From Christensenellaceae bacterium (GTDB taxonomy: Bacteria > Bacillota > Clostridia > Christensenellales > UMGS416): DNA of 64,000 nucleotides. The notes beneath the pieces are model-generated. The model had not been told where the DNA came from, did not search any database, and worked only from the letters and a program-made list of their open reading frames with translations. Shown piece after piece: positions 1-64,000 of this stretch; position 1 is the stretch's first letter, and each line of letters begins with the position of its first letter. The translations under genes were made by a program, and so were the position numbers. The stretch lies in NCBI GenBank assembly GCA_963677605.2, contig CAXXDX010000002.1, forward strand, positions 266,057 through 330,056. Reading direction: 5' to 3'.

Positions 1-958
1 GCACAAATTCTATTAGCGCGCGCTTGTTTTTAATGTGTGAGTCCCACAGTTTCTGAGCATTGTCTACATTGTCCAGCATATTGCTGTCCACCCAAGTCGG
101 CAGGTGAATCGCGTTTGTTATTCCAATGATTTCACATCTGTCTTTTATATGCTTCCACATCTTGTTTGCAGTCTTTCCGTGCAGCTTAGCAACAGCGTTG
201 GACATCTTGCAGATTCTAAGAGCGGCAACAGTCATATTAAACGGAGCATCTCCGATTTCCACAAGCTGCTCAATTGTCAGACCGTTATTTGCCCCCATAT
301 ACATAAGCTTTTCAATGTTATGTGATTCATTGCCCTGAATAACAGGAGTATGCGTGGTGAAAACTGTCTGCTTTTTTGTCTTTTTCAGTGCTTTTTTATA
401 GCTAAGTCCAGCCTCTATATGTTCGCGAATAAGTTCAAATCCAGCAAACACAGCATGTCCTTCGTTAAAGTGATAAATATCTATATCTAGACCAAGTTCC
501 CGCAAAGCGCGCACTCCGCCTATTCCGAGTATCATCTCCTGAGCTATCCGCTCTTCTCCAAACCAACCGTAAAGCTGACCTGTTATCCAGCGCTCATCAT
601 TTTTCTCAATATCTGTGTCCAAAAGATAAAGGTCGGCGTTATCAAAGCAGTCAACCTTCCATACCTTTGCGTACACATCAGCTTTTCTGATTTTCACGCA
701 AATTTCAACACCTGTATCCTTTAAAAAAGGGTACTTATAATTATGATAGGTATCATAGGCTTTACCATCTTTAGATATCATCTGATCTGTGTATCCCTGC
801 TTCCACATAAGCCCGATGCCTACAATGGGATATCCATGCTGCTTTGCTCCCTTTAAATAGTCACCAGCCAAAATGCCAAGCCCTCCGGCATATTGCTTAA
901 AGTCGCTGTCCAGACCATACTCCATGCAAAAATATGCAACATTAGGTTTTTTATTCAT
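1..958 (-). CDS. glgP: alpha-glucan (glycogen/maltodextrin) phosphorylase, N-terminal part; the gene runs off the left edge of the window
   Basis: Absent from the ORF track because there is no stop codon in the window. My reverse-strand translation from the ATG at 956-958 gives MNKKPNVAYFCMEYGLDSDFKQYAGGLGILAGDYLKGAKQHGYPIVGIGLMWKQGY. The YAGGLGILAGD block is typical of GT35 alpha-glucan phosphorylases. A GGGAGG RBS lies 6 nt upstream. Confidence 0.8.
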   Translation of the reverse strand, partial: MNKKPNVAYFCMEYGLDSDFKQYAGGLGILAGDYLKGAKQHGYPIVGIGLMWKQGYTDQMISKDGKAYDTYHNYKYPFLKDTGVEICVKIRKADVYAKVWKVDCFDNADLYLLDTDIEKNDERWITGQLYGWFGEERIAQEMILGIGGVRALRELGLDIDIYHFNEGHAVFAGFELIREHIEAGLSYKKALKKTKKQTVFTTHTPVIQGNESHNIEKLMYMGANNGLTIEQLVEIGDAPFNMTVAALRICKMSNAVAKLHGKTANKMWKHIKDRCEIIGITNAIHLPTWVDSNMLDNVDNAQKLWDSHIKNKRALIEFV

Positions 959-1071
959 CGCAAGCCTCCCATCGGATATAGTTCAACACGTCATCTTTTT
1001 ATTATATCAAAACTAATTGTACTGTTCATATTATTATTTATGCTTTTACATTCCTGTTATTTAAAATACTA

Positions 1072-2421
1072 TTATTGCAGCTTATTTTTTTGCTTTTTCT
1101 TATCTGCATACATTTTTTTATCCGCCTCTTCAATCGAGTTGCTTAAATCATTACTCAAATCCAATTCACTTATGCCGTATGAAAAAGACAGCTCAAAGCT
1201 AAATCCTTTTATTTGAGCTACATTTTCCAACGCTCTTTTTACAATAATTTCTGCGCCTTCTTCATCAGTCTCATTAAGAAGCATCAGAAACTCGTCTCCG
1301 CCGTACCTTATAAGATAATCATCATTCCTAACTGTATTAAGCATAGCATTTGAGATTGATTTAAGCACATCATCTCCAATTAAGTGCCCGTATTTGTCAT
1401 TAACCTGTTTAAAATTATCAACATCCGTCATAACCAAAGAATACTTTTTTGATTTTTTTCTTATTTTATTATTCCAAACATCAAGAAATGTCCGAGAAAA
1501 TGCTCCTGTAAGTTTGTCGGTGTTCAGTTCTGATTTCAGCTTTCTGACACTTTTTTCAGTTAAAATAAATTTCTTTTTGGCAAACCGGAAAAATAGCAGG
1601 TATATCGCGAGATAGATGCCAACAAGCAAAGAAAACCATGAGACAACTATCCTTGTCATTACACTCATGATTTCGCTGTAAATTTTTTCTCTGTCTGTGG
1701 AAAGCGAGATATAAATATTTTCGTCAAGCTTCTTTAGCCAGAAGACGCTGTCTTTAGTTTCAACTACTCTTTCCCCGTCGTAATCTTTAATTGTTTTTGA
1801 CTCATTTATCAAAACATCATATTGATTTGATGAAACAACATCCGCAGAAACATTTTCATCCGAAATACTCTCTACAATACTTGAGAAATCAAAATATAAA
1901 ATGTCCGCACCAACAGATTTGCCGTCAGATACCACTTCAGTAATAATCTTCAGATATATCATATTGTCATACGCTATATACTCAAGCAGATTATTCATGT
2001 CGCATGAGTCAACTATGCTGTCACTGATTTTTATATGCTTTGTGCTGTCATAATGAGCTATAGTTTCCCCGTCAGAATTTCTTACTGCACAGACAAGATA
2101 ATTTAAAACTTTTGCTCCATCTTCATATTTTGACTTTGTAAACTCAACCAAATCATTTAAGCTTATGGTTCCCGAATTATATTCCGCTATTTTTTGGGCT
2201 ATCATCGTCCTGCTGGAAAGGCTGTCGCTGCCTTCTTTGCATCTTGATACTTCGCTTTCAATCTCACTAAACTTTGAAGAACAAAGTGTAGTGTAGTTTT
2301 TTATTTCTTTATCTAACAAACTTGCTTTAATTGGATTAAAAATCAAGAAAATCGTCGCTATTATAACAAGCACCGAAACAATAACTGTTATAAATCTGGC
2401 TCTTTTGATAAGTTCATTCAT
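1072..2421 (-). CDS. membrane-anchored diguanylate cyclase (GGDEF) with an N-terminal extracytoplasmic sensor-like region
   Basis: 449-aa ORF with two hydrophobic helices (FITVIVSVLVIIATIFLIF and VVSWFSLLVGIYLAIYLLFF) flanking a region of about 230 aa. The C-terminal domain carries DVDNFKQVNDKYGH and RYGGDEF. Confidence 0.9.
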   Translation of the reverse strand: MNELIKRARFITVIVSVLVIIATIFLIFNPIKASLLDKEIKNYTTLCSSKFSEIESEVSRCKEGSDSLSSRTMIAQKIAEYNSGTISLNDLVEFTKSKYEDGAKVLNYLVCAVRNSDGETIAHYDSTKHIKISDSIVDSCDMNNLLEYIAYDNMIYLKIITEVVSDGKSVGADILYFDFSSIVESISDENVSADVVSSNQYDVLINESKTIKDYDGERVVETKDSVFWLKKLDENIYISLSTDREKIYSEIMSVMTRIVVSWFSLLVGIYLAIYLLFFRFAKKKFILTEKSVRKLKSELNTDKLTGAFSRTFLDVWNNKIRKKSKKYSLVMTDVDNFKQVNDKYGHLIGDDVLKSISNAMLNTVRNDDYLIRYGGDEFLMLLNETDEEGAEIIVKRALENVAQIKGFSFELSFSYGISELDLSNDLSNSIEEADKKMYADKKKQKNKLQ

Positions 2422-2475
2422 GTGTAGCTATCCCTCTTATTACATCCCTAACTATTATAAATTATATTAAACTTA

Positions 2476-4308
2476 CTAATCAATTCGGCTGGGCTTTGAA
2501 AAATAATATCCCTGAATTATCCCGCAGCCAAGCTCAAAAAGCATATCACATTGTTCTTTTGTTTCCACGCCTTCGGCAACAATCTTAAAACCATATGCAT
2601 TCTTTAAGGCAATTATCGCTTCAATTATCTTAAGTGTTTTATTGTCAAATGTAATTCTGTCAATAAACGATTTATCTATTTTTACTTCGTCAAACTCCAG
2701 CCTAGACAAATAGTTAAGTGACGAATACCCCGTTCCGAAGTCATCAAGCGCAATCTTAAATCCATGGCTTTTCAGCTCATTAATGACGGAAATTGCACTG
2801 TTAACATTTTCAATCAACACTTCTTCCGTAATTTCAAAGACAATGTTTTGCGGACTGATTTTTCGCTGTTTTACAGCACTAACAGTAAACTCTACAAATC
2901 CCACAGAAGACAAAAATTGGGGAGAAATGTTTATTGCCACCTCAACTCCGTCACCATATTTTTTGCACAGTTTAGGATAATCGTTTAAAACCAGGTCAAT
3001 TGTATGTATTCCAAACCTGCTGTTAAACTGTGATTTTTCAACATGCGGAATAAATATTTTTGGTGAAACAAGTCCGAGCTCTTTTGACTGCCATCGGGCA
3101 AGTGCTTCAACTCCTATTACTTTATTGTCTCTGCAGTCAGTTTTCTCCTGATAGCACATATAAAATTCACGGTTTTCAAATCCCTCTTCAATTAGCTCTT
3201 TTATATGCTCGCTTTCAAGTATATTGCTTTCAATCTCCTCGCTGTAGTTTATGGCAGTCAAAGAGCCGCTTAACTTTGCAACCTGCAATGCTATTGAAGC
3301 TTTTTGATATGCTGTGTGAATGTCTGTGCTGGATTTGTCAAATTCATAATAACCTATGTGAAAACTTATATTTCTTTTCTTTTCTATTATTATTTTATGT
3401 AGTTTAGCTGAATCAATAAAGCGCCGACTTCTTTCCATTAATTCTTCTTTTGAAATATTATACATCAACCAAGCAAGCTCATTGGTGCCTGTTTTTGCGT
3501 AAATATTATTCCCTTGCTGACTGTTTATAAACGCCTCCGCAACAGCTATGTTAATCTCATCAGCTTCCTGCCTTCCGTAAATCGAGTTTATCATATCAAA
3601 TTCGCTGATGCTGAAAAGCACCATAAAACCCGGCTTATCCAGCAAAACAGAGTCTTTTGAAAAAAGCTTGTTTTTATTGGGCAGTCCGGAGAGCTGGTCA
3701 TAATACGCAAGATAGTTTATTTGTTTAGAATGGTCCTCTACTTCTTTTAAGCTAATGCTGAAATGTTTTTTTATAGAGTTTACAACACTGTAAACTAAAC
3801 TAAAGCTTAACACTAAATTTAATATATGATTTACCCATACAAAAACTAAACTAATATTTCTAAAAGAATCTGTGACATTATTTAAAATGTTCAAATACTG
3901 TAAAACTGCCAATACAATAAGTGCCGTTATTGTTGCGGCAATAACCCGTATTGCCAATTTTTTTGATCTGTATCCAACAATAAGTATGATTCCGACAAAG
4001 AGAGTCTCTACACCTGACCCATAAAAACCTCTGACATATAACAATAAGATTCCGTTAACAATTGCAATCGTAGCTAATGCTGTAATTTTGAATTCTGTAC
4101 TAATTTGTTTTCTGAAAACGACCAATATAATTAAAAGTGACAGAACAAAAATATTAATATAAAAAAACAACATACCTCGAGAAACAAAATTTATAATGGA
4201 ATTTAAGCTTACAACAAGAATCCCGATAGGAATTACTGCATCAAGACTATGTGCAATCTTAGATAAAATCATATCATCATATTTTTTAAAATCCATAGGC
4301 TTCCTCAT
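2476..4308 (-). CDS. polytopic membrane protein with a degenerate GGDEF-like domain and an EAL c-di-GMP phosphodiesterase domain
   Basis: 610-aa ORF. The N-terminal ~190 aa are strongly hydrophobic (about 5-6 helices). The central domain has no GG(D/E)EF motif; the equivalent position reads KTGTNELAWL. The C-terminal EAL domain has EALARW, DDFGTGYSSLNYL, EGVET and QGYYFSKP. Confidence 0.85.
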   Translation of the reverse strand: MRKPMDFKKYDDMILSKIAHSLDAVIPIGILVVSLNSIINFVSRGMLFFYINIFVLSLLIILVVFRKQISTEFKITALATIAIVNGILLLYVRGFYGSGVETLFVGIILIVGYRSKKLAIRVIAATITALIVLAVLQYLNILNNVTDSFRNISLVFVWVNHILNLVLSFSLVYSVVNSIKKHFSISLKEVEDHSKQINYLAYYDQLSGLPNKNKLFSKDSVLLDKPGFMVLFSISEFDMINSIYGRQEADEINIAVAEAFINSQQGNNIYAKTGTNELAWLMYNISKEELMERSRRFIDSAKLHKIIIEKKRNISFHIGYYEFDKSSTDIHTAYQKASIALQVAKLSGSLTAINYSEEIESNILESEHIKELIEEGFENREFYMCYQEKTDCRDNKVIGVEALARWQSKELGLVSPKIFIPHVEKSQFNSRFGIHTIDLVLNDYPKLCKKYGDGVEVAINISPQFLSSVGFVEFTVSAVKQRKISPQNIVFEITEEVLIENVNSAISVINELKSHGFKIALDDFGTGYSSLNYLSRLEFDEVKIDKSFIDRITFDNKTLKIIEAIIALKNAYGFKIVAEGVETKEQCDMLFELGCGIIQGYYFSKPSRID

Positions 4309-4601
4309 CGCTAAACCAAAAAACTTTTATTAATAAACCAAATTATATTTTATTATAGCAAGGCATTTTTTATATGTAGGTGCATTATAATTTTATCTTA
4401 AATTTAATTATAACAGTATAATACCATGACAATAATTTGTTTATCAAACAATTCTTATAATTCTCAGCATTTTTTATAAACAGCTATAACTTTTTGATTC
4501 GCCTTTTGTTCTTTTTGATGATTTATGAATGAAAAACAGATAAACAAAAGACATAACCTATAGCTATGCCTTTTTAAGATATTTTGATCAAATAACTTCT
4601 T

Positions 4602-5726
4602 CTACTTGTTTTCAGATTTCTTTGCTTTCTTTTCCTCGTATAGTTTTTTGTCAGCTTTTCGTATCAAATCCGGAATATTGTTTTCCTTGTCTGTTCGAAG
4701 AGCAAACCCGATGCTGATTTCTGCAGCCCATGGTGTATTGTTTTCAACATTATCTTTTTCTATCTGCCTGTATATACTGTCGCGAATCTGCTCAACCGCC
4801 TGATCCGATTCTGCCTCGCCTATTGCAACAAACTCATCACCGCCGTATCTTGCTATAATAAAATGCTGCGGCACAGCCTTTTTTAAAGCGTCAGCTATAA
4901 GTGTTAATGCGCTGTCTCCTTCAGCATGCCCGTAAGTGTCATTTATCTGTTTGAAACCATCTGCGTCCATTATCATCAAATATAGGTTGTTATCATCACT
5001 TTTCATCTTTGACGAAAGGTACTGTAAAACCTGATTTCTGTTGTTTAGTCCAGTAAGAGGGTCTTTGGATATCAAGTTCTGCTGATGGTTTTGGTATACA
5101 ATCATAGTTGCCAGCGCAATACCGACACAGGTCATTGGCGCCGCGCCGTTTAACAGCCACTGAGGAATCATGCTTAAAACAGGAAGCACAACAAAAGCGC
5201 CAAGAGAAAGATACTCATCTTTTTTCACATAGTTTTCTTTTTGGAATGCATGATAAATCGCCCGCACTCCCGTAAACAATATATATCCGAAACTTATAAT
5301 AACCTGCAGCGGATATAATGAAGCCCTGTGATATCCCGTTTCATCCAAGGTAAATATTTTCCCGGTAAACAGCAGGACAACCAAAAATGCAGCAGGTATT
5401 ATTGTTATAAACACAATCCATTTTTTCTTCAATATGCCGGATCCCTGAATAGTTTCGGAATAAAAAAACCATATTACTGCGGCTGCAAGCAAAGAAATGA
5501 AATAGATAATACAGGCTAAGTATCCCTGCCAAAGAGGATATCCCGTTTCTGGAAGCAGCGCCCATACCATATCCGATGCAAATGCCAATACACTAAACGC
5601 CATACAATATATGTACTTCTTCCATGTGTATGATTTGTCTATATCTCTTGCAGCTTTATAAATTTCATATAAAACTATTGCAATACAGATTAGATTGATT
5701 TCTGCGTAAAGGATTCTGGACTCCAT
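4602..5726 (-). CDS. polytopic membrane diguanylate cyclase (GGDEF)
   Basis: 374-aa ORF with about 6 N-terminal hydrophobic helices. The C-terminal domain carries DADGFKQINDTYGH and RYGGDEF. Confidence 0.9.
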   Translation of the reverse strand: MESRILYAEINLICIAIVLYEIYKAARDIDKSYTWKKYIYCMAFSVLAFASDMVWALLPETGYPLWQGYLACIIYFISLLAAAVIWFFYSETIQGSGILKKKWIVFITIIPAAFLVVLLFTGKIFTLDETGYHRASLYPLQVIISFGYILFTGVRAIYHAFQKENYVKKDEYLSLGAFVVLPVLSMIPQWLLNGAAPMTCVGIALATMIVYQNHQQNLISKDPLTGLNNRNQVLQYLSSKMKSDDNNLYLMIMDADGFKQINDTYGHAEGDSALTLIADALKKAVPQHFIIARYGGDEFVAIGEAESDQAVEQIRDSIYRQIEKDNVENNTPWAAEISIGFALRTDKENNIPDLIRKADKKLYEEKKAKKSENK

Positions 5727-5844
5727 TGAATTGTCCTCTTTCTTAAATTGTACTGCTTAACCGTCGACTAAACAGCATATCATCAATAAGACTACACCAT
5801 TATTTGAATAATCACAATCTAAACTTTCATTTGTTTAAAAATCT

Positions 5845-7047
5845 TTATTTAAAATTTAAGCTGCAAATTTTGTCCGTTTCCCTGGCGATGCTCAGTTCTT
5901 CGTTAGTAGGAATAACCATTAGAGAAGTTTTACCTTTAGGATCTGATATAAGCTTTTCTTTTTCCTTGGAATTATTTCTATCATCATCCAAAATAACACC
6001 TAGGTAATCCATATCCTCCAATATCATTTTCCGTATTTGAGCCGAGTTTTCCCCGATGCCACCTGCAAATGCAATTATATCCGCTCCGTTCATAGAGGCC
6101 GCATATGCACCGATATATTTTTTTATTCGATAACAAAACATTGATATCGCAAGCTCTGCCCGAGTGTTTCCGTTTTCCGCTTCAAAAAGCACATCCCTGA
6201 AATCATTGCTCAGTCCTGAGACACCAAGCACGCCGGATTTTTTGTTCAAGTAACATATCGCTTCATCAAATGACATATCCATTTTTTCGGCAAGATATTT
6301 TACAGCAGTGGGATCTATATCTCCGGATCGCGTACCCATCATCACTCCTTCAAGAGGTGAAAATCCCATTGAAGTATCAACAGCCTCGCCCCTGTTTACA
6401 GCAGCAACGCTGGATCCGTTTCCCAGATGACAGGTAATAATTTTTAAGTCGCAAACATCTCTTCCTGCCAGATGTGCCGCTCTCTTTGCAACATAATCAT
6501 GGGATATCCCGTGGAACCCGTATTTTCTTATCCTATATTCTTCATAAGCTTCAATTGGAATTGCGTAAAGATATGCCTTCCGGGGCAGCGTGCTGTGAAA
6601 TGCCGTATCGAAAACGCCTACCATCGGAATATGGGGTACAATCTTTTTACAAGCCTCGATGCACATAATATTGGCAGGATTGTGAAGAGGCGCAATGTCA
6701 GAATTTTTGTTTAGTTCAGCCATGACTTCACCGTCTAATATACATGGCTTTCTAAACCTCTCCCCGCCATGTACTATCCTGTGTCCGATTGCATCAATCT
6801 CATTAAGGTCTTTTATTATTCCAAGCTTTTGATCAATCAAAGTTTTAAACACATAATCTACGGAGTTTTGAAAGCTGCCTTCCTCTATTTCTGTTTCGCA
6901 TTCCAATTTGTCAGCTTTATACCGAAAGAAAGTGTTTTCAGAGCCGATTCGCTCGACACTTCCTTTTGCGAGAACCTCTTCGCTGTTAATGTTTATAAGC
7001 TGATATTTAAGAGAAGAGCTGCCAGCATTTAATACTAATATGTTCAT
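5845..7047 (-). CDS. ackA: acetate kinase family protein (paralog 1)
   Basis: MNILVLNAGSSSLKYQL N-terminus, then HRIVHGG, APLHNPAN, VFDTAFH, KYGFHGISH, CHLGNGSS and GGIGENS. I place the start at the ATG at 7045-7047, preceded by GAGGTG, rather than the GTG start in the track (7056). Confidence 0.9.
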   Translation of the reverse strand: MNILVLNAGSSSLKYQLININSEEVLAKGSVERIGSENTFFRYKADKLECETEIEEGSFQNSVDYVFKTLIDQKLGIIKDLNEIDAIGHRIVHGGERFRKPCILDGEVMAELNKNSDIAPLHNPANIMCIEACKKIVPHIPMVGVFDTAFHSTLPRKAYLYAIPIEAYEEYRIRKYGFHGISHDYVAKRAAHLAGRDVCDLKIITCHLGNGSSVAAVNRGEAVDTSMGFSPLEGVMMGTRSGDIDPTAVKYLAEKMDMSFDEAICYLNKKSGVLGVSGLSNDFRDVLFEAENGNTRAELAISMFCYRIKKYIGAYAASMNGADIIAFAGGIGENSAQIRKMILEDMDYLGVILDDDRNNSKEKEKLISDPKGKTSLMVIPTNEELSIARETDKICSLNFK

Positions 7048-7151
7048 AATAACCACCTCAGTCAGGCTTTTTTAGAAAACCAAAACCAGCACTGGAAAGT
7101 CAGTGCTTATGTTCATTCTTATACCCTATTTTAGAAAATATCTTTAAATTG

Positions 7152-7180
7152 AAAAAGCAGGATGTAGTTATCTTCCTGCT
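7152..7180 (-). terminator. putative Rho-independent terminator after the TetR gene
   Basis: On the minus strand: AGCAGGA, an 11-nt loop, TCCTGCT, then TTTTCAATTT. It starts at the last base of the TetR stop codon. Confidence 0.45.
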
Positions 7181-7794
7181 TATGTGTTTTTACCCGTAAA
7201 TAAACCGCCGTCAAGCATTCTCATCACTTGATCAACTATATATTCCAAGTCCATAGTTTTTTCAAAAGTTACATACCTAAGCCCGATAAAGCTGGAAATA
7301 CCCATCAGTACATAAGATATCAGCTCGTTGTCAAACTCGTAAATTTCGCCCTCGTCAAAAGCTTTTTTAAGGTTCTTTTGATAGTTTCCAGAAAATTTTT
7401 CATAGTATGCAACAAACAGTTCTTTGTCTATGTGAAGCGATTCCCAAATGATATTGTATACATGGGGATGCTCCTGAATTATATTAAGATAGCTGAGCAT
7501 TCCGATTTTTTCTTTTTCACGTCTTGAAGTACAGTCGGAATTTTTGATGTCCTGTGCTATCCTGCTGCGAACCAGATGTCCGTATCTTGTAACAAGATAG
7601 CAGTACAAAGTATATTTATCCTTAAAATAAATATACAAAGTGCCCGGAGCAACCTTGGCCTTTACCGCTATGTCATTAATTGATGTATTATAATAACCTT
7701 TTTCGCCAAACAGACGCTCTGCCGCTTTAAGAATTTTCTCTCTTGTGGCAAGACCTCTTTTGGTTTTAGGTTCGATAACGGATATATCAGCCAT
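7180..7794 (-). CDS. TetR/AcrR family transcriptional regulator
   Basis: 204-aa ORF. The N-terminal HTH region (REKILKAAERLFGEKGYYNTSINDIAVKAKVAPGTLYIYFKDK) is typical of TetR_N. Confidence 0.9.
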   Translation of the reverse strand: MADISVIEPKTKRGLATREKILKAAERLFGEKGYYNTSINDIAVKAKVAPGTLYIYFKDKYTLYCYLVTRYGHLVRSRIAQDIKNSDCTSRREKEKIGMLSYLNIIQEHPHVYNIIWESLHIDKELFVAYYEKFSGNYQKNLKKAFDEGEIYEFDNELISYVLMGISSFIGLRYVTFEKTMDLEYIVDQVMRMLDGGLFTGKNT

Positions 7795-7866
7795 TTTGCT
7801 CCTTCTTCCCAGTATTTAATCAAATATAATTTTTATATTATATCATATACTAAATTCTTTTAATAT

Positions 7867-8682
7867 TTATACGTTTATTTCGTCCTCCGGCAGGTTAATA
7901 AAGCCCATGACTATAGATGTGAAAAGATAAGGTCTCTCATAAAAAGCTGCGTGTCCGGTCTCAGGAAGCACCACAAGCTCCGCATTAGGCATCTGTTTTG
8001 CCATGAAGCGCTGTTCATCGAGAGGTGTGATATAATCCTGCTCGCATCCTATAATCATAGTCGGTACATTTATATCCTGCAGCTTATCGGTTACGTCATG
8101 AGTGTTTGCGGAGTTTGTCAGCCTAATCATGCTGTCCAAAAAATCTTTGTTTGCAAATGCAGTTTTGGTAAGTATAGCTTTCCTTTGGTCCATCCACTCT
8201 TTTTTTCTGTCATAGTATTTTGGTGAATAGATTGCAGGTATTGTTGTGCAGTAATAAGCTTCCGGAATACCCGACGCATAATTCCACGCCTCGCCTATCT
8301 CCTTAAGCCATGAGTTTGTCCTTGCCACAGTGTTTGCAAGCACCATACGCTTTATCTTCTCAGGATATTTCGCAGCAAACTGCAAGGCTACTTCTCCGCC
8401 GTATGATGTTGCCATTATAGAAACTTTATCAAGCTTCAGCTCATCCAATAGCGAATTTACAACTTCCACCTGCACTGCCTGAGTAAATTCCTCTGTCATT
8501 TTCTCGCTTTGTCCCTGATCAAGCAGGTCCACAAGCACAAGCATGTTGTTTTGAGTAAAATGCTTCTCATAAGGAGTCCAGCTTAGAGTGGACATCATTA
8601 TGCCGTTTAATATCAATAGAGGCTCGCCTTCGCCCACAGTGCGGTAAAAGACCTGTTTGCCTTTAAAAGTAAATGTACTCAT
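7867..8682 (-). CDS. alpha/beta-fold hydrolase
   Basis: Nucleophile-elbow-like MATSYGGEVAL, a late acidic residue (CEQDYITP) and TGHAAFYE. I prefer the ATG at 8680-8682 (MSTFTFKGK, with GGGGG upstream) over the TTG start in the track at 8706. Confidence 0.8.
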   Translation of the reverse strand: MSTFTFKGKQVFYRTVGEGEPLLILNGIMMSTLSWTPYEKHFTQNNMLVLVDLLDQGQSEKMTEEFTQAVQVEVVNSLLDELKLDKVSIMATSYGGEVALQFAAKYPEKIKRMVLANTVARTNSWLKEIGEAWNYASGIPEAYYCTTIPAIYSPKYYDRKKEWMDQRKAILTKTAFANKDFLDSMIRLTNSANTHDVTDKLQDINVPTMIIGCEQDYITPLDEQRFMAKQMPNAELVVLPETGHAAFYERPYLFTSIVMGFINLPEDEINV

Positions 8683-8695
8683 ATTTAACCCCCGA

Positions 8696-10018
8696 TTATC
8701 TGTCAAAAATCAGCTGAAGTTCATGTGCCTGTTTGTAAAGTTCATCCCTGTACTTAGGGTGAGCTATGGCAATCAGCCTGTCCACACGTTCTGCAATGCT
8801 TGTTCCGCGAAGAGATGCAACGCCATACTCTGTTACAACATAGTCAACATCGTTTCTTGAAAGAGAAACAGCAGCTCCCGGTCTCAGCTGACCGACTATT
8901 TTGCTGATTTCCTCTTTTTCACCCGTTTCTTTGTTGCGCACCATTGCAGTTGAATAAAGCGCTATAAACGATTTTCCGCCTTTGGAGTTTTGCGCCCCGA
9001 CGGCAGTGTCTGTCTGTCCGCCTGTTCCACTGAACTGAATTGAACCTAACGATTCGCTTGCACACTGTCCTGTAAGGTCCACTTCAAGTGTAGTGTTAAC
9101 CGAAATCTGGTTGTCATTAAGCGCCATCACATGCGGATCGTTTGTATAAGCTCCGTCCAAAAACTCAACTGCAGGATTGTCATCCAAGAACTCGTAAAGC
9201 TCTTTTGAACCCATCGCAAAAGTCGCAATCATTTTCCCCTTATAGGACTGTTTGCGCTTTCCTGTGATGACTCCTGCTTTGTATAGCTTCATCATGCCGT
9301 CGGTAAACATTTCCGTATGTATCCCAAGGTCTTTTTTGCCCATAAGAGCGTCAGCCACGGCATTCGGAATACCTCCGATGCCCAGCTGTATGCATGAGCC
9401 GTCATCCACAAGGTCGGCTATAAATGCGCCGATCTTCTTGTCTTTATCATTGATGGGAGCTTCAGGAGTTGCAAACGGCTCATAATCCGTTTCAACCAGA
9501 TAGTCCACATCGCTCAAAGGAATCTGTATATCGCCGAATGTCCTTGGGAAATTCGGATTAATTTCTAAAATTACTATATCTGCCTCTTCTATCATGTGTC
9601 TTTCATAGCACACACTCAGGCTCAGCGATACATTGCCGTGTTTGTCCGGCATGCTTGCAGCGCCAACATAAATATTAGGTTTTTTGTAAGCAAGTCTCTT
9701 TGTTGCAGCAAAATGCAGATGGTTCGGTATAAAGGATACATTTCCGTTCCTGTGGAATCTTCTAAGAGACGCCGTGTAAAACCATGTCTCAACCATAAAC
9801 TTGCTCTTGTATTCGGGATTTGAGAAAAACTCATAATCCGCCATAGGGATACAGTTGGAAACTGAAATGTTTTCCACTCTGTCAGCTATAGTGTGCAGTT
9901 TTTCCATAAAGCACACAGCCTCTGAAATACACATCCCTGTCACTATGTAATCATTGGATTTAACCAAATCCAGCGCTTTTTCTATCGTTATAATCTTGTC
10001 GCTGTAATCATAACTCAT
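8696..10018 (-). CDS. acetyl-CoA hydrolase/transferase family protein (4-hydroxybutyrate or butyryl-CoA:acetate CoA-transferase-like)
   Basis: 440-aa ORF. Family-typical blocks are GIGGIPNAVADAL, HTEMFTDG, SVNTTLEVDLTGQ and SGTGGQTD. Confidence 0.85.
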   Translation of the reverse strand: MSYDYSDKIITIEKALDLVKSNDYIVTGMCISEAVCFMEKLHTIADRVENISVSNCIPMADYEFFSNPEYKSKFMVETWFYTASLRRFHRNGNVSFIPNHLHFAATKRLAYKKPNIYVGAASMPDKHGNVSLSLSVCYERHMIEEADIVILEINPNFPRTFGDIQIPLSDVDYLVETDYEPFATPEAPINDKDKKIGAFIADLVDDGSCIQLGIGGIPNAVADALMGKKDLGIHTEMFTDGMMKLYKAGVITGKRKQSYKGKMIATFAMGSKELYEFLDDNPAVEFLDGAYTNDPHVMALNDNQISVNTTLEVDLTGQCASESLGSIQFSGTGGQTDTAVGAQNSKGGKSFIALYSTAMVRNKETGEKEEISKIVGQLRPGAAVSLSRNDVDYVVTEYGVASLRGTSIAERVDRLIAIAHPKYRDELYKQAHELQLIFDR

Positions 10019-10082
10019 TATATCACCTCATAAATAGCAATGGGGAAACAGAAGTTTCCCCATATGCATTTTTGTAGCCTTA

Positions 10083-11468
10083 TTATTTGCCTGCTATGTC
10101 TGTCAATGTTTCGATTTCGCGTACTTTTGCGAATGTCTCTGTAGGCTCGTCTCCGTCGCCTTCTGTTATAGTATATTGCAGAAGTGACATTGAATCAATT
10201 CCCCAGCGGTGTCCGTTTGAAAAGTCAACAGTTCCGCCCATAGGAATGTCTATCGGGCCCTGCTCCATAGCTTTTATGTAGTTTTCCCATGTAAGAACGT
10301 CTCCGTTTGCTTCTACTCTTTCAAGTCCCTCGACAAATGTAACTGCCGCAATGTATCCAGCGGTTGCAAATGCGTTTGTTGTGTAAGCTGTTTTTACATC
10401 TTCAGCAAGGTCAGCCTGCATCATGCATTCAACATATGCAGCTGCTGCTGCCTGTCCTTCTTCGGACACAACGTCAACCCATGCGTTTGTGTAAATCGGA
10501 CGGTTTTCAGAATACTTAGTGTGGTCAACAGCTGTAGGATCAGCGTTAACATATGATGTGAATACAGGAACTTCTAAGCCTGCGTCATCCATGGCAACCA
10601 ATGATTCTTTAAACGGTGCCTGGTTCATAGCAAGAATAACAACTGCTACGCCAGCATCTTTAAGCTTTTGAACTGCTGTTGCATATGTGCCGTCAGCAAC
10701 TGCTTCAACAACAAGGTTTGCAGCCATTGAGTCTGCATCTGCCTGTGCCTGAACACCTGCGAGTATTGATGAACCTGCATCGTCATTAGTATAAAGAACG
10801 CCGACTTTCGCATCGGAAGCAAGCTTTGCTCCGCCGAAGAGATCTTCGTGGAACACGCGAGCAGCCATAACTCTGCCGTCTGTCATATAAATAGGCTGTA
10901 CTGCCATTATAGGATTCATCGGGCTTTCTTCAAAATAAAGAGCGTTGATGCCTGTAGCAGCATAAACCATAGGTATTCCGTACTCGCTGATATAGTCAAG
11001 TGTTGCCGATACTGTAGGTGTTCCGAAATGTCCGACCAATGCGAAAACTTCATCTTCTTCAGCAAGCTTTTCTGTAAGCGCTGCGCCTGTTGCACCGTCG
11101 AATCCGTCATCATATGTGATAAACTCGATTGTTCTTCCGCCGACACCGCCAGCTTCGTTAATCATCTTAAAATATGCCATTATAGCATCGTTGAACGGTA
11201 CGCCGACAACTGCGAGCGCGCCTGACACTGCAGCAGTGTTTCCGACTGTAACAGTTGTGTCTGTAACACCCTGTGAGTATTCAACAACTTCCTCTTCAGC
11301 AGGTGCCTCTGTTGCAGCTTCCTCTGTTTCTTTTACAACTTCCGCTTCAGCTGTTTTTTCTTCGCTTGCAGGTGCAGGCTCTTCAGCTTTTTGTGAGCAT
11401 GCTGTAAATGCCAGCATTAATACAAGAAGTGCCACTAAAATTTTTGTAAGTCCTTTTGCTTTTTTCAT
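10083..11468 (-). CDS. ABC transporter substrate-binding lipoprotein, LivJ/branched-chain amino acid binding protein superfamily
   Basis: Signal peptide with lipobox (LMLAFTAC). An acidic Ala/Glu-rich linker of about 45 aa follows, then a type-I periplasmic binding fold (VGNTAAVSGALAVVG, FITYDDGFD). It sits next to livHMGF. Confidence 0.85.
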   Translation of the reverse strand: MKKAKGLTKILVALLVLMLAFTACSQKAEEPAPASEEKTAEAEVVKETEEAATEAPAEEEVVEYSQGVTDTTVTVGNTAAVSGALAVVGVPFNDAIMAYFKMINEAGGVGGRTIEFITYDDGFDGATGAALTEKLAEEDEVFALVGHFGTPTVSATLDYISEYGIPMVYAATGINALYFEESPMNPIMAVQPIYMTDGRVMAARVFHEDLFGGAKLASDAKVGVLYTNDDAGSSILAGVQAQADADSMAANLVVEAVADGTYATAVQKLKDAGVAVVILAMNQAPFKESLVAMDDAGLEVPVFTSYVNADPTAVDHTKYSENRPIYTNAWVDVVSEEGQAAAAAYVECMMQADLAEDVKTAYTTNAFATAGYIAAVTFVEGLERVEANGDVLTWENYIKAMEQGPIDIPMGGTVDFSNGHRWGIDSMSLLQYTITEGDGDEPTETFAKVREIETLTDIAGK

Positions 11469-11534
11469 AACCTTTCTCCTTTAAAATTCTTCATCTAGTC
11501 TTTTTTAATAATTATCCGGTCTCCCGGCCAGATC

Positions 11535-12266
11535 CTACTTTTTCTTGTTGCGGTTGCCAAGATATGCCGCAAACAATGATTCGTCGTCCAATAGTTGTTT
11601 TCCTGTGCCTTCGGTTTTGATTTTGCCAAGTTCCAGAACATATGCATAGTCGGCAATCTTAAGTGTCTGATATGCATTCTGCTCAACAATTAATATAGTC
11701 GTTCCTTCCTCCCTGATTCGCTTTAATATAGAGAAAATATCTCTTGTTATAAGAGGCGCAAGCCCCAGTGATGGTTCATCCAGAAGCAGAAGCTTCGGGT
11801 TGCTCATAAGTGCCCTGCCGATAGCAAGCATCTGCTGCTCGCCTCCCGAAAGGGTTGTCGCCTGCTGCTTTCTGCGCTCTTTAAGTACAGGGAAATACGT
11901 AAAAACTTCCTCCAGCGTACGGTTTAGCTGCGCCTTGGATTTCACGCTGTATCCGCCTACCCTTAGGTTTTCTTCGGTTGTAAGCCCTGCAAGTATCATG
12001 CGGCCTTCCGGCGACTGAATTATTCCGCGTTTTGCTATCTTGTGCGCTTCTTTGTTCACTACATCCTTGCCGTCGAACATGACTCTGCCGCTCTTTGCTT
12101 TAACTATTCCCGATATTGTTCTTATAATCGTGCTTTTGCCAGCACCGTTTGCCCCTAGAATGGCAACTATAGTCCCCTGCTCCACACTCATATCAATGCC
12201 TTTAATAGCTTTTATATACCCATAATCCACGATGAGGTTTTCAATAGACAGTATCTTATTCATCAT
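11535..12266 (-). CDS. livF: branched-chain-type ABC transporter ATP-binding protein LivF
   Basis: Walker A GANGAGKST, signature LSGGEQQML, Walker B LLLLDEPS. I place the start at MMNKILSIENL (12264-12266). The upstream part of the track ORF lies inside livG. Confidence 0.9.
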   Translation of the reverse strand: MMNKILSIENLIVDYGYIKAIKGIDMSVEQGTIVAILGANGAGKSTIIRTISGIVKAKSGRVMFDGKDVVNKEAHKIAKRGIIQSPEGRMILAGLTTEENLRVGGYSVKSKAQLNRTLEEVFTYFPVLKERRKQQATTLSGGEQQMLAIGRALMSNPKLLLLDEPSLGLAPLITRDIFSILKRIREEGTTILIVEQNAYQTLKIADYAYVLELGKIKTEGTGKQLLDDESLFAAYLGNRNKKK

Positions 12267-13698
12267 CGTCCTCCGTAAGTGTTCCGCCCAAGTAAGCTTC
12301 CTGAACCAGTGCATTGTCCTGAATCTCTGCAGGAGTTCCAATGGCAAGCTTTTTGCCGAACGATATTGCGCACACCGTGTCGCATATATCCATAACAAGG
12401 CCCATGTCGTGTTCAACAAGGAACACTGTGCAGTTATAATCCTGACGTATCTTATATATCATTTGAGCTAGCTCTTCGGTTTCAGCCTCATTAAGCCCCG
12501 CTGCCGGTTCATCCAAAATAATAAGGCGCGGATTTACCATAAGAGTTCTTGCAAGCTCAATTCTCTTTAATATCCCGTAAGGAAGTCCGTAAGGAATCAT
12601 GTCTTTATATTCGAGCAGCCCCAGCCTTTGAAGCACTTCAAGCGCCTTAGCTCTCATTATCTTTTCTTCTCTTACAATTCTTCTTGAATGAAGAATATGG
12701 TCGCCAAGATTTGCGCCATATAACGAGTGCGCACCGATTAACATGTTCTCAAGTACTGTAAGCTCCCAGATAAGCTCAAGGTTTTGGAATGTGCGGACAA
12801 TACCAAGCTTTATAATGTCATGCACTTTCTTTTTAGTAACATCGATTACTTCACCATTTCTTTTTTTGTAATGAATCTGTCCTCCAGTCGGCTTGTTAAA
12901 CTGTGTGATGCAGTTAAAAACCGTTGTCTTTCCCGCACCGTTAGGGCCGATAAGTCCGAATATCTCGCCTTCTTTTACTTCAAAGCTTATCTCATCAACA
13001 GCTCTTAGTCCGTCAAACTGCATCAAAAGGTCTTCCACTTCAAGAACAGTATTCTCGTTCTTCATCTCGCCGTACATTCCGCTTATAAGCGACTGAAGCG
13101 TGCTGTTATATCTTTCAACAGCATTGTTAAGTTTTATGTCATCTTTTTCAGCTCTATTTTTAAGCTTTGAAAACTTCTCTTCTGCCTTTTTGCCGGCATA
13201 TTCTTTAAACCCATCAAGCTCTTTGTTTTTTGCATTAAGCTTTTCGTTATAAGCTGTTTCCGCTCCCAGATCCTTTTGCGCATCAGCATTTTCTATTTTC
13301 TCATTCCATCCTGCTTTAAAGTCCTCAAGGTTTTTATCCAGCTTTGCTATCTGAGCATTCTTATATGCTTCTGCTTCGTTTTCGCTTTTGGCTTGTGCTA
13401 TTCTCTTTGCTTTTTGTTCCACAGCAAGCCTCGGAAGCCTTTGTTTCTCATTCACTTTCTTGAGTGCTTTTTCATACTTATACTCAAGGCTTTCTTTTTC
13501 CGTCTGCGCCTTTTTCTCAAGGGAATACAAGCTTCTTTTAGCTTTCAGCTGCTTTTTTAAAAGCTTTCTTTGCATGTCCTGATCAAGCTCATTTTTGGCA
13601 ACACCAAGATAGCTCTCATTAAGCCTGATTTTTTCCACAGCGCTGTCCCGCTTTTTGGATATATATTTTATCTTTATGTTATCAATAATTTTCGCCAT
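12256..13698 (-). CDS. livG: LivG-type ABC ATP-binding protein with an N-terminal Lys/Glu-rich extension of about 215 aa
   Basis: The C-terminal ~265 aa carry GPNGAGKTT, LPYGILKRIELARTL and IILDEPAAGL. The N-terminal ~215 aa are K/E/A-rich and in the same open frame. The start ATG overlaps the livM 3' end (AAATATGGCGAAAATTATTGA). Confidence 0.85.
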   Translation of the reverse strand: MAKIIDNIKIKYISKKRDSAVEKIRLNESYLGVAKNELDQDMQRKLLKKQLKAKRSLYSLEKKAQTEKESLEYKYEKALKKVNEKQRLPRLAVEQKAKRIAQAKSENEAEAYKNAQIAKLDKNLEDFKAGWNEKIENADAQKDLGAETAYNEKLNAKNKELDGFKEYAGKKAEEKFSKLKNRAEKDDIKLNNAVERYNSTLQSLISGMYGEMKNENTVLEVEDLLMQFDGLRAVDEISFEVKEGEIFGLIGPNGAGKTTVFNCITQFNKPTGGQIHYKKRNGEVIDVTKKKVHDIIKLGIVRTFQNLELIWELTVLENMLIGAHSLYGANLGDHILHSRRIVREEKIMRAKALEVLQRLGLLEYKDMIPYGLPYGILKRIELARTLMVNPRLIILDEPAAGLNEAETEELAQMIYKIRQDYNCTVFLVEHDMGLVMDICDTVCAISFGKKLAIGTPAEIQDNALVQEAYLGGTLTEDDDE

Positions 13699-14767
13699 AT
13701 TTATATACCTTATATTTTTGAATCAATGATTTTATTTTCACTTTAATATCCGTAAATAGCCTTATAAGACCACCCGGATAAAACATTACGATAACAACAA
13801 TCAAAACACCTGAGAAAATCGCCGAAGAGCCCGGATACTTGTTAAAGAACGCGATGTTTTTAAGCACAGCAAGATCCAGCCCGAAGATTACGAATGTTCC
13901 CATGATTACGCCCCAAATGCTGCGTGAGCCTCCGATAATTACCGCTGCAAGAACATTGAGCGAAAGTGCAAGCGTCCATGACGATGTGTTTGATGCGCGA
14001 AGATATGTCACATACAGCGCGCCGCCGATCATCGCATAGATTGTTGCAAGTATGAAAGCTAAGAGTCTGTATTTTAATATGCTTATTCCCATTGCCTGAG
14101 CTGCCGACTGCGAGTTTTTCATCGCAAGCATGGCTCTTCCTGTTGGGCTGTTTATAATGTTTATAGTAATTACAATCATGACAAACAGCACAGCCAAGAT
14201 CAGAAAATACATCTTCTCCCTGTCCATCTCATAAAAGAACGCAAGCTTTGCCCACGGAACAGATTTAAGCCCCGATGCGCCGCCTGTAAACTGATTGGGA
14301 GTCTTAAACAACTCAAGCAGAATCTCAGACAGACCGAGAGTTATAATCGCAAGGTACATTCCCTCTATCCTGAGTGAAATGAATCCGACTATTCCGCCTA
14401 AAATTATTCCAACAATAATCACTGCTGCAATTACGGCGACATAAGGCAGCGGAATGGGTATTAATTTAAGCAAGTTGCCTGCTATGTAACTGCCCAATCC
14501 AATAAATCCGGCAGTGCCCAATGAAGCAAGACCGGCATATCCCAGAAGGATTGAAAATCCCATACCGACTATCGCATAGATAAGAGTCTGAGCTATGGCC
14601 TTTGACACCGTAAGGCTTATAATGTCATCTGTGTACATGAAAAGAAGCTGCACACATATCAATATCAGTGAAAGAATCACAAATCCGAAAAGAGGATTCT
14701 TTGCAAATCTTTTAAGTCTCTCCGTGAAGAGTTTTCTGTTTTCTTGTTTATATTCGTTTAACATCAT
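13682..14767 (-). CDS. livM: branched-chain-type ABC transporter permease LivM
   Basis: 361-aa polytopic membrane ORF located between livH and livG. It contains the typical GYAGLASLGTAGFIGLGSY block. Confidence 0.85.
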   Translation of the reverse strand: MMLNEYKQENRKLFTERLKRFAKNPLFGFVILSLILICVQLLFMYTDDIISLTVSKAIAQTLIYAIVGMGFSILLGYAGLASLGTAGFIGLGSYIAGNLLKLIPIPLPYVAVIAAVIIVGIILGGIVGFISLRIEGMYLAIITLGLSEILLELFKTPNQFTGGASGLKSVPWAKLAFFYEMDREKMYFLILAVLFVMIVITINIINSPTGRAMLAMKNSQSAAQAMGISILKYRLLAFILATIYAMIGGALYVTYLRASNTSSWTLALSLNVLAAVIIGGSRSIWGVIMGTFVIFGLDLAVLKNIAFFNKYPGSSAIFSGVLIVVIVMFYPGGLIRLFTDIKVKIKSLIQKYKVYKYGENY

Positions 14768-14771
14768 CAGC

Positions 14772-15662
14772 CTACACCTTCTTGTTTATCTTTTTGCCAA
14801 ACAAACCAATAGGCTTGATTAAGATTACCAGCAATATAAGCGAATACAGTATAACGCTGCTCCATAAGCTGTTAAATATCGCGATAAGTGCTTTTGACAG
14901 CGGAAGAAGAACAGCGCCGACTATAGGCCCGTAAAACGATGAAAAGCCGCCAAGCACCGATGCCAAGAATCCGTTTACCTGCACAGCTGTCATCATTGTG
15001 CTTTCAACAGAACCCGTCTGTGATGCAAGAAGTATGGCGGCAACCGAGCCGCATCCGCCTGCAATCGACCAGCTCATAGCTGTTATAATCCTTGTGTTTA
15101 TCCCCATCATGCTTGCCACTTTTTCATTTGAAGCTGTGGCTCTAACTCCAAGTCCCCACTTTGTAAAATACAGAGCTACAAACAGTACAGTTACTATAGC
15201 TGCCGCAACTCCTACAATAAGAAGACCGTTCTTTGTGATATATAAATCCATTCTTCCGACAGAAAACTCTAGATTTCCCTCGATAAACCTCGCAAACTCA
15301 AAAGGTATCGTGCCGAATACCAGAGGTATTAACGCGGATATGATAATAACAAGTCCCATGGTTATCATTTGTTTTCCGACGATACTCACATTCTTTGCTT
15401 TTCTTATTATCATTGTGTCGATAAATAGTCCCAGCAAAAAGCTGACCGCAATGCCTGCTGCAACCGAAAGCCATGGATTAATACCAAGCTTGGTGATAAG
15501 CAGCGCGGAAGTGAATACTCCCACCATTGCCATCATTCCCTGAGCAAAGTTTGTCGTAAATGAAGTGCGGAACACGAGCATTATGCCAGCTGTTGCAAGC
15601 ACCAGAACACCTGCAAGGTGCACATTGCTCAATATAGTCTGCACTATTGTCTGCATACTCAT
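14772..15662 (-). CDS. livH: branched-chain-type ABC transporter permease LivH
   Basis: 296-aa polytopic membrane ORF with TTNFAQGMM near the N-terminus, typical of LivH. It is the first transporter gene in the cluster. Confidence 0.85.
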   Translation of the reverse strand: MSMQTIVQTILSNVHLAGVLVLATAGIMLVFRTSFTTNFAQGMMAMVGVFTSALLITKLGINPWLSVAAGIAVSFLLGLFIDTMIIRKAKNVSIVGKQMITMGLVIIISALIPLVFGTIPFEFARFIEGNLEFSVGRMDLYITKNGLLIVGVAAAIVTVLFVALYFTKWGLGVRATASNEKVASMMGINTRIITAMSWSIAGGCGSVAAILLASQTGSVESTMMTAVQVNGFLASVLGGFSSFYGPIVGAVLLPLSKALIAIFNSLWSSVILYSLILLVILIKPIGLFGKKINKKV

Positions 15663-15666
15663 TCTT

Positions 15667-16692
15667 CTACCCCCAGCGGATTATATTAGCCGCCCAAACA
15701 TATCCGATGCCCGCGGCCAACATACATATTACACTGCCGTCCGAAACTTTTCCTTCATTAATCGCCAAATGCAGCGAAAGAATCTGGTCAATCTGACCCA
15801 TGTGCCCGTAGTTTTCAAGATAAATGCTCTGCTCATCTGTAAGGTTTAAGCTGTCCAGCATAAACTTATGTCCGGATCTTTTGATGTGCAGCATCGCAAG
15901 ATAGGATATATCTTCCATTTTCATTTCAGACTTCTGGGCAGCTTTTTCGATACACTTCATCCAGTTGTCCATTGACACTTCGTTGAGCCTGTCTTTCATC
16001 TTCTTAGCATCCAGAAGCCTCAGCGATTTTTTGCCTTCTTCAAGGTTTTCTTTTGTGAAAGGATTAACCGTACCGCCGATTTCGACACCCGCCGTACGCG
16101 AGAGAGAACCGTCTGATATTATGTGTGAACCTAAAAGAAGATTTTTGCCGTAGTTCTTTTTAAGTATCAGCGCGCCGCCGCCTGCAGAAAGGTTATACAT
16201 CATTGACATCTTAGGATCACTGTAGTCCACGAAATCTACGTTCCTGTATCCGCCGACTATCATAACTGTGTCTATCTCGTCGTCTGCAATCATCATGTCT
16301 TTTGCCATCTTCATGGCGGTCACACATGTGCAGCAACGATTTTGAACATCGATTCCCCATGCGTTAACAGCACCTATTCTGTCCTGAATATATAGAGCCG
16401 ATGTAGTAAGCGGATATTCCTTCCACTCTTCTCCTATGCACACTATAACGTCAATGTCCTCGGGAAAAACGCCTGTGTTTTTAAGACAGTCCATGGCCGC
16501 CAGAGCGCCCATTTCCTGCGTTCCGTCTGAAGCATCATCTCCGGGAACGGTTTTTTCTACAATTCCGAGTTTAGCCTTTACAGCATCTTCCGCCCAAACG
16601 CCGTTAGTGCCATCAGCTACTTGCTTTGCACTCATTCTGCCTTTGGGTATATATATTCCTGTTCCCACTATGCCTACGTTGATTTCACTCAT
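15667..16692 (-). CDS. KASIII (FabH)-like thiolase-fold condensing enzyme
   Basis: 341-aa ORF. N-terminus VGIVGTGIYIP, candidate active-site Cys region WGIDVQNRCCTCVTAM, late HMGQ and AAGIGYVWAA blocks. This is the FabH/chalcone-synthase-like architecture. No ACP gene is present in the window. Confidence 0.7.
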   Translation of the reverse strand: MSEINVGIVGTGIYIPKGRMSAKQVADGTNGVWAEDAVKAKLGIVEKTVPGDDASDGTQEMGALAAMDCLKNTGVFPEDIDVIVCIGEEWKEYPLTTSALYIQDRIGAVNAWGIDVQNRCCTCVTAMKMAKDMMIADDEIDTVMIVGGYRNVDFVDYSDPKMSMMYNLSAGGGALILKKNYGKNLLLGSHIISDGSLSRTAGVEIGGTVNPFTKENLEEGKKSLRLLDAKKMKDRLNEVSMDNWMKCIEKAAQKSEMKMEDISYLAMLHIKRSGHKFMLDSLNLTDEQSIYLENYGHMGQIDQILSLHLAINEGKVSDGSVICMLAAGIGYVWAANIIRWG

Positions 16693-16701
16693 AATAATTC
16701 C

Positions 16702-17423
16702 TTATAGTCTCATTCCGCCGTCTGCCTGCATGATGTGACCTGTCACATAGCTTGCTTCGTCACTCGCCAAAAACAGCGCGACGTTTGCAATCTCTTCAGG
16801 CTGTCCGAGTCTTCCAAGCATTGTCATAGAAGCAAACTTGTCTAAAAGTTCCTGCGGTACGGTTTTTAAGATATCCGTCATGATATATCCGGGAGCGATT
16901 GCATTAACGCGTACGTTACCGCCCTTCATGGCAAACTCTTTTGCCCATGTTTTTGTAAGCCCCATAACACCTGACTTAGTCGCAGCATAGTTTGCCTGAC
17001 CGATGTTTCCAAACACTCCTACAACACTCGAAATGTTTATTATGCTTCGCCTTTTCCGCTTCTTTGCATATGCGGTCCTACAAGTCTTGTAAGATTAAAT
17101 ATGCCTGTTAAGTTTACATTTATAACAGCATCCCACATATCATCTGTCATTTTAAATGTAAGTGCGTCTTTTGTTATTCCTGCATTGTTAACCAAAATGT
17201 CCACAGAACCATACTTTTCTATTGCATAATCAAACAGTTCTTTGCAGTTTTCTCTATCTGTTACATTAATTTTGAAAAATTCAACGTTTTCATCGCTGTA
17301 TGTAAGCTCTGACATATCAGCTGCTATGACTTTTGCACCTTCCTTTGCAAAGCGTTTTGCCATTTCCATTCCCAAGCCTTTAGCTCCGCCTGTTATTATT
17401 GCAGTTTTTCCTTCAAGTCTCAT
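16702..17423 (-). pseudogene. short-chain dehydrogenase/reductase (FabG or acetoacetyl-CoA reductase-like), interrupted by a 1-nt frameshift
   Basis: The N-terminal ORF (17040-17423) has TGGAKGLG and NNAG and ends at GKGEA-stop. A second frame continues directly as SIINISSVVGVFGNIGQANYAATKSG...PGYIMTD (16702 onward). Together the two parts make one normal SDR of about 245 aa. The shift lies near 17044-17050. Confidence 0.8.
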
Positions 17424-17436
17424 ATCCTACTCCTTT

Positions 17437-18642
17437 TTATGCTCTTTTTACTATTACGGCTGTGCCCATTCCGCCGCCTATGCAAAGCGAAGCCAAGCCG
17501 ACTTTATTGTCACGTTTTTTCATCTCATGCAATAACGTTACCAGTATCCTGTTCCCGCTGGCGCCAACCGGATGTCCAAGTGCAATAGCACCACCGTTAA
17601 CGTTTGTTATTTCCATTATCTTTTCTTCTTCGATGCCGTGGTCTTTAGATAGTTGCTTTACAACCCCAATGCTTTGTGCCGCAAATGCTTCATTAAGCTC
17701 TATAAGCTCCATTTCGGAAAGTTTCATATCCGCTTGCTCCAAAGCGTTCTTTATTGCAGGCACAGGTCCCATACCCATTATCTGTGGGTCAACACCACCC
17801 TGCCCGATTCCGATTATTTCAGCCAGAGGTTCAAGTCCGTATTTCTCAACAGCTGCTTCGCTTGCTACTATCACAAATGATGCTCCGTCGTTTATTCCCG
17901 ATGCATTGCCGGCTGTAACGGTGCCGTCTTTTTTAAACACTGCGCGAAGTTTTGAAAGCTTTTCAAGATTTGTAGTCCTGTTTGGATATTCATCTCGTTT
18001 AAACTCAACCGTCTCGCGCTTGACTTTCACTTGAATTGAAACCGTTTCATCATCAAACCTTCCGGCGTCAACAGCTTTTATTGCTTTCTGCTGAGATTCA
18101 TATGCAAACTCATCCTGCTCAGTTCTGCTTATGTCATACTTTTCAGCGATGTTTTCTGCTGTAATTCCCATATGCACTCCTGTAAAGGCATCAGTTAAAG
18201 CATCCTTTACCATATGGTCGGTTGTTCTTATTTCACCCATCTTTACGCCGCTTCTTACGCTTGCTGGCATCAGCATCGGTGCTCCGCTCATGCTTTCAGC
18301 ACCGCCGGCTACAACGATATCTGAAAAACCGCTTTTAACACTTAAAACAGCATTCATAACAGCTTTAAGTCCGCTTCCGCAAAGCATGTTAAGGCTATAT
18401 GCACATACTTCCTGAGGAATACCTGAATTAATCGCTATCTGTCTTGCTATTCCCTGCCCCAAATCAGCGCTTAAGATGTTTCCGCAGATAAGTTCATCCA
18501 CATCGCTGGGATCAATTTTCGCTTCACTTAAAACAGCTTTTACTACTTCGCTTCCAAATGATGCCGGGTGTAATTTGCTCAAAGAGCCTAAAAATGAGCC
18601 GGTGGCAGTTCTCTTTGCTCCGACTATAAATGCTTTTGCCAT
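17437..18642 (-). CDS. acetyl-CoA acetyltransferase (thiolase II)
   Basis: 401-aa ORF with VGAKRTATGSF, NMLCGSGLKAV (nucleophilic Cys), NVNGGAIALGHPVGASG and LCIGGGMG. Confidence 0.93.
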   Translation of the reverse strand: MAKAFIVGAKRTATGSFLGSLSKLHPASFGSEVVKAVLSEAKIDPSDVDELICGNILSADLGQGIARQIAINSGIPQEVCAYSLNMLCGSGLKAVMNAVLSVKSGFSDIVVAGGAESMSGAPMLMPASVRSGVKMGEIRTTDHMVKDALTDAFTGVHMGITAENIAEKYDISRTEQDEFAYESQQKAIKAVDAGRFDDETVSIQVKVKRETVEFKRDEYPNRTTNLEKLSKLRAVFKKDGTVTAGNASGINDGASFVIVASEAAVEKYGLEPLAEIIGIGQGGVDPQIMGMGPVPAIKNALEQADMKLSEMELIELNEAFAAQSIGVVKQLSKDHGIEEEKIMEITNVNGGAIALGHPVGASGNRILVTLLHEMKKRDNKVGLASLCIGGGMGTAVIVKRA

Positions 18643-18705
18643 AAATGACCTCCGTATTATAAAGGGATATTTCCCTATGCTGCTAATGAATAATCATAAA
18701 AACTA

Positions 18706-18718
18706 ATATGAATCATAT
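18706..18718. promoter_or_regulatory. 13-bp palindrome ATATGA-A-TCATAT within an ATGAAT-rich array; candidate repressor operator in the thiolase operon leader
   Basis: Perfect inverted repeat. ATGAAT or ATGAATCA recurs five times between 18684 and 18735, downstream of the predicted promoter and upstream of the thiolase start. Confidence 0.35.
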
Positions 18719-18746
18719 TATGAATTATGAATCAGTCTTCATGTTT

Positions 18747-18775
18747 ATATTGTCACAACATTTATATCTTGTCAA
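18747..18775 (-). promoter_or_regulatory. putative sigma-A promoter of the thiolase-to-hydrolase operon
   Basis: The minus strand reads TTGACA (18770-18775), a 17-nt spacer, then CAATAT (18747-18752) preceded by TGA (extended -10-like). Confidence 0.4.
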
Positions 18776-18972
18776 GCATAAAATCAAGTTTTTTTAGATG
18801 TTTTTCACATATATAGTTATTTATTTTTATGTAATGTAATTAATTTCTAAATGGTGAATCATATTTCATATACTATCATTATGTTAAACAATTTGATAAA
18901 TAACTAGTAGAATGCACTTATAAGCTGATTTGCTGTACTTTATCCTCTAAAAACATACATAAGTAGTTTTGC

Positions 18973-19003
18973 AAAATAAAAGCATATCATCTAATGATAT
19001 GCT
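18973..19003 (-). terminator. Rho-independent terminator after the dTDP-glucose dehydratase gene
   Basis: The minus strand reads AGCATATCAT-TAG-ATGATATGCT followed by TTTATTTTG. Confidence 0.65.
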
Positions 19004-19028
19004 GAAATTCTAATCATCAATTAAATAA

Positions 19029-20021
19029 TTACGGCATATTATTGTATTTTTCTATATACCATAATACCGTGTCACGAAGATAATTATTAAAATCATTTTC
19101 TGGTTTCCAGCCTAGTTCTCTTTTAATTTTACTGGCACTGATTGAATATTTAAAATCATGCCCTTTTCTGTCCTCAATAAATGTAAGCAAATCATCTTTA
19201 ATTTTTGAGTTCGTCTCGCAGTTTATAATGTTAATAATTTTTTTTGCAATCTCTATATTCTTATACTCATTTTTTGTTGAGATATTGTATATCTCACCTG
19301 CTTTTCCATTAAAAACTACCTTTTCAATAGCACGTACATTATCCTCTGCATAAATCCAATCCCGAACATTTTGACCATCTCCGTAGATTGGTATTGGATT
19401 GCCATATAATGCATTTTTAATTACCTGCGGAATAAACTTCTCCTCATATTGGAATGAACCGAAATTATTTGACGAACGAGTTATAGACACAGGAAAGTTA
19501 TAGGTGTTATTCCATGCCATACACATTAAGTCCGCAGATGCTTTGCTGGCCGAGTATGGATTTCCCGGATTAAGCTTTGAATTTTCATCAAATTCCTCAT
19601 TAAAATCTGCACTCCCGTAAACTTCATCAGTAGAAATCTGAATATACCGTTTGTTTGATAGCTCTGTCCTCCACGATTCTTTTGCTGCCTGCAGCAATGT
19701 AAGTGTGCCTATAATATTGGTTTCTGCAAAAACATCTGCACTTTTTATTGATCTATCCACATGGCTTTCCGCTGCAAAATTTATAATATAATCAATTTTA
19801 TTATTATTTATTACATGGTATACAGCGTCATAATCTCTTATGTCGCCTTTGATAAACTTATATCTCTTATTATTTTCAACATGTTTAAGATTACTGAGAT
19901 TTGCAGCATATGTTAAAACATCAAAATTTATAACATTTACATCCTCATATTCTTTTAGTATGTGTAATACAAAGTGTGAGCCTATAAACCCGGCTCCTCC
20001 TGTTACCATTATATTTTTCAC
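19029..20021 (-). CDS. rfbB: dTDP-glucose 4,6-dehydratase
   Basis: 330-aa ORF with VTGGAGFIGSHF, STDEVYG and the YSASKASAD catalytic YxxxK. Its GTG start overlaps the upstream stop codon (GTGA). Confidence 0.9.
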   Translation of the reverse strand: MKNIMVTGGAGFIGSHFVLHILKEYEDVNVINFDVLTYAANLSNLKHVENNKRYKFIKGDIRDYDAVYHVINNNKIDYIINFAAESHVDRSIKSADVFAETNIIGTLTLLQAAKESWRTELSNKRYIQISTDEVYGSADFNEEFDENSKLNPGNPYSASKASADLMCMAWNNTYNFPVSITRSSNNFGSFQYEEKFIPQVIKNALYGNPIPIYGDGQNVRDWIYAEDNVRAIEKVVFNGKAGEIYNISTKNEYKNIEIAKKIINIINCETNSKIKDDLLTFIEDRKGHDFKYSISASKIKRELGWKPENDFNNYLRDTVLWYIEKYNNMP

Positions 20022-21295
20022 AATATATTCCCCTCTGGCGCAAACTTATATTTGTCCGGATAATCACTATATCTTATTATCATATTGCACCCTTTTTCAT
20101 CGGTGATAATTATCTCGTCATATGCACTGTCAATTCTTCCAGCAAGTTCTTCTTGGTTTCTTGCCACTACAAGAAAATATCCCGCTCGGGCTGTAGCATT
20201 TTCTATCCCACCTACAATATCACCGACTCTTTTAGCTATTGAAAGCTTGCTTACTCTGTTTTTAATAAGCTTTTCTTTATCGTATGATATACCTGTAATT
20301 TTGCCTTCTCTTAAGAAAAACATCTGCGTTGACAAGAAAATTTTATTGCTCTTAAGATTATAATTTAAATAATCATTTAAATCCACATCGTATCCTTTTA
20401 TTTCGCTAAGAAGAATATCCAACACATCAATACCCGTTATAACAGGAATCGTAACATCCTCATATGCACCGCCTATCCGCATAGCAATTTCATTGACCTT
20501 AATTCCATCACTACCAATGAGATACTGAAAATATACAGGGCCGTTTTCAAATCCAAAAGTTTTTATTATCCTTTCAGTAATTTCCTCTATTTCATCATAT
20601 CTTTTTTTCAAATGAACAGACGGAAAGTTGTGAGCGATGCATATACCAATATGGTTACCTTCCGACAAAGTCACTCTGTCCACTACGGAAAGCAAAGTCA
20701 GTTTACCATCTTTAAGCCATCCGTTAACAGTTATCTCATCGCTTTCATAATACTCTTCAATCAACACTTTATCCTCTCGTGAAAACGATAGAGTGTCATC
20801 TATGTATCTTCTTATTTCATCTATTGAGCTTACTTTATATATTCCGCGCTGTCCCTGTGAGTCTACAGGCTTTATTACAGCCGGAAATGTAATACTTTGT
20901 ACCTCATTATCTGAAAAATCTTTTCCAATCAAGGCATAGACAGCGGTAGGTATATCATTATCCTTAAAAATCTTTTTCATAACACGCTTGTTTGTTGCAG
21001 ACAACGCCTGCTCAGGTGTGAGATAGAAAGGAAGTCCAAGCTCATCTGCAACGACCGCTGCAGTATAAATAGGCTGATCTGTGCCCAATGTAACTATAGC
21101 ATGGGGTTTATATTTTTTTGCAGCTTCAAGAACAGCCGGTACATCAAAAGTCGATATCTGGAGATGCGCGTCACACATCTTGCTTCCAATGCAATTGGGT
21201 AAATAATCAACCAAGAAAACTTCATCGCCGCAGCTTTTAAGCCTCTCGATAAGGTTAATCTGGCAATTGCTGCCTCCTAATACCATTACCTTCAT
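20018..21295 (-). CDS. ATP-grasp domain ligase of unknown substrate
   Basis: 425-aa ORF. It has a pre-ATP-grasp Rossmann-like N-terminus (MKVMVLGGSNCQ), a central VIKPVDSQGQRGIY block and IEEYYESDEITVNG, then a later VNEIAMRIGG block. Start and stop overlap with both neighbours. Confidence 0.7.
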   Translation of the reverse strand: MKVMVLGGSNCQINLIERLKSCGDEVFLVDYLPNCIGSKMCDAHLQISTFDVPAVLEAAKKYKPHAIVTLGTDQPIYTAAVVADELGLPFYLTPEQALSATNKRVMKKIFKDNDIPTAVYALIGKDFSDNEVQSITFPAVIKPVDSQGQRGIYKVSSIDEIRRYIDDTLSFSREDKVLIEEYYESDEITVNGWLKDGKLTLLSVVDRVTLSEGNHIGICIAHNFPSVHLKKRYDEIEEITERIIKTFGFENGPVYFQYLIGSDGIKVNEIAMRIGGAYEDVTIPVITGIDVLDILLSEIKGYDVDLNDYLNYNLKSNKIFLSTQMFFLREGKITGISYDKEKLIKNRVSKLSIAKRVGDIVGGIENATARAGYFLVVARNQEELAGRIDSAYDEIIITDEKGCNMIIRYSDYPDKYKFAPEGNIL

Positions 21296-22029
21296 ATCTG
21301 CCCCCTGATTACTTTTTCCAAATTATAAGAGCCTTTGCTATTGCCATGCGTGTTTTTAAAAATACGCTTTCTGTAGTTTGTATATATTTTAAAATAAAGC
21401 TTTATAAGCTTCCAAAAAGAATAATTCGTTTCAGCTTTCTTATAACCTTTAATATCGATGTTTGCAATGTTTTTTGTATACTTCAATATCTCCATAGAAA
21501 CATACACAAACTCAGTATTTGCTCTTATTACTTTATGCCTTATGTCTCTGTTCATTATTCTATAACTTGACACTTTTATATCCTTCGGCAGCTTCGTAAG
21601 TACTCTGAACAGTAAATCTCTCATTACAGAACCAAATCCCCTGGGCCCTAAATAAGGCATTATTCCGTATACCACGTCGTAGCCTTCCAGTGCTTTATTA
21701 TAGAGCCTTTTTATATCGCTTGGATCCTGCTCCAAGTCGTCATCGATTATAACAGTATACTCATACCTGGCAAAACTCAACCCACAAAGCGTAGCACTTT
21801 GCTGTCCGTAGTTTCGATCCAGCTTTATTGCTATAACGCTTTTATTGATAATGGCCAAGCCCGATATCTTCTCCCAACTGTTATCCAAGCTGCCATCATC
21901 AACGAGTATTATCTCATAGTCATCAAACTGACCAAGCACGTATAAAAGCTCTTCCACCAGCTTTGAAACTGTTTTTTCTGAGTTGTAAACAGGTACTACG
22001 ACCGAGATGCTGGAATCAATTTTTTTCAT
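21292..22029 (-). CDS. family-2 glycosyltransferase of the polyprenyl-phosphate sugar transferase type (ArnC/GtrB/DPM1-like)
   Basis: 245-aa ORF with SVVVPVYNSEKTV, ILVDDGSLDNS, DRNYGQQSA and IIDDDLEQDP (DxD). Confidence 0.75.
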   Translation of the reverse strand: MKKIDSSISVVVPVYNSEKTVSKLVEELLYVLGQFDDYEIILVDDGSLDNSWEKISGLAIINKSVIAIKLDRNYGQQSATLCGLSFARYEYTVIIDDDLEQDPSDIKRLYNKALEGYDVVYGIMPYLGPRGFGSVMRDLLFRVLTKLPKDIKVSSYRIMNRDIRHKVIRANTEFVYVSMEILKYTKNIANIDIKGYKKAETNYSFWKLIKLYFKIYTNYRKRIFKNTHGNSKGSYNLEKVIRGQI

Positions 22030-23119
22030 AACACTCGCCTATTCGTTTTGCAATCTCTTCACAATCTTCGGGTTTCATCTTTGCATGCATCGGAAGGCGA
22101 AGCATACATTGGCATACATGCTCTGTGGCGTGTAACGCTGTTTTTCCCATATTTTGCCATTTCCCCGCCGTATGCAGCGGCACATAGTGGATAACTGCCT
22201 CAATTCCTGCCTCTTTAAGAAGATTTGCAACCTTTTGTTTCTGCGCTTCATCCTCCATCACTATATAAAACACATGCGCGTTGTTCTTGTTATTATCAGG
22301 AACCAGCGGAAGGTGTATGCCATGCTTTTTAAACGGCTCAAGAGCCTTCATGTAGCAGTCATATATAAGCCTCTGCTTGGCCGTTATCTCTTCCGCCCTG
22401 TCAAGCTGCGCGCATAAAACAGCGGCAGCAATATTGCTCATCTTGGCATTCATACCAACATCCTGCCATGAATAAAAAGAAACTTCTCCGTTCAAAAAAG
22501 CCCTTCTGTCCGTTCCGTTTTCATATATAATATCAAGTTTTTTTATAATGCTTTCATCGTTTAAAATTACAGCGCCGCCTTCATCGGAAGATACGTTTTT
22601 TGTCTTATGAAAAGATATTATCCCAGCATCGCCGATTGCACCCAACGGCTTGTCATTATATTTTGCGCCAAACGAAAGAGCTGCATCCTCTATTATCTTA
22701 ATATCCGAAAAAGCTCCTCTTAAACGCTCCATGTCACATGAAGCACCTCCGTAATGGGTTGGTATCACGCACACGGTTTTTGCGGTTTTGCGTTTCAGTG
22801 CGTCATCTATGTCCATCACTAAAGTTTCAGGATCAATGTCGCAGAAAACTGGATCCAAACCGAGCCGAAGTATGCTGTTTGCTGCCGAAGGATACGTAAA
22901 TGACGGCAAAATCACTTCCCCGCCTTTCGGAAACTCATAAGCAAAAAGCAATAAATCAAGTGCGGTTGAACCGTTTGCGGTTAAGTAAACTTTGCATCCG
23001 TAATAGTCCGAAAGTCTTTTTTCAGCTTCACTCAAAAAATCCGTGCCCGAAAGCAGCGCTTCTGTTACATTAAGCGCTTCATTTTCATCATAGTACGTTT
23101 CTTTGAATTTTATGCTCAT
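22016..23119 (-). CDS. DegT/DnrJ/EryC1/StrS family PLP-dependent sugar aminotransferase
   Basis: 367-aa ORF with a candidate PLP-lysine block (ISFHKTKNVSSDEGGAV), plus PTHYGG and IEDAALSFGA. Confidence 0.88.
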   Translation of the reverse strand: MSIKFKETYYDENEALNVTEALLSGTDFLSEAEKRLSDYYGCKVYLTANGSTALDLLLFAYEFPKGGEVILPSFTYPSAANSILRLGLDPVFCDIDPETLVMDIDDALKRKTAKTVCVIPTHYGGASCDMERLRGAFSDIKIIEDAALSFGAKYNDKPLGAIGDAGIISFHKTKNVSSDEGGAVILNDESIIKKLDIIYENGTDRRAFLNGEVSFYSWQDVGMNAKMSNIAAAVLCAQLDRAEEITAKQRLIYDCYMKALEPFKKHGIHLPLVPDNNKNNAHVFYIVMEDEAQKQKVANLLKEAGIEAVIHYVPLHTAGKWQNMGKTALHATEHVCQCMLRLPMHAKMKPEDCEEIAKRIGECYEKN

Positions 23120-24639
23120 CTTACTACCTTATAAACCTTTACAGACCAGTTTTTATTATCAGCAAATTTTACAATACGCATCGCATACGGCGAGTAAAAC
23201 TCGGTTTGAAGCTCACACTTTAAATCAAGAAATTCTTTCATGTCTTCATAGTATGGATATATGTTGCCGTAAACGATATTCCACACAGGGCGTGTTTCAT
23301 AAATATAGTCCATCTCCTCAGGATATATTATATACTCAATCCCGTTTTTATTCACATAGTCTGCAAAAGACATATTGTTGTCATCCAAATATCCTAAGTT
23401 TCTGTAATCATAAAGCGCGTCATAGGATAAAGCATATTCCGCATTAAGGTTTGCAAGCACTTTCGCATCTTCCGGAACTGCATTTTCAATATCGTTAAGA
23501 TATTCTTTATAATCATTATTTATATATGGCATCACCTGCATGGCAGATGATATTACAGTCAATACAGCAACTACCGCAATAACAAAAATTTTAAATCTCT
23601 TTATCTGATTTATCAAAAATATAGTAAGAATAAAGCTTGTTACAAACATCAGAAAGTAAGAAGGCTGTGAATATCTCCCTATAATTATATAGCCGATGTT
23701 TACAGCTATTACAGGAAAAATATACGCAAGCACTTTCTTGTTCCAAAATGCATATATAGCTCCTCCTATAATTGCTATAGCAAATACCGCAAGCTGTGCT
23801 TTTATCCATGGCGTATAGTATGTTCCGGAAATCCACAGCCACAGCTTTTGATAATATGGAACTATAGCTTTGATTTTCTGACTAAAAGTCATGGTAACGC
23901 CCAGATGATCTCCGTATTTGAGGTAATGCGTAATAAACTGCGAGTCGAAAATATAGCTTATGCCTATAAACAGCCCAGCAAACAGCGCAACAATCCCCAC
24001 CAAAACAGCTAAGTTTTTAATCTTAGCCTTTTTGTCAATTGCAATATAATAAATATACACGCTGCCTACTGCAAGAGCCGCGATAAACGAATTAGGATGT
24101 ATGCCTATCATAATCCCTATTATTAAGCCGGTAACAATATCATTTTTTATTGACCACGAACCAATATTTTTATACAAATAATATAGAGCAAATAACATCC
24201 CGAATGCTATAATTATCTCCTGCCTTGCAAAATGCGAAGCGTACAGAAACTGAACATTAAATGCCAGAGCCGCAGCTGATACTGCTAAAAAAATCTTATT
24301 CCCTGATATGACATATACCAGCTTATAAAAGACATATAATAATGCGCATCCGAAAATCAGCGACAAAAGCCTTACCGCAAACAGATTATAACCAAACACC
24401 ATTATAAAAGGCATCTGCAAAATATGAAAAATTGTTTTTATCGCGTGCGGATATCTGGGAAGCAAATCGAAAAACGTTTCAGTGGAGCTTACGCCCTCAT
24501 TCATCATGGTTCTCGTAAGTCCCGAAAGCCACGACTCATCCGAGTGCATGAATGGGAATTTATCAAGAAAAAAAAGATTTATAAGAAAATACAATCCCAA
24601 TAAAGATATCAATATTATGTTTTTGTTTTCTTTCTTCAT
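23116..24639 (-). CDS. GT-C fold membrane glycosyltransferase (ArnT/PMT-like)
   Basis: 507-aa ORF with about 11-12 hydrophobic helices. An acidic motif lies in the first predicted outside loop (FPFMHSDESWLSG). The C-terminal ~110 aa are soluble. Confidence 0.6.
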   Translation of the reverse strand: MKKENKNIILISLLGLYFLINLFFLDKFPFMHSDESWLSGLTRTMMNEGVSSTETFFDLLPRYPHAIKTIFHILQMPFIMVFGYNLFAVRLLSLIFGCALLYVFYKLVYVISGNKIFLAVSAAALAFNVQFLYASHFARQEIIIAFGMLFALYYLYKNIGSWSIKNDIVTGLIIGIMIGIHPNSFIAALAVGSVYIYYIAIDKKAKIKNLAVLVGIVALFAGLFIGISYIFDSQFITHYLKYGDHLGVTMTFSQKIKAIVPYYQKLWLWISGTYYTPWIKAQLAVFAIAIIGGAIYAFWNKKVLAYIFPVIAVNIGYIIIGRYSQPSYFLMFVTSFILTIFLINQIKRFKIFVIAVVAVLTVISSAMQVMPYINNDYKEYLNDIENAVPEDAKVLANLNAEYALSYDALYDYRNLGYLDDNNMSFADYVNKNGIEYIIYPEEMDYIYETRPVWNIVYGNIYPYYEDMKEFLDLKCELQTEFYSPYAMRIVKFADNKNWSVKVYKVVR

Positions 24640-24659
24640 AATCCTCTATGCAATCTGTT

Positions 24660-25292
24660 TCATATCTTTTTCACTACAAAATACTGTGAATTATAATTAT
24701 CTTCACATAGCTCAATTGTTCCGGATTTTTCAATTATTAAACCGGCATCTTTTATAAACTCCGAAAACTTCTCCACTGTTCTGAAAGAGAAAAACCTCTC
24801 TCCCCTGCCACCATAGTCTTTAAAGCCTTCATTGCTTTTTTGTTTGTCGCCATACTGACACAAAATAATCATCCCGTTCAGCTTTAATACTCTTTTAAGC
24901 TCATATATAACAGAAGGCATCTCAGCGTTTGGTATATGCAAAAGACAGTTCATCGCATAGATTACATCAAATGAATTATCCGCAAATGTCATGTCGGAAA
25001 AATCCATAACATGTGCATCAATCCCCTTATCCCAACACCTTTTAACATGCTCTTGCGATAAATCCACAGCGGTGACATCAAGACCGTTTTCCATAAAAAA
25101 CAAACTGTCCTGCCCGGTTCCCGCGCCTATTTCAAGAATGCTTTTTAAACCTCTATCTTTAATTATCGAAAGAAAGTCATTCCGCAAGTCAATTTTCCAA
25201 TCGCTTTTTATCTTAGCATCTCTTTCAACCACATTCTTATTATAATAATCTTTCAGCTGAGCTTTATTATTGTCCATTATTGAACCTTTCAT
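24660..25292 (-). CDS. class I SAM-dependent methyltransferase
   Basis: 210-aa ORF with motif I ILEIGAGTGQDSLFF and the acidic post-I residue in VTAVDLS. Confidence 0.85.
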   Translation of the reverse strand: MKGSIMDNNKAQLKDYYNKNVVERDAKIKSDWKIDLRNDFLSIIKDRGLKSILEIGAGTGQDSLFFMENGLDVTAVDLSQEHVKRCWDKGIDAHVMDFSDMTFADNSFDVIYAMNCLLHIPNAEMPSVIYELKRVLKLNGMIILCQYGDKQKSNEGFKDYGGRGERFFSFRTVEKFSEFIKDAGLIIEKSGTIELCEDNYNSQYFVVKKI

Positions 25293-25467
25293 GAAGATGA
25301 GTATTAATAATATACCATATTTTTCATTAAAAAGTTTAGTTCATATTAATCATATAATACTATTAATAAAAACCTGTTTAGAATGTTTTTAAAGCACTTA
25401 GATAACAAACCCCTGCGGACATGTGCCTGTATTGATCTTTTATTTTTATCTAACAATTTAGTTAACC

Positions 25468-25497
25468 AATAAAAATCCGCGGACATGTGCCGCGGAT
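25468..25497 (-). terminator. Rho-independent terminator ending the sulfur-relay operon
   Basis: The minus strand reads ATCCGCGG-CACATGT-CCGCGGAT followed by TTTTTATTGG. Confidence 0.65.
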
Positions 25498-25637
25498 TTC
25501 AATGATTAATTCTTTTGTCCGCTCGCAAAGCGCAAAACATAAAAATGCATAAGTGAATTTATTCACGAATTTTTTGTGTTTTGTAAGACTCTCGCCCGAA
25601 TAATTTTTCGGGCGAAAGCAAAGCTTTGCTTTGCGTA

Positions 25638-27224
25638 TTAGTCTGTTACTACAGGATAGCCTTCTGCAATCCAGCCCACAGCCATTCCAAAGTGGAGTGA
25701 TACTGCGTCATGGCCCATCATGCGAAGAACTGCTGTTGTCTGGCCTGCTGTCTGGCCTGAATAGCATGCAACGATAAGCTTGCCTGACGGAAGCTCGCTG
25801 AAGTCCATGTCAGCACCGAAAGGTATGTTAATTGCGCCTGCGATGTGGCCTGCAGCAAAGTCTTCTGCTTTTCTTATGTCAACTACTGTAGCTTCGCCTG
25901 CGTCAACTGCTGCCTGAGCGCCGTCCCAACCGATTTTGAAGTTTGCGTTTTCTTCCATGCCAACTGCCACGAAGTAATCTTCAACTGCTTTAAGAAGCAC
26001 TGCGTCAAAGCTTACGCCTGCGTCTGAAATCTCAACTGCTTCAGTGTCAACATAAGCTTCATAGCCTTCAACAGCCATTGCGCCTTTGTTGTAACCTGAT
26101 TTTACAGAGTAAGCATCGATGCCAAGCATGCGCATAAGAGCTGTTGCCTGTCCTGCTGTCTGTCCTGAATAGCAGTATACATAAACAGGTTCGTCTGTCG
26201 GAAGCATTGAAACCTTTTCTGCAAGGTCTGAGCCCCATGAAGCGAGAACTGCGCCTTTGATGTGGCCTTCGTCATATACGTCCTGCTGGCGGATAGAAAC
26301 TATGTTAAGCTCTTCGCCTGTGTCCATTTTCTCAAAGAGTGCTTCCCATGAAATCATAGGATTTGCGAACTCGCCTGCAAAGTATGCGTTAGCTGCAGCT
26401 GTTTTCACATATGTTGTCCAGCCGCCCATGCCGCTTTTAAGTGATACAGCGTCATAGCCGAGTGCGCGAAGAACTGCAACAGTCTGTCCTGCTGTCTGTC
26501 CTGAATAGCAAGCAACGATGATCTTTTTGCCTTCGAAGTCTGCAAATTTTTCCTGCATGCCTTCGCCGAAAGGTACGTTTACAGCGCCGTCGATGTGTGC
26601 TGCGTTGTAATCATCAGCCTTGCGGATGTCCATCACTGTAAGGTCGCCTGCTGCGATAAGCGGTGCAGCTGCGTCCGAAGCCATGATGTTGTTTGCGTTG
26701 TCAGCTACTGTGTTGAAGTACTCTTCAACAAACTCAAGTGCTTCTTTGTTAAATTTAGCTTTTGCGTCAGGAAGCTCGTTAGCTGCTGTTTCCACATAAG
26801 CTTCAAAGCCTTCAGTCTTTGATGCGCCGAGGTTATATCCTGATTTAACAGAATATGCTTCGATGCCGAGTATATTAAGGAGGGCAACAGTCTGTCCTGC
26901 TGTCTGTCCTGAATAGCAGTATACATAAACAGGTTCGTCTGTCGGAAGCATTGAAACCTTTTCTGCGAGGTCTGTGCCCCATGCTGCAAGGTATGCGCCT
27001 TTGATGTGGCCTGCTTCATAAACGTCGCTCTGACGGATGCTCAGAATGAACGGCTCGTCGCCGGCGTCGATTTTAGCAAAGAGGTCGTCCCAAGTGATGA
27101 TGCGGCTGCCTGGGTACTCCGCAAAATAGTCAGTGGCCGCGCTTTCAAGCGCATTTCCTCCGGAACATGCTGTCACAGCAAACACCATGATAGCAGCCAT
27201 AAGGATTACTAATAGTTTTTTCAT
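25638..27224 (-). CDS. lipoprotein with four tandem rhodanese domains
   Basis: Signal peptide with lipobox MKKLLVILMAAIMVFAVTAC. The active-site loop CYSGQTAGQ occurs four times. Halves 1-2 and 3-4 are clearly duplicated (PTDEPVYVYCYSGQTAGQ...SVKSGYN appears twice). Confidence 0.88.
   Translation of the reverse strand: MKKLLVILMAAIMVFAVTACSGGNALESAATDYFAEYPGSRIITWDDLFAKIDAGDEPFILSIRQSDVYEAGHIKGAYLAAWGTDLAEKVSMLPTDEPVYVYCYSGQTAGQTVALLNILGIEAYSVKSGYNLGASKTEGFEAYVETAANELPDAKAKFNKEALEFVEEYFNTVADNANNIMASDAAAPLIAAGDLTVMDIRKADDYNAAHIDGAVNVPFGEGMQEKFADFEGKKIIVACYSGQTAGQTVAVLRALGYDAVSLKSGMGGWTTYVKTAAANAYFAGEFANPMISWEALFEKMDTGEELNIVSIRQQDVYDEGHIKGAVLASWGSDLAEKVSMLPTDEPVYVYCYSGQTAGQATALMRMLGIDAYSVKSGYNKGAMAVEGYEAYVDTEAVEISDAGVSFDAVLLKAVEDYFVAVGMEENANFKIGWDGAQAAVDAGEATVVDIRKAEDFAAGHIAGAINIPFGADMDFSELPSGKLIVACYSGQTAGQTTAVLRMMGHDAVSLHFGMAVGWIAEGYPVVTD
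26148..26222. repeat. intragenic direct repeat, copy 1 (75 nt identical to 26892-26966)
   Basis: I read the exact string ctgtcctgctgtctgtcctgaatagcagtatacataaacaggttcgtctgtcggaagcattgaaaccttttctgc at both positions. The offset is 744 nt, or 248 codons. Confidence 0.95.
26892..26966. repeat. intragenic direct repeat, copy 2
   Basis: Identical 75-nt string. The flanks are similar but diverged. A second conserved pair lies at about 25738 and 26482 with the same 744-nt offset. Confidence 0.95.
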
Positions 27225-27239
27225 CTTTTGTCCTTTCTG

Positions 27240-28133
27240 TTACGAAGCGTCTTGCCTCGTGGGTGTGATATCTTCTGCCGGCGGCTGCGGGTTTTCAACA
27301 TCCTCATATTCCAACCAAGCCCCGTCATATATCCTTACATCTTTGTATCCTGCATCCTTGAGCGCCGCATAGCTCTGGGCAGCCCTCACCGATGTTTTGC
27401 AGAATAATATTATTTTAGTTTCAGGCGTAATGCCTTCCGCTATATATGTGCTCTGTATGTCGCGCGGAGTTTTATACTCTCCGTTTGCATACATGTTCCA
27501 CTTATATTCCTTGTGACACGAGCCGGGGATTGTTCCCGCGTAGTACTCTTCGTCGCTGCGTGTGTCTATAATCACCGTGTTTTCATCCGGCATGTTGATT
27601 ATCGACTTCACATAGTCCAGCGTCACAATAAGTGATTTCTGATAGTCGCCCGCAACATACTCAGCCTCGGATGTTTCCACCTTGGCAGAGTTCATTGCGA
27701 CATCCGCTTCCTTGAGAGCTTCAAATCCGCCGCTTATGACGCGAACATTGAAGTTTGAATACATGTTAAGCGTCCACTGCACACGTGCGGCCTGCATATT
27801 ACTTGCATTGTCATAAACCAGGATCTCGTCGCTTGCGGTGATTCCTGCAGCGCTCATGACCGCCTCTACCTGCGCGGTGTCCGGAAGCATGTTTGCATAC
27901 GGCTCACCGACTGTAAGCGCACCCATAGGAATGTTTACAGCTCCTACAACATGGTTTAAGCCATAGTCTTCAGCGCTTCTTACATCCACGACAGTTATGC
28001 CGTCTTCGATAAGCGCTGCCGCTTCTTTTGGTGTCACAATGTATTCGCCGGTTTCAGCAAAATCAAAGTTTGCACATGCCGAAAACGAAAGAATCATCAA
28101 TGCAGTCAGAATTATTAGCATTCTCTTTTTCAC
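27240..28133 (-). CDS. lipoprotein with two rhodanese domains (inactive N-terminal plus catalytic C-terminal), thiosulfate/3-mercaptopyruvate sulfurtransferase architecture
   Basis: Lipobox LMILSFSAC. The first domain has Asp at the active-site position (VYDNASNMQAAR). The second has FCKTSVRAAQ. I place the start at the GTG at 28131-28133, preceded by AAGGAG with 7-nt spacing. The longer track ORF overlaps the upstream gene. Confidence 0.82.
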   Translation of the reverse strand: MKKRMLIILTALMILSFSACANFDFAETGEYIVTPKEAAALIEDGITVVDVRSAEDYGLNHVVGAVNIPMGALTVGEPYANMLPDTAQVEAVMSAAGITASDEILVYDNASNMQAARVQWTLNMYSNFNVRVISGGFEALKEADVAMNSAKVETSEAEYVAGDYQKSLIVTLDYVKSIINMPDENTVIIDTRSDEEYYAGTIPGSCHKEYKWNMYANGEYKTPRDIQSTYIAEGITPETKIILFCKTSVRAAQSYAALKDAGYKDVRIYDGAWLEYEDVENPQPPAEDITPTRQDAS

Positions 28134-28137
28134 GGTA

Positions 28138-29370
28138 CTACTCCTTTGAAGCCGCAATTGCAGCAATTATGTCTTCCTTGCTAAGCTCATTTTCAGACAA
28201 AGTCTCATATATCTTGCCGTCTTTTATGATTACAACCGCCGGGCAGTCCTCGCAGCCTAAACGCTCAGCCAAGCCCTTTGATTTATAAGTATCAACCTTA
28301 TGGCAGCAGTGATTGTCATACATTTCTTCGATTTCCTCAATAACTGTAAGGAACTCGCGCTGTGTATGGTCTACTGCGTCATAAACGTATGCAATGCCGT
28401 CGCCCATCATTATCTGATGCTCGAATATTTCGCTTTCTGCAATATATTTTTCAGCCATAACACCGGCTGTCGCCGCATCGCCTACGCATGTTGCAACCTG
28501 GCGAAGGAAACGCTCGCGTACATCGCCTGCTGCAAATACACCTGAGATGTTTGTGCGCATTTCTTCATCTGTTAAAACATAACCGCGGTCTGTCATCTTA
28601 ACGATGTCTTTATAAATAGCTGTGTTAGGAACAAATCCGATAAACAGGAAGCATGTCGCGCAGTCAATTCTCTCACTTTCGCCTGTCTTGAGATTTTTGA
28701 GCACAACGCCTTCAAGCTCTTCGCCGCCGTAGTATTCATCTACAACAGTATTCCACTTAAATTCCATTTTAGGATTGGCAAGCGCTGCAGCTTTAGCTAT
28801 CTCGTTGCAGTCCATAACACCTTCATCATGAAGAACGGAAACTGTAACTTTGCTTGCAAACTTTGTAAGGAACATGCCTTCTTCTATAGCGGCATCTCCT
28901 GAGCCTATTACAACAACTTCCTTGCCTGTGTTGGCAGCAGCGTCGCATGTGGCGCAGAATGCAATTCCCTTGCCTATATACTGCTCTTCGCTGTCGATTC
29001 CGAGAACTCTCGGTTTTGAACCGTTTGCAATGATAACAGCTTTTGCTTCATATCTGTTTCTGAATGTTTCAAGGATTTTGATATCTCCCGAGAAATCCAC
29101 AGTTTTAACGTTTGTAAGTTTAAAATCCACTCCGAACTTTTTCGCCTGATCTTTAAAAAGGTTCATGAGGTCTATTCCAGAAATTCCTTCAGGGAATCCC
29201 GGATAGTTTTCTATATCATTTGTGTTTGTAGCGATGCCGCCGACCAAAGCCTGCTCTATAATAAGAGTTTTAAGCTTTGCTCTTCCGCAGTATATGCCTG
29301 CTGTAAGCCCTGAAGCTCCGCCGCCTACGATAACGACATCATATTGTTCAACTTTTTTCTCTCTAGCCAT
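28138..29370 (-). CDS. thioredoxin-reductase-like FAD flavoprotein fused to a C-terminal thioredoxin-fold-like domain
   Basis: VVIVGGGASGLTAG, redox-active CATCD, VVVIGSGDAAIEEG and FAAGDV define a low-Mr TrxR core of about 310 aa. About 100 extra C-terminal residues contain HCCH and CEDCPAVVIIKDGK. Confidence 0.8.
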   Translation of the reverse strand: MAREKKVEQYDVVIVGGGASGLTAGIYCGRAKLKTLIIEQALVGGIATNTNDIENYPGFPEGISGIDLMNLFKDQAKKFGVDFKLTNVKTVDFSGDIKILETFRNRYEAKAVIIANGSKPRVLGIDSEEQYIGKGIAFCATCDAAANTGKEVVVIGSGDAAIEEGMFLTKFASKVTVSVLHDEGVMDCNEIAKAAALANPKMEFKWNTVVDEYYGGEELEGVVLKNLKTGESERIDCATCFLFIGFVPNTAIYKDIVKMTDRGYVLTDEEMRTNISGVFAAGDVRERFLRQVATCVGDAATAGVMAEKYIAESEIFEHQIMMGDGIAYVYDAVDHTQREFLTVIEEIEEMYDNHCCHKVDTYKSKGLAERLGCEDCPAVVIIKDGKIYETLSENELSKEDIIAAIAASKE

Positions 29371-29381
29371 AATATTATCCT

Positions 29382-29939
29382 TTACATAAAGTACTTAACC
29401 AGCAGTTTGCTGCCGATCACTGCGCCGCCGAACATAAACAGGGCAAAAACCCAGCCTGAAAGCGACAGTGAAGCGATTCCCGAAAACAGTGCGCCGATGT
29501 TACAGCCTGCTGCAATGCGTGCACCGTATCCCATAAGAAGTCCGCCCAGTGTTGCGGCAGCAACCTGTTTCCATGACTTAATTTTCTTAAATTTGAAACC
29601 TGAAGCCATAAGCACAGCAAAAAGTGCTCCGAATATAATTCCTATGTTTCTCCATGTGGGTGCATGGCTTAAAAAGCCTGCTTCAAGCGTGGCCTGAGCA
29701 CCCGGGGAAGAAAAGTAATACCATTTGTCAACCGAGCCGCCCACAGCTTCAAAGAGCCAGGCTCCCCAGTTTGCAAATATTCCCGAAACGCCCCACGGAT
29801 TGCCTGTTGTAGCAAATGTAACTATCTGAAAAACAGAAAGCAGAACCGCTCCGGCAACATATGGCAACGCATTTTTAAACCACATCTTGTAGAATTCATT
29901 TTGTTTTATATTGTCAAAAAATTTCTTCAAGTTTCTCAC
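29382..29939 (-). CDS. YeeE/YedE family sulfur-transport membrane protein, C-terminal-half equivalent
   Basis: 185-aa hydrophobic ORF with the GARIAAGCNIGALFSG cysteine loop typical of the family. Confidence 0.75.
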   Translation of the reverse strand: MRNLKKFFDNIKQNEFYKMWFKNALPYVAGAVLLSVFQIVTFATTGNPWGVSGIFANWGAWLFEAVGGSVDKWYYFSSPGAQATLEAGFLSHAPTWRNIGIIFGALFAVLMASGFKFKKIKSWKQVAAATLGGLLMGYGARIAAGCNIGALFSGIASLSLSGWVFALFMFGGAVIGSKLLVKYFM

Positions 29940-29964
29940 CTCAATTAAGTTTTAATACTTTAAG

Positions 29965-30192
29965 TTATGCTTTTTCTATGATGCATTCCCATTCGCCGTC
30001 GTCAACTTCTTCAAGCTCAACTTCGTGACCTTGTTTGCGTGCCCATTCAGGAACGTTTTTCATTGCGCAGCTATGGTCGATCTGAACGATAAGCACATCG
30101 CCTGATTCAAGTTCTTCAAGTGCTTTTTCTGCTTTGATAAGTGGTACAGGGCAAGCCTCGCCCAAACAATCCAATACGACTTCTTTACTCAT
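29965..30192 (-). CDS. TusA/YeeD/SirA-like sulfur carrier protein
   Basis: 75 aa starting at MSKEVVLDCLGEACPVPLIKAEKAL, with the CPxP motif. A GGAGGAAACAAAA RBS precedes this ATG. The longer track ORF (to 30261) overlaps the upstream gene. Confidence 0.88.
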   Translation of the reverse strand: MSKEVVLDCLGEACPVPLIKAEKALEELESGDVLIVQIDHSCAMKNVPEWARKQGHEVELEEVDDGEWECIIEKA

Positions 30193-30233
30193 TTTTGTTT
30201 CCTCCGAAAAATTATTATTTAAAAAGGATTGCC

Positions 30234-30941
30234 TTAATCCTCTTTTTTGCGGTTTTCCCATTTATGTGCGATTACGTATATTACTGCGATGATAAGAAGG
30301 TTGCACAAGAGTCCTCCGAACCACCCGAATGCTGTTGAATTAAATAATTTTGTAAATACATCAGGAAGGAATATTCTCTTTCCGGTTACTATGAAGTTGC
30401 GATACCACCATCCATAGTCATGAGCTCCCCACAGCGAGCCTACAACGAAAAAGAAAAGTGATATAAGCTGCATCCAGAATCCTTCGCCTATTCTCATCAG
30501 TGTGCCCGATGCGCAGCCGCCTGCAATAACCATACCGATACCAAACATAAATGCGCCGATACCTGTTGCAATTGAAACCGGAGCCACATAGCTTTGTCCC
30601 GGAATAGCCTGTCCGTTTACAAATGCTCCGTACTTTATTGCTGTAAACGCAATTGAAGTTATGGCAAATGCTATAAGAACCGCTCTTGTTACGGTAGTTG
30701 ATCCTGTAAGGTAGGGATCGCGCATAGAAGCTGTGAAGCAAAAGCGTGCGCGCTGCAGGATAAAACCAAAAGCTAAACCTGTCATCCAATAGAGCCCGAG
30801 GTTTTCACCTCTTAACGTCAAAAGAACGCCTATTACAACGATGATTACGATAAGCCCTAATGCTATAGGTATCTGATTCATCCTTTTTTTGCGTTTTCTG
30901 CTTGATGCTCTGGAAGAAGTTCTGATTGTGCTTTCTGACAT
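30234..30941 (-). CDS. YeeE/YedE family sulfur-transport membrane protein, N-terminal-half equivalent
   Basis: 235-aa hydrophobic ORF with the QRARFCFTAS and IAGGCASGTLMR cysteine loops. Confidence 0.75.
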   Translation of the reverse strand: MSESTIRTSSRASSRKRKKRMNQIPIALGLIVIIVVIGVLLTLRGENLGLYWMTGLAFGFILQRARFCFTASMRDPYLTGSTTVTRAVLIAFAITSIAFTAIKYGAFVNGQAIPGQSYVAPVSIATGIGAFMFGIGMVIAGGCASGTLMRIGEGFWMQLISLFFFVVGSLWGAHDYGWWYRNFIVTGKRIFLPDVFTKLFNSTAFGWFGGLLCNLLIIAVIYVIAHKWENRKKED

Positions 30942-31048
30942 GATTACACCTCTTTGTTAGTTTGTTAATTATTTAACATATTGACCTGTTTTATTTTATC
31001 ATACTTTGTTAAAAATCTGTCAATCCTTTTTCTTATGCAGTATTAGAT

Positions 31049-31077
31049 TTGTTTATATCAAACTTTGGTGCTATAAT
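31049..31077 (+). promoter_or_regulatory. putative promoter of the LysR gene
   Basis: TTGTTT (31049-31054), a 17-nt spacer, then TATAAT (31072-31077) preceded by TGC (extended -10). It lies 43 nt upstream of the ATG. Confidence 0.45.
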
Positions 31078-31119
31078 ATCCATTAATATCAAAGCAATAT
31101 CAGGGATTTAGACATTAAA

Positions 31120-32016
31120 ATGAATATAGAATCTTTAAAATATTTCTATATGATTGCCAAGGCGGGAAACATAAGTTCCGTCGCAAAAAGCGTGCACCTT
31201 TCTCAGTCTGCACTATCCCAACAGATTCAGCGCCTTGAAACAGATTTTGAAAAAAAGCTTCTGATACGCTCCAATAAAGGCGTTCAGCTCACACCTGACG
31301 GTAAGATAGTTTACAAATTTGCAAGCAACATCCTTCGCACATACGAACACATGATGGAAGAGCTTGAAAGCGAATCAAGGAAAAACATAATTATAAAGAT
31401 TGAAGCTCCGTCGTCTCTTGCAGACTATGCGCTTCCCTGCACGATGATAAAGGCCAATGATAAGTATCAATTGCATAAGTACGAGCTTTCCAGCAATCCG
31501 TCCTATGAAATACTTCAGAATGTTTCAAACAACATTTGCGATGTAGGATTTTCATACATGAAAACTCCGAACGGATATGACGGAGTGCTGTGCCAAAGAG
31601 CCGGCATAAACCGTATAATTCTTGCTGCACCCAACAATTCCGATTATCCAGATGCAATAAGCCTGTCAGAGCTTTCAGACATATGCCTTATAACACTTAC
31701 CGGCAAAACCGATATTAACGAAATCATCTTCGATAAGCTTGAAAAACTGGGAGTGCCCAAAAACGAGCTGAACTGCAACCTCCGCGTGGAAGGCATTGTT
31801 GGAGCTAAAATGATGATAAACAGGGGTTACGGCATGGCTTTCCTTCCTTATATTTCGGTTAAGGAAGAGCTTTATAAAAAGCAGTTTAAGGAAGTAAAAG
31901 TAGAAGGTCTTGATATGGATCTTGACATCTATCTTTTATATAAACAAATCCACACAGAACATGTGGAGGCATTTTTGGAATGGTTTAAACAAAATGGAGA
32001 AGCAAGCTTCTGCTGA
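31120..32016 (+). CDS. LysR family transcriptional regulator
   Basis: 298-aa ORF with the N-terminal HTH LKYFYMIAKAGNISSVAKSVHLSQSALSQQIQRLE and a LysR substrate-binding domain. It is divergent from the YeeE operon. Confidence 0.92.
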   Translation: MNIESLKYFYMIAKAGNISSVAKSVHLSQSALSQQIQRLETDFEKKLLIRSNKGVQLTPDGKIVYKFASNILRTYEHMMEELESESRKNIIIKIEAPSSLADYALPCTMIKANDKYQLHKYELSSNPSYEILQNVSNNICDVGFSYMKTPNGYDGVLCQRAGINRIILAAPNNSDYPDAISLSELSDICLITLTGKTDINEIIFDKLEKLGVPKNELNCNLRVEGIVGAKMMINRGYGMAFLPYISVKEELYKKQFKEVKVEGLDMDLDIYLLYKQIHTEHVEAFLEWFKQNGEASFC

Positions 32017-32021
32017 TACAT

Positions 32022-32252
32022 TTATCTTACTGTAAATGTTACTTCCCACACGCCGTTCATAACTTCTTCTATATTAACGTCGTGTTTTTTGTCCAAATAC
32101 TTGTTTTTTATAGCTTCAATCGTACAGCTGTGGTCCACCACAATCATAAACGATTCCCCGCTTTTTGTGTGGGCAAGCTCCTGTTCTATTTTTAAGATCG
32201 GAACAGGACAAATATCTCCGAAACAGTCGATTAGTTTTATATCTTTTTTCAT
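32022..32252 (-). CDS. TusA/YeeD/SirA-like sulfur carrier protein (second copy)
   Basis: 76-aa ORF: MKKDIKLIDCFGDICPVPILKIEQEL, with the CPxP motif. It starts 3 nt after the stop of the upstream permease gene. Confidence 0.88.
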   Translation of the reverse strand: MKKDIKLIDCFGDICPVPILKIEQELAHTKSGESFMIVVDHSCTIEAIKNKYLDKKHDVNIEEVMNGVWEVTFTVR

Positions 32253-32255
32253 TTT

Positions 32256-33668
32256 CTACATCATAATGGACACATATCCTGCAACAAGCAGAACTGCGAA
32301 AGTTATTGCAACACCCATTACTCCCTTCTTTAGCATAAAATCAGTGTCAAGGCCGTATCCCACAGGGATGGCTCTTATTGAAGTCGGCAGCAGGAATGCG
32401 CAGTTGCACGCCGCAGCCGTAATATAAACATATTTAAGCGGCACATCGCTTATAACAGAGACAATACCGATTACAAGAGGCACTGCAACAGCGACGGCTG
32501 CCGTGTTGCTTGATGCATTGGATAAAAACATTGAAAAAGCGATTATTATTAGCAGTATCGGCAGGGTTTTGTTCAAGTCAATAAGCGACACAGCTTGTGA
32601 AACTCCTGAAAGCGCGCCTGTTGATATAAGCATATTGCCTATTGCAAGCCCGCCTGAAAACAGAATCATAAGCCCCCAGTTGATGTTCTTTTCCGCCTGC
32701 TTCCACGTGATGAGCCGTTCGTTTTTTTCGCCGTTTATAACAAAAGCTACAACGCCGAACAGCATAAACGCGAAAAAAGGCTTAAACTCCGGCAGTATGC
32801 TTGCATAAAGCGGCCTCGCAAAAGACAAAGCAACCGGAACAACAAACAGCACAAGCGATATTACCTGAGATCTTTTCATTTTTCCCGCCAGCTTATACTG
32901 CTCTTTAAAATACTTGCTGCTTCCCGGCATATTTTTTGTTTTAAACCTAAGAAGCAGAATATATGCAACAATGCCCAACGATAAAAGCGCAAGATACGGA
33001 AGCATCTTTGCAGTCCATTCAATGAACATGAACTCTCTTCCCGTAAAGCTTTCAATGTGAGTGATAGCGACAAGGTTCATCGCGCCGCCCAAAGGCGTAC
33101 CAAAGCCCCCAAGCCCCGCGCCCCATGCGACCATCATAAGTATCATCTTGAGAAGATAGTCGCTTTCAGCCTCGTTCTCGCCACCTGCATACTGCATCAT
33201 AGCATATGCAATGGGACATAACGCTGCGACAACCACGGCGTTCGGAAGAACCGAGGACAGCACAACCGACAGCATAAACCACACGACAAGCTGCCACTTT
33301 ACCGAGGTTCCTATGACGCTCAGTGCTTTTAGCGCAATCCTCTTATCGAGGCCGGTATTTTTCCATGTTATTGTAAGCACGTTTGCACCAAGCAAGAGAA
33401 CAACTATCTGAGATGCGTAGTTTTTTAATACATCAGCCATTGGCATTATGGAAAACAGGCTGTTTATGACAATGGGCAAAAGCGCTGTCACCGCTATATG
33501 AAAAGGCCTCGTTATCCACCAGTAGACCATCAGAGCAAGCGTTGAAACGGCAATTCTTGCTTCAAATGAAAAGATGCTTTTAGGCATAACAAAAGCGACA
33601 GCAGCAAATAATATTGCTCCCGCTGCCAGATGAATAAACCGCTTTTTTGCATCCTTTGTCATTTTCAT
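32256..33668 (-). CDS. DASS/SLC13-type (ArsB/NhaD superfamily) anion:cation symporter
   Basis: 470-aa polytopic ORF. Hairpin-tip-like motifs VLPNAVVVAAL and LSNASSNTAAVAV resemble the paired SNT motifs of DASS transporters. Confidence 0.7.
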   Translation of the reverse strand: MKMTKDAKKRFIHLAAGAILFAAVAFVMPKSIFSFEARIAVSTLALMVYWWITRPFHIAVTALLPIVINSLFSIMPMADVLKNYASQIVVLLLGANVLTITWKNTGLDKRIALKALSVIGTSVKWQLVVWFMLSVVLSSVLPNAVVVAALCPIAYAMMQYAGGENEAESDYLLKMILMMVAWGAGLGGFGTPLGGAMNLVAITHIESFTGREFMFIEWTAKMLPYLALLSLGIVAYILLLRFKTKNMPGSSKYFKEQYKLAGKMKRSQVISLVLFVVPVALSFARPLYASILPEFKPFFAFMLFGVVAFVINGEKNERLITWKQAEKNINWGLMILFSGGLAIGNMLISTGALSGVSQAVSLIDLNKTLPILLIIIAFSMFLSNASSNTAAVAVAVPLVIGIVSVISDVPLKYVYITAAACNCAFLLPTSIRAIPVGYGLDTDFMLKKGVMGVAITFAVLLVAGYVSIMM

Positions 33669-33760
33669 TGTCCTATGATTTTACCTACATTGCTGCGTTT
33701 TGTAAACCGCAAATTATCATTTATTCGCAAAATATGCACTCTTGCTTTGCAATAAACCGT

Positions 33761-33792
33761 AAAAAAGCAAAAGCGCACGGATAACCATGCGC
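33761..33792 (-). terminator. Rho-independent terminator after the sugar ABC operon
   Basis: The minus strand reads GCGCATGG-TTAT-CCGTGCGC followed by TTTTGCTTTTTT. Confidence 0.65.
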
Positions 33793-33816
33793 CTTGCCTT
33801 ATGATAGTTGGAAGAA

Positions 33817-34644
33817 CTATTGTTTTACTGCTCCAGATGTTATTCCCTGAATAAAGTACTTCTGTCCCAGCAGATATATTAGAAGAACCGGCAGAGTAGT
33901 TAAGACTATGTCTGCAAAGATAAGATTCCATTTGCTTGTCGTACGTCCGAAGAACTGATAGACAGATATCGTCATTGGATATAGCTTTGTGCTGCTTGTA
34001 AGATACAAAGGCACAAGGAAGTTGCTCCACGTTCCCATAAACTGCAGTATAAAGCATGTTGCGATGATGGGCTTGAGCAACGGCATGATTATATAGAAAA
34101 ACAATCTCACCGAATCCGCACCGTCGATTATCGCAGCCTCATCCATCTCCTGCGGCACTGAACTTACAAAGTTTCTTATAACAAAGACGCAAAACGGTAT
34201 CATCCCGCTCGTAAATGTTACAATTACACCTAGCCGTGAATCTGTCAGGTTAAACAGCTGAAACATTCTGACAAGTGTAATAAAGTTTACAGGCAAAAAC
34301 AGGCCGAACAAAATAAAGTAGTAAATAAAGTTATTTATCTTAGTCTTCTTTCGGCTTAAAACAAAAGCACACATCGCGCACAGCACGACTCCCAGCGTCG
34401 TACTTGTAAGCGAATACACAAGGCTGTTTGTAAAGCCCTGAACAAGCTTGCCTTTTTCTATGACTTCTGCATAGTTTTCAAAATGCCATACTTCGGGAAA
34501 TGCCAGAGACATTCTCGCAGCTTCGTACTTGTCTTTAAACGAGTTTATAACAACCATGTAAAATGGTATTACAACTATAACGCACAGCAGAATGCATATT
34601 ATCTGTTTTATCAATGTATAAATATGTTTCTTTTTGATAACCAT
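33817..34644 (-). CDS. carbohydrate ABC transporter permease (MalG/LplC-like)
   Basis: 275-aa ORF with 6 predicted helices and the EAA-like loop EAAIIDGADSVRLFFYIIMPLLKP. Confidence 0.9.
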   Translation of the reverse strand: MVIKKKHIYTLIKQIICILLCVIVVIPFYMVVINSFKDKYEAARMSLAFPEVWHFENYAEVIEKGKLVQGFTNSLVYSLTSTTLGVVLCAMCAFVLSRKKTKINNFIYYFILFGLFLPVNFITLVRMFQLFNLTDSRLGVIVTFTSGMIPFCVFVIRNFVSSVPQEMDEAAIIDGADSVRLFFYIIMPLLKPIIATCFILQFMGTWSNFLVPLYLTSSTKLYPMTISVYQFFGRTTSKWNLIFADIVLTTLPVLLIYLLGQKYFIQGITSGAVKQ

Positions 34645-35525
34645 TATTGCTGCACCTCCTGTTTGCTCATCATCTTAACAATAAACACACCGGCAACACC
34701 CGTTATCATTAGAAGTATTGTATTCATTGCAGTTGCCATTCCGTATGCACCCTTTGAATACAGCTGGAACACATAAGTCGTTAAGACTTCCGTGAAGTGT
34801 CCCGGACCGCCGTTTGTCAGAACATAAACTATTTCAAACACTTTAAGTCCATATGTAACGCCGAAAACAAGGTTGATTGTTATTGCTCCGGAAAGCATCG
34901 GCAGCGTTATATGAAAAAGTTTCTGCCAGAAGTTTGCGCCGTCAATATCCGAAGCCTCATAGTATGATTTCGGTATGGCGGTAAGCCCCGCAAGGAAAAT
35001 GGTCATTACATATCCGACACCTTTCCATGCATCCACTGCAAAAATGGTTTTCCACACAACATTAAGATCCGACAGCCATTTCTGCTTTAAAAAATCCAGT
35101 TTCAAAGCTCCGAGAAGGCCGTTTAGAAGACCGTTGTTGTAGTTTAAAACAGACTTAAACGTTATGCCGATAATTATCATAGGAATTATTGCAGGAAGAT
35201 ATAATATTGTTCTGTACAGTTTTTTGCCGGCCAGCCCTTCTTTAAGCATGATAGCCAAAAACAGAGCAAGCGTAATCTTTATTACGTTTGAAATCATTGT
35301 AAATCTTAGAGTATTAAATATACCCCTAGAGTATTCCTTGTCCGATGTGAAGATATCAATGTAATTCTGTATGCCTACAAAATGTGTGCCGTTTACTGCG
35401 CTTCTTGAACTCCAGTCAGTAAATGAATAGTAGATACCCATTAAGTTGGGGAGCAAAAAGAATACAATGTAAATCAACAGAGGCAGCAGAATAAACCATT
35501 GTGGGTATATTTTGTGTTTGTTCAT
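34644..35525 (-). CDS. carbohydrate ABC transporter permease (MalF/LplB-like)
   Basis: 293-aa ORF with the EAA-like loop EASDIDGANFWQKLFHITLPML. It abuts the downstream permease gene. Confidence 0.9.
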   Translation of the reverse strand: MNKHKIYPQWFILLPLLIYIVFFLLPNLMGIYYSFTDWSSRSAVNGTHFVGIQNYIDIFTSDKEYSRGIFNTLRFTMISNVIKITLALFLAIMLKEGLAGKKLYRTILYLPAIIPMIIIGITFKSVLNYNNGLLNGLLGALKLDFLKQKWLSDLNVVWKTIFAVDAWKGVGYVMTIFLAGLTAIPKSYYEASDIDGANFWQKLFHITLPMLSGAITINLVFGVTYGLKVFEIVYVLTNGGPGHFTEVLTTYVFQLYSKGAYGMATAMNTILLMITGVAGVFIVKMMSKQEVQQ

Positions 35526-35579
35526 ACGTTTCTCCTAAAAAAAGATGCCCCGGCTAATGCTGGGGCATCCTGTTGTCCA

Positions 35580-36911
35580 TTATTCCCAAGCAGGATCGCC
35601 GGCAACTTTCGCTGCTTCAGCACGATTACTGTCCATATTTTTGAGAACGTCTACAGCTTCTATCTGGCCTAAGCAATATGCTACCATATCTGCTCCGAAG
35701 TCCATCCAGAAGTCGTTTGTATAGCTTGTGCCTGTCTGAAGAACAGGATAAAGCATGTTTTCTTCGCCAACTGATTCAACAAATTCTTTTTCAGCAGGTA
35801 TCCAGTGCTGTTCGATTGCATCATCATTAACGTGAAGGTTAGTTGAGTTTGAGTTGTCAAGGATTGACTGAAGGCTTTCAGTTGTTGTTACAAATCTGAA
35901 GAATTCTTTTACAAGCTCAGGATGCTCTGATCCTTTGTAACCGAACATTGTCGGGCCTGCCGGATTTGTAGGATACTGATCGTTGTCGTTGAAAGGAATG
36001 AGGAACATTCCGAACTCGTCTGTTGAGCCCTGCTCTGCAAGTGTGTTGATCATTGATGATCCGGACATTGCCATAGCAATCTTGCGGTCAAAGAAGTCGT
36101 TTGTCATGTTGGATGAGTCTGAACCAATCCAGTCTTCTCCGAAATAGCCGAGGTCGGACAGTTCTTTGAACTGCTCAAGCACTTTAAGCATGTCTGCATT
36201 TTCTGCAAAAGTTGTTTCGTTGTTGTTCAGTTTCTCATAAAGACCAGGCTGTGCTTTTTCATAAGATGCACCTATCTGGAAGAATGAAAGCTGGTGCTGC
36301 CAACCGTCTGCTCCGGGTACAAACCAAGGTGTGATGCCTTCTGCATATATTGTAGCACAGATTTCTTTAAAGTTCTCAAATGATGTCGGCGGTTCAAGAC
36401 CAAGTTCGCTGAACAAAGTTTTGTTGTAAACCATAACGAACTCAGGTGAGTTTGCCCACAGCTGAAGTCCATAAAGTTTGTCGTCAGCAACGCATGAGCT
36501 CAAGCGTCCTTCAGGAATTACAGCTTCCCATGCTTCGCCTGTGAAATCGATACAATATTTCTCAGGATCTACGATAAAGGATTTGATTGCAAACGGATTT
36601 GACTGAATCCAGAAAATGTCCGAGCAAGTGCCTGTGTCAAGTTTAGTTTTCAAAATGTCAAAATACTGGCCTGACGGAATTGTCTGAAGGTCGACTGTTA
36701 CGCCGTATGTCTCTTCAAATCTTGCGATTGTCGGAGCATAGCGCTCATCGTCCATCCATCCCTGAGATACGATTATAGACAGTTCTTCTCCTTTAAACTG
36801 ATCTACGTCGACTGCTCCTTCGTCTTTTGCATCTTCAGCTTTGTTACAGCCTGCAAATGCGCCAAGTATAAGTACTAGGCTCAAAAGGATTACTAATAGT
36901 TTTTTCTTCAT
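35580..36911 (-). CDS. carbohydrate ABC transporter substrate-binding lipoprotein
   Basis: Lipobox LILGAFAGC. 443-aa family-1 extracellular solute-binding protein architecture. First gene of the permease operon. Confidence 0.85.
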   Translation of the reverse strand: MKKKLLVILLSLVLILGAFAGCNKAEDAKDEGAVDVDQFKGEELSIIVSQGWMDDERYAPTIARFEETYGVTVDLQTIPSGQYFDILKTKLDTGTCSDIFWIQSNPFAIKSFIVDPEKYCIDFTGEAWEAVIPEGRLSSCVADDKLYGLQLWANSPEFVMVYNKTLFSELGLEPPTSFENFKEICATIYAEGITPWFVPGADGWQHQLSFFQIGASYEKAQPGLYEKLNNNETTFAENADMLKVLEQFKELSDLGYFGEDWIGSDSSNMTNDFFDRKIAMAMSGSSMINTLAEQGSTDEFGMFLIPFNDNDQYPTNPAGPTMFGYKGSEHPELVKEFFRFVTTTESLQSILDNSNSTNLHVNDDAIEQHWIPAEKEFVESVGEENMLYPVLQTGTSYTNDFWMDFGADMVAYCLGQIEAVDVLKNMDSNRAEAAKVAGDPAWE

Positions 36912-37133
36912 AACTTCCTCCTAAATAGTTTTGGCAGTTTATTAAAACTACCAATAGAATCTTACCAGTCTGTGCAATCTATTGCCATACACTATTCAAG
37001 ACAACAAATTGTACATTTTTTATAAATTATTAGCGTATAATTAGTAATATGCGTATAAAATAACGTTTCGTGTTTTAAATGAGGCTCAAAATCATATATA
37101 TAAATATTTTATCTTTATGCAAAACACGGTTTC

Positions 37134-37161
37134 TTGACTAATACTTTTTGCTCTATATAAT
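37134..37161 (+). promoter_or_regulatory. putative sigma-A promoter of the two-component system
   Basis: TTGACT (37134-37139), a 16-nt spacer, then TATAAT (37156-37161). It lies about 75 nt upstream of the kinase ATG. Confidence 0.5.
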
Positions 37162-37235
37162 AAGTAATAAGTTTAATTATAGACAGGTGCAGCAAAAGTA
37201 TCGATTTTTAACCATTTTCACAGTTAAAGGTAAGT

Positions 37236-39074
37236 ATGTTTAAATTCATTGATAAGCAAAAATCAGGAAAAAAACAGTTTAAGCTCCAGACAAAGCTGTT
37301 TTTCATTTATGTCGTGGTAACCGAAACCATCGTTTTGTCTTTTGCGTTTTTCTTTTATCAATATATGGCAAGCAACTTAATCGACAATGAACTGAAAGCA
37401 TTAGACAGCCTGAATTCTTCAATAATAGTACAGGTGGATGCAGCTATTGAAGACCTTGACAACGTATCTGCAAACATAAACTACAGCACCAGGATAATAG
37501 GAAAACAGGACGAGTCTTTTAACGTTCCTTTTACTACCGAAAAGCTAAACCAGCTGGCGGAAGTACTCACCACCATAAACGGCATAGACCTCGAGTCCCA
37601 TCAGATTAATATTTATGACTTTGAAGGCAATGTGGCAAGAATGGGGCTAAGAAACAATCTCATAAAAGTAAACCTTAATTTGCTGGGATGGCTGGACGAA
37701 GTTATAGAGCTTGACGGATTAAAGCTTATAAGCAAACCATACAGAAGCACCGCATATTTTTCCGACGGTGATTGGTATATCTCGCTGTACAGGACTTTTT
37801 CCAGCCCCTACGGAGAAAAAGTCGGAGCTATCGAAGCGATCAGACGATGCACAAGCGTTTTTAAATCAATAATCTCCTATGAGAAAAAAGAAGACAGCGG
37901 CATCAAAACGTATATTTATGACAGCGACGGTGTTTTAATCTATCCGTATATAATAGTCGACACTGATGACAAATACCTTTTTGAGTCATACTATGCGGCG
38001 ATCAGCAGCGGAGAAGACATAAATCAGCATATAAATCCGCTGACAGGACAAAGGGAATACCTCGTATACGAAACCTCCATATACAGCGGCTGGACATATC
38101 TTTCCATCCAACGAGAAGATATAGTACTTGAACCTGTAACTTCGCTGGTAAAGTGGATACTTATAATTGTCGGAATTATATTTATACTCGCTCTTGCGGT
38201 TTCATACCTTCTGGCCAAAAACATGATTAAGCCAATAATTAAGCTTAAGGAAATATTCCAGGGCCAGGCACTTGACACGCTGAGCGAAAAGGTGGGAGAA
38301 GACCATTACACGTCATATGCAGAGCTTGCTGAAGTATACAATGACTATAACATAATGAACGAAAAACTTCACAACTCCATGAACGACCTTATCGAATCCA
38401 GAAACCATGAGATAAAGGCCCGTATGAGCGCGCTGCAGGCACAGACAAATCCGCACTTTTTCTACAACACTCTGTCCAGCATAATAGTTCTTTCCGAAAA
38501 CGGGCAGAACGAGGAAATAGTTCAGCTTTGCAGAAACCTCACAAAGCTGATGCGGTATATAACCGACAACTACGTCAACAAAGTTCAGATAAGACAAGAG
38601 CTTGAATATGTCGGAAAATATCTTTACTGTATGAAAGTACGGTATCAGTCAAGCCTTTCGTTTGAATATGACATTGACGATGAGCTGATGGACATAGTAA
38701 TCCCGAAGCTTAGCATCCAGCCTCTCGTTGAAAACGCGATAAAGCACGGAACAGACTGCATTCCGCCTTGGAAGATTACAATAAAGGGAAGAAAAACAGA
38801 CAGCGGATGGTATATAACAGTAATGGATTCAGGAAACGGCTTTAAACCCGAAGTTCTTGAAAGCCTTGAAGAAAACAAAGAAAAATACAAAATTACATCT
38901 GAAGAAAAACCAACTGAGTTTGAAGGCTTCGGCCTGATGAACGTGTATATACGGCTTAAATACTTTTTCCAGGACAGTATGGTTTTTGAGTTTGGAAACA
39001 CTGAAAAAGGACATGGCTATGTTACAATCGGCCAGACAAACATGACACAAAACGGAGATACAAATGAGCTGTAA
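37236..39074 (+). CDS. YesM-type sensor histidine kinase (two TM helices, extracytoplasmic sensor, HAMP, His_kinase/HATPase)
   Basis: 612-aa ORF with the H-box ALQAQTNPHFFYNTLSSI, the N-box QPLVENAIKHG, and MDSGNGF and GFGLMNV G-boxes. Confidence 0.88.
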   Translation: MFKFIDKQKSGKKQFKLQTKLFFIYVVVTETIVLSFAFFFYQYMASNLIDNELKALDSLNSSIIVQVDAAIEDLDNVSANINYSTRIIGKQDESFNVPFTTEKLNQLAEVLTTINGIDLESHQINIYDFEGNVARMGLRNNLIKVNLNLLGWLDEVIELDGLKLISKPYRSTAYFSDGDWYISLYRTFSSPYGEKVGAIEAIRRCTSVFKSIISYEKKEDSGIKTYIYDSDGVLIYPYIIVDTDDKYLFESYYAAISSGEDINQHINPLTGQREYLVYETSIYSGWTYLSIQREDIVLEPVTSLVKWILIIVGIIFILALAVSYLLAKNMIKPIIKLKEIFQGQALDTLSEKVGEDHYTSYAELAEVYNDYNIMNEKLHNSMNDLIESRNHEIKARMSALQAQTNPHFFYNTLSSIIVLSENGQNEEIVQLCRNLTKLMRYITDNYVNKVQIRQELEYVGKYLYCMKVRYQSSLSFEYDIDDELMDIVIPKLSIQPLVENAIKHGTDCIPPWKITIKGRKTDSGWYITVMDSGNGFKPEVLESLEENKEKYKITSEEKPTEFEGFGLMNVYIRLKYFFQDSMVFEFGNTEKGHGYVTIGQTNMTQNGDTNEL

Positions 39075-39813
39075 TATAGTGATAGCAGAAGATGAAGTGC
39101 TGCTTCTTGAAAACCTTATAAACAAAGTAAATAATATGGGCTCGGATTTTAAAGTCATAGGCTCTGCTCAGACAGGCATCGAGGCATATGAGCTGATTGA
39201 AAACCTTTGTCCGGATATATTGATAACTGACATACGCATGCCCGTTATGGACGGACTGGAGCTTATCAAGAAAGTACGGGAAAACCATCCGTATATCGAC
39301 TGCATAATAGTCACCGGATATTCCGATTTTTCATATGCAAAACAAGCTATTCACTATCAGGTGCGCGAGTATCTTTTAAAGCCTCTGGAAGATGAGCTGC
39401 TTCGCGAAACGCTTACAACGCTTCACAACGAGTTTATAACCAGAACACACGACTACAATGAAATCTTCGGAGCAGAAGGCTGTACAGACCAGCAGCCCGA
39501 TATATCGTGCATTTTGAAAAACTATATTTTAAACCACTATAAAGAAGACATTAAGCTTAACGCCATTGCAAGCACCATGCACTACAGCTCCAGCTATCTT
39601 ACCAAAGCGTTCTCTCAGGAATACGGATGCTCGCCGTCAAAATATCTTATATCCGTGCGCATACAAAACGCACAGCAGCTTTTAAAGCACAACCACGACC
39701 TTACCGTGCGTCAGGTTGGAGAAGCCGTCGGCTATCCCGAACCGGGATACTTCAGCCGCGTGTTTAAAAAGCAGACCGGGTTAAGCCCGCTTGAATACCG
39801 CTCAAACTCATAG
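39064..39813 (+). CDS. YesN-type response regulator with an AraC-family HTH output domain
   Basis: The receiver domain has IAEDE and ILITDIRMPVMDGLEL. The C-terminal AraC HTH has YSSSYLTKAFSQEYG and GYFSRVFKKQTGLSPLEYR. It overlaps the kinase gene by 11 nt. Confidence 0.9.
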   Translation: MSCNIVIAEDEVLLLENLINKVNNMGSDFKVIGSAQTGIEAYELIENLCPDILITDIRMPVMDGLELIKKVRENHPYIDCIIVTGYSDFSYAKQAIHYQVREYLLKPLEDELLRETLTTLHNEFITRTHDYNEIFGAEGCTDQQPDISCILKNYILNHYKEDIKLNAIASTMHYSSSYLTKAFSQEYGCSPSKYLISVRIQNAQQLLKHNHDLTVRQVGEAVGYPEPGYFSRVFKKQTGLSPLEYRSNS

Positions 39814-39816
39814 TTT

Positions 39817-40539
39817 TCAGACATCAGTTAAGAATTCTACAATTTGCTCGGGATTTTCAAGGCTGTGAGGATGATGCCCCACGCCTTCTTTTAAAATGAC
39901 CTCAATCTTACCCCCAAGCATTTCATAACGCTCTTTCAGGATTTTCGCATTCTCCTCATAGGGAACCACTTTGTCGGAATCTCCCGCGACGATGATTATT
40001 GGTATCTGCGCATCCACAAGAGTGCTTATCCTGTCACAGAACTTATATTTAAGCGCTTCTTCTTCATCCCTGAAACCATATGCTTTGATGCACTTTTCCC
40101 ACTCCGCACTGCTGCCTTCGCCTCCAAAATATCCTCCCGGCCAGCTCATAATATCCAGAACAGGCGCATCAAGATACATAGCTTTTACTCTTTCAGGATA
40201 CTTTGCTGCGTAGTTAAATGCATATAGCCCTCCCCTGCTGAAACCGAACAGAATAGGCTTATATTCTATTGCAAAAAACTTTGTGAAAGCTATGTGGAAA
40301 TCATTCATCAAATCAACTGCGCAAGGCGCACCGAAAAGATCACTCATCATATAATATGACAAAATATAGCCGCGGCGAACCATTTCAATATCAGCATAAG
40401 CAAAAGCGCCGAAAAACTCAGTTCTCCAAACCCAGCCTTTTATTTCACCTTCCGGAAAAACAACGACCGCTTCCCTGCTGTTTAATTCATAGTCGTGCCT
40501 TTTAAATCCGTTCCATGATGTCTCATTTATTAGCTTCAT
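39817..40539 (-). CDS. alpha/beta hydrolase (esterase or dienelactone-hydrolase-like)
   Basis: 240-aa ORF with the nucleophile elbow GFSRGG, plus VAGDSDKVVP and GVGHHPH. Confidence 0.75.
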   Translation of the reverse strand: MKLINETSWNGFKRHDYELNSREAVVVFPEGEIKGWVWRTEFFGAFAYADIEMVRRGYILSYYMMSDLFGAPCAVDLMNDFHIAFTKFFAIEYKPILFGFSRGGLYAFNYAAKYPERVKAMYLDAPVLDIMSWPGGYFGGEGSSAEWEKCIKAYGFRDEEEALKYKFCDRISTLVDAQIPIIIVAGDSDKVVPYEENAKILKERYEMLGGKIEVILKEGVGHHPHSLENPEQIVEFLTDV

Positions 40540-40579
40540 CTTTTTTCCAATCGCAGTTTATATGCTTGAACATAATAAC

Positions 40580-40610
40580 AAAAAGCCCTCAAACCATACA
40601 GTTTGAAGGC
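40580..40610 (-). terminator. Rho-independent terminator after acetate kinase paralog 2
   Basis: The minus strand reads GCCTTCAAAC-TGTATG-GTTTGAGGGC (one mismatch) followed by TTTTTGTTATT. Confidence 0.6.
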
Positions 40611-40626
40611 TTGGAATCCTCAAGTT

Positions 40627-41823
40627 TTAGTTTCCAACAAGCTCAAGAGTATCATAGGCTATCATAAGCTCTTCGTTAGCTGATATTCTAAGCACTTTAA
40701 CATTGCTGTTTTCCTTGGATATTTCCATATCCACTCCGCGAAGTTCGTTTTTCTTTTCATCGATTTCGATTCCCAAGAATGAAAGTCCGTTTGATACGTC
40801 GCGCCTTAAATCAGAGTTGTTTTCGCCAATACCGCCCGTAAAGACAATTGCGTCCACACCATTCATTGCGGCAGCGTAAGCTCCTATATACTTTTTAATC
40901 TGATAATTAAGCATATCAACAGCAATCTGCGCCTGCTTATTGCCTGCTTTTGCAGCATCCGTTATGTCGCGGTTATCCATGCTGACCTGTGAAAGTCCGA
41001 GAAATCCTGATTTCTTGTTTAATATGTCCATGACTTCATCAATGTTCAGGTTATATGAATCCATAATATATTTTACAATCGCAGGATCCAAATCGCCGCA
41101 TCTTGTGCCCATCATGAGTCCTTCAAGAGGCGTCATTCCCATGCTTGTGTCTACCGACTTTCCCCCGTCAATGGCGCAAACAGAAGAACCGTTACCAAGG
41201 TGGCAGTTTACAATTTTGAGCTCTTCAATCGGCTTTTTTATTATCTCGGCAGCTCTTCTTGCTATATATCTGTGAGAAGATCCGTGAAATCCGTATTTTC
41301 TGATTTTCTTTTCCTTATACATTTCATAAGGAAGCGCATATAGATATGCCCATTTCGGCATAGTCTGGTGGAATGCAGTGTCAAAGACTGCGACCATCTT
41401 AGCATGAGGCATGATTTCCATGCACGCCTTTATTCCCAAAAGGTTCGCCGGATTGTGAAGAGGCGCGAATTCTTTGTTTTTATCAATCGCCATAATAACT
41501 TCGTCGTCGATAACAACTGATTTTGAAAACGACTCTCCGCCGTGAACAACCCTGTGTCCCACTGCCGCCACATCCTCCAACGAAGATATAACGCCGTGCT
41601 CTTTGTCTGTTAACACATCCATAACAAGCTTTATTGCATCGCTGTGTCCTTTCATAGGCTGTTCAAGTTTTAAGTCTTCCCTGCCTATGACCTTGTGCTT
41701 GAGCACTGAGTTTTGCGCGCCTATTCGCTCTGCAACTCCCTTTGCAAGCACTTCTTCCGTACCCATATCAAATAGCTGATATTTAAGTGACGAACTTCCT
41801 GCGTTAATTACAAGTATATTCAT
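40627..41823 (-). CDS. ackA: acetate kinase (paralog 2)
   Basis: MNILVINAGSSSLKYQLFD, then HRVVHGG, APLHNPAN, VFDTAFH, KYGFHGSSH, CHLGNGSS and GGIGENN. I place the start at the ATG at 41821-41823. The 62-codon upstream extension in the track has no family counterpart. Confidence 0.92.
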   Translation of the reverse strand: MNILVINAGSSSLKYQLFDMGTEEVLAKGVAERIGAQNSVLKHKVIGREDLKLEQPMKGHSDAIKLVMDVLTDKEHGVISSLEDVAAVGHRVVHGGESFSKSVVIDDEVIMAIDKNKEFAPLHNPANLLGIKACMEIMPHAKMVAVFDTAFHQTMPKWAYLYALPYEMYKEKKIRKYGFHGSSHRYIARRAAEIIKKPIEELKIVNCHLGNGSSVCAIDGGKSVDTSMGMTPLEGLMMGTRCGDLDPAIVKYIMDSYNLNIDEVMDILNKKSGFLGLSQVSMDNRDITDAAKAGNKQAQIAVDMLNYQIKKYIGAYAAAMNGVDAIVFTGGIGENNSDLRRDVSNGLSFLGIEIDEKKNELRGVDMEISKENSNVKVLRISANEELMIAYDTLELVGN

Positions 41824-42299
41824 ATTTCCATCCCTAAAAAATATTAAAGGAGCATAGCAAAATGCTGTCCCTTTGTTTTCCGTCAAGCGTCCGAATAACA
41901 GATTATATGCTCTGTTTGTATCGTTATTATTATATTTATGTATAGTGAATAATGGAGTTGGAATCCGATTTGAAAAAGCTTCAAAATGACATATGCGTTT
42001 CAGTGTCATTCAATCAGCGTTTTGCACCACTTCATCGCAACTATTGGATTATACAAAAAAGTTTATAAACTTTCAAGTAGCAATGAGCTACATCATATAT
42101 AAAACACATAAAACCTAAATTCCTGCTATATTATTTATCATATCTTCCAAATTCAACTTATCGCGCAGCACAAACATCTTTAAAGCATAATAGATAATTA
42201 AATCCATATGAACTTAATTGTTATATGATACGGGGTTCTTTTTATAATATGAAAAATATGATAATATATGAAGTAATTACTTAGGCTAAGGATTGATAT

Positions 42300-42677
42300 A
42301 TGAAACCGCAAGAATCACAGGAAATGTATCTGGAAGTTATATATAAGCTGGAACAGAAAAACGGCACCGTGCGTTCAGTTGACATTGCAAACGAACTGAG
42401 CTATTCAAAGCCCAGCGTAAGCCGAGCAATAGGAGTCCTTAAAAAGTCCGGCTATATTACACACACCCATTATGGGGACGTAACCTTAACTGATGAAGGC
42501 CGCAAGAAAGCAAAGCGCATATATTTTGCTCATAAACTGCTCACCGCATATCTTGTAAAAGTTCTTAAAGTCGATCCTGACATCGCAGAAGAAGATGCAT
42601 GCAAAATAGAGCATGTTATAAGCGATGAAACTTTGGATGCGATGGAAAAGATGCTTAGCGATCAGGGAAATAACTAG
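42300..42677 (+). CDS. MntR/DtxR family metal-dependent transcriptional regulator
   Basis: 125-aa ORF. SQEMYLEVIYKL plus a winged HTH (VRSVDIANELSYSKPSVSRAIGVLKKSGYI). Candidate metal ligands are retained by eye (E/E near the N-terminus, H in FAHKLL, D/E/H in EEDACKIEH). Confidence 0.82.
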   Translation: MKPQESQEMYLEVIYKLEQKNGTVRSVDIANELSYSKPSVSRAIGVLKKSGYITHTHYGDVTLTDEGRKKAKRIYFAHKLLTAYLVKVLKVDPDIAEEDACKIEHVISDETLDAMEKMLSDQGNN

Positions 42678-42691
42678 TTGAAGGCACTGCT

Positions 42692-44230
42692 TTGAAGAAA
42701 TATTTATCAGCATATAAAAATCAAATTATGATATCAGCATATGCGATAATCCTCCTTTTGTTCTGCTCAAAATCATCGCCTCTTTTTTATTTTAACGACT
42801 GGGTGGATGCAAACTCTTTCTTTACAGTCGGAAAATCCATGATGAACGGCATGACGCTGTATAAGGATATATTCGAGCAAAAAGGCCCCATGCTGTATCT
42901 CATCTACGGATTGGGTTATCTTATATCACACACTTCGTTTTACGGCGTTTTTGTTTTTGAGGCAGCGGCATTTGCAGTTGCGCTTATTTACGCATACAGA
43001 TTACTGTGCTTGTTTTTCAAGGAAAACATCGCTTTTTTAGGAACATTGCTTTTGCCTGTTTTTATCCTTGGTGCAAAATATTTCGCGCAGGGCGGAAGCG
43101 CGGAAGAATATATACTGTGTGCACAGATTATAAGCTTATATTATCTGATGAGATACTTTGTAAAAGACTATCCGGAAAAAAACATTGAGATGAAGCATAT
43201 GTTTATAAGCGGATGCCTTTTTTCAGCTGTGCTTCTTATAAAATATAATATCGCGGTTTTCTGGGTGTTCCCCATAGCTGCTGTTTTTATTTCACTGCTT
43301 ATTCAAAAGCAGGTCAAAAAAGCTTTTATGTCTTTGCTTTTGTTTTTAGCGGGAAGCTTAGCAGTCATTATTCCCTGGCTTATATATTTTGTGGCAAACG
43401 GCGCGCTTTATGATTTTATCGACGTGTATTTCCTGTTTAACGCAAAGTATTACACAAATTCCAACACAAATATCACTGGCATTGTCTCTCTTATACTTGT
43501 TGTATTTAAAAATGGGATTTATCTATTAAAACAATTCAAATTTGAATACATTTCACTCATACTCGGACTGCTGTTTTTTATGTTCTATCCGTTTAAAATC
43601 AAGTGGTGGCAGAGGCTGATGCTGTCTGCCGCAAGCTTTGCAATTGTATTTACGGCAATATTTTTCAACGGTACGGGGCACATATACTACTCAATGGGAA
43701 TAACGGTTTTTTTCATCTTTTCAGCAGCTGCTTTCTGCAAAATCATCGAACTTTCAAAGCTTCCGATAAAATTCTACGTAATTGCAGCTTTTGCGGTAAT
43801 AATGTTAATTGTAACGGTGAATAAAAACCCATATCACAAAGACTCGCGCCTTTATTCAAAGCAAAATACGAGCAGCGCGGTTCAGATTGAATTTGCACGT
43901 CTTATGCATGAAACGGAAAATCCCACGCTTTTAAATTACGGCTTTCTTGACGGCGGATTTTTCACAATTGCCGACATCGTTCCAAATGTCAGGTGGTTTG
44001 AACGGCAAAACAAGATATACGAAACATATCCAGAGCACAGCGCAGAGCACGAAAGATATATACGCGAAAAAGTAACGGACTATATCGTGCGCAGAATAAA
44101 AAAGGATTACTACACAGGCGAGCTTGAAGAAGTCCCCTATCTTGACGAAAACTATACGCTGATTGCCCAAAAGGAACAGCGATTTGAGGGGTATTATTTT
44201 ATATACTTTTTATATAGGGTAAAGGATTAA
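42692..44230 (+). CDS. GT-C-like polytopic membrane protein (probable polyprenyl-phosphate-sugar-dependent glycosyltransferase)
   Basis: 512-aa ORF with about 12 hydrophobic helices. The first loop, FYFNDWVDANSFFTVGKSMMNG...EQKGPMLY, resembles ArnT/PMT-family loops. The C-terminal tail of about 110 aa is soluble. The TTG start in the track is uncertain. Confidence 0.5.
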   Translation: MKKYLSAYKNQIMISAYAIILLLFCSKSSPLFYFNDWVDANSFFTVGKSMMNGMTLYKDIFEQKGPMLYLIYGLGYLISHTSFYGVFVFEAAAFAVALIYAYRLLCLFFKENIAFLGTLLLPVFILGAKYFAQGGSAEEYILCAQIISLYYLMRYFVKDYPEKNIEMKHMFISGCLFSAVLLIKYNIAVFWVFPIAAVFISLLIQKQVKKAFMSLLLFLAGSLAVIIPWLIYFVANGALYDFIDVYFLFNAKYYTNSNTNITGIVSLILVVFKNGIYLLKQFKFEYISLILGLLFFMFYPFKIKWWQRLMLSAASFAIVFTAIFFNGTGHIYYSMGITVFFIFSAAAFCKIIELSKLPIKFYVIAAFAVIMLIVTVNKNPYHKDSRLYSKQNTSSAVQIEFARLMHETENPTLLNYGFLDGGFFTIADIVPNVRWFERQNKIYETYPEHSAEHERYIREKVTDYIVRRIKKDYYTGELEEVPYLDENYTLIAQKEQRFEGYYFIYFLYRVKD

Positions 44231-44275
44231 ACAATAAAAATAGGGCAATTTTTCATTAAGAATACTTTTGCCATA

Positions 44276-45751
44276 TCAGAACTGGAAGTAGATGAACTGC
44301 GCTGTCGTGTCGCTCAGTGCAAACTTAAATATTATAATAAGCGATAGGATGATGTAAACGCTCCATCTGAATACAACGTTTTTGCCGCTGAACACTTCAT
44401 ACGGATTCTTACCTTTTTCGCGTATCACCCACATTATTGCCATAAGTATCAGTCCGAATAAAAGAGGCACAACAACGCTCATGAAATGAAGTCCGACGTC
44501 ATTTCTTACCATGTTGAGATATGAGGGACTTGCCCAACTGCCTATGCCGGAAAACAGATGCCCGACAATATAGAACGCATCGTCAATCGAGTTTGCGCGG
44601 AAGAATATCCACGCAAAACATACAATTGCAAATATTATTATCATGTCGAAGGTTCTTTTAAGCTTTGGCATTTTAGGCATTATCTCATAATTTTTCTTTC
44701 TGAAAAGATGCGCAACAGCATCTTCAATCACACGAAGGAATCCGTGTATCGCGCCCCACAGTACAAATGTCCAGTTTGCGCCATGCCAAAGTCCGCTTAA
44801 AAGGAACGTAATGAACACATTGAAATATCTGCGTACCTTGCCCACTCTGTTTCCGCCCAGCGGAATGTAAACATAATCTCTGAACCATGTGGAAAGAGAT
44901 ATGTGCCATCTTGCCCAGAAATCTTTTATGGACACCGCGAAATACGGCTGCCTGAAGTTTTCCATAATCTCGATTCCCATAATCTGCGCGCAGCCTATAG
45001 CGATATTAGTATATCCCGCGAAATCGCAGTATATCTGGAGGGCAAAACCTAGAGTCGCTATTATAAACGCAAGACCGCCGAAGTTGTGAGGCGAGTTATA
45101 AACATTGTTTACGACAACCGCCACAGTATCTGCTATAACAATCTTTTGGAAAAACCCCCACAGCATCCTCTGAAGACCGCCTCTGGCTCTGTCATATTCA
45201 AAGATATGCTTTGTCTTAAGCTGGGGCAAAAGCCTGTCTGAACGCTCTATTGGCCCTGCCACAAGCTGCGGGAAATATGAAACATAGAGCGCAAAGTATC
45301 CGATGTGTCTCTCAGCCTTCCTTTTTCCCTTGTATACATCTATCGTGTAGCTTAATGTCTGGAATGTATAAAATGATATTCCCATCGGAAGAAGCAGAGA
45401 GAAGTTATTTACAGGATTGTCCTTTCCCCATCCGCTCAATATATTGGTTATGGTTTCATTCAGGAAGTTAAAATATTTAAACACAAACAGAAGACCGAGG
45501 TTTACTGCAAGACTTACAAAAAGATATGCTTTTTTTCTGTTCTGATTTTCGGTTTTGTCCATCAGAAGAGACATGAAGTAGTCAATAAGCGTGGACGCAA
45601 TAATTAAGATTATGTACTCCGCGCGCCAGGCCATATAAAATACATAGCTTGAAACAAGCAGCATCATCCATCTGAATCTGTGCGGAAGCGCAAAGTACAA
45701 TAGGATTACTATCGGAAAAAATATTATAAATTCATATGAGTTAAACAGCAT
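44276..45751 (-). CDS. MBOAT family membrane O-acyltransferase (AlgI/DltB/PatA-like)
   Basis: 491-aa polytopic ORF with the characteristic blocks FWARWHISLSTWFRDYVYIPLGGNR and GLWHGANW (conserved His). Confidence 0.9.
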   Translation of the reverse strand: MLFNSYEFIIFFPIVILLYFALPHRFRWMMLLVSSYVFYMAWRAEYIILIIASTLIDYFMSLLMDKTENQNRKKAYLFVSLAVNLGLLFVFKYFNFLNETITNILSGWGKDNPVNNFSLLLPMGISFYTFQTLSYTIDVYKGKRKAERHIGYFALYVSYFPQLVAGPIERSDRLLPQLKTKHIFEYDRARGGLQRMLWGFFQKIVIADTVAVVVNNVYNSPHNFGGLAFIIATLGFALQIYCDFAGYTNIAIGCAQIMGIEIMENFRQPYFAVSIKDFWARWHISLSTWFRDYVYIPLGGNRVGKVRRYFNVFITFLLSGLWHGANWTFVLWGAIHGFLRVIEDAVAHLFRKKNYEIMPKMPKLKRTFDMIIIFAIVCFAWIFFRANSIDDAFYIVGHLFSGIGSWASPSYLNMVRNDVGLHFMSVVVPLLFGLILMAIMWVIREKGKNPYEVFSGKNVVFRWSVYIILSLIIIFKFALSDTTAQFIYFQF

Positions 45752-45775
45752 CAGCTCTTCTCCTAAATCTATCTA

Positions 45776-46744
45776 TCATCTTAAATACCCTTCTTCAAAA
45801 GCTCTGCTTAAAATTTCCGCGGAAAACAGCTTCTGTCCCTGTCGGTTTAAATGGTCATCATCATAAAAAAGATAAATGTCTCCTGAGTACTTTTCGTCAT
45901 GGGAATAATCCCAATACGGAACGTCATATTCTTCCGACACATCATCTATTAAACCGTAAAACAGTTCAAAGAAATCATCGTCAAACTCATCAGCGCTGTT
46001 ATATATATCAGAATACGGTGTTGTTATAAGAATGCACTGATACCCTTTCCTGCCACAGTACTCCAGCATCTTTTCGAGCTCCTCTACCGCTTCAGGATAG
46101 ATGCCGTCATCAAAATACTTTGTATGCTGAGCTACGGTTTTGTCTCTTTCGGCTATAAGCCTTTGTTCGTCAATAAGTCCGGTGTCTTCATCTATAAGTC
46201 TGTTCTGATAAAACACCTCATCATATGCTTTAATATCGGTATCATCATGAATTAAAAGCTTTAGCTGGTCTTTTTTTATATCCAGTATGGGAAACCATTT
46301 ATATTCTATCCCCATCTTTAAAGAAAAGTCATTGATATACCAAGGATCAAGAAAATTATAATATATATACTCAAAGTTTTTTATATTTTCATCGTCAAAT
46401 CTTTGATGAAAACTAAAATATGAAACGGGTATAAACACAACGCATCCGTCGTTAAGCCTTCTTTTGTTCTGTTTGATCATACGAAGGTCATACTGGAATG
46501 TCTGGACAGCGCGTCCGAAATTAAAGCCTGAATATCCTCCTGGAAGACTCTCGTATATGAAATTTGTCATGCCGTGGGATGAGCCGACATTTATCACATC
46601 CAATGATTTGGGCGGATTTGCCGTAAAATATTTTTCATCTATCAAAAGATAGGCCTGTGTGCTCTTCCACCTTGCGCTAAGCGCATAAATAAGGCCTATA
46701 ATAATAAATAAAAATAGCAGTATTTTAATAATAAATTTTTTCAT
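45776..46744 (-). CDS. membrane-anchored DltD/SGNH-like partner of the MBOAT
   Basis: 322-aa ORF with an N-terminal anchor (IIKILLFLFIIIGLIYAL), the block-I-like INVGSSHG and the C-terminal DxxH-like YDDDHLN. It lies directly downstream of the MBOAT gene. Confidence 0.55.
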   Translation of the reverse strand: MKKFIIKILLFLFIIIGLIYALSARWKSTQAYLLIDEKYFTANPPKSLDVINVGSSHGMTNFIYESLPGGYSGFNFGRAVQTFQYDLRMIKQNKRRLNDGCVVFIPVSYFSFHQRFDDENIKNFEYIYYNFLDPWYINDFSLKMGIEYKWFPILDIKKDQLKLLIHDDTDIKAYDEVFYQNRLIDEDTGLIDEQRLIAERDKTVAQHTKYFDDGIYPEAVEELEKMLEYCGRKGYQCILITTPYSDIYNSADEFDDDFFELFYGLIDDVSEEYDVPYWDYSHDEKYSGDIYLFYDDDHLNRQGQKLFSAEILSRAFEEGYLR

Positions 46745-46781
46745 GTAAAATCCGTTTTGATGTACACATCAATTGTATAAA

Positions 46782-48416
46782 CTAATCCTTATAATAACTA
46801 AGCGTCCTGCTGTATTCTTCTATGAGGTAATCATATTTCCCGAAGTTAAGCTCGAACGCGGTTTTAATCCGTTCCAGACTAAATAAATCTCCCGATACAA
46901 CAAAACTCAGCTTATCATAATATTCATTAAGCGAAGGATTAACTATTACATTTTCGCCTGTTCTGATACTTTCAATGTACCCTTCCGGAATCTCTCTTTC
47001 ATAATGGCCCGCAAAAAGGTCAGGCGGTGACGGTATCCTCGATAAAAGAGGCGTTGTAAGCGCATAGACGTCAACTAACTTTGCTTCCGCCGGAGCATAA
47101 TAGCCCATAAACCCAATTCCGCCGGAAACATATACATCATCCGTGTTGCACTCAGCGCCCATCTGTCCCCATTCATGCAGAATGCGGTCAGGATCATATC
47201 CGTTTACCATAGCAAATTTTATATAGTGGGCAAGTCCGGTATTTTTATAGTAATAGCTTCTTACATCCCTCGGTCTGTCCAGCGGATTTGAGCTTTTAAG
47301 ATAATCATCATACTTGTCATATTCAAGCTGAGCTGTGAGCGTGGACGTTTCGGGTATGCTGCCGAAAAACAGGATTATGGCACACACAGCAGCCGTTATC
47401 TTCACCTTCGTTGATTTTATCCCTTCTCCGCCGATATCAAGTGTTTTTAGATAATGATATATTATTATTACACCGAGAAAAAACGGAGCACTCAAAAACC
47501 TTCCTGCCATAAAGTCTCCGCCGACATTAACTATATACAGAAGGTAAAGAACTATACTGCCTGCCGCAACAGCGTACTTGCCCTTATTTTTCTTAAAAAG
47601 AAATATCCCTAAAAGTATTGCCCCCAGAAGCACAAGAAGTGTAATGTTGTCCCCGTAAATATTTGAAGAAATTATATATTTAAATCCGTTTGACCATAAA
47701 TCCAGTCTTGCCGTTGTAATGTTAAGCTTCGCATAGGCTGTGTTCGGAAAGAAAAAGCCATAATAGAAAAACGAAAACAGTTCCCAGACTATAAAAGGCG
47801 AAAATCCAAGAAATCCGTATGCAATTTTTTTGGCTTTAAAGTTTTTAAAAAAGCTCATGCACAAAGGCGGTATTAATAAAAGTATTGCATCAAGTCTGTT
47901 TATAGTGATAATTGACGCGATAAAGCACAGTTTTAAAAAAATTTTGGCATCTTCCGGCTTGTCGTTTGTAAAATACACTTTATAAAAAAGAGCAACAGAT
48001 AAAAATGTTATAGGATTTTCGAGACCGGATGTGGAATAATCAATAAATGCCTTTGATACTATTATAAGCAGCATACTCACAGCAAACGGAATCATATCGT
48101 TTTTCTCTTTTGGATAAAGAGCTATTACTGCCGCAGCCATTGTAAACGCTACCGACAAAAATATTGAAGATAGGAAGATGTCATTCGATATTGCATACAG
48201 CGGAATCATCAAAAACACATATAACGGGTTAGTGTATGCCTGCACTCTTTCAAACGTGTTCCAAGTGAGCCCGTATCCGCCCAAAAAGTTTCTTACATAC
48301 CGAAACGATATATATGCATCGTCAACAATCCATGCGCTTTTTAAAATCACCGCAAGCAGTGTGAAAAAGAATGCGACCGCTATAATAATTCTTAAATTTA
48401 GTTTTTTTCTTGCCAT
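46782..48416 (-). CDS. large polytopic membrane protein, probable GT-C fold glycosyltransferase
   Basis: About 545 aa from MARKKLNLRIII. The track ORF starts at a TTG at 48494, so the start is uncertain. The acidic first-loop motif AWIVDDAYISFRYVRN is followed by about 11 helices and a C-terminal soluble domain of about 180 aa. Confidence 0.5.
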   Translation of the reverse strand: MARKKLNLRIIIAVAFFFTLLAVILKSAWIVDDAYISFRYVRNFLGGYGLTWNTFERVQAYTNPLYVFLMIPLYAISNDIFLSSIFLSVAFTMAAAVIALYPKEKNDMIPFAVSMLLIIVSKAFIDYSTSGLENPITFLSVALFYKVYFTNDKPEDAKIFLKLCFIASIITINRLDAILLLIPPLCMSFFKNFKAKKIAYGFLGFSPFIVWELFSFFYYGFFFPNTAYAKLNITTARLDLWSNGFKYIISSNIYGDNITLLVLLGAILLGIFLFKKNKGKYAVAAGSIVLYLLYIVNVGGDFMAGRFLSAPFFLGVIIIYHYLKTLDIGGEGIKSTKVKITAAVCAIILFFGSIPETSTLTAQLEYDKYDDYLKSSNPLDRPRDVRSYYYKNTGLAHYIKFAMVNGYDPDRILHEWGQMGAECNTDDVYVSGGIGFMGYYAPAEAKLVDVYALTTPLLSRIPSPPDLFAGHYEREIPEGYIESIRTGENVIVNPSLNEYYDKLSFVVSGDLFSLERIKTAFELNFGKYDYLIEEYSRTLSYYKD

Positions 48417-48872
48417 CTTCCGTCCTGTTAAATTCTCATATTCAGTAAACAAATTACTAATAAACATCTTACCATCACAGTTATAATCTTTCAATTAAAT
48501 AAAGCAGATAAAGAATGTAATCATTGCACCTTGTCCAGCTAGTGGTTTGCTATAGCTGCTTAAGTGGCTTTTATTCTGATTTTCTCGTCTTCCTACAGAC
48601 AACTAAGTGAACCTATCTCTCCCTTCACAAATGCAAAATTTTATAACAAGCAAAGCCCCCCATCGCCGTCCAGCACTATCTTTCAACCAATTTCACAGCG
48701 GCTGGGAATAAAGTTAATACTGGGGAGATTGCATCTCCCCCACACCCTCTGCCCGTACGCAATAGCATAAGCTGTTTTTATATCTTTTCATATTTTTTAG
48801 GTCATTGAAAACCTTTAATCATTACAAAGCTCTTATGTGCAGCACGCTTAGTACTTGGTTTGCATAAACAAC

Positions 48873-48903
48873 AAAAAAACTGCCCTCACTTTCGTGAAAG
48901 CAG
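48873..48903 (-). terminator. Rho-independent terminator after the GH42 gene
   Basis: The minus strand reads CTGCTTTCAC-GAAA-GTGAGGGCAG (10-bp stem with two G-U pairs) followed by TTTTTTTG. Confidence 0.75.
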
Positions 48904-48919
48904 TTTTAAATCCAAGTTT

Positions 48920-50962
48920 CTATTTCTTTTTATAAATCCTCAGCCCTATCGGCTCAAGCACTGTCTCGCCCTTGATTAAAGAGCCGTCAAGAAGACTTTC
49001 GCCTCCATCCTTTATATCCACTTTCACAGGCTTGTTGAGAATGTTTGTGAGGAAAACATATTCATTTTCTCCGTCAGTTCTGCTTATTGCATTAACTCCT
49101 TCAGGAAGCTCATAGTCCACACACGGATTTATGCCCAGCTCATCTGCGACCTTACTGTAGAAGTCGTCAAGAAAATCTGCATTTGTGCGTCCTGCGACGT
49201 AGTATGCTTTACCTCTGCCGTATTCATTTACGGTAACAGCCGGCATCTTGGCATAAAAATCCTTTTCAAATGTTCCCAGAACTTTAGCTGCGCCCTCGGT
49301 ATGGATAAGCTCACACATGTCAAATGCCTCATAGCTTTTGCCGTTATATAAAATTTCATTTCTGTCTTCAGGATAGAGCGCGTCAATTTCTTCACACCAC
49401 ACACCCATCACATCGCGAAGCGGCCCCGGGAATCCTCCCAAAAAGCACAAGTCAGTGTCATTTACATAGCCGCTCATGTAGGTTAAAACGAACGCTCCGC
49501 CTGAATTTACGAATTTCTTAACTTTCTCCGCAAAGCCTTCCCTCAGCATATAGCTCATTGGAGCTACCACAAGTTTGTAGTCGTCAAGCTCTTTTGTCTG
49601 GTCTATTACATCGCATGCTATGCCGCGCTTCCAGAATGACTTGAAGTGGTTTACCACTGTCTCTTCATAGTTGTTTTTATCCTGAAGCATTCCTTCGCTT
49701 TCGCGTATTGCCCATCTGTTTTCCCAGTCAAAAACCACAGCGACCTTGGAATCTACCGGACATCCGACAACATCATCAAGCTTTTTTAATGCCTCGCCCA
49801 CATCGGATACGTCTTTAAACACTCTTGTGTTCTCGCTTCCTTCATGGTCGATAACAGCTCCGTGGAACTTCTCGGATGAACCTCTTGATTTTCTGTACTG
49901 AAAATACTGAATCGTGTCAGCGCCGTGTCCTATAGTGTACATAGAATAATTAAGCAGCCTGTTTGGGCGATAGAGCTTTGCAACAGGACGCCAGTTTGTG
50001 GCCGACGGCGAGCTTTCCATCAGCATAAACGGCTTTTGTCCACAAATGCCGCGCATAACGGCATGCCAGAAACCAAATGAGCATGATGTCTCGATGTCAT
50101 CATCGGTTCCCTTCCACTGAGGATAGCTGTCCCAGCTTGCAACGCTTAAATGTTTGCCCAGCTCGAAGTAGTTCATATCATAAAAATACATAAGGTTTGT
50201 AGTTATCGGTACATCAGGCGTTATCCTGCGAATGTCTTTTACCTCATGTTCGTAAAAATCAATAAAGCGGTCGGTTACAAACCTCTTCCAGTCAATAGCC
50301 AAAGCGTGAACCGACATCTCTCCTCTTGGCGAAGGTGCCTCAATCTGCGACCAGTCTGTAAACGTGTGCGACCAGAACGTGCTCCACCATGCCTCGTTTA
50401 AATTGTCCAGAGTTTTATATTTGTTCTTAAGCCAAGTTCTGAACTCTTCCTGACACAAGTCGCAGAAACATTCTCCGCAGTATTCGTTTGAAATGTGCCA
50501 AACCGAAAGCGCAGGATGGTCTTTATATCTTTCAGCGAGCATTTTGTTAAGCTTGCCGATCTTTTCGCGATATACAGGCGATGTATAGCAGTGGTTATGT
50601 CTTCCTCCGTGAAGGTTTCTGTGACGCATTTCATCCACACGCAAGACTTCCTCGTACTTGTGGCTTAGCCATGCAGGGCGCGCTCCGGAAGGTGTCGCCA
50701 AAACGGCATACATTCCGTTTTCAGCAAGCATATCCATCACTTCATCCATAAACTCAAACTTATAAACGCCTTCTTCCGGCTCAAGCATAGCCCACGAGAA
50801 GATACCTACGGAAAGAGAGTTTATTCCTGCAAGTTTTGCAAGGTGCATATCTTCTTTCCAGATAGTGTCTTTCCATTTAATCCATTGCTCGGGGTTATAG
50901 TCAGCTCCGTGAACCATGTGTGGAAATTTGCTTATAATAGGCTTAAATCTTTTGTTTGACAT
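48920..50962 (-). CDS. GH42 beta-galactosidase
   Basis: 680-aa ORF with HGADYNPEQW, the acid/base region WHISNEY, the Zn-type Cys cluster CGECFCDLC and the nucleophile region FMLMESSPS. Confidence 0.9.
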   Translation of the reverse strand: MSNKRFKPIISKFPHMVHGADYNPEQWIKWKDTIWKEDMHLAKLAGINSLSVGIFSWAMLEPEEGVYKFEFMDEVMDMLAENGMYAVLATPSGARPAWLSHKYEEVLRVDEMRHRNLHGGRHNHCYTSPVYREKIGKLNKMLAERYKDHPALSVWHISNEYCGECFCDLCQEEFRTWLKNKYKTLDNLNEAWWSTFWSHTFTDWSQIEAPSPRGEMSVHALAIDWKRFVTDRFIDFYEHEVKDIRRITPDVPITTNLMYFYDMNYFELGKHLSVASWDSYPQWKGTDDDIETSCSFGFWHAVMRGICGQKPFMLMESSPSATNWRPVAKLYRPNRLLNYSMYTIGHGADTIQYFQYRKSRGSSEKFHGAVIDHEGSENTRVFKDVSDVGEALKKLDDVVGCPVDSKVAVVFDWENRWAIRESEGMLQDKNNYEETVVNHFKSFWKRGIACDVIDQTKELDDYKLVVAPMSYMLREGFAEKVKKFVNSGGAFVLTYMSGYVNDTDLCFLGGFPGPLRDVMGVWCEEIDALYPEDRNEILYNGKSYEAFDMCELIHTEGAAKVLGTFEKDFYAKMPAVTVNEYGRGKAYYVAGRTNADFLDDFYSKVADELGINPCVDYELPEGVNAISRTDGENEYVFLTNILNKPVKVDIKDGGESLLDGSLIKGETVLEPIGLRIYKKK

Positions 50963-51151
50963 AACTGCTCCTTAAATGAAAACTACCTGCTTTACTTTAC
51001 TCTTATGAAAAAGTAAAATCAATATAAAATATCAACGAATCTATATAAAAAAATAGAGATTTAAATTATTATAAAATAATGTTTCTTGAAAAAAAGAAAA
51101 TGTAAAAGTAAAATCTATAAATACAGAAAAAAATAATCCGAGGAATAAAAT

Positions 51152-52339
51152 ATGAAACTACTTTATGAATTAAGCATTCTCCTAAGAAAACCAGTCGTTA
51201 AACTTGTAAACAAACCTACTCCCATAACATTTATAGGCGAAGGTCAGTCAAAAAAGACAGGAACGATTTTAAAAACGGCAGGTTCCAAAAAAACATTTAT
51301 TATAACCGATAGCTTCCTTCGGAAAATCGGGCTTATTGACGGAATAGTAAAAAGCATTAAAGAAAACGAACTAGAATATGAAATATATGACGGAGTGACT
51401 CCCGATCCGTCATTTAAAGTGGTTGAAGATGCCTTAGCAAAATATAAAGGCTGTGATTCGATTGTTGCTATTGGCGGCGGCTCTGTTATAGACACCGCAA
51501 AGGCGGTTGGCGCAGTAGCATCAAACGGGAAAAAGGCGCACAAAATGGTCGGCATGCTTAAAGTCCGGCGGAAACTTCCTCCATTCATCGCTGTTCCAAC
51601 AACAGCAGGCACAGGAAGCGAGACGACTGTTGCCGCAGTTATATCCGACAGCACAACTCACTCCAAAAAGCAGATTCTTGATCCGAAGGTAGTGCCGGCA
51701 GCCGCTATACTGGACCCAACTCTTACAGTCGGGCTTCCTGCGCATATTACTGCACACACAGCATTGGATACACTGACGCATGCTCTTGAAGCATATGTTT
51801 CCGGATATGCCGACTCAAAAACCGACATGCACGCTGAAAGCTCAATAAAGCTCGTCTATGAAAACTTAGATAATGTATTGAAAAATCCTGAAGATATAGC
51901 TGCAAGAGAAGCGCTTTTGACCGCATCTTTTCTAGGCGGAATGGCGTTTACGCAGACCTATGTAGGTTATGTGCATGCATTCGCTCACACTCTTGGCGCA
52001 ATGTTTCATATTCCCCACGGTCTTGCAAACGCAGTTCTCCTGCCCCATGTGATGGAATACTACCTGTCAAAATGCAAAAACGAGTTTTCATATCTCGCCA
52101 AAGTCACCGGTCAGTTTGAAGACAATCTGGGTATAGACAAAAATGCCGAGATCTTTATAAAAAGCCTGTTTGATCTTAATAAAAAGGCAAAAATACCTGA
52201 AAGATTTGATAATTTCCCCGAATCATCTATTAATGAAGTTATAAAAAAGGCTTTCAGGGAATGTCACGGTATATATCCGATTCCAAAGTATTTTACAAAA
52301 AAAGAAGCTGTAAAACTGCTTAAAAAGGTTTGTGTGTAA
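51152..52339 (+). CDS. iron-containing (group III) alcohol dehydrogenase
   Basis: 395-aa ORF with AIGGGSVIDTAKA, PTTAGTGSE and the His-rich metal site YVHAFAHTLG...HG. Confidence 0.88.
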   Translation: MKLLYELSILLRKPVVKLVNKPTPITFIGEGQSKKTGTILKTAGSKKTFIITDSFLRKIGLIDGIVKSIKENELEYEIYDGVTPDPSFKVVEDALAKYKGCDSIVAIGGGSVIDTAKAVGAVASNGKKAHKMVGMLKVRRKLPPFIAVPTTAGTGSETTVAAVISDSTTHSKKQILDPKVVPAAAILDPTLTVGLPAHITAHTALDTLTHALEAYVSGYADSKTDMHAESSIKLVYENLDNVLKNPEDIAAREALLTASFLGGMAFTQTYVGYVHAFAHTLGAMFHIPHGLANAVLLPHVMEYYLSKCKNEFSYLAKVTGQFEDNLGIDKNAEIFIKSLFDLNKKAKIPERFDNFPESSINEVIKKAFRECHGIYPIPKYFTKKEAVKLLKKVCV

Positions 52340-52350
52340 CATTTAAAAAT

Positions 52351-52390
52351 AAAGAAAGAGCCTGCTTTTCAGCAGGCTCTCTCTTTATCC
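52351..52390. terminator. bidirectional terminator between the convergent ADH and GH63-like genes
   Basis: GAGCCTGCT-TTTC-AGCAGGCTC, flanked by an A-rich tract on one side and TCTCTTTAT on the other. Confidence 0.6.
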
Positions 52391-52400
52391 AGTTTTATCC

Positions 52401-53717
52401 CTATGAGATGAATCCGAAGGACAAATCATCACCTTCAAGCTCAAGCTTCATGTTGATAACAAGCAGGTTCCAGTTTAAAAAACCGGGACTCATAACGGGC
52501 TGCCCTGTTTCCGGAGAATAATACTCATGAAGAGTACCCGTTTTTTCATAATCGGAGCCTAATAGACTTAATGTCTTTTCATAAAGCTCCTGTGCCTCTT
52601 TTTTGTATCCGTAGTTCATAAGCGCCCTAAACGTCACATAGTTTACTATAAGCCATATAGGCCCAAGCCAGTTCGACGGATTGTTAGTGGCTTCGAGGTT
52701 ATACATCTTTTCGTCTTTTGCAAGTGCGCGTATACCAAAATCCGACTCAAATGTCTCAGGATTTTGTATATGCAGCTTCATTATATTTTCGCTCTGTTCA
52801 TCAGTTGCGATGCTTGCATACATCGGAATAAATCCCGTCCAAGTCTGTATCTTAATAGGCAGCGTCTTCCAGAACACTCCCAGTCCTTTATGGAACCAGT
52901 CGTATGCTCTCGTTTTTATGTCCACATCAACAGAGTAGAAGAATTTATCCTTTGGATCATAGCATTCTTCCTGCATTGCTTTCGACAAATCTTCTGCCTT
53001 TTCGATATAGTATTCAGCTCGCTGACTGTCGCCCAACGCGGTAAGAATTTTTGCCATTGACTTAAACTCCATCACAAGGAAAGAATTAAGGAATACATTT
53101 GCAGTCGAAAATCTCGGCCTTCCGAACGACGCAGGATCGTTGTCCATTCCGATCATAACGTCATCCGCCCAGACATACAGCTTGCAGTTGTCGTTAAAAT
53201 AGTATCTGTCGTAACACTCAAAGTATTTTTCAAGATTGCCCACATACTCTTTAAGCCAGTCAAAAGATTCCTTAAGCCCTGAAACAAGACACGCCTGCTG
53301 GCACAAAAAAGGCTTGTGCATGTTTAATATTTCGCCTTCTTTATGCTTTGTAATAAGATACGGCTCGGTATGTTCATCTTCATTTATATACTGATTTTTA
53401 TACGTAACCATCATCGGGATATAGCCGTCTTCCATCTGAAACTCAAAGAAGTTTAACACATTTCCCTGCGCTCCTTCAATAAGACGCTGTTTAAACTCTT
53501 CATCGCCAGTTATCTGCTGATAAGCGGTCAGCGAATACACTGTCCAGAATGAATCCCAATCCCAGAGGTTGCCCTCATAAATCGAACCCGGATCTATAAA
53601 AGGATGCTTAAATTTCACATTCGGCGACTTAAAAACATTGTCCACGCTGTCGGAGACAAATTTTAATATGCCGTCAAAATATTTTTCTCTTTTTCCCATC
53701 GAGAGTTTTCCTATCAC
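52401..53717 (-). CDS. six-hairpin (alpha/alpha)6 glycoside hydrolase, GH63/MGH1/trehalase-like
   Basis: 438-aa ORF with NLWDWDSFW and later WLGPIWLIVNY blocks reminiscent of clan GH-G enzymes. This is a family-level guess only. Confidence 0.5.
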   Translation of the reverse strand: MIGKLSMGKREKYFDGILKFVSDSVDNVFKSPNVKFKHPFIDPGSIYEGNLWDWDSFWTVYSLTAYQQITGDEEFKQRLIEGAQGNVLNFFEFQMEDGYIPMMVTYKNQYINEDEHTEPYLITKHKEGEILNMHKPFLCQQACLVSGLKESFDWLKEYVGNLEKYFECYDRYYFNDNCKLYVWADDVMIGMDNDPASFGRPRFSTANVFLNSFLVMEFKSMAKILTALGDSQRAEYYIEKAEDLSKAMQEECYDPKDKFFYSVDVDIKTRAYDWFHKGLGVFWKTLPIKIQTWTGFIPMYASIATDEQSENIMKLHIQNPETFESDFGIRALAKDEKMYNLEATNNPSNWLGPIWLIVNYVTFRALMNYGYKKEAQELYEKTLSLLGSDYEKTGTLHEYYSPETGQPVMSPGFLNWNLLVINMKLELEGDDLSFGFIS

Positions 53718-54055
53718 TTATATTCCGGCCTGCAGGGAGAGAAGCATTCAATTATTTCTGAATCCTCCAAAACTTCCGATCCGTGCACTTCATTTGATTT
53801 AAAGAAGTATCCGTCGCCCGGTACAACAATAATTTCATCACCGTTTTCAGCCAAGAACTTCACTTTTCCGCTTATAACATAACCGTTTTGCACCGCCACA
53901 TGGCTGTGAAGCGGAATGCTTGAGCCCTTCTCCAGCGTGAAATGGCAAAGCATATTGTCATCGTCATAGCATAATGTTCTGCGGTAAATCCCGTCAAACA
54001 TTTTTACGGCCGGCTGTTCATCCTTAGGTTTATACTGTGTATTTTTATCCATCAT
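53714..54055 (-). CDS. cupin domain protein
   Basis: 113-aa ORF with cupin motif 1 (GSSIPLHSH) and motif 2 (GDGYFFKSNEVHG). Confidence 0.8.
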   Translation of the reverse strand: MMDKNTQYKPKDEQPAVKMFDGIYRRTLCYDDDNMLCHFTLEKGSSIPLHSHVAVQNGYVISGKVKFLAENGDEIIVVPGDGYFFKSNEVHGSEVLEDSEIIECFSPCRPEYK

Positions 54056-54065
54056 AATCTCCTTG

Positions 54066-55163
54066 TTAAGGTTTAAGTACTACTTTAATTGATTCTTTTC
54101 CTTCACCGGCAAGAGTCATCGCTTCCATAAAATCGCTCAGCGGATATTCATGCGTTACTATCTTATCCACTTTTATGATGCCTTTTGAAAGCATATCTAT
54201 AGCCACGGGATAGCCTTCCTGTCCGCTTATATGCGCACCGTAGATTGTCAGCTCTTTTCTGTCGCCGATTATGCTCCAGTCAACCGAAGTTTCCGCCGAA
54301 AACACCGAAAACTCAACAAAAGTTCCGTGTTTTCTTACCATCTTAAGTCCCTGAATAACTCCCGAAGGATGTCCTGAATTGTGAATATAAACATCACAGC
54401 CGTAACCATTTGTCAAGTCCTGAACCTTTTGTACAGCGTCCTCTTTTCCGGGATTTATAACAATGTCTGCGCCCAGTTCTTTGGCAAGCTCCAAACGGTT
54501 GTCTTTCATGTCAAGCGCAATTAAGAGCTTTGGATTCTTAAGTTTTGCAAGCTGCAGTTTGCAAAGACCGATAGGTCCCATTCCTGCAATTACAACAACA
54601 TCATTAAACTTGATTTTTGCTCGCTCCACCGTATGCACAGAACACGACAAAGGCTCTATCATTGCCGCATGTTCCGCAGGTATATGCTTTGGCACTTTGT
54701 GTATTACGGAACGTGAATTATAGCGCATATATTCTGCCATGCCGCCGTCAGCCACTTCTTTCTGATGCCCGTATATATTGTGGACTTCGCACATCCAGTA
54801 ATCGCCGCCTTTGCAGTATCTGCACTCTCCGCATGGTACTATCTGCTCTGCTATAGCGCGGTCGCCAAGCTCAAGACCGTATTTTTTTGCTGCGTTGTCG
54901 CCGAGTGCCACAACAGTTCCAATAAACTCATGTCCCGGAACACACGGTGCGTCATTCCAAGGCGGAAGTACTCCGCCGCCCCAGAACATTGCAGCTCCGG
55001 CGTAAGATTTTACATCACCTGCACATATACCGCATGCTTCAATCTTTATAAGCACATCATCTTCAGTAATCTTAGGAACATCCTTTTGCTCATACCTATA
55101 GTCCTTAGGTCCGTAGCAAATAACAGCATTCATCTTCTCGGGAATCTTCTCCAAAGTCTTCAT
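54066..55163 (-). CDS. zinc-dependent medium-chain alcohol/polyol dehydrogenase (sorbitol or threonine dehydrogenase-like)
   Basis: 365-aa ORF with CGICAGDV, GHEFIG, the structural-zinc cluster CGECRYCKGGDYWMC and the Rossmann motif AGMGPIG. Confidence 0.88.
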   Translation of the reverse strand: MKTLEKIPEKMNAVICYGPKDYRYEQKDVPKITEDDVLIKIEACGICAGDVKSYAGAAMFWGGGVLPPWNDAPCVPGHEFIGTVVALGDNAAKKYGLELGDRAIAEQIVPCGECRYCKGGDYWMCEVHNIYGHQKEVADGGMAEYMRYNSRSVIHKVPKHIPAEHAAMIEPLSCSVHTVERAKIKFNDVVVIAGMGPIGLCKLQLAKLKNPKLLIALDMKDNRLELAKELGADIVINPGKEDAVQKVQDLTNGYGCDVYIHNSGHPSGVIQGLKMVRKHGTFVEFSVFSAETSVDWSIIGDRKELTIYGAHISGQEGYPVAIDMLSKGIIKVDKIVTHEYPLSDFMEAMTLAGEGKESIKVVLKP

Positions 55164-55189
55164 GTATTGCCTCCTAATATATTGATTTA

Positions 55190-56131
55190 TTATTTATTCC
55201 AAATAGCCTTCTTAGCTGCTTCAACAATATCCTTTGTGTCCATACCATATGCTTCAATAAGCTCCTGAGCTGAACCTGACTGAGGCCATACATCCTGCAG
55301 TCCTATACGCTCAACCGGCACCGGACACACCTTTGCAGACAGCTCACAAACAGCGCTTCCCAAGCCTCCGTTTACATTATGGTCTTCAACGGTAACTGCC
55401 GCGCCTGATTTTTTAAGCGCCGCACCTATAGTTTTCTCATCCAGAGGTTTTATAGTGTGCACTTCAACGACCTGCGCGCTTATGCCTTCTTCTTTAAGCT
55501 GTTTTGCAGCCTCCATTGTCTGGTTTATAAGGCTTCCGCATGCAAACAGCGCAACATCCTCGCCATCGCCATATACTTTTCTTGCTTTGCCTATCTCAAA
55601 AGGCATGTCTTCTTCATATACAACAGGATCGCGTCCGCTTCCTATTCGTATATATACAGGACCTTCCCACTCGGCAGCCGCGACAACAGCTTTTTGAACC
55701 TGATCCGCATCGGCAGGTACTAGTATTGTCATGCCGGGGATTGCGCGAAGTATTGCGATGTCCTCAAAGAACTGATGTGTAACACCTTCTTTTTCACCGC
55801 CTGCTATGCCGCCGTTTGCACCGACGAGCTTAACGTTTAAGTGAGGATATCCGACAAATGTGCGCACCTGCTCACACGCGCGCATTGTGATAAATCCTGC
55901 GTATGTCGCCATGAATGGCACCATTCCCGCCGAAGCCAAACCTGCCGCGACATCCACCGCGTTTTGTTCCGCGATGCCGACATCCACTGTGCGCTCCGGG
56001 TATTTCTCCACAAAAGGAACAGCCTTTATAACCAAAAGAGAGTCCGCCATAACAAGCGCAATGTCATCGCGCTTTTCGGCTATCCCCATAAGTCCATCTG
56101 TAAATCCAATTCTCGTGCTTTTAGTTTTCAT
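55190..56131 (-). CDS. transketolase, C-terminal (pyrimidine-binding) subunit
   Basis: 313-aa ORF with GIAEQNAVDVAAGLA and a C-terminal domain. It overlaps the N-terminal subunit gene by 4 nt. Confidence 0.9.
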   Translation of the reverse strand: MKTKSTRIGFTDGLMGIAEKRDDIALVMADSLLVIKAVPFVEKYPERTVDVGIAEQNAVDVAAGLASAGMVPFMATYAGFITMRACEQVRTFVGYPHLNVKLVGANGGIAGGEKEGVTHQFFEDIAILRAIPGMTILVPADADQVQKAVVAAAEWEGPVYIRIGSGRDPVVYEEDMPFEIGKARKVYGDGEDVALFACGSLINQTMEAAKQLKEEGISAQVVEVHTIKPLDEKTIGAALKKSGAAVTVEDHNVNGGLGSAVCELSAKVCPVPVERIGLQDVWPQSGSAQELIEAYGMDTKDIVEAAKKAIWNK

Positions 56132-56955
56132 AGTGATGCCTCCAATTCGCTGTCCAGCGCTTGGAGCGCTTCTTTAAGCTGCTCGGCATCGGGTGTGCCC
56201 TTGTGCCATGCGTTGTTGTGCTCCATATAAGGAACACCTTTACCTTTTACGGTGTGTGCGATTATAACTGATGGTACATCCTTTTCATTCTGCGCAGTTG
56301 TAATCGCACTGTGAATCGCCTCAAGGTCATGCCCATCTATCTCCTGCGTGTGCCAGCCGAACGACTGGAATCGGCCTGCGATATTTACCATGTTGCTGAC
56401 ATCCGATACAGTGCCTCCGCTCTGCATACCGTTGTTATCAACAAAAGCTATAAGTTTGTCGGCCTTGTATTTTGCTGCAGCATTTACTGCCTCCCACAAA
56501 ACACCTTCACCAAGCTCTCCGTCTCCGGTTATAACATAAACATAATTGTCTATTCCCTGCATACGCGCGGCAAGCGTCATTCCAAGACCGATTGAAAGCC
56601 CATTGCCCAATGAGCCGGATGTCATGTCAACGCCCGGAGTCTTAATGTCCGGATGCCCCTGCAGACGTGAGTTTATCTTTCTTAATGTCGGAAATTCATC
56701 CTCCGACAAGAATCCTTTTCTGGTAAGCGTCGCATACAAAACAGGACATGCATGTCCCTTGGACAGGATGAACCTGTCGCGCTCTTTCCACTTGGGATTT
56801 TGGGGATCAATCCTCATAAAATCGTTGTATATTACTGCCATGATGTCAGCGATTGATAACGCAGGGCCGGGATGTCCCTCGCCGCCCTGATGTATCATAG
56901 TTACCACATCTTTTCTTATCTGGCATGCAAATTTCTTTGTTTCCGCGATGTTCAT
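56128..56955 (-). CDS. transketolase, N-terminal (ThDP-binding) subunit
   Basis: 275-aa ORF with GEGHPGPALS, SKGHACP and GDGELGEGVLWEA. Confidence 0.9.
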   Translation of the reverse strand: MNIAETKKFACQIRKDVVTMIHQGGEGHPGPALSIADIMAVIYNDFMRIDPQNPKWKERDRFILSKGHACPVLYATLTRKGFLSEDEFPTLRKINSRLQGHPDIKTPGVDMTSGSLGNGLSIGLGMTLAARMQGIDNYVYVITGDGELGEGVLWEAVNAAAKYKADKLIAFVDNNGMQSGGTVSDVSNMVNIAGRFQSFGWHTQEIDGHDLEAIHSAITTAQNEKDVPSVIIAHTVKGKGVPYMEHNNAWHKGTPDAEQLKEALQALDSELEASL

Positions 56956-57614
56956 TTCATTTCCTCCAGCATTGCCTTAACCTGCTTTACGCAAAGTGGC
57001 GGGCTTGCAAGAACAGGCTTGCCCGATGCCTTCATAAGGCCTTCCTGCATGCGTCCCATTGAGCCCTGAGCCAGAACAAAGCAGTCCGCTTCTGATGCCA
57101 GTCTTTCAGCAGTTTCTAATATCGCTCTGTCGTGTCCTTCAGGATCTCCCGATACAAGCGCGTCATAAGCACCTTTTGCAAGGCCGCTAACAATCTTGAT
57201 TTCTTTGCCCGCTTTTTTTGCTTTTTCTTCAATCATGCGCATTGTTGGGTTAAGTGTTGTGGGTATTGTTGCCATAACAGCAACAGAAGTATAGTTGTTT
57301 ACAACCTCATCGCCCATTGCGTCATCGATTTTAACTATAGGAACATCAATCATAGGCTGTGCAATGTCGACAATCTCGCGTACCGACGAGCATGTGTTTA
57401 TAATTAAATCCGCTCCCATGTCCTGCGCTATCATGAAATACTGAGTTAGCCTTTTAATTACTGCAGGTGTAAGTTTGCCCGCTCGTATCACGTCGCGTAT
57501 CAGCGTATCGTCAATTATATTGTTATATTCTATGTCCTCGATGCCTTCTTTAAACACCTTCTGCAAAGGGCCTGAAAGACCTTGACCTGTGTATACTGCG
57601 ATTATCTTTTTCAT
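56952..57614 (-). CDS. Asp/Glu/hydantoin racemase family protein
   Basis: 220-aa ORF with the family-typical N-terminus IIAVYTGQG and an INTCSS block. Family-level call only. Confidence 0.6.
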   Translation of the reverse strand: MKKIIAVYTGQGLSGPLQKVFKEGIEDIEYNNIIDDTLIRDVIRAGKLTPAVIKRLTQYFMIAQDMGADLIINTCSSVREIVDIAQPMIDVPIVKIDDAMGDEVVNNYTSVAVMATIPTTLNPTMRMIEEKAKKAGKEIKIVSGLAKGAYDALVSGDPEGHDRAILETAERLASEADCFVLAQGSMGRMQEGLMKASGKPVLASPPLCVKQVKAMLEEMK

Positions 57615-57629
57615 AATTTCTCCCTCGTT

Positions 57630-59066
57630 TTAGTCCGCTGCTATAAATCTTACTGCCTGATATGGTTTTCCCGGAAGCGGAATCTCGCATGCTCCCTCAA
57701 ATTCACCTTCAAGCTCAGTTATTGTCATCTCCCATGTGTCTATTACTTCACATTTATATTTTCTTCCCTCAGGAAGTATGCATGTTTTCATAATAGGCTG
57801 TCTGTTGCCGACATATACAAGGAAATAATCTTCCTTGTAACCCACTGCAAAACGCATGCCTTCATTTAAAGTTGTAGGCACAAGATATCCGGGTGCTTCG
57901 TTTATTATTTTTACAAGGAATGCTATCCGCTCGGGGCTTTGCCCGTGAAGCTTTCCGCCTTTTGCCCACCAGAGGATATCATCTGGGTGCATGTATGTTT
58001 CGCCGTGGCCGGCGTAACCTCCGCGCGCATATGCTTCCCACATCCTGTTTGACATCTCCTCTGCTGTGATGTTTCCCCAGTTGTTTGTGATGTTTCCTTC
58101 ATAACAGCATTCGTCGATTACGACAGGCTTTTTATATGTGTCAAGCCATTCGGTAGTTCTCTGAATGTCGCTGTGCTGTATGCTGCAGTGAGTCACCCAC
58201 GGCTTGCCGTGGTCATAAAAACCTCTGCAGTTGTGAATGGAGCGAAGATGATTATACGGATCATACTGCTGGATTATCTTAAAGAACCTGTCCCAATCCG
58301 CTAGTGTTTTAGCTCCCATAAGGTCATATTCGTTTGCAAACGACCACCACAGATTACGGTATGCGGAAATCCTTGCCGCCAAGTATTTAAGATATCTGTC
58401 GTCTGCTTCCGCCGGCATTTTTGAAAATCCCCACCTGTCATACTCGTGGAAAAGGATTAAATCCGCTTCGATGCCCATATCCATAAGCGCTACGATACAT
58501 TCTTCCAAATGCTCAAAGTACTGTGGATTAAACCGCTCAAAATCCCAGCCGTCCTTAAGGCTTCCTTCAAACGGATAAAACCTCGGTTCATTGGCATTGA
58601 ATGTGTAATGCTTCGGAAAAACGCACATGCGCATTTTGTTAAAAGGCGCGGTTTTAAGCGTCTCAAGCGTTTGTTTTTCAAGCTCCTCGCTCTGATGATT
58701 CCACACATATGATGTAGTTCCAATCGGGTGATGAGGCGTTCCGTCCTCATATGCGAAGTGGTATCTGTCTATAACGCGAACAGGCCCGTGGTTTCCTTCG
58801 GATGGCGCGGTGCAAAGAAATTCGCCGCACTCACCGTCAAAGCCATGAGCATTGGTTGAAACACTGTAACTCCATGTTCCTTCCACATCAGGCATAAAAC
58901 GTATTTTATATTCACCGTTTCCGTTATAAAATCCGTTTACGCTGACTTTCCTTCCGCCGATTTTAAATTCTGCACAAACTTCCGCTTCTGTAAAGGGATT
59001 GACTTCAAGCTCGCCTTTATATACAAGCTCGAAGACACCCCATTTTTCAACATTCTTTATGCTCAT
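57630..59066 (-). CDS. DUF5060 + DUF4038 (GH140-like, clan GH-A TIM barrel) glycoside hydrolase, paralog B
   Basis: 478-aa ORF. It has an N-terminal beta-sandwich-like region (KWGVFELVY...YKIRFMPDVEGTWSY), then WWSFANEYDLM (NE acid/base-like) and VVIDECCYEGN (nucleophile-like Glu). Confidence 0.55.
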   Translation of the reverse strand: MSIKNVEKWGVFELVYKGELEVNPFTEAEVCAEFKIGGRKVSVNGFYNGNGEYKIRFMPDVEGTWSYSVSTNAHGFDGECGEFLCTAPSEGNHGPVRVIDRYHFAYEDGTPHHPIGTTSYVWNHQSEELEKQTLETLKTAPFNKMRMCVFPKHYTFNANEPRFYPFEGSLKDGWDFERFNPQYFEHLEECIVALMDMGIEADLILFHEYDRWGFSKMPAEADDRYLKYLAARISAYRNLWWSFANEYDLMGAKTLADWDRFFKIIQQYDPYNHLRSIHNCRGFYDHGKPWVTHCSIQHSDIQRTTEWLDTYKKPVVIDECCYEGNITNNWGNITAEEMSNRMWEAYARGGYAGHGETYMHPDDILWWAKGGKLHGQSPERIAFLVKIINEAPGYLVPTTLNEGMRFAVGYKEDYFLVYVGNRQPIMKTCILPEGRKYKCEVIDTWEMTITELEGEFEGACEIPLPGKPYQAVRFIAAD

Positions 59067-59084
59067 AAAAGCTCCTAAGCTTTA

Positions 59085-60842
59085 TTAGTCGAGTGCAACT
59101 GCACCATCCACGTGAAGCTCGCCCTCTTTCATCGGTGCCTTGTCCATCACTTTGCGTCCGCTGTAGAGAGGATAATATGTTCCTTTTGGAGTGATTCCGA
59201 CAACTTCGTCGCCAACCCACTTTGTGCCGTAGTTTAACCCTGCAGCAGTTTCCACAGTCTCACGCTCAATCTGCTGGAATGTAACTGTGATTTTCTCACC
59301 GGGCATTGCTCCTTTAAGTAGTATAAAGCAGCCTTTTACCCACGGAAGATCGCGTCCCGAGAACTTGTCTCCGTTTCCTCTTGTTACTGTAACACCACCG
59401 AAAGGTGTCCATTCAGGTATGCGCACAAGAAGCTCAGGTATCTCGCGGTTTACGTGGAGTTCCACTTTTCCTTCATGCGGAAGATAGCTCAATACGTCCA
59501 AGTCTTCCGTTGCTCGGTTGAGCAGCATATTAACGCTTACACGTCCGTTATCCTGTTTTGTAACGATATTCTGCCAGCCTGTGTATAGTCCGCGTGTTCC
59601 GGAAGCTACGCAGCATGTCTGAACATCCATGATATGTCCTCTGCCGTGTACACCACTGTAAACAAAGTCATTGGGCGCTGCATAGCCTGCGAATGTTCCG
59701 CGAAGGCGCTCAGCCACTTTGTAGTATGTTTTCTCGCCGGGTATATCCATCTTCTTGTCTTCGCGCTGCTTAATCCAGCTGGTATCCAGTATCTGAGCTT
59801 CTGTCAGATGGTTGCGAAGGAAGCGTTCTGCAACGCCCCAATATTCGGTATATCCCTGTTTTGCAAGCTTGATGGCGATAGAGATAGCATCAACCAGTGT
59901 GCATGTTTCGTGCTCATATTCCTGATCTTCAAGGTCTCCCGGTGTCCAGCCGAAGCTTGTGCACTTTGTAAGTCCCCAGTCAAAGCTCTTTTTAACAAAA
60001 GCGAATATGGAAGAATCCCCTGTCGCTTCAGCAAAACGCGCAAGAGAGTTAAGAGTTCCCATGCGTGTGTGGAAGTGTCCGTTTCTGTATCCGAGAGCGT
60101 CGTTGAAGCTTCCGTCGGAATTAAACACACCGCTTCTAAACATTATGTTTGATGCGAAGTTTTCGGCAAGCTCATATGCGTCGCGGTTTCCCGTCGCTTC
60201 ATAATAGCGAGTAAGCGGCATAACCTGACGTCCCCACATTGCAGCAGGATCGTAGGCCAGACGAGTGTGCACTGCGTCAAATGACGGCCATCCGCTGTCA
60301 GTATATTCTGAGCCCGGATAATACCATGAAATGCGTTCTTTCCTTGCGATCTTTTTAAGCGCTGCAACATGTCTGTCCGCGTAGCCTTTAATCTTTTCAT
60401 CCTGAGTGTCCAAAAACCATGTGGTAAGCCCGAGTATTACGGAGCGCTGATCAATCATGCTGGCGGATTCCCTGAATTTCGCCTGATGCTCAATTATTGT
60501 TTCTTCATCAAATGTATTGCGTCTGAAGCTTAATCCGTTCGGTCTGAAAGTTTTGAGCAGATTTTCGCGGTAATGCTGTTCGATATCTTCTCCATACTTG
60601 CTTCCAGTCATCCTGCGCGCAAGCAAAATGCAGTCCACCAAACGTCCGTGGCTTGAGCCGTAGTCCCAGTTTCCGTGGCTCATCCATGCCGGATCAGACT
60701 GAAAGAATCCGCTGAAAAACGGTATAAACTCATAGTCCTCATCCGCAACGTTAATCATCGCATTGAGCGCAATTTCCGCGCGCTCTTCCAGATTAAGCGT
60801 ATCCGGCATCTTAAGTGTTCTTGCTTTAGTCATCTCGTTCAC
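59085..60842 (-). CDS. conserved hypothetical protein, 585 aa; possibly an (alpha/alpha)-barrel carbohydrate-active enzyme
   Basis: Long clean ORF with an RBS, cytoplasmic (no signal peptide). I cannot place it in a named family from sequence alone. Confidence 0.6.
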   Translation of the reverse strand: MNEMTKARTLKMPDTLNLEERAEIALNAMINVADEDYEFIPFFSGFFQSDPAWMSHGNWDYGSSHGRLVDCILLARRMTGSKYGEDIEQHYRENLLKTFRPNGLSFRRNTFDEETIIEHQAKFRESASMIDQRSVILGLTTWFLDTQDEKIKGYADRHVAALKKIARKERISWYYPGSEYTDSGWPSFDAVHTRLAYDPAAMWGRQVMPLTRYYEATGNRDAYELAENFASNIMFRSGVFNSDGSFNDALGYRNGHFHTRMGTLNSLARFAEATGDSSIFAFVKKSFDWGLTKCTSFGWTPGDLEDQEYEHETCTLVDAISIAIKLAKQGYTEYWGVAERFLRNHLTEAQILDTSWIKQREDKKMDIPGEKTYYKVAERLRGTFAGYAAPNDFVYSGVHGRGHIMDVQTCCVASGTRGLYTGWQNIVTKQDNGRVSVNMLLNRATEDLDVLSYLPHEGKVELHVNREIPELLVRIPEWTPFGGVTVTRGNGDKFSGRDLPWVKGCFILLKGAMPGEKITVTFQQIERETVETAAGLNYGTKWVGDEVVGITPKGTYYPLYSGRKVMDKAPMKEGELHVDGAVALD

Positions 60843-60872
60843 TCCTTATTCTCGTAAAAAATTAATTCCAAC

Positions 60873-62387
60873 TTATTGTGCGGGTGTAAGCCTTATGGCG
60901 AGATACTTCTTATCCGGAAGCTTGATTGTTTTTTCCTCGCTGTCCGCATATCCATACTGCCCTTTTTCACCCACCGTGAAGATTTCATCGACTTCGTCTA
61001 TAGTCATATTCCATGTGTCGAGTATCTCTGCCTTATACTTTGTGCCCGGCTCCATTACGACATCTTTTGCAGGTATGAAAAATTTCCATTCATCAGGCAT
61101 TTCGTTTCCGAAATATATAAGGAAATGCTTTTCATCCTTTTTGGCCATTCCGGCAAGCCACCACTTGTCAACAGCAGTCCAGCCGTGTCCCGAGCCTTCC
61201 TCGATTATTTTCTTTAAAAAGGCTATGCGCTCTCCGCTTTCGCCCTTAAGGTTACCGCCGACAGCAGTCCAGACAAGCTCACCGTTTTCATCCGGCAGGT
61301 CGATTACTTCGCCGTGCCCGACATAAGCCCCTGCTATCATTCCGTTCCAGAACCTTCTTGTCATCTCCTGCGCGGAAAGGTTTCCCCACCTTGCATCAAA
61401 GTTTCCTTCATAGCATACTTCATCATAGATAACAGGCTTATGATAGGCTTTAACCAGAAGCACTGCTCTGCCAGCTTCATCCACAGCCATGCCGTCCTGA
61501 ACTGTCGCGTGAGTTATCCACGGTTTCCAGCTTTCATAAAGCCTCATATAGTTGTGTATTGAAAGAAGGTGATTGTATGGATCGGCATCTTCCACCACCT
61601 GACACAAGTCATGCCATTGTTCAGTTGTTTTGGTTAAAACAAGGTCATATTCATTAGCAAGCGACCACCACACATTTCTGTATGCAGCAAATCTGCTCAC
61701 GCAGTACTTCAAAAACATGACGTCCGCATCCTGAGGTTTTTGAGAATATCCCCAGTCCTTCGCATATGGGTGCAAAAGTATAAGGTCGACCTCGACTCCT
61801 ATATCCATAAGCCTTTGCAGGCGGTCTTCAATCATCTGGAAGTACTTCGGATCAAAACGCGAAAAATCCCAGTCTTTCTTTGACTCGCCAACATAAGGAT
61901 AATGCCTCATGTTTTCATCGCTGAACTCACTGTGGTGCGGAGTTACGCCTGTTCTCATTTTATTAAACGGACTGTTTTTAAGGCTTTCAATCGTCTGATA
62001 GGCAAGCTTGTCTTTCTGGTGCACCCATCCGTATGAAGTTGATCCAAACGGATAATACGGCGTACCGTCAGCATAGGCAAAGTGAAACTGCTCGGCAACT
62101 TCCACTGGTCCGTGATTGTCGCCTGTGGCTTCGGTGCACATAAACGTGCCTTCTTTGCCATCGAGCTCTTCTTTGTTGCTTGTTGTAGTATACTTCCACA
62201 CGCCTAGAGCTTTTGGCATAAAACGTATACGGAAAGTATCGTCCCCGTCATAGAATCCGCTTACTTTAACCTCGGTTGCTTCATTTTTAAAAACCGCTGT
62301 AAAAGATATATCCACAAAAGGATTAGCTGTTTCTGCGCATTTAAACTCCGCTTCAAACATTCCCCATTTTTCTATTGTAATACTCAC
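60873..62387 (-). CDS. DUF5060 + DUF4038 (GH140-like) glycoside hydrolase, paralog A
   Basis: 504-aa ORF colinear with 57630-59066: KWGMFEAEF...FRIRFMPKALGVWKY, WWSLANEYDLV and VIYDEVCYEGN. Confidence 0.55.
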   Translation of the reverse strand: MSITIEKWGMFEAEFKCAETANPFVDISFTAVFKNEATEVKVSGFYDGDDTFRIRFMPKALGVWKYTTTSNKEELDGKEGTFMCTEATGDNHGPVEVAEQFHFAYADGTPYYPFGSTSYGWVHQKDKLAYQTIESLKNSPFNKMRTGVTPHHSEFSDENMRHYPYVGESKKDWDFSRFDPKYFQMIEDRLQRLMDIGVEVDLILLHPYAKDWGYSQKPQDADVMFLKYCVSRFAAYRNVWWSLANEYDLVLTKTTEQWHDLCQVVEDADPYNHLLSIHNYMRLYESWKPWITHATVQDGMAVDEAGRAVLLVKAYHKPVIYDEVCYEGNFDARWGNLSAQEMTRRFWNGMIAGAYVGHGEVIDLPDENGELVWTAVGGNLKGESGERIAFLKKIIEEGSGHGWTAVDKWWLAGMAKKDEKHFLIYFGNEMPDEWKFFIPAKDVVMEPGTKYKAEILDTWNMTIDEVDEIFTVGEKGQYGYADSEEKTIKLPDKKYLAIRLTPAQ

Positions 62388-62419
62388 AAATAATATCCCT
62401 TCACTGTTTAACTGATTGT

Positions 62420-63847
62420 TTATCGTCCGAGAAGATAGCTGTCCACTTTCTCCTGAGCGTCATCATCATAAAAATCAATGTCCAGACCGTCGATGTATTT
62501 GAGCGCTTCCGCAACTACCGGAAGAACATCTCCGTGAACACCGACACAATGGTGAACATATGGGCCTTCAACCAGCTTCTTTTCAAGTTTAAGCCAATCT
62601 TTAACTTCAATCCATACATAGGTTCCCCAAATATATGGACCCTCTATACCTTTTGCAGCTCCAGCCAAAAGGCTGTATTTTCCGCCGTCTCCGTCAAAGC
62701 GCAGTATAGTCATTTCGCCGCCTTTGATTTCAGAAAGAACTGCACCGGGCTTTTCACCAGGCAACGCAAACGGACTTCCAAGCTTGGCTTTTGTTCCTGC
62801 TTTACAAAGCGAAATAGGATAAGGTCCGCAGTGCTGCAAAAGCTCGCCGTTGTCGTTTGACGGATGGCGTACTGTCCAGTCAGCAAAGAATGTAGCGGTC
62901 GTGCCCATTGCTGCCGCCTGTGCGATAACCGATGTTATAGCGCCGTGAATGTCTGTTTCGCATGCCACAGGTATTCCTTCGTCTGTAAGCAGCGCGTTTC
63001 CTGTGCAAGGCATCAGGCCAAGGTCTGCCTGCAGCGCGTCCCAGCACTGTATAGCTGCGGCCTGACATTTGTTTTTATCCACAAAATATCTTACAGCAGT
63101 TTTAAGGGCGGCAACTTTGAGTACGCCTTCCTCGTCAACGCACACTTCCATGTTTTTGTTTATATGCTCAATCGTTTCTTTTACTTTATCATCAGGCTTT
63201 TCGATAAGCTGTTTTGCCTTGCGCACTACATCGCTCAGCGGAATCGGGCTTATCTGAATTCCGAACTTTTCAAGAAGCTCGCCTTCGTTATACATCATTG
63301 TCCAGAAATCCGAAGGTCTTGTAGAAATCTGAAGCACTCTTAGGTTTCTGAACACCTTCACAACATTTGCGGCTGCAATGAAGTTTTTGATGCCTCTTTC
63401 AAAGCTTGCATCCTGCAGAGTGTCGTTAGGAATATAAGTAAACGGCACTTTGAAGCGGCGAAGCACTTTACCTGTTGCAAACAGTCCACACTGCGAGTCG
63501 CGAAGCCTTGAGCCATCCGGAAGCGGATCTTCATCCCTCGGTCCCCATATTGCGACCGGAAGTCCCATTTTCTTTGAAAGCTTGCCTATAATGTCTTCCG
63601 TTCCGAAGTTACAGTGAGGAAAAAACAAAGCATCAACACCGTTTTCCTGCATTTTTGCCATTATTGCATCCAGATCGTCCTCTGAATAAAATAAACCTTC
63701 GTCATTTATGTCTTCTATATCCACATAGTCAATGTTAAGTTCTTTTAAGCGGTCGTAAGTCAGGTCTTTAAATTTTAAAGCATCCTCTTTAGAAAAGATA
63801 AATCTTCTTGTTGGCACAACGCCAAGTTTTACTGTGTATTTTTCCAT
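62420..63847 (-). CDS. L-fucose/L-arabinose isomerase family protein
   Basis: About 475 aa. It has GVVPTRR near the N-terminus and the ACETDIHGAITS metal-site-like block. I place the start at the ATG at 63845-63847, after AAGGAG. The track uses a TTG two codons upstream. Confidence 0.7.
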   Translation of the reverse strand: MEKYTVKLGVVPTRRFIFSKEDALKFKDLTYDRLKELNIDYVDIEDINDEGLFYSEDDLDAIMAKMQENGVDALFFPHCNFGTEDIIGKLSKKMGLPVAIWGPRDEDPLPDGSRLRDSQCGLFATGKVLRRFKVPFTYIPNDTLQDASFERGIKNFIAAANVVKVFRNLRVLQISTRPSDFWTMMYNEGELLEKFGIQISPIPLSDVVRKAKQLIEKPDDKVKETIEHINKNMEVCVDEEGVLKVAALKTAVRYFVDKNKCQAAAIQCWDALQADLGLMPCTGNALLTDEGIPVACETDIHGAITSVIAQAAAMGTTATFFADWTVRHPSNDNGELLQHCGPYPISLCKAGTKAKLGSPFALPGEKPGAVLSEIKGGEMTILRFDGDGGKYSLLAGAAKGIEGPYIWGTYVWIEVKDWLKLEKKLVEGPYVHHCVGVHGDVLPVVAEALKYIDGLDIDFYDDDAQEKVDSYLLGR

Positions 63848-63849
63848 AA

Positions 63850-64000
63850 TCAAATCTCCTTCACACTGTTTCTTTTAATCAAATCAGTTCCGATTAATAT
63901 TTTGATATTCTCATTCGTTTTTGAATTTATAATGTCTGAAAGCCTTCTTACAGCAACTGCGCCCATACCTTCATTGCTTACTTTAACTGTTGTAAGCTGT
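63850..64000 (-). CDS. LacI family transcriptional regulator, C-terminal 49 codons; the gene continues beyond the right edge
   Basis: My translation is QLTTVKVSNEGMGAVAVRRLSDIINSKTNENIKILIGTDLIKRNSVKEI-stop, the typical LacI C-terminal pattern. The stop is at 63850-63852, just upstream of the isomerase start. Confidence 0.65.
   Translation of the reverse strand, partial: QLTTVKVSNEGMGAVAVRRLSDIINSKTNENIKILIGTDLIKRNSVKEI

Follow-up and report, generated by a model that had tools for sequence, protein, structure and literature searches.

Several described bacterial systems load a sugar onto a lipid carrier and transfer it outside the cell. In the Arn pathway (ArnB, ArnA, ArnC, ArnD, ArnE/F, ArnT), which uses a UDP-pentose and modifies lipid A with Ara4N, a keto-sugar nucleotide is transaminated by a DegT-family enzyme and N-acylated, an ArnC-like GT2 loads the product onto undecaprenyl phosphate, and a GT-C enzyme then transfers it outside. 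The GtrA/B/C, CsbB-YfhO plus GtlA/B, and GacI/J/L systems also join a cytoplasmic GtrB-like GT2 to an extracytoplasmic GT-C. The same pairing occurs in protein O-glycosylation, i.e., in the mannosylation of actinobacterial lipoproteins by Ppm1/Pmt (GT39), in Streptococcus mutans Pgf (PgfS/PgfM1/PgfE/PgfM2), and mycobacterial PpgS/Rv3779, which attach mannose, GlcNAc, or GalNAc. On the side of sulfur metabolism, SoxYZ has a C-terminal GGCGG swinging arm and import proceeds via the YeeE-like SoxT (PMC6067878, PMC5336275, PMC11582611), and in lipoyl-LbpA of the sHdr system a prosthetic arm, not a protein cysteine, carries the sulfur (PMC6067878).

The window considered here is a stretch of 64,000 nucleotides from a Christensenellaceae bacterium, in which six genes form a lipid-carrier-dependent glycosylation operon within a conserved sulfur-handling locus. 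From the co-occurrence of genes and motifs, we lean slightly toward the view that this module glycosylates the C-terminal tail of a neighboring secreted rhodanese. The further proposal that the N-acylated amino sugar supplies a sulfur-binding group, as cysteine does in the GGCGG clade described below, is tentative. In the literature searched, we found no description of a sugar-transfer operon paired with the tail of a secreted sulfurtransferase.

The glycosylation operon and its enzymes

The six genes are intact and tightly coupled on the minus strand (Table 1), and the ORF list reproduces exactly the junctions given in a preliminary description of this DNA: in transcription order, a 20-nt gap followed by overlaps of 4, 14, 4, and 4 nt. 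The unit is bounded by two terminator-like hairpins. Neither rfbA nor a small flippase ORF occurs within the operon, as that description had stated, because the genes leave no intergenic room for them.

Table 1. Features of the window in and around the glycosylation operon
Feature	Coordinates	Strand	Basis or detail
Terminator-like hairpin 3' of rmlB	18981..19003	-	
dTDP-glucose 4,6-dehydratase RmlB, 330 aa; last operon gene, accessory	19029..20021	-	TIGR01181
ATP-grasp carboxylate-amine ligase, L-amino-acid-ligase type, 425 aa	20018..21295	-	ATP-grasp_4 + LAL_C2
Short GT2, 245 aa; presumed polyprenyl-phosphate sugar synthase	21292..22029	-	PF00535 (Glycos_transf_2)
DegT/WecE-like PLP sugar aminotransferase, 367 aa	22016..23119	-	PF01041, 262.7 bits
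GT-C fold membrane glycosyltransferase, 507 aa	23116..24639	-	AlphaFold model, Foldseek; PMT_2 weak, 20.8 bits
SAM-dependent methyltransferase, 210 aa; first operon gene, accessory	24660..25292	-	Methyltransf_11/25
Terminator-like hairpin between rhodanese genes and glycosylation operon	25472..25500	-	11-bp stem, then T run
Four-domain rhodanese lipoprotein, 528 aa	25638..27224	-	Pfam Rhodanese, four stretches; lipobox MKKLLVILMAAIMVFAVTAC
Two-domain (SseA/MST-like) rhodanese lipoprotein; proposed GT-C acceptor	27240..28133	-	Lipobox, conserved tail
Codons of the C-terminal tag Q-D-A-S, directly before the stop	27243..27254	-	
Thioredoxin-reductase-like flavoprotein, 410 aa, CATC motif	28138..29370	-	TIGR01292, 318 bits, below cut-off of 343
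Split YeeE/YedE-family channel, C-terminal half	29382..29939	-	PF04143; NCBIfam YedE/FdhT, then TsuA
TusA/YeeD-like sulfur carrier, 75 aa from internal Met	29965..30192	-	NF041048 TsuB/YeeD, 53 bits
Split YeeE/YedE-family channel, N-terminal half	30234..30941	-	PF04143
LysR-family regulator, divergent from channel operon	31120..32016	+	HTH_1 + LysR_substrate
DASS-family anion symporter (32256-33668), then second TusA-like gene (32022-32252)	32022..33668	-	

The six family identities first proposed hold in profile searches (Pfam-type domains and NCBIfam). RmlB scores 418.8 bits against TIGR01181, above the cut-off of 365.1. For the aminotransferase, the best NCBIfam match is NF008687, the WecE-type dTDP-4-amino-4,6-dideoxygalactose transaminase, at 328 bits, under the cut-off of 375; the nearest solved structure is E. 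coli WecE (4piw, 1e-63), and the Halanaerobium orthologue, at 494 bits, exceeds the WecE cut-off. The GT2, whose translation contains the reported motifs DRNYGQQSA and DDD, has an ArnC/GtrB-like catalytic domain, with ArnC 9hwj (1e-22) and GtrB 5ekp (2.8e-19) as best PDB matches and with ArnC, then PgfS, as best NCBIfam matches, both far below cut-off. It is of the short, non-processive type and not a processive polymer synthase, and it lacks C-terminal TM helices, no TM segment being found in it by a hydropathy scan.

The GT-C fold suggested for the membrane protein is borne out by its AlphaFold model (pLDDT 93.7, pTM 0.92), for which the top Foldseek matches are all GT-C enzymes (ALG12, STT3/PglB, ArnT, DPY19, Emb, and Pmt4; TMq ~0.6). 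By the positive-inside rule, it would cross the membrane in about 11 TM helices and expose its C-terminal alpha/beta domain (residues 376-507) on the extracytoplasmic side, and the motif H32-S33-D34-E35 in the first outer loop is invariant across 76 homologues. As judged from its model (pLDDT 93.5), which retrieves 4dim, the L-amino-acid ligases 3vot/YwfE/RizA, PurT, PurK, and biotin carboxylase in Foldseek, the ATP-grasp protein is a carboxylate-amine ligase of L-amino-acid-ligase/PurT architecture, presumably acting as N-acylase of the amino sugar.

These family and structure matches, along with catalytic motifs that are intact, support the pathway logic outlined in the preliminary description, namely a dehydratase and an aminotransferase followed by an ArnC/GtrB-type GT2 and a GT-C. 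RmlB and the WecE-like aminotransferase would produce a dTDP-4-amino-4,6-dideoxyhexose, whose 4-amino group the ATP-grasp ligase may N-acylate with a carboxylate, taking the place of ArnA formylation in the Ara4N pathway. The TM-less GT2 would then load the sugar onto polyprenyl phosphate, a presumed flippase would bring it across to the outer side, and the GT-C would transfer it outside the cell. No flippase for the module was found in the operon or co-travelling with it across 81 related loci, nor did any conserved small membrane protein co-travel with it there.

A conserved, probably sulfur-handling neighborhood

Both genes immediately upstream of the operon encode secreted rhodaneses, and the whole neighborhood is conserved, two features that the preliminary description had not noted. 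The locus is not an O-antigen or capsule locus. De novo gene families were built for 81 loci from several phyla, comprising the window and 80 genome loci found through their GT-C. In this set, GT-C, DegT, GT2, and ATP-grasp genes (80, 58, 61, and 67 loci, respectively) form a core that travels with the rhodanese pair (rhodanese in 70), LysR (57), the YeeE/YedE halves (40-41), TusA (39), and the thioredoxin-reductase-like protein. From clade to clade the genes are reshuffled in order and strand, while the rhodanese-rhodanese-GT-C adjacency is kept, a pattern that functional coupling explains better than inheritance of synteny does. The ATP-grasp ligase, previously described as an addition, is core at 67 of 81 loci. 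The methyltransferase and RmlB do belong to the operon, but they are accessory, with homologues in 3 and 29 of 83 loci, respectively. L004, the nearest relative, is alone in having the methyltransferase at the same position (53% identity), and RmlB adjoins an RmlA-like nucleotidyltransferase in 11 loci; an RmlA-like protein, RmlB, and a true WecE equivalog are found in related loci. Against the reading that we favor, DegT is absent from L030, L034, and L041, which keep GT2 and ATP-grasp.

Among the other neighbors, the thioredoxin-reductase-like protein (27-30 loci) carries a C-terminal extension of about 100 aa with CEDC, and the four-domain rhodanese, with four CYSGQTAGQ active-site loops, is a conserved partner in 44-69 loci. 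The homologues of the TusA/YeeD-like carrier are 75 aa long; in NCBIfam, this protein matches TsuB/YeeD best and YedF second. The two-domain rhodanese would work with the four-domain rhodanese, the split channel, TusA, and the reductase, with LysR encoded alongside, to capture sulfane sulfur or thiosulfate (possibly selenium) outside the cell, bring it in, and reduce it.

Whichever acceptor is right, the locus could instead handle selenium, with the rhodaneses, the YedE-like channel, the TusA/YedF-like carrier, and the TrxR-like reductase capturing and importing it and the modified arm binding it, a reading we consider quite improbable. YedE, YedF, and LysR_Se have been proposed as selenium genes from comparative genomics (PMC5322559), and the best NCBIfam matches of the channel halves, the second TusA-like protein, and the LysR are YedE/FdhT, YedF, and LysR_Sec_metab. 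All selenium-family matches of the locus proteins, however, fall below the curated cut-offs, that of the selenium-metabolism-associated LysR being 155.8 bits against 250 (LysR itself occurs in 57-59 loci). A true tRNA 2-selenouridine synthase MnmH (344 bits, cut-off 241) adjoins the rhodanese pair in L034, as do MnmH-family ORFs in four further loci, but this adjacency is limited to one clade, and the hosts are well known as thiosulfate or sulfur reducers. It also counts against selenium that three rhodaneses of Halanaerobium WG8 were reported to be more abundant with thiosulfate (PMC5497025); the rhodanese pair of the locus is listed in the supplement of that study and may or may not be among the three.

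The tail of the secreted rhodanese

The two-domain rhodanese, read from a GTG start at 28133 downstream of an AAGGAG ribosome-binding site, has a lipobox (...ILSFSAC) and ends in a Pro-rich linker plus QDAS-COOH (gene 3' end caa gac gct tcg taa). Both rhodaneses are extracytoplasmic, those of monoderms carrying a lipobox and those of Halanaerobiales a Sec signal, and their compartment is the one in which the GT-C active site works. A D-x-S-COOH end, preceded by a Pro/Ser/Thr-rich linker, is found on all SseA-like rhodaneses adjoining a GT-C (65/65), and three loci that lack this type bear the tail on the other type of rhodanese instead; overall, it ends 68 of 134 rhodanese ORFs versus 5 of ~1200 other ORFs. 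This flexible arm on the lipoprotein encoded two genes upstream would be the acceptor of the sugar.

When the search was begun from the rhodanese and the GT-C was scored in tailed versus tail-less homologues, the GT-C accompanied 11 of the 12 tailed homologues whose two flanks both reach 3 kb, and 8 of the 8 whose flanks reach 5 kb. Just two homologues that lack the tail have it, L126 (variant end QSAS) and L124 (frameshifted); YeeE/TusA still adjoin many of the tail-less ones. The association is significant (Fisher p = 2e-7 for all loci, 3e-4 with at least 3 kb flanks), with one tailed rhodanese, in L106, showing no GT-C within 3.4 or 8 kb. The tail-less homologues are the most distant ones (24-33% identity), hence part of the correlation is phylogenetic. 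This part is controlled for by a rhodanese clade nested inside that of the window, which ends in GGCGG-COOH and represents a single evolutionary event: in four independent loci, the operon ends after the second rhodanese, and HMM searches detected neither GT-C nor ATP-grasp in them. The DASS symporter and second TusA-like pair, present in type-A module-bearing loci, is also absent from these four. GGCGG is the sulfur-carrier motif on the C-terminal arm of SoxY (PMC6067878), a point that speaks against selenium as well.

The tail might instead be a docking or sorting tag, bound by the GT-C extracytoplasmic C-terminal domain or by the YeeE channel, with the sugar placed elsewhere, for stability or positioning, for example on Pro/Thr/Ala-rich linkers after the rhodanese lipobox or on the substrate-binding protein. 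That GT-C domain is highly conserved, many of its Arg, Tyr, and Asn residues being invariant, and many rhodaneses of the loci have P/T/A/E-rich linkers directly after the lipid-modified Cys, a kind of sequence that is typically O-glycosylated in actinobacterial lipoproteins. In the window, however, the N-terminal linkers of the rhodaneses are short, whereas the C-terminal tail is universal, and it is not obvious how a tag could give way to a GGCGG arm of the SoxY type as the entire sugar pathway is lost; we give docking little credence.

Decoration of the envelope in general is unlikely too. Here, as in Arn, Gtr, CsbB/YfhO, or GacI/GacL, the N-acylated amino sugar would be added to a polymer or lipid (teichoic acid, polysaccharide, lipid A, or glycolipid), and the sulfur genes would adjoin only through the common LysR regulator or a stress response; an altered surface charge, for example, might help anionic thiosulfate or polysulfide to reach the membrane. 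The architecture fits such three-component systems, and the glycosylation genes behave like variable surface-glycan genes, with lower GC than the sulfur genes in 50 of 57 loci and with 53-69% identity to the nearest relative versus 82-94% for the sulfur genes; such divergence suits variable surface glycans better than it does a precise cofactor pathway. The terminator-like hairpin between the two operons of the window and four adequately flanked loci with a GT-C and no tailed rhodanese within reach (L010, L017, L049, and L067) point the same way; these observations, like the divergence, also count against tail glycosylation. The hosts, on the other hand, are monoderm Clostridia, diderm Halanaerobiales, Spirochaetes, and Anaerolineales, which have no such polymer in common. 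Envelope decoration also explains neither the strict link to a portable D-x-S-COOH tail nor why the module was lost in precisely the loci whose tail is GGCGG. Of the envelope glycosylation first proposed, the pathway logic stands, and the target is better sought in the rhodanese tail to which the neighborhood points; a lipid A, teichoic acid, or rhamnan-type target fits poorly with mixed monoderm and diderm hosts and with the co-variation of module and tag.

Comparison with known systems

With Arn, the module shares the whole order of steps given above, and the structural matches of its GT-C include ArnT. Its sugar, however, would be a dTDP-6-deoxyhexose, N-acylation would fall to an ATP-grasp ligase rather than a folate-dependent formyltransferase, ArnD deformylase and ArnE/F are absent, the two TM helices are missing from the GT2, some hosts are monoderms, which have no lipid A, and the acceptor would be a protein tail. 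Relative to the GtrA/B/C-type systems, which have the same GT2 and GT-C partners, no GtrA-type flippase travels with the module, amino-sugar and ATP-grasp chemistry is added, and the association is with a sulfurtransferase, not with O-antigen, teichoic acid, or rhamnan genes.

The protein O-glycosylation pairs likewise use a GT2 to make a polyprenyl-phosphate sugar (the module GT2 has PgfS as its second-best NCBIfam match, and PpgS is similarly short and TM-less), and their GT-C, of the PMT_2 type and with Asp-Glu as a motif of the first outer loop, acts on secreted or lipoprotein substrates. Matches of the module to these families are nonetheless far below cut-off, its sugar would be an N-acylated 4-amino-4,6-dideoxyhexose, and the proposed site is a defined C-terminal D-x-S-COOH on one partner encoded next door.

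SoxYZ has in common with the locus an extracytoplasmic sulfur protein with a flexible C-terminal arm, an adjoining YeeE-family channel, and, in the sister clade of the window rhodanese, an end in GGCGG itself; it differs in that the arm here is fused to a rhodanese instead of a SoxY fold, that the window arm is QDAS, without cysteine, and that the hosts are anaerobic fermenters or sulfur reducers and not Sox sulfur oxidizers. Lipoyl-LbpA is a precedent for an attached arm that carries sulfur. In bacillithiol and mycothiol, an ATP-dependent ligase joins cysteine to an amino sugar through an amide bond, and this cysteine acts as the thiol; the modification in this locus might also be a thiol.

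The six-gene glycosylation operon

The six tightly coupled minus-strand genes of the preliminary description reappear identically in our ORF list, together with the 20-nt gap and the overlaps of 4, 14, 4 and 4 nt at their junctions, and the motifs quoted for the GT2 are present in the translations. Terminator-like hairpins lie at both ends of the unit, a terminator separates it from the rhodanese operon, and its first gene encodes a class-I SAM methyltransferase (Pfam/NCBIfam). Upstream of the operon there are no tRNAs, and no riboswitch or other RNA element 5' of it matched Rfam at the gathering score or at E ≤ 1. A LysR box common to the two upstream regions of the window was sought and dropped, only AT-rich near-palindromes being visible by eye. 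A 13-mer (table) is present here in two copies: one coincides with the loop of the terminator hairpin and its 3' arm, the other lies beyond the hairpin on the downstream side.

Coordinates of the features discussed, in the window or in the related locus named
Feature	Sequence	Position	Strand	Remark
Six-gene operon	window	19029-25292	-	methyltransferase, GT-C, DegT, GT2, ATP-grasp, RmlB
13-mer GGCACATGTCCGC	window	about 25420-25500	-	two copies ~55 nt apart, between rhodanese gene and operon
Four-domain rhodanese	window	25638-27224	-	
Two-domain rhodanese	window	27240-28133	-	GTG start at 28133; end ...TPTRQDAS
Sulfur genes	window	25638-32016		
DASS symporter and second TusA-like gene	window	32022-33668	-	
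Split SDR	window	16702-17423	-	ORFs 17040-17423 and 16702-17016, different frames, 23 nt apart
Acetate kinase	window	5845-7056	-	
Acetate kinase	window	40627-42009	-	~60-residue N-terminal extension ahead of the acetokinase domain
Second PMT_2-type GT-C membrane protein	window	42692-44230	+	512 aa
MnmH	L034	5880-6920	-	344 bits vs 241 cut-off; adjoins rhodanese pair
SsuA-type substrate-binding lipoprotein	L082	13009-13974	-	ends G-D-G-S

The GT-C fold, a multi-pass membrane architecture common to the STT3/PglB, ArnT, PMT, ALG and Emb enzymes, had been proposed for the 507-aa protein, and this assignment is upheld by a confident model (pLDDT 93.7, pTM 0.92), for which each of the 46 best Foldseek matches is a GT-C enzyme and the highest TMq is 0.62. 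The best PDB matches, ALG12, STT3/PglB/AglB, ArnT, DPY19, ALG9, Emb and Pmt4, share 10-16% identity with it at TMq values of about 0.5-0.6. A family profile retrieved no PDB sequences; on its predicted structure, the protein is a GT-C enzyme without a close solved relative. The positive-inside rule predicts about 11 TM helices, with the N-terminus inside and both the invariant loops and a 130-aa C-terminal domain outside. The first loop holds H32-S33-D34-E35, invariant in 76 homologues. Hundreds of uncharacterised GT-C homologues occur in Clostridia and other anaerobes, and many homologues carry precomputed PF02366/PF13231 matches.

The second PMT_2-type protein of the window shares the fold alone with the operon enzyme (BLASTP E = 0.035) and was not retained as its relative. 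Two database fusions, GT-C::DegT (P0058, 884 aa) and ATP-grasp::GT2 (P0208, 665 aa), were likewise set aside as evidence of coupling: each of the two gene pairs has a 4-nt overlap in the window, which single-base errors could turn into a fusion, and the fusions are probably frameshift artefacts. The former is also implausible on topological grounds, since it would put a PLP enzyme on the extracellular side, where the C-terminus of the GT-C is predicted to be.

The GT2 (245 aa) has ArnC and PgfS as its top models, each far under the cut-off: 96 bits against 529 for ArnC (NF007986, profile positions 7-224 of 316 covered) and 82.9 against 500 for PgfS (NF047588). Its alignment with ArnC (9hwj) and GtrB (5ekp) spans their catalytic and interface part, and no TM segment was found in it, as in the short polyprenyl-phosphate sugar synthases; a processive synthase was rejected on its size, its ArnC/GtrB likeness and this missing segment.

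The ATP-grasp protein matches PF13535 (47.1 bits) and passes PF18603 (LAL_C2, 31.4 bits against a cut-off of 29.4). Its model (pLDDT 93.5) is matched in Foldseek by the uncharacterised protein 4dim, by the L-amino-acid ligases 3vot (TMq 0.75), YwfE/BacD and RizA, and by PurT, PurK and biotin carboxylase. These structural matches argue for a carboxylate-amine ligase, whose amine substrate, judging from the genes around it, may be an amino-sugar nucleotide. By analogy with PurT, which uses formate plus an amine, the enzyme could replace the formyltransferase step of the Arn pathway.

For the DegT protein, the closest solved structure is E. coli WecE (4piw, 1e-63) and the best model is the WecE-type dTDP-4-amino-4,6-dideoxygalactose transaminase (NF008687), with 328 bits against a cut-off of 375; ArnB (NF008658) gives 162 bits against 631. 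RmlB exceeds its cut-off (TIGR01181, 418.8 bits over 365.1) and its STDE and YSASK motifs are visible. A dTDP-4-amino-4,6-dideoxyhexose is supported by Halanaerobium, because there the aminotransferase at the orthologous position reaches 494 bits, above the WecE cut-off, and the dehydratase passes the RmlB equivalog cut-off.

Sulfur genes and conservation of the locus

Upstream on the same strand lie, in order, the four-domain rhodanese and the two-domain rhodanese, both with lipoprotein signal peptides, and a thioredoxin-reductase-like flavoprotein with a CEDC-bearing extension. Next come the two YeeE/YedE channel halves, which enclose a TusA-like gene, then the gene of a LysR regulator in divergent orientation, and finally a second TusA-like gene together with that of a DASS anion symporter. 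The genes downstream of the operon, for thiolase, SDR, KASIII and Liv-type ABC proteins, are unrelated. Since neither flank is related to polysaccharide synthesis, the operon lies outside any polysaccharide locus, and a standard O-antigen, capsule or teichoic acid locus was rejected. The downstream SDR is split by a frameshift, being either a pseudogene or a sequencing error, and the 64-kb window also contains two acetate kinase genes (table). The rhodaneses were not accepted as members of NCBIfam NF045521 'rhoda_near_glyco' (144 positions), against which they score 26-71 bits with a cut-off of 145.

A one-genome-per-species scan with the GT-C found 210 relatives, and 80 loci were retrieved; the content of 81 loci, including the window, was then established by tblastn with the window proteins and by de novo clustering of all ORFs. 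The clusters place GT-C in 80 loci, a rhodanese in 70, ATP-grasp in 67, GT2 in 61, DegT in 58, LysR in 57, the YeeE halves and the SsuA-type ABC importer each in 40-41, TusA in 39, RmlB in 29, the TrxR-like protein in 27, a CoA-disulfide-reductase-rhodanese in 15 and DASS in 12. The methyltransferase is present in three of 83 loci. It had been noted that the operon contains neither rfbA nor a flippase, and indeed no ORF of either kind fits inside it; the lack of rfbA is answered in 11 related loci by an RmlA-like nucleotidyltransferase, while no conserved family of flippase-like (GtrA-type) small membrane proteins was found among the 81 loci.

Three gene arrangements occur: co-directional, as in the window; divergent between rhodanese and GT-C, with the ABC importer inside the DegT-GT2-ATP-grasp operon (Halanaerobiales and others); and one with the channel operon placed between GT-C and the sugar genes. 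The order rhodanese-rhodanese-GT-C is kept in all of them. In three loci (L030, L034 and L041) DegT is missing within 10 kb and LysR, GT2 and ATP-grasp are kept, so that either DegT is encoded elsewhere or the sugar chemistry of this clade is different.

The two parts of the locus have diverged unequally. Protein identity to the nearest relative is 53-69% for the glycosylation genes vs 82-94% for the sulfur genes; with the related loci L004 and L005 the values are 46-69% and 75-94%, respectively. The GC content of the glycosylation genes is below that of the sulfur genes in 50 of 57 loci (0.367 vs 0.447 in the window). This combination looks like a variable surface-glycan cassette; either the cassette was replaced or the sugar module evolves much faster than its neighbours. 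The DASS/TusA pair (window type) or the SsuA-type ABC importer (other types) co-varies with the module and not with the core sulfur operon; these transporters could import an acyl or sulfur precursor. In the window-type loci (L004-L019), it is the DASS symporter and second TusA-like gene that accompany the module.

A role in selenium rather than sulfur metabolism has some points in its favor, as the channel halves, the second TusA-like protein and LysR all have selenium-associated families as their best NCBIfam matches, every one sub-threshold, and these fit the presence of a true tRNA 2-selenouridine synthase, MnmH, next to the rhodanese pair of L034 (table), with MnmH-family ORFs beside rhodaneses in four further loci of the same clade (L030, L041, L044 and L048). 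Against selenium stands the fact that the hosts are thiosulfate or sulfur reducers. The first TusA-like protein has TsuB/YeeD as its best match. In a study of Halanaerobium WG8, rhodaneses were more abundant with thiosulfate (PMC5497025), and the WG8 rhodanese pair (Ga0073283_11115/11116) is found in the supplement of that paper, its first member ending in ...PSAQDGS.

The C-terminal tail of the secreted rhodaneses

Across the loci, the rhodaneses have a lipobox or, in the diderm Halanaerobiales, a Sec signal, which puts them in the compartment of the GT-C active site. Every one of the 65 two-domain rhodaneses has D-x-S as its last residues (QDGS, QDAS, QDNS, GDAS etc.), preceded by about 20 residues of Pro/Ser/Thr-rich linker. 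In three Desulfitobacterium/Gracilibacter loci without the two-domain type, the tail (...GDHS, ...GDKS) is added to the rhodanese of the other type that is adjacent to GT-C. Within the GT-C-centred set, D-x-S ends are found on 68 of 134 rhodanese ORFs and on five of ~1200 other ORFs, in addition to a frameshifted fragment of a tailed rhodanese in locus L011. With this fragment counted, a tailed rhodanese is present in 69 of 81 loci; eight of the other 12 are cut by a contig end, and L010, L017, L049 and L067 are real exceptions. The end of the SsuA-type lipoprotein of L082 (table) may be due to chance or mark a second tagged protein.

The reverse test was a metagenome scan that started from the rhodanese and gave 80 loci at 24-62% identity. 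Among the D-x-S-tailed loci, 25 of 42 have a GT-C homologue, the remainder being short contigs or cut on the relevant side; where both flanks extend 3 kb or more the proportion is 11 of 12, and where they extend 5 kb or more it is 8 of 8. GT-C is absent from 36 of the 38 tail-less loci, many of which still have the rhodanese beside YeeE and TusA; the other two are L126, whose protein ends in QSAS, and L124, where the gene is frameshifted. Exceptions to the pairing of tail and GT-C occur in both directions. Fisher tests give p = 2e-7 overall and 3e-4 with flanks of at least 3 kb, values to be read with the phylogenetic non-independence of the loci in mind, since it is the most distant proteins that lack the tail.

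A C-terminal ...P-P-[ST]-G-G-C-G-G-COOH was seen in two loci of the reverse scan and then in eleven protein clusters (P0241-P0251), with a twelfth (P0252) ending in GGGGC. When signal peptides and tails were left out of the tree, the clade of these proteins fell within the co-directional clade of the window. Identity to the window rhodanese, which ends in QDAS and lacks the GGCGG arm, is 46-48% for two of the clade's members and 37-41% for Halanaerobium-type D-x-S proteins. Four independent loci (L164-L167) share LysR, YeeE, TusA, YeeE, TrxR-like, rhodanese-GGCGG and four-domain rhodanese, followed by unrelated genes that differ among them; the upstream DASS/TusA pair is absent from all four. 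HMM searches found no GT-C or ATP-grasp family members in L164-L166, and neither is among the gene families listed for L167. The pattern is thus three-way: the D-x-S tail occurs with the module, the GGCGG tail without it, and proteins with no tail also without it. The GGCGG-COOH end is the sulfur-binding swinging arm of SoxY (PMC6067878; PMC5336275), and the YeeE-like SoxT is proposed to import sulfur released from SoxYZ (PMC11582611).

Proposed role and comparison with known systems

We propose that the module makes a polyprenyl-phosphate-linked N-acyl-4-amino-4,6-dideoxyhexose, and that the GT-C would place this sugar on the rhodanese tail, most simply on the terminal serine. By analogy only, the acidic residue at -2 of the tail recalls the D/E-x-N sequon of the bacterial oligosaccharyltransferases, which are among the structural matches of the GT-C. 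Several observations count against the proposal: no flippase family was found among the 81 loci, three loci keep GT2 and ATP-grasp but lack DegT, the pairing of tail and GT-C has its exceptions, a terminator divides the two operons of the window, and the glycosylation genes show the divergence and low GC described above. A further reading, which we regard as possible and on balance rather doubtful, starts from the observation that the tail gives way to a cysteine arm in just those loci that lack the pathway, so that the modification may supply a sulfur-binding group. The ATP-grasp enzyme would then join the amino sugar to cysteine or a thiol acid, giving a bacillithiol- or mycothiol-like unit that would be delivered on the lipid carrier and attached by the GT-C to the terminal serine as an extracellular thiol carrying sulfur or selenium. 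If so, the glycan would do the work that the encoded GGCGG cysteine arm does in SoxY and in the module-less sister clade; it would add a third kind of sulfur-carrier arm to SoxY-Cys and lipoyl-LbpA, and be a case of a glycan as redox cofactor. Should the glycan turn out to be a sulfur-carrying prosthetic group, the system could realistically be new in category.

The conservative reading alone would lead to the re-annotation of hundreds of "ArnT-family" and "biotin carboxylase" genes. The locus is a conserved set of at least ten genes that couples secreted rhodaneses to a YeeE channel and a dedicated glycosylation pathway, and it leads to the prediction that a defined C-terminal D-x-S tag is modified, with a SoxY-type cysteine arm swapped in where the pathway is absent. 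Confirmation would establish a sequon-like tag that is new for a bacterial GT-C and, for the first time, the acylation of an amino sugar by an ATP-grasp enzyme as a step leading into a GT-C pathway; a glycan-borne sulfur carrier might be added to these. Rhodanese-dependent reduction of thiosulfate and sulfur by fermenters such as Halanaerobium drives the souring of oil and gas systems and their corrosion, and belongs to the anaerobic sulfur cycle.

In the literature searched, no association of rhodanese with glycosyltransferase/ATP-grasp, or of YedE/selenium with glycosyltransferase, is described. With respect to Arn, to which the preliminary description likened the operon, ArnA (formyltransferase/decarboxylase), ArnD and ArnE/F are absent from the operon and its conserved neighbours, the DegT protein is not an equivalog of ArnB, which acts on a UDP-4-keto-pentose, and the GT2 is not an ArnC equivalog and lacks the C-terminal TM helices of ArnC. 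The acceptor of Arn is lipid A; the hosts of the module include monoderm Clostridia, which are not known to have it. The Gtr systems encode a GtrA-family flippase with GtrB and the GT-C, and no conserved small membrane protein of this kind was found in the 81 loci; nor is the GT2 an equivalog of PgfS from the Pgf system of S. mutans. The GT39/PMT enzymes differ as well: the window GT-C remains below the PMT_2 gathering cut-off (20.8 vs 26.1 bits), and Pfam finds no counterpart of their luminal MIR domain in it, its C-terminal domain being modelled as a 130-aa alpha/beta unit; its donor would be an amino-dideoxyhexose, unlike their Dol-P-Man. The module works like the Arn, Gtr, Ppm1/Pmt or Pgf systems and is a member of none: it lacks the defining components ArnA, ArnD, ArnE/F and GtrA, and RmlB alone has an equivalog score above its cut-off. 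We class it as a dedicated GT2/GT-C glycosylation system with a new tag and a new partner.

Follow-up and report, generated by a model that had tools for sequence, protein, structure and literature searches.

Whether exported rhodaneses, a split membrane channel and a cytoplasmic sulfur carrier encoded side by side act as one relay, and to what end, is the question raised by a six-gene minus-strand operon in the 64-kb window (the whole stretch of DNA that was analysed). On balance, we lean towards a LysR-controlled thiosulfate/sulfane-sulfur uptake and reduction system of anaerobic fermenters, which is tied, both physically and in evolution, to genes for lipid-linked glycosylation and for an anion importer.

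Channel, carrier and reductase of the sulfur operon

The six genes, the divergent LysR gene and the convergent DASS–TusA pair described in a sequence-only reading of this DNA are all real, with coordinates slightly corrected. The ORF check of the window bore out the ORF positions given there, the quoted motifs (FCFT, GGCASG, AGCNIG, ACPVP, CKTSVRA, and 4x CYSGQTAGQ) were all found in the translations, and Pfam matched the Sulf_transp, TusA, Pyr_redox_2, and Rhodanese families in the expected ORFs. The intrinsic terminator ending the operon is present as well, but was shifted from 25468-25497 to 25472-25500 (minus strand; 11-bp stem with 6 GC pairs and a T-run). The extent of six genes stood for the sulfur operon itself; however, the true unit also takes in the downstream glycosylation operon (19029-25292).

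The channel is encoded as two minus-strand pieces. The N-half (30234-30941, 235 aa) matches positions 1-154 of the Pfam profile PF04143 (Sulf_transp), has a basic, cytoplasmic N-terminus and aligns with residues 7-129 of S. thermophila TsuA, with Cys68 (RFCFT) and Cys143 (GGCASG) corresponding to TsuA Cys22 and Cys91, respectively. The C-half (29382-29939, 185 aa) matches profile positions 163-310 and aligns with TsuA 192-319, with Cys146 (AGCNIG) at the position of TsuA Cys293. The YeeE/YedE-type split channel recognized earlier is thus TsuA-like, with all three essential TsuA cysteines kept across the halves. At E ≤ 1e-10, the N-half had 2159 homologues, the best 120 of which show 62-89% identity.

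A TusA/TsuB-like carrier with a CPVP motif (29965-30192, minus strand; PF01206, 87 bits) is encoded between the channel halves. Its start is probably the ATG at 30192, which shortens the initial ORF (29965-30261) to 75 aa, the length of every homologue. The best NCBIfam match of this protein was TsuB/YeeD, under the cut-off; indeed the YeeE halves, TusA, the TrxR-like protein and LysR of the window all score under the curated NCBIfam cut-offs of named families. Orthologous loci carry one to three tandem copies of tusA, and identity of the operon TusA across phyla is 71-99%.

Next in the operon is a low-molecular-weight TrxR-like flavoprotein (28138-29370, minus strand), with a Pyr_redox_2 domain and a weak C-terminal Thioredoxin match in Pfam, and with 302 bits to the TrxR of D. 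radiodurans. The extra Trx-fold noted in the sequence-only reading is present but lacks a conserved cysteine, and judging by the residues this tail is redox-inactive. A CATC motif and two additional cysteines (188 and 240) are invariant among 62 orthologues. The NADPH motif HRR is changed to HDE (HRRDTLRA vs HDEGVMDC in the alignment), and the enzyme is probably NADH-linked. That the channel comes with its own TusA and with a flavoprotein disulfide reductase was upheld, and the neighbourhood is strongly conserved.

Exported rhodaneses and the linked glycosylation module

Two rhodaneses complete the operon. The lipoprotein two-domain rhodanese (27240-28133, minus strand; two domains by Pfam) probably uses the GTG at 28133 as its start codon, 4 nt past the stop of the TrxR-like gene, rather than with the initial ORF (27240-28166). 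It is followed by a four-domain lipoprotein rhodanese (25638-27224, minus strand; four domains by Pfam) with four CYSGQTA loops, the orthologues of which have two or four active loops. Of the six rhodanese modules counted before, all are present as domains but only five have the catalytic Cys; the C-domain of the two-domain protein has the CKTSVRA loop, whereas its N-domain has Asp at the catalytic position and is inactive. Both lipoboxes, MKKLLVILMAAIMVFAVTAC and (V)KKRMLIILTALMILSFSAC, are real and kept in orthologues. A signal peptide with lipobox was found in 53 of 53 orthologues of the two-domain protein and a lipobox in 21 of 39 orthologues of its four-domain partner; for the latter, the 18 N-termini inspected all have a basic start and a hydrophobic stretch, which we read as a type-I signal peptide. 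The extracytoplasmic placement of the rhodaneses is therefore borne out by export signals in every orthologue checked for both proteins.

The two-domain rhodanese ends in a tail (27243-27305, minus strand; EDVENPQPPAEDITPTRQDAS) composed of a variable Pro-rich linker and a conserved terminal [D/N]-x-S-COOH. In the structural model (pLDDT 88) this tail is disordered (<70), and its last residues are DAS, DNS, DGS, NGS, or NAS in 116 of 120 homologues. The [D/N]-x-S-COOH tail occurs wherever the glycosylation set described below is present, whereas GGCG(G) takes its place in two mutually independent lineages without the set, a comparison that draws on three module-less lineages in all. As the type of tail tracks the glycosylation set, the sequences suggest a glycan-modified swinging arm on the lipoprotein rhodanese, and its [D/N]-x-S tail is the likeliest candidate acceptor of the module.

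The downstream operon, also on the minus strand, opens with a SAM methyltransferase gene (24660-25292) that is not conserved, being found only in the closest relative, and ends at a terminator-like hairpin (18981-19003). Between them lie genes for (i) a GT-C fold membrane glycosyltransferase of ArnT/PMT-like type (23116-24639); (ii) a DegT/WecE-like sugar 4-aminotransferase (22016-23119; 328 bits against a cut-off of 375 for the dTDP-4-amino-4,6-dideoxygalactose transaminase model); (iii) a GT2 glycosyltransferase (21292-22029) with best matches to the polyprenyl-phosphate sugar transferases ArnC and PgfS; (iv) an ATP-grasp ligase of the L-amino-acid-ligase type (20018-21295); and (v) the dTDP-glucose 4,6-dehydratase RmlB (19029-20021; TIGR01181, 418.8 bits, cut-off 365). 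Since the window protein itself failed to give adequate profile and PDB matches (Pfam PMT_2 at 20.8 bits vs a gathering score of 26.1, E-value 4.8e-4; no NCBIfam match and no PDB sequence match), the GT-C assignment was taken from the Pfam annotations and names of homologues and from the fold: all 27 Foldseek matches of the AlphaFold model (pLDDT 88.8) with E ≤ 0.001 are GT-C enzymes. Its FPFMHSDESW loop is invariant. We infer that the module makes a polyprenyl-linked, N-acylated 4-amino-6-deoxyhexose, which would be attached outside the cell. This Arn/Pgf-like lipid-linked set (19029-24639) is tied to the sulfur genes almost everywhere, in several gene orders; the GT-C gene has a rhodanese gene as its neighbour in 34 of 55 loci, DegT is fused to GT-C in one case (P0178), and in Hungatella the GT2 and ATP-grasp genes read as a single 680-aa ORF.

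Regulator, importer and distribution

The LysR-type regulator (31120-32016, plus strand; Pfam, NCBIfam) diverges from the sulfur operon, an arrangement seen in 58 loci that belong almost exclusively to Bacillota. Alignment of nine orthologous intergenic regions defined the divergent control region (30963-31046), with a conserved LysR box of the T-N11-A type (CTAATACTGCATAAG, 31032-46, read on the minus strand) and an extended -10 element (TATGATAAAAT, 30993-31003, minus strand); a perfect palindrome, TGTTAAT..ATTAACA (30963-78), lies between the -10 and the RBS. Convergent on lysR is a second TusA-like gene with a CPVP motif (32022-32252, minus strand; Pfam TusA), and its pairing with LysR is kept in Bacillota loci. 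The adjoining DASS-family anion symporter (32256-33668, minus strand; Pfam DASS/CitMHS, NCBIfam) is replaced in other lineages by an SsuA-like ABC importer: of 50 loci with the ATP-grasp gene, 9 have only DASS, 34 only ABC, none both, and 7 neither, and the importer binding-protein (SBP) gene adjoins the ATP-grasp gene in 33 of these 50. The TusA–DASS pair is real at the locus, but DASS belongs with the glycosylation module rather than with the relay.

The core order YeeE-N/TusA/YeeE-C/TrxR-like was found in at least 570 species, and a search of species-representative genomes gave at least 572 relatives. The core and full set recur, variously arranged, in about 80 loci of Clostridia, Halanaerobiales, Spirochaetia, Anaerolineales, and Erysipelotrichaceae; many of the source genomes are MAGs, in which taxonomic assignment and contiguity may be in error. 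Conservation of the neighbourhood was thereby confirmed, and because the same families co-occur in these loci from several phyla, their association in the genomes is far beyond chance. Among the carriers are the thiosulfate/S0 reducer Halanaerobium, Sediminispirochaeta MAGs (the genus to which we take Spirochaeta smaragdinae to be assigned), Dethiosulfatibacter and Fusibacter; the latter two reduce thiosulfate. In one lineage (L089 and L055), the anaerobic sulfite reductase genes asrA and asrB directly follow the operon. A link to the reduction of sulfur compounds is thus substantiated by RdlA orthology, asrAB adjacency and CoADR-rhodanese replacement.

Proposed relay, alternatives and known systems

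In the system that we favour, the lipoprotein tandem rhodanese and the RdlA-type multi-domain rhodanese would load sulfane sulfur of thiosulfate (or polysulfide/S0) on their loop cysteines outside the membrane and release sulfite. The sulfur would then pass via the three cysteines of the two-piece channel to the dedicated cytoplasmic TusA, the persulfide of which would be reduced to sulfide by the flavoprotein, and the sulfide would serve as an electron sink and/or a source for assimilation. The glycosylation module would modify the rhodanese tail outside the cell. Of the outside-to-inside relay first put forward, the families, export signals, channel cysteines and conserved gene set are borne out by the sequences and their comparison, as is the relationship to RdlA, asrAB and CoADR-rhodanese contexts; which way the sulfur moves, its passing from rhodanese to channel and what the reductase acts on are what we infer from them.

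Control by a LysR-type regulator and the relationship to TsuAB are as compatible with plain assimilation as with dissimilation. A rather unlikely alternative, though the best of those considered, is that the split YeeE and TusA form a TsuA/TsuB-type importer of intact thiosulfate for cysteine synthesis, with the flavoprotein reducing an S-sulfo or persulfide adduct and the rhodaneses and glycosylation genes being merely co-regulated envelope functions (e.g., polysulfide or cyanide detoxification) that do not feed the channel. The TsuA homology with all three Cys and the TsuB-like partner agree with this, as does the lack of a terminal reductase in the window; asr genes were found neither in the 64 kb nor in most loci. 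CysB and CysL are LysR-type regulators of sulfur assimilation, a mode of control common in this pathway and also mentioned in the literature (PMC5322559). Yet the rhodanese pair has stayed with the channel genes in many rearranged loci of different phyla, orthology links the rhodaneses to RdlA of thiosulfate reducers, and the adjacency of asrAB likewise speaks against this alternative, as does the partner flavoprotein of Halanaerobium, which is of the persulfide-reductase type and has its own rhodanese domain. S-box or T-box leaders, which precede many Firmicute sulfur-assimilation operons, were looked for at the locus and none is present.

Unlikely, too, is a flow from inside to outside, in which the TusA proteins and flavoprotein would mobilise cytoplasmic sulfur and YeeE would pass it to rhodaneses that place it on the envelope glycan, the product being a modified envelope and not sulfide. 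The very tight linkage of sulfur and glycosylation genes, the rhodanese pair beside the GT-C gene, the extra TusA beside LysR and importer, and the coupling of the importer to the ATP-grasp gene would all suit such a scheme. However, YeeE-family members of known function import (PMC11582611), and in some lineages the rhodaneses, channel, TusA and reductase all persist although the whole glycosylation module is missing, one of these being joined to asrAB; hence the relay has a role in its own right.

We consider it very unlikely that two separately useful operons merely co-travel on a genomic island without functional coupling. Channel and TusA sequences from different phyla are unusually similar (60-99% identity), which suggests horizontal spread, and a terminator separates the two operons in the window; but the linkage persists in at least five different gene orders and orientations in distant taxa, the rhodanese genes are often grouped with the GT-C gene and not with the channel genes, and the tail motif switches exactly where the module is missing, twice independently. 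Highly improbable, finally, is the selenium option that the sequence-only reading had raised, here considered as selenium or tellurium uptake or detoxification by YedE/YedF-like import, with selenite reduction by the rhodaneses and the TrxR-like enzyme and a selenium-type LysR: YedE/YedF/LysR_Se are predicted selenium genes (PMC5322559), the best NCBIfam matches are YedE/FdhT for both channel halves and a selenium-metabolism LysR for the regulator, and ExtH and TehB-like models match weakly, but all of these matches fall far short of the curated thresholds (97 vs 350 and 156 vs 250 bits), the positive links point to thiosulfate reduction, and selD, selA, selB, the yedF-DsrE domain and DUF3343 are all absent from the conserved families of the roughly 80 loci.

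The uptake and reduction system that we propose can be set beside three known ones. Since no outside rhodanese takes part in thiosulfate import by TsuA/TsuB, the two exported rhodaneses of the window may not feed the channel. For sulfur oxidisers, an earlier proposal (PMC11582611) has an outside-to-inside relay run via the YeeE-like SoxT. The sequence-only reading knew of no characterised system with this composition; that holds for the composite of exported rhodaneses, split channel and glycosylation genes, for which we found no descriptive paper, but not for the rhodanese pair, already known as the RdlA pair of anaerobes that reduce thiosulfate (PMC5497025). In that Halanaerobium study, sulfide production is reported to depend on thiosulfate, and three rhodaneses to be more abundant with thiosulfate (PMC5497025). 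The four-domain rhodanese represents the two-domain RdlA unit duplicated in tandem, its halves being 43% and 45% identical to the Halanaerobium RdlA-type protein, and the two-domain lipoprotein is the orthologue (41% identity) of the rhodanese encoded beside rdlA. Halanaerobium saccharolyticum has the same rhodanese/GT-C/ABC/ATP-grasp/GT2/DegT/LysR set, whereas the importer of the window is DASS; in H. saccharolyticum, a full-length YeeE and a Pyr_redox_2/Pyr_redox_dim/Rhodanese flavoprotein (CoADR-rhodanese, persulfide-reductase-type) replace the split YeeE, TusA and TrxR.

Layout, promoter region and distribution of the locus

The genes on which the sequence-only reading had built a sulfane-sulfur relay were found in the ORF list where that reading had placed them: six tightly spaced minus-strand genes encoding the N-terminal half of a split YeeE channel (30234..30941), a TusA (29965..30192), the C-terminal channel half (29382..29939), a TrxR-like flavoprotein (28138..29370), a two-domain rhodanese (27240..28133), and a four-domain rhodanese (25638..27224); a divergent lysR gene (31120..32016, plus strand); and a convergent DASS–TusA pair (32256..33668 and 32022..32252, minus strand). 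Pfam assignments agreed with the gene identities it had proposed, namely Sulf_transp, TusA, Sulf_transp, Pyr_redox_2, rhodanese (two plus four domains), LysR, TusA, and DASS/CitMHS. Its cysteine motifs and both lipoboxes were present in the translations, and the clean terminator it had reported was recovered as a hairpin with an 11-bp stem and a T-run at 25472-25500. Part of this stem sequence is repeated (GGCACATGTCCGC, within aggcacatgtccgcagggg) about 50 nt downstream at 25408-25425 (minus strand), in the spacer ahead of a second operon. The most likely start of TusA is 30192, which yields 75 aa, the length common to all homologues, and that of the two-domain rhodanese is a GTG at 28133.

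Nine orthologous lysR–yeeE intergenic regions were aligned, and the promoter call is based on this cross-species alignment. Conserved elements included a T-N11-A box (CTAATACTGCATAAG; 31032-31046, minus-strand reading) and an extended -10 element (TATGATAAAAT; 30993-31003, minus strand). The box is positioned about 30-45 nt upstream of the -10 element, a spacing that may suit a LysR activator site. Between the -10 element and the ribosome-binding site of yeeE-N, a perfect palindrome, TGTTAAT..ATTAACA (TGTTAATTATTTAACA; 30963-30978), was invariant in all nine regions and may serve as a second operator, as the operator of a second regulator, or as an RNA hairpin. An Rfam scan of 18500-34500 at E ≤ 1 detected no riboswitch or leader, and a simple promoter scan returned a number of sites that was not above shuffled expectation.

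A scan with one genome per species identified at least 572 relatives of the channel N-half, from which 80 loci were fetched; the window proteins were mapped onto these loci and all ORFs were clustered into families. The neighborhood was found to be conserved, as the sequence-only reading had anticipated, with the same families present in loci from Clostridia and other taxa. Many of the compared loci derive from MAGs and short contigs, and the family counts are thus lower bounds: channel N-half, 76 loci; channel C-half, 69; TusA, 69 (108 copies); reductase, 62; LysR, 58; a GT-C membrane protein, 55; an ATP-grasp ligase, 50; rhodaneses, 49 (80 copies); GT2, 44; DegT, 38; an SsuA-like binding protein, 38, with its ABC ATPase and permease in 35 and 33; DASS, 14; and RmlB, 11. 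A cluster from seven loci (median 247 aa) was assumed to be the RmlA family, a count that rests on one locus, since the only annotated RmlA-like protein is a 251-aa ORF of L021. No further families were conserved in the fetched loci, and neither sel nor cys genes were among those detected. The gene set occurs in at least five orders or orientations in Clostridia, Halanaerobiales, Spirochaetia, one Anaerolineales MAG, and one Erysipelotrichaceae MAG; its carriers include Halanaerobium, Sediminispirochaeta MAGs, Dethiosulfatibacter, Fusibacter, Vallitalea, Wukongibacter, Enterocloster, and Hungatella. The nearest relative of the window is a Christensenellaceae MAG of identical gene order, with 95% identity in the channel N-half.

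Components of the putative sulfur relay

The exported rhodaneses were compared with Halanaerobium proteins from the supplement to Booker et al. 2017 (PMC5497025). One of these proteins is the reciprocal best match of the H. congolense 'Rhodanese' entry Q6Q1E1, which we take to be RdlA. Each half of the window four-domain protein aligned over its full length with the Halanaerobium RdlA-type protein (43-45% identity), while the two-domain lipoprotein was 41% identical to the product of the gene beside rdlA. The features of an RdlA-type pair were all found, including CY[ST]GQTA loops, a signal peptide, and a neighboring lipoprotein with tandem rhodanese domains, and 33 orthologues carried two or four of the loops. 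By a lipobox heuristic, the two-domain protein has a lipoprotein signal peptide in 53 of 53 orthologues and the four-domain (RdlA-type) partner in 21 of 39; the N-termini of the remaining 18 partner orthologues all combine a basic start with a hydrophobic stretch and were scored by eye as type-I signal peptides. On these alignments and heuristic signal-peptide calls, the window rhodaneses are identified as an exported RdlA pair. The earlier count of six rhodanese modules held for the Pfam domains (two plus four), and the catalytic cysteine was present in only five of the six. An exact-sequence look-up of the four-domain rhodanese retrieved no record. RdlA has been credited to thiosulfate-reducing anaerobes (PMC5497025, citing Ravot et al. 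2005), and the genome paper of the thiosulfate/S0-reducing Spirochaeta smaragdinae says likewise of that organism (PMC3035371). Sulfide production by Halanaerobium is reported to depend on thiosulfate, and three rhodaneses, not mapped here to specific genes, to be more abundant with thiosulfate; thiosulfate:acceptor sulfurtransferase activity and thiosulfate induction are likewise reported, for Halanaerobium proteins alone (PMC5497025). In one Halanaerobium proteome sample (PMC5497025, Table S3), RdlA (Ga0073283_11116) was detected at 87 spectral counts and its neighbors 11118 and 11115 at 57 and 41; thus, the whole rdlA neighborhood was well expressed in that sample.

Both channel halves matched Sulf_transp (101.9 and 111.9 bits vs a Pfam cut-off of 27), covering profile positions 1-154 and 163-310, and aligned with the N- and C-terminal halves of Spirochaeta thermophila TsuA, for which a structure is solved. 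In the alignment, TsuA Cys22, Cys91, and Cys293 correspond to Cys68 (RFCFT) and Cys143 (GGCASG) of the window N-half and Cys146 (AGCNIG) of the C-half, and these three cysteines were invariant in 14 homologues. The curated NCBIfam models were all missed by wide margins, including those for TsuA (69/62 and 49/28 bits vs cut-offs of 400/645), selenium-related YedE (selen_YedE_FdhT, 97 vs 350 bits; seleno_YedE, 28 vs 200), TsuB, and YedF (46 bits vs 110 or 79); by these scores, the split channel is classed as a subfamily of its own. LysR_Sec_metab was likewise not reached (155.8 bits vs 250). The channel subfamily is large and unusually conserved, with 2159 proteins at E ≤ 1e-10, the best 120 of which are 62-89% identical. 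The two TusA proteins matched PF01206 at 87 and 47 bits (cut-off 28.6) and carry the CPxP motifs ACPVP and ICPVP. The 75-aa TusA (29965-30192) is extraordinarily conserved, e.g., 95-99% identical to proteins of Erysipelotrichaceae and Christensenellales MAGs and 71-91% elsewhere, and occurs as one to three tandem copies in orthologous loci; the second TusA, beside lysR, is far more variable (35-83% identity). In three loci of Clostridium sp. MAGs (L016 11360-12640, L044 11353-12633, and L049 11284-12573), the TusA and TrxR-like genes are missing after the first channel pair, and a second, divergent YeeE-C/YeeE-N pair is located on the opposite strand instead (44-47% and 33-34% identity to the window proteins).

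The flavoprotein was found to be a relative of low-molecular-weight TrxR (302 bits to the D. radiodurans TrxR structure), with the two-domain FAD/NAD(P)H fold and a CATC redox motif invariant across 62 orthologues; the curated TrxR equivalog score was not reached (TIGR01292, 318.3 bits vs a cut-off of 343.45). The NADPH 2'-phosphate motif HRR is replaced by HDE (HRRDTLRA aligned to HDEGVMDC), and HDE is conserved in the orthologues. Because of this replacement, we infer that the electron donor is NADH or another donor than NADPH. Two further cysteines outside CATC, Cys188 (MDCNEIAK) and Cys240 (TCFxFIGY), were invariant in 62 of 62 orthologues, where D. radiodurans TrxR has Ala (RANKVAQ) and Val (GVFIFIGH). 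The extra Trx-fold noted earlier on this protein was detected as a weak Thioredoxin match (17 bits), and a redox-active role did not hold up: the window tail has CEDC, a motif present in about 18% of the orthologues, and no tail cysteine is conserved, which rules out the tail as an NTRC-like redox partner.

Two variant gene orders bear on how these components may act together. In Halanaerobium saccharolyticum, the rhodanese pair, GT-C, ABC system, ATP-grasp, GT2, DegT, LysR, and RmlB genes are kept, and the split YeeE, TusA, and TrxR-like genes are replaced by genes for a 419-aa full-length YeeE and a 565-aa flavoprotein with Pyr_redox_2, Pyr_redox_dim, and Rhodanese domains (L087 1527-4573). 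We take this domain order to be that of the CoADR-rhodanese/NADH persulfide reductases, and the displacement supports a reading in which sulfur would be imported and the persulfide reduced at the expense of a pyridine nucleotide. The same locus carries a second, NMT1-type ABC transporter beside the RdlA/GT-C cluster. In an uncultured lineage (L055 and L089), the order is rhodanese–RdlA–YeeE-N–TusA–YeeE-C–reductase, followed directly by AsrA and AsrB homologues (26% and 40% identity to the Halanaerobium proteins), an arrangement that would put the relay beside an enzyme reducing the sulfite half of thiosulfate. A search for asr genes across the window found none.

Overall, the balance tips slightly toward a core system in which the exported RdlA-type rhodaneses, split YeeE, TusA, and TrxR-like enzyme import sulfur from thiosulfate or polysulfide and release it as sulfide; as with all conclusions here, this one is drawn from sequence comparison. 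Outside the cell, the rhodaneses would split thiosulfate or polysulfide; the sulfane sulfur would pass via the split YeeE to TusA, and the TrxR-like enzyme would set it free as sulfide. The sulfide made by the locus would act as an electron sink, be assimilated, or both. The conversion of thiosulfate or S0 to sulfide in fermentative, non-sulfate-reducing anaerobes has so far been vague and summed up as 'rhodanese plus Asr'. The locus offers a concrete cross-phylum model, the parts of which (RdlA-type rhodaneses, split YeeE, TusA, NADH-type reductase, and LysR) are testable in cultured organisms. Such anaerobes are found in oil and gas wells (Halanaerobium), in the gut (Enterocloster and Hungatella), and among marine Clostridia and spirochaetes, and the model is relevant to reservoir souring and corrosion as well as to hydrogen sulfide production in the gut.

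The linked glycosylation module and the rhodanese tail

Directly downstream in the window is a second minus-strand operon ending in a hairpin at 18981-19003 and encoding a methyltransferase (24660..25292), GT-C (23116..24639), DegT (22016..23119), GT2 (21292..22029), an ATP-grasp ligase (20018..21295), and RmlB (19029..20021). The SAM-dependent methyltransferase, located between the sulfur operon and the GT-C gene, has a counterpart only in L012, the closest relative of the window (53% identity), and is therefore placed outside the conserved set; its best NCBIfam matches, all far below cut-off, were the selenoprotein methyltransferase MduS and TehB-type tellurite methyltransferases. RmlB scored above its equivalog cut-off, DegT was near the NCBIfam models for dTDP-4-amino-4,6-dideoxyhexose transaminases, GT2 was best matched by the polyprenyl-phosphate sugar transferases ArnC and PgfS, and the ATP-grasp enzyme was of the L-amino-acid ligase type. 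Homologues of the GT-C protein are annotated as ArnT/GT39 and carry PMT/PMT_2 domains (PF02366/PF13231), and the acidic motif in its first outside loop, HSDE, is invariant. A PDB sequence search with this protein gave no match and a fold comparison was used in its place; with the AlphaFold model (pLDDT 88.8), 27 of 27 Foldseek PDB matches at E ≤ 0.001 were GT-C glycosyltransferases, including ALG12, PglB, AglB, STT3, ArnT, DPY19, Pmt4, and Emb. Parts of the module are tied together by joined ORFs: GT-C and DegT are fused into a single 884-aa protein (P0178; L088 3861-6515), and in Hungatella effluvii a single 680-aa ORF spans ATP-grasp and GT2 (L062 5378-7420). From these assignments, we infer a pathway that would make an N-acylated 4-amino-6-deoxyhexose on a lipid carrier, with GT-C transferring the sugar outside the cell. 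Pairs of EamA-domain genes (121-185 aa) that resemble the ArnE/ArnF flippase pair were observed near GT2/ATP-grasp in L006/L038 (1099-1832) and L088 (13455-14407), and none was visible beside the module of the window.

The importer is interchangeable. Among the 50 loci with the ATP-grasp gene, nine have DASS only, 34 have the SsuA-like ABC system only, none has both, and seven have neither; the binding-protein gene adjoins the ATP-grasp gene in 33 of the 50. This distribution suggests that the importer may supply the substrate of the ligase. A route for sulfite released outside the cell was considered for the DASS/ABC importer and set aside because (i) the importer vanishes with the glycosylation module where the relay stays, including the lineage in which the relay is joined to asrAB; and (ii) the binding-protein gene adjoins the ATP-grasp gene. 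In one locus (L098 16173-17504), the position after the ATP-grasp gene, taken by the DASS/ABC importer in other lineages, holds a gene for a LIVCS (BrnQ-type) amino-acid transporter. This hints that the substrate of the ligase could be an amino acid; the rhodanese of this locus ends in N-G-S, and DegT is not present.

The module is also linked to the rhodaneses by position: in 34 of 55 loci the GT-C gene adjoins a rhodanese gene, and the rhodanese pair often lies next to GT-C or is transcribed divergently from it instead of following the reductase. The two-domain lipoprotein ends in a variable, Pro-rich tail of ~20 residues that is disordered in the model and capped by a conserved tripeptide; of 120 homologues, 99 have DAS at the end, 6 DNS, 5 DGS, 5 NGS, and 1 NAS. 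An x-[D/E]-x-S end was present in 42 of 47 fetched loci; GT-C and/or ATP-grasp occurred in the same locus for 40 of these, and the other two are contigs that end right after the rhodaneses. An N-G-S-tailed orthologue retains the glycosylation module. Three lineages are without the tail motif, ending in ...ESGGGCG (L052, L055, L089, and L090), ...PPSGGCGG (homologues P0347, P0349, P0351, and P0354), and ...PADAGG (L056). GT-C, GT2, DegT, ATP-grasp, and importer genes were absent from the available flanks of these motif-less lineages (L089, 10 kb on the upstream side; L097, 8 kb to either side; L056, 6-8 kb), an absence judged on flanks of 6-10 kb rather than whole genomes. Identity between the two Cys-tailed lineages is only 36%, and that of each to [D/N]-x-S-tailed orthologues is 46-48%; therefore, the tail change arose twice.

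Because the tail type covaries with the module, in a comparison that rests on few independent events and few module-less lineages, we propose that the tail may be the acceptor of GT-C and that the attached group may do what the cysteine does in the module-less lineages. A role of the glycosylation module in serving those parts of the relay that lie outside the cell, most likely through modification of the lipoprotein tail, is a doubtful step. Unlikely in our estimate is a specific form of this proposal in which the lipoprotein rhodanese bears on its C-terminal [D/N]-x-S a glycan 'swinging arm', built by the linked module, by which sulfane sulfur would travel from the active sites of the rhodanese to the YeeE channel and back. 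RmlB and DegT would make the 4-amino-6-deoxyhexose, ATP-grasp would N-acylate it with a compound imported by DASS or ABC, GT2 would load the sugar on polyprenyl phosphate, and GT-C would transfer it outside the cell. The arm would carry a group that shuttles sulfane sulfur, possibly a thiol as in bacillithiol or mycothiol, and in module-less lineages the encoded cysteine of the GGCG(G) tail would take over its job. We know of no precedent for a prosthetic arm made of glycan that serves a sulfur relay outside the cell, and this reading, if confirmed, would be categorically new. More generally, the linkage to the GT-C module and the tail covariation may reflect a new kind of protein modification in sulfur trafficking.

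Four rivals, each rated less probable, were considered. One is a plain assimilatory importer of the TsuAB kind, with envelope genes that have no part in it. An inside-out supply of sulfur for a glycoconjugate would connect relay and module, and has to be weighed with the lineages in which the relay stays without the module. Mere hitch-hiking on a shared island has to be weighed with the recurrence of the gene set in several orders and with the tail covariation. A selenium system, which the sequence-only reading had entertained, is the weakest rival and was rejected on model scores that all fell far below cut-off and on gene context, as selD, selA, and selB were not among the families conserved in the neighborhoods of ~80 loci with up to 10 kb flanks.

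Comparison with known systems

Elements of the proposed core relay and module are already known, among them RdlA with the 'rhodanese plus Asr' scheme (PMC5497025), uptake of thiosulfate by TsuA/TsuB, the concept of import through SoxT together with split PmpAB (PMC11582611), CoADR-rhodanese persulfide reductases, Sud, and three-component glycosylation systems. No paper was found that describes (i) the composite of an exported RdlA pair, a split three-Cys YeeE, TusA, a dedicated HDE-type TrxR-like reductase, and LysR/TusA; (ii) its constant link to a GT-C module with interchangeable importers; or (iii) the [D/N]-x-S vs GGCG(G) tail covariation.

Three-component glycosylation systems include Arn (ArnB/ArnC/ArnT), PgfS/PgfM of Streptococcus mutans, CsbB/GtcA/YfhO, and the Pmt lipoprotein O-mannosylation of actinobacteria. 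The module shares with these a DegT aminotransferase, an ArnC/PgfS-like GT2, a GT-C with a DE loop, and, in some loci, small EamA (ArnE/F-like) genes. It differs in being dTDP-based (RmlB, with RmlA in some loci), in adding an LAL-type ATP-grasp ligase and a coupled importer, and in its constant linkage to a sulfur relay and a rhodanese with a C-terminal [D/N]-x-S. The full Arn set was not found: the ArnB and ArnC models scored 162 vs 631 and 96 vs 529 bits, and ArnA and ArnD homologues were absent from the conserved families.

Sud of Wolinella is a periplasmic polysulfide-sulfur transferase that feeds the molybdoenzyme PsrABC at the periplasmic face. Similar to Sud, the window encodes an exported rhodanese-type protein that would bind sulfane sulfur outside the cytoplasm and deliver it to a membrane system for reduction; however, Psr/Phs genes were not among the families conserved in the fetched loci, and the window sulfur is proposed to enter the cytoplasm. 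In Npsr/CoADR-RHD, a flavoprotein disulfide reductase with a C-terminal rhodanese domain reduces persulfide or polysulfide to sulfide. This coupling of a flavoprotein disulfide reductase to a sulfur carrier resembles that proposed for the window, and such an architecture replaces TusA and the TrxR-like enzyme in the Halanaerobium locus; the window enzyme differs in belonging to the low-molecular-weight TrxR type, in being accompanied by TusA as a separate carrier, and in having a Trx-fold tail that lacks a conserved Cys.

The closest relationship of the rhodaneses is with the RdlA pair, as the window four-domain protein corresponds to two RdlA units in tandem and the two-domain lipoprotein is an orthologue of the rdlA neighbor, with CY[ST]GQTA loops and a signal peptide common to both systems. 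The Halanaerobium context also includes GT-C, ABC, ATP-grasp, GT2, DegT, and LysR genes; the window RdlA differs in being duplicated and lipid-anchored. The published Halanaerobium pathway consists of rhodanese plus AsrABC (PMC5497025). Export, a channel of the YeeE type, TusA, a reductase of its own, and glycosylation genes have no place in it, and searching the text of the paper for YeeE, thioredoxin, transporter, and signal peptide gave no match.

SoxT1A and SoxT1B are YeeE-like importers of sulfur oxidizers, and PmpA/PmpB are a split pair of about 130 aa with four helices and one Cys each (PMC11582611). The order of an extracytoplasmic carrier, a YeeE-like protein, and cytoplasmic sulfurtransferases is common to SoxT and the proposed relay, and PmpA/PmpB are an earlier example of a YeeE composed of two proteins of half size (PMC11582611). 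However, SoxT is oxidative and works with SoxYZ, DsrE, and sHdr, whereas the window partners are rhodanese lipoproteins outside and TusA and a reductase inside; and the window halves are larger than PmpA/PmpB (235 and 185 aa), with two conserved cysteines in the N-half.

The TsuA/TsuB system (YeeE/YeeD; 6LEO, 8J4C, and 8K1R) resembles that of the window in its Sulf_transp regions, in the retained Cys22, Cys91, and Cys293, and in having a TusA-type partner, which in the window is encoded between the channel halves. The window channel is split into two proteins, compared with a single TsuA polypeptide of about 330-350 aa, and scores far below the TsuA/TsuB cut-offs. Furthermore, TsuAB is without a TrxR-like reductase, exported rhodaneses, and a regulator, whereas the window system has all three.

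Follow-up and report, generated by a model that had tools for sequence, protein, structure and literature searches.

A thioredoxin reductase-like flavoprotein with an acidic former NADPH pocket and a fused thioredoxin-fold domain is a candidate dedicated reductase of a YeeE/TusA-type sulfur import system

Low-Mr thioredoxin reductases (TrxB; for example D. radiodurans 2q7v and E. coli 1F6M) are two-domain FAD/pyridine-nucleotide flavoproteins in which an HRRxxxR motif supplies the arginines for the NADPH 2'-phosphate. This motif has been lost in the NADH-preferring atypical enzymes D. vulgaris TR3, T. maritima TR and T. acidophilum TaTR (PMC5627308, PMC6262447). TR3 has kept the pyrophosphate motif and lost the FF docking residues, and its partner is strictly dedicated (PMC5627308). 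By description, these three enzymes have thioredoxin-type partners and neither a thioredoxin-like fusion nor a YeeE/TusA context. FFTR and DDOR, TrxR-fold enzymes of anaerobes and cyanobacteria, are likewise without HRRxxxR. A TrxR part followed by a C-terminal thioredoxin-fold domain is found in NTRC of plants and cyanobacteria and in the AhpF-homologue type modelled by TIGR03143; NTRC has an active CGPC, an NADPH motif and a long, flexible linker. In a different flavoprotein subfamily, Npsr of Shewanella loihica is an NADH-dependent CoADR-rhodanese persulfide reductase that releases H2S and whose rhodanese is active and has a catalytic Cys. YeeE/YeeD (TsuA/TsuB) systems pair a YeeE channel, whose Cys loops are conserved, with a CPxP carrier encoded alongside. 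E. coli YeeD requires both of its cysteines, bears persulfide and thiosulfonate and requires beta-mercaptoethanol in vitro, and the 2024 work on YeeE/YeeD in E. coli and S. thermophila stated that the reductant or cellular acceptor of the carrier was unknown (PMC11073785). A precedent for YeeE working with a flavoprotein comes from T. maritima, in which it accompanies a cytoplasmic NAD(P)H enzyme that reduces thiosulfate/S0 (PMC9431562).

The window, a 64,000-nucleotide stretch of a Christensenellaceae genome, contains a TrxR-like gene in an operon, listed here with the regulator that is transcribed away from it:

31120..32016, plus strand: LysR-type regulator, divergent
30234..30941, minus strand: YeeE/YedE N-terminal half (Pfam Sulf_transp 1-154/310)
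29965..30192, minus strand: TusA/YeeD-type carrier, 75 aa from MSKEVV (Pfam TusA E 7.8e-25)
29382..29939, minus strand: YeeE/YedE C-terminal half (Pfam Sulf_transp 163-310/310)
28138..29370, minus strand: TrxR-like flavoprotein gene, 410 aa (ORF; AF2 pLDDT 80.5)
27240..28133, minus strand: two-domain rhodanese lipoprotein, likely start GTG 28133 (VKKRMLIILTALMILSFSAC)
25638..27224, minus strand: four-domain rhodanese lipoprotein, last gene of the operon

The TrxR-like start follows the stop codon of the YeeE C-terminal half by 11 nt, and an AGGA ribosome-binding site lies in this gap. The rhodanese GTG lies 4 nt past the TrxR-like stop, and the AAGGAG that serves as its ribosome-binding site is formed by the two codons directly before that stop. 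These gene junctions indicate translational coupling. A terminator-like hairpin was located at 25472-25500. Scanning 25000-34500 against Rfam at E<=1 detected no riboswitches and so gave no S-box or T-box clue. A look for RNA-seq runs that contain the locus returned none.

Synteny was assessed in the best-scoring 80 of at least 551 loci, and more distant members might break it. Within this sample, the YeeE C-terminal half was directly upstream of the TrxR-like gene in 80 of 80 loci, and the N-terminal half with one to three copies of TusA/YeeD was upstream in all 74 loci with sufficient flank, which upholds the link to TusA in the original prediction. A divergent LysR gene was present at 57 of 68 loci from the same sample. 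Nothing was conserved downstream of the TrxR-like gene, and no ferredoxin, thioredoxin or similar gene was found 3' of it in ten rhodanese-free loci. Rhodaneses accompanied the gene in just 35 of these best 80 of at least 551 loci, and both rhodaneses of the operon carry lipoprotein signal peptides, which places them outside the cell and makes them unlikely substrates, contrary to an earlier suggestion. The arrangement differs from described YeeE/YeeD systems in that YeeE is split, with the carrier gene between its halves, and in that the carrier has three cysteines (DC-LGEAC-PVP...DHSC), each conserved at 90 % or more across 106 TusA copies. On sequence grounds the carrier looks redox-active. 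Compared with the CoADR-type NSR of T. maritima, the reductase here is of TrxR type and is encoded within the importer operon.

The 410-aa protein comprises a TrxR core (residues 1 to ~320), a linker of four residues and a Trx-like domain (residues 323-410), with these landmarks, all on the minus strand:

29308..29325, minus strand: FAD-binding GxGxxG (GGGASG), residues 16-21
28930..28974, minus strand: GKG...FCATCDAAAN, residues 133-147
28876..28905, minus strand: pyrophosphate-binding loop GSGDAAIEEG, residues 156-165, essentially invariant
28801..28830, minus strand: H-D-E-G-V-M-D-C-N-E, residues 181-190, in place of HRRxxxRAxK
28651..28653, minus strand: Cys240 (TCFLFIG), second extra invariant Cys, pyridine-nucleotide domain (81/81)
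28141..28404, minus strand: C-terminal thioredoxin-fold domain without CxxC, residues 323-410
28357..28374, minus strand: V-D-H-T-Q-R, residues 333-338, at the Trx W-C-G-P-C-K position, no Cys
28300..28311, minus strand: HCCH, residues 354-357, start of strand β3 (DSSP strand 355-360), lineage-specific
28240..28293, minus strand: D-T-Y-K-S...R...C-E-D-C-P, residues 360-377, with invariant D360, Y362, K363 and P377

Pyr_redox_2 (Pfam) matched residues 10-297 (E 3.9e-45), and the AF2 core was most similar to the TrxR structure 5mh4 (rmsd 3.0 Å, TM 0.86), in the FR conformation. The protein shares with low-Mr TrxB the two-domain fold, in an FR-like model, and the GxGxxG, CATC-D, GxGxxAxE, GKG and GD motifs. 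All four landmarks originally reported were recovered in the ORF, with GGGASG starting at residue 16, CATC at 139, GSGDAAIEEG at 156 and FAAGDV at 279; HDEG starts at 181. FCATCD, which holds the redox-active CATC and the catalytic Asp, is invariant in the family and the GD motif (FAAGD) is retained. These features suggest a functional FAD/CATC disulfide reductase descended from low-Mr thioredoxin reductase. The family differs from TrxB in its extra invariant C188 and C240, its C-terminal domain, its constant placement within a YeeE/TusA operon, as seen at the best 80 of at least 551 loci, and its coexistence with a true TrxB. The docking residues also differ, as defined for TrxR by G[R/K]G and FF (PMC5627308). 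In place of the G-F/A-F-F/Y stretch after CATCD the family has an invariant A-A, and G[R/K]G, which is GKG in the 410-aa protein, is D-K-G in 57 of 81 members. Since loss of the FF residues goes with non-canonical partners (PMC5627308), thioredoxin is an unlikely substrate.

Alignment by HMMER to D. radiodurans TrxR (2q7v, E 4e-89) placed V-L-H-D-E-G-V-M-D opposite V-I-H-R-R-D-T-L-R, with a two-residue insertion (VS) preceding it. Where the VxxxHRRDxxRA pattern would lie, VSVLHDEGVMDC aligns with V--IHRRDTLRA of 2q7v. This direct alignment, which includes the insertion, leaves no arginine concealed by a shift in register, and the reported loss of HRRxxxR is therefore real. The positions of R176, R177, R181 and the Lys three beyond R181 are occupied by D/E, E/N/T, D and E, respectively. 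Across 81 sequences, D/E182, D187, C188 and N189 were each present in 81 and E190 in 80. This indicates that the replacement is a conserved charge inversion rather than decay, and NADPH is very unlikely to be the donor. The best-conserved part of the core was the block at residues 154-165, with 97 % column identity versus 81 % for the entire core. The conservation of the pyrophosphate loop in this block makes NADH a likelier donor than ferredoxin, and the β2-terminal residue 182, acidic in all 81 members, fits NADH. TaTR uses NADH without HRRxxxR (PMC6262447), and NADH-using TR3 retains the pyrophosphate motif while NAD(P)H-independent TRi is without it (PMC5627308). The invariant C188, inside the former 2'-phosphate pocket, and C240 may nevertheless point to a pocket ligand other than NADH.

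The C-terminal region proved to be Trx-like, as had been predicted. Its AF2 model (pLDDT 87.5; DSSP order E-H-E-H-E-E-H) matched E. coli, S. aureus and spinach thioredoxins in Foldseek (TM 0.78-0.83, rmsd ~2 Å), and a family profile of the domain found PDB thioredoxins at E 3e-9. PF00085 was matched by 58 of 60 members (best E 1.4e-13), although the 410-aa protein's own domain scored 20.5 bits, under the 23.5-bit gathering score. The domain has a βαβαββα fold with a cis-Pro loop, in which P377 is the cis-Pro equivalent and is invariant (81/81). HCCH had been placed at the WCGPC position. Gap-free profile alignment to LPBCA thioredoxin instead put V333-D334-H335-T336-Q337 there, and HCCH (from residue 354), in β3, aligned with Trx L53-A56. 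CEDC (from 373, overlapping CPAVV from 376) does lie just ahead of the cis-Pro, as first described, and aligned with Trx I72-I75. Both motifs are confined to the nearest relatives. Cysteines average 2.8 per ~95 residues of the domain, at positions that differ between clades, and some members have CECSCSxCxC tails. A few members keep a CxxC near the old active site (for example, CRDC) and 17 of 81 (21 %) have no Cys anywhere in the domain, so the idea of a tethered non-canonical thiol domain does not hold for the family. Unlike NTRC, with its active CGPC, the protein has VDHTQ and a linker of ~4 residues. TIGR03143 matched at 327.6 bits (cut-off 687.65), over model positions 4-311 of 555, which cover the TrxR part only and leave out the C-terminal double Trx-like module of the model. 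Like Npsr, the protein joins a flavoprotein disulfide reductase to a C-terminal sulfur-handling or docking domain, but the fused domain here is without a conserved Cys. A word-based search with residues 318-410 returned only the family itself and no other architectures, and the nine top matches of an HMM search of 1.84 billion representatives were fragments or a full-length member of the same family. The very short linker argues for a fixed Trx-like domain, whose role may be merely structural.

To place the protein within its genome, related genes were inventoried. A canonical TrxB with the motif VHRRDKLRA is encoded elsewhere, consistent with the expectation that the TrxR-like protein is a dedicated reductase and not the housekeeping enzyme. 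The model TIGR01292 (cut-off 343.45) scored 365.2 bits for this TrxB and 318.3 bits for the TrxR-like protein. Across 41 genomes of the same order, matches were bimodal (at least 740 bits vs at most 321 bits), and the family was present in five, each of which also has a canonical TrxB. CysK is present in the genome and a NIR_SIR-domain (siroheme) sulfite reductase is absent, which implies a physiological need for a sulfide supply. If thiosulfate is imported whole, the organism is without an evident route for sulfite disposal. A statement that the genome has no sulfate activation is wrong as it stands, as CysD/CysNC genes exist; they adjoin a sulfotransferase and a sulfatase. Asr-dependent dissimilatory respiration of thiosulfate was rejected, since AsrC occurs in only nine of 46 cassette-bearing genomes and is absent here.

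A paralogue with reversed pocket charge that always lies behind split YeeE and TusA/YeeD is probably the sulfur-reducing enzyme of the importer. What was observed is the domain anatomy, the state and conservation of the motifs, the synteny and the sulfur gene inventory. The favoured explanation, with a probability of roughly 55 %, is a dedicated, probably NADH-linked reductase that either liberates sulfide from the YeeD-type carrier or reduces this carrier again; we infer its substrate and its electron donor from synteny and motif logic, and we also infer the role of its Trx-like domain. The enzyme would have exchanged thioredoxin as its target for the sulfur carrier belonging to an importer of the YeeE (TsuA) type. 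The two-piece YeeE channel would admit thiosulfate or sulfane sulfur, and in this organism sulfur may first be stripped outside the cell by the rhodanese lipoproteins of the surface. The CPxP Cys of the three-Cys carrier would then capture the sulfur as a persulfide or thiosulfonate. The reduced CATC dithiol would free this sulfur as H2S or, alternatively, would re-reduce a disulfide formed by the second Cys of the carrier on expelling H2S. The flavin would be re-reduced by NADH and not NADPH, and the sulfide would pass to CysK. The fused Trx domain would be a relic of a TrxR-Trx fusion in an ancestor; it would have lost its CxxC and would now provide a docking or positioning surface independent of cysteine, with the HCCH and CEDC cysteines as an addition specific to this lineage.

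A rather unlikely variant keeps the TusA/YeeE pathway but makes the reductase FFTR-like, driven by ferredoxin or flavodoxin and independent of pyridine nucleotide. The missing HRRxxxR would fit, as would the invariant C188 in a remodelled pocket, a site that appears to do something new, and the hosts are strict anaerobes with abundant ferredoxin, with FFTRs known from Clostridia (PMC10880999). However, FFTR, TRi and DFTR also lack the pyrophosphate motif (PMC10880999, PMC5627308), which is the best-conserved block here. FFTR and DDOR have neither the GxGxxA loop nor a Trx-like domain and are distant from the TrxR-like protein (E 1.5e-24 for FFTR 6gna, 5.7e-23 for DDOR 5n0j and 5e-48 for DTR 5j60, vs 4e-89 for NADPH-TrxR), so the analogy to FFTR first drawn is weak. 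The new pocket is also strongly acidic, as are ferredoxins, and the cassette has no conserved gene for ferredoxin or flavodoxin. It is unlikely that the extra His and Cys residues (H335, H354-C355-C356-H357, C373 and C376) form a metal/Fe-S site or redox disulfide in this lineage, which would make the Trx-like domain an active electron or sulfur relay and would be compatible with the main explanation. C373 and C376 occupy the Trx I72 and I75 positions on the substrate-binding loop by the old active site, many lineages have Cys at 337, 372-376 and 378 around that site, and the overall Cys content and Cys-rich tails point the same way. On the other hand, the Cys-free domains and the lack of positional conservation between clades argue against such a site, C355 and C356 lie within β3, apart from C373/C376 by fold topology, and no Fe-S or Zn family was matched.

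An assignment to selenium, with YedE/YedF-type import of selenite or selenotrisulfide and reduction to selenide by the TrxR-like enzyme, is improbable. TrxRs are able to reduce selenite, and the YeeE halves and TusA match NCBIfam selen_YedE_FdhT (97 bits) and YedF (46 bits). These scores are nevertheless far under the cut-offs of 350 and 110 bits, and the thiosulfate-transporter models TsuA/TsuB match too, below their cut-offs. Of 46 genomes that carry the cassette, 28 had SelD, but it was missing from the other 18, from this genome and from its three nearest relatives, which weakens the selenium reading, and it was never adjacent to the cassette. An ordinary NADPH-dependent thioredoxin reductase that lies in a sulfur operon by chance is scarcely credible. 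The 48 % identity to D. radiodurans TrxR and the JGI label 'thioredoxin reductase (NADPH)' on some homologues are set against acidic residues in place of all three 2'-phosphate arginines, the lost FF pair, the score under the TIGR01292 cut-off, the separate canonical TrxB and strict synteny at 80 of 80 loci (best 80 of at least 551).

No paper joining YeeE, TusA and thioredoxin reductase was found in the literature, and a wider search found no description of the TrxR-like family. A candidate partner for YeeD is encoded in the same operon at every related locus examined (best 80 of at least 551), so that the question of the YeeD acceptor becomes testable with three purified proteins. The protein would be an example of TrxR re-targeting, with docking residues lost, the charge of the NADPH pocket inverted and a dead thioredoxin domain retained under purifying selection. 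It is also a warning that a missing HRRxxxR is by itself insufficient to infer that an enzyme is 'ferredoxin-dependent'. More tentatively, and at somewhat less than even odds, the whole family of such paralogues, which occurs in 500 or more species across Bacillota, Spirochaetota and Chloroflexota, may have swapped thioredoxin for a multi-Cys TusA/YeeD carrier as its substrate. Split YeeE, YeeD and the TrxR-like enzyme would in that case constitute a self-contained 'import and reduce' machine. The enzyme would be the physiological reductant that YeeD-type carriers have so far lacked, and no dedicated reductase of TusA-persulfide (or TusA-disulfide) would precede it. Its fossil Trx domain would act as the docking adaptor, and its former NADPH 2'-phosphate pocket would be a rebuilt, conserved D-C-N site. 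The cassette may be a main route from thiosulfate/polysulfide to cysteine in gut and sediment anaerobes which, like this one, are without sulfite reductase.

The 410-aa TrxR-like protein is encoded by the fourth gene of a six-gene minus-strand operon with a terminator-like hairpin 3' of its last gene. Upstream of the operon lie a divergent LysR gene, then a second TusA gene and then a DASS-type permease gene. The first four operon genes are referred to as the cassette.

30234-30941, minus strand, YeeE N-half (operon gene 1)
29965-30192, minus strand, TusA-like carrier (operon gene 2)
29382-29939, minus strand, YeeE C-half (operon gene 3)
28138-29370, minus strand, TrxR-like gene, ORF of 410 aa (operon gene 4)
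28133, minus strand, most likely GTG start of a two-domain rhodanese lipoprotein (operon gene 5)
minus strand, four-domain rhodanese lipoprotein (operon gene 6, last)

All strings quoted in the original prediction were located in the TrxR-like ORF, with GGGASG starting at residue 16, CATC at 139, GSGDAAIEEG at 156, HDEG at 181, FAAGDV at 279, HCCH at 354, CEDC at 373 and CPAVV at 376. The gene is tightly spaced from its neighbours, and its ATG is preceded by 11 nt that include an AGGA ribosome-binding site. Pfam Pyr_redox_2 matched residues 10-297 (E 3.9e-45) and Thioredoxin gave a sub-threshold match at residues 343-406. The NCBIfam thioredoxin-reductase equivalog scored 318.3 bits against a cut-off of 343.45, a 555-aa 'AhpF homologue' model scored 327.6 bits solely across its TrxR part, and the NCBI label is 'FAD-dependent oxidoreductase' only. 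Read as its longest ORF, the two-domain rhodanese would begin at TTG 28166, within the TrxR-like gene (region 28074-28166, minus strand). The GTG at 28133, 4 nt past the TrxR-like stop codon, is the most likely start; it yields the lipoprotein signal MKKRMLIILTALMILSFSAC, and its ribosome-binding site, AAGGAG, comes from the last two sense codons of the TrxR-like gene.

With each species represented by one genome, a scan returned at least 551 relatives, of which the best 80 (59-94 % identity to the query) were analysed. These 80 came from Christensenellaceae, many Clostridia, Erysipelotrichaceae, Halanaerobiales, Spirochaetales and Anaerolineales, and included the cultured genera Lacrimispora, Fusibacter, Marasmitruncus, Hominibacterium, Wukongibacter and Lachnotalea. 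The YeeE C-half was directly upstream of the TrxR-like gene in all loci (80/80, median gap 28 nt), and the YeeE N-half plus TusA were upstream in all 74 loci with sufficient flank, with one TusA copy between the halves in 57, two in 16 and three in one. A divergent LysR gene was found in 57 of 68 loci and rhodaneses in 35 of 80, and the related loci shared no conserved gene downstream of the TrxR-like gene. Among 41 genomes from the order to which the window belongs, bit scores were cleanly bimodal: a full-length match of at least 740 bits was present in five, all five of which also encoded a canonical TrxB, and canonical TrxB scores were all 321 bits or lower. This synteny, and the patchy occurrence beside canonical TrxB, indicate that the TrxR-like protein is an accessory, patchily distributed part of a four-gene module. 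The strict linkage and the separate TrxB bear out the proposal of a dedicated reductase tied to TusA.

Alignment with the Deinococcus radiodurans TrxR 2q7v (HMMER, E 4e-89, 48 % identity) placed VTVSVLHDEGVMDCNEIA opposite VT--VIHRRDTLRANKVA, and no Arg was hidden by a register shift in this alignment. The positions facing R176, R177 and R181 (E. coli TrxR numbering) are occupied by D, E and D, and E faces the Lys that aligned TrxRs have three residues past R181; the canonical TrxB of the same genome reads VHRRDKLRA at the NADPH motif. In the 81 aligned family sequences H181, D187, C188 and N189 were invariant, E190 was present in 80, and residue 182 was D in 72 and E in nine. An acidic residue where β2 ends, as found here throughout, classically determines binding of the unphosphorylated ribose. 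Column identity was 90 % for the block 177-192, and 97 % for the pyrophosphate loop GSGDAAIEEG compared with 81 % across the whole core. Since the site is conserved across the family, the altered HRRxxxR motif does not represent decay. Two extra Cys residues of the pyridine-nucleotide domain were each present in 81/81 sequences: C188 (28801-28830, minus strand), in H-D-E-G-x-M-D-C-N-E of the rebuilt pocket, and C240 (28651-28653, minus strand), in TCFLFIG. In canonical TrxRs, Ala and Leu/Val stand here instead.

Published signatures bear on the electron donor. The pyrophosphate motif is kept in the NADH-using TR3 and degenerate in the NAD(P)H-independent TRi (PMC5627308), while both motifs are absent from ferredoxin-dependent FFTRs (PMC10880999). 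The Thermoplasma acidophilum TrxR, without HRRxxxR, was first termed pyridine-nucleotide independent and later shown to use NADH (PMC6262447). Similarity of the TrxR-like protein to FFTR 6gna (E 1.5e-24) was far below that to NADPH-TrxRs (4e-89), which argues against an FFTR analogy; the values for DDOR 5n0j and DTR 5j60 were 5.7e-23 and 5e-48. On motif conservation, these signatures and E-values, the enzyme is accepted as one predicted not to depend on NADPH, and NADH is favoured over ferredoxin as its likely donor. The original leaning towards an FFTR-like, pyridine-nucleotide-independent enzyme is thus probably wrong.

On the substrate side, CATC and the next Asp were invariant in the family. 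Canonical enzymes continue with G-F/A-F-F/Y (GFFY in 2q7v; GAFF in 7aaw, 5uwy and the TrxB of the same genome), whereas in the family A-A is invariant here and the next residue is A or S. The Phe residues past CATCD are those that dock thioredoxin (PMC5627308), as in the E. coli complex 1F6M. In TR3, the absence of the docking Phe is accompanied by a strictly dedicated partner (PMC5627308). Because these Phe residues are lost in the family, ordinary thioredoxin is an unlikely substrate.

When a 60-sequence alignment was used to model the C-terminal domain by itself (pLDDT 87.5), the model had the order β-α-β-α-β-β-α. Foldseek matched the model to thioredoxins (TM 0.78-0.83, rmsd about 2 Å), the domain profile matched PDB thioredoxins of natural-type sequence full length and gap-free (E 3e-9), and PF00085 was matched by 58 of 60 members. 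The domain is therefore a genuine thioredoxin homologue, and with the 2q7v alignment these results confirm the predicted TrxR core, lacking NADPH arginines, with a fused Trx fold. The gap-free alignment sets V333-D334-H335-T336-Q337-R338 opposite WCGPC-K of Trx, so that HCCH (354-357), thought to occupy the WCGPC position, is instead found where β3 begins (Trx L53-A56). Residues C373-E-D-C376-P377 align with Trx I72-R73-G74-I75-P76, on the loop flanking the former active site. Nor did the importance given to the Cys pairs hold: 17 of 81 members have no Cys in the domain and the others have 1-10, recurrently at 337 (Trx C35), 355/356, 372-376 and 378. The conserved residues, none of them Cys (A332, R338, D360, Y362, K363, S364, G366, R370 and P377), would ring the former active-site face. 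Only about four residues lie between the final TrxR helix (292-320) and the strand that opens the domain (325) in the structure model, which probably keeps the domain fixed in place. Sequence searches returned no such domain outside the family, and the nine top representative-search matches examined were all family fragments or a full-length member.

Some members end in Cys-rich tails, e.g. CECSCSTCGCSC. Those of the Peptostreptococcaceae-type members L035, L058, L059 and L064 (e.g. ...CKVLESCECSCSTCGCSC), and ends such as CLCQK, EECNC or CIDCH in others, recall the redox or metal arms at the C-termini of MerA and high-Mr TrxR. The former Trx active site has kept or re-gained Cys in L042 (CRDC), L052, L041/L065/L072 and some 15 'DPKCRE' loci; many members have just one, at the position of Trx C35, often with a Cys directly past the cis-Pro (P-C-V-V). 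Cys at the old site in some members suggests an active TrxR-Trx fusion as ancestor.

Both TusA proteins of the locus (29965-30192 and, beside LysR, 32022-32252, minus strand) have three Cys residues, at least 90 % conserved, compared with one in typical TusA and two in E. coli YeeD. The pattern D-C-L-G-x-x-C-P-V-P ... D-H-S-C was found across 106 copies between the halves and 74 second-TusA copies (L001-L080), and by this pattern both look like redox-active carriers. Multi-copy loci were L004, L014, L019-L022, L024, L026, L031, L032, L044, L053, L056, L058-L060, L064 and L071; the copy between the halves was a tandem duplicate in 16 loci and a triplicate in L021 (Wukongibacter). The DASS/CitMHS-type permease, followed after 3 nt by the second TusA (32022-33668, minus strand), is conserved with it beside LysR in the closest relatives (L001, L004-L013) and may act with a TusA in transporting an anion such as sulfite or thiosulfate.

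The genome containing the window (4.08 Mb, 93.5 % complete) encodes CysK and only this YeeE. Searches of it found no Sat, no AsrC, no NIR_SIR-domain protein at all and no SelD over the cut-off. On contig C7:247000-263000 (L101), genes for a sulfotransferase and a sulfatase come after CysD and a CysN-CysC fusion, and a pirin and a protein with a molybdopterin-oxidoreductase domain are encoded close by. This arrangement and the lack of a NIR_SIR-domain protein suggest that PAPS goes into sulfation and not into the assimilation of sulfate. The organism is apparently unable to reduce sulfite and would have to obtain sulfide-level sulfur. Among 46 cassette genomes, 28 had SelD and nine AsrC, so the cassette is not obligatorily paired with selenium use or with thiosulfate respiration of the Asr type. 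SelD never adjoins the cassette; most SelD genes of the cassette genomes (L021, L023, L025-L027, L029-L033 and others) have one in-frame TGA, which suggests that their products contain selenocysteine.

A route from sulfane sulfur of thiosulfate or polysulfide through H2S to CysK would fit a host without sulfite reduction. The rhodaneses had been named as possible substrates, wrongly, because both are extracytoplasmic lipoproteins; at the surface they could leave useless sulfite outside the cell. In Thermotoga maritima yeeE rises 42-fold with thiosulfate, and thiosulfate and S0 are reduced by a cytoplasmic NAD(P)H flavoprotein (PMC9431562), a functional precedent for the cassette. Both Cys residues of E. 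coli YeeD are functionally required; the YeeD of S. thermophila bears persulfide, perthiosulfonate and thiosulfonate on its CPxP Cys and liberates H2S from thiosulfate, a reaction for which β-mercaptoethanol was needed in vitro (PMC11073785). A multi-Cys carrier able to expel sulfide and then close a disulfide would, chemically, be a suitable target for reduction by a TrxR-type CATC dithiol. No description of the family or of its YeeE/YeeD linkage was found in the searchable literature, and the cellular acceptor proteins of YeeD are, according to the authors of that work, still to be identified (PMC11073785). For this role in bacterial sulfur import, the TrxR-like enzyme is a concrete candidate that can be put to the test.
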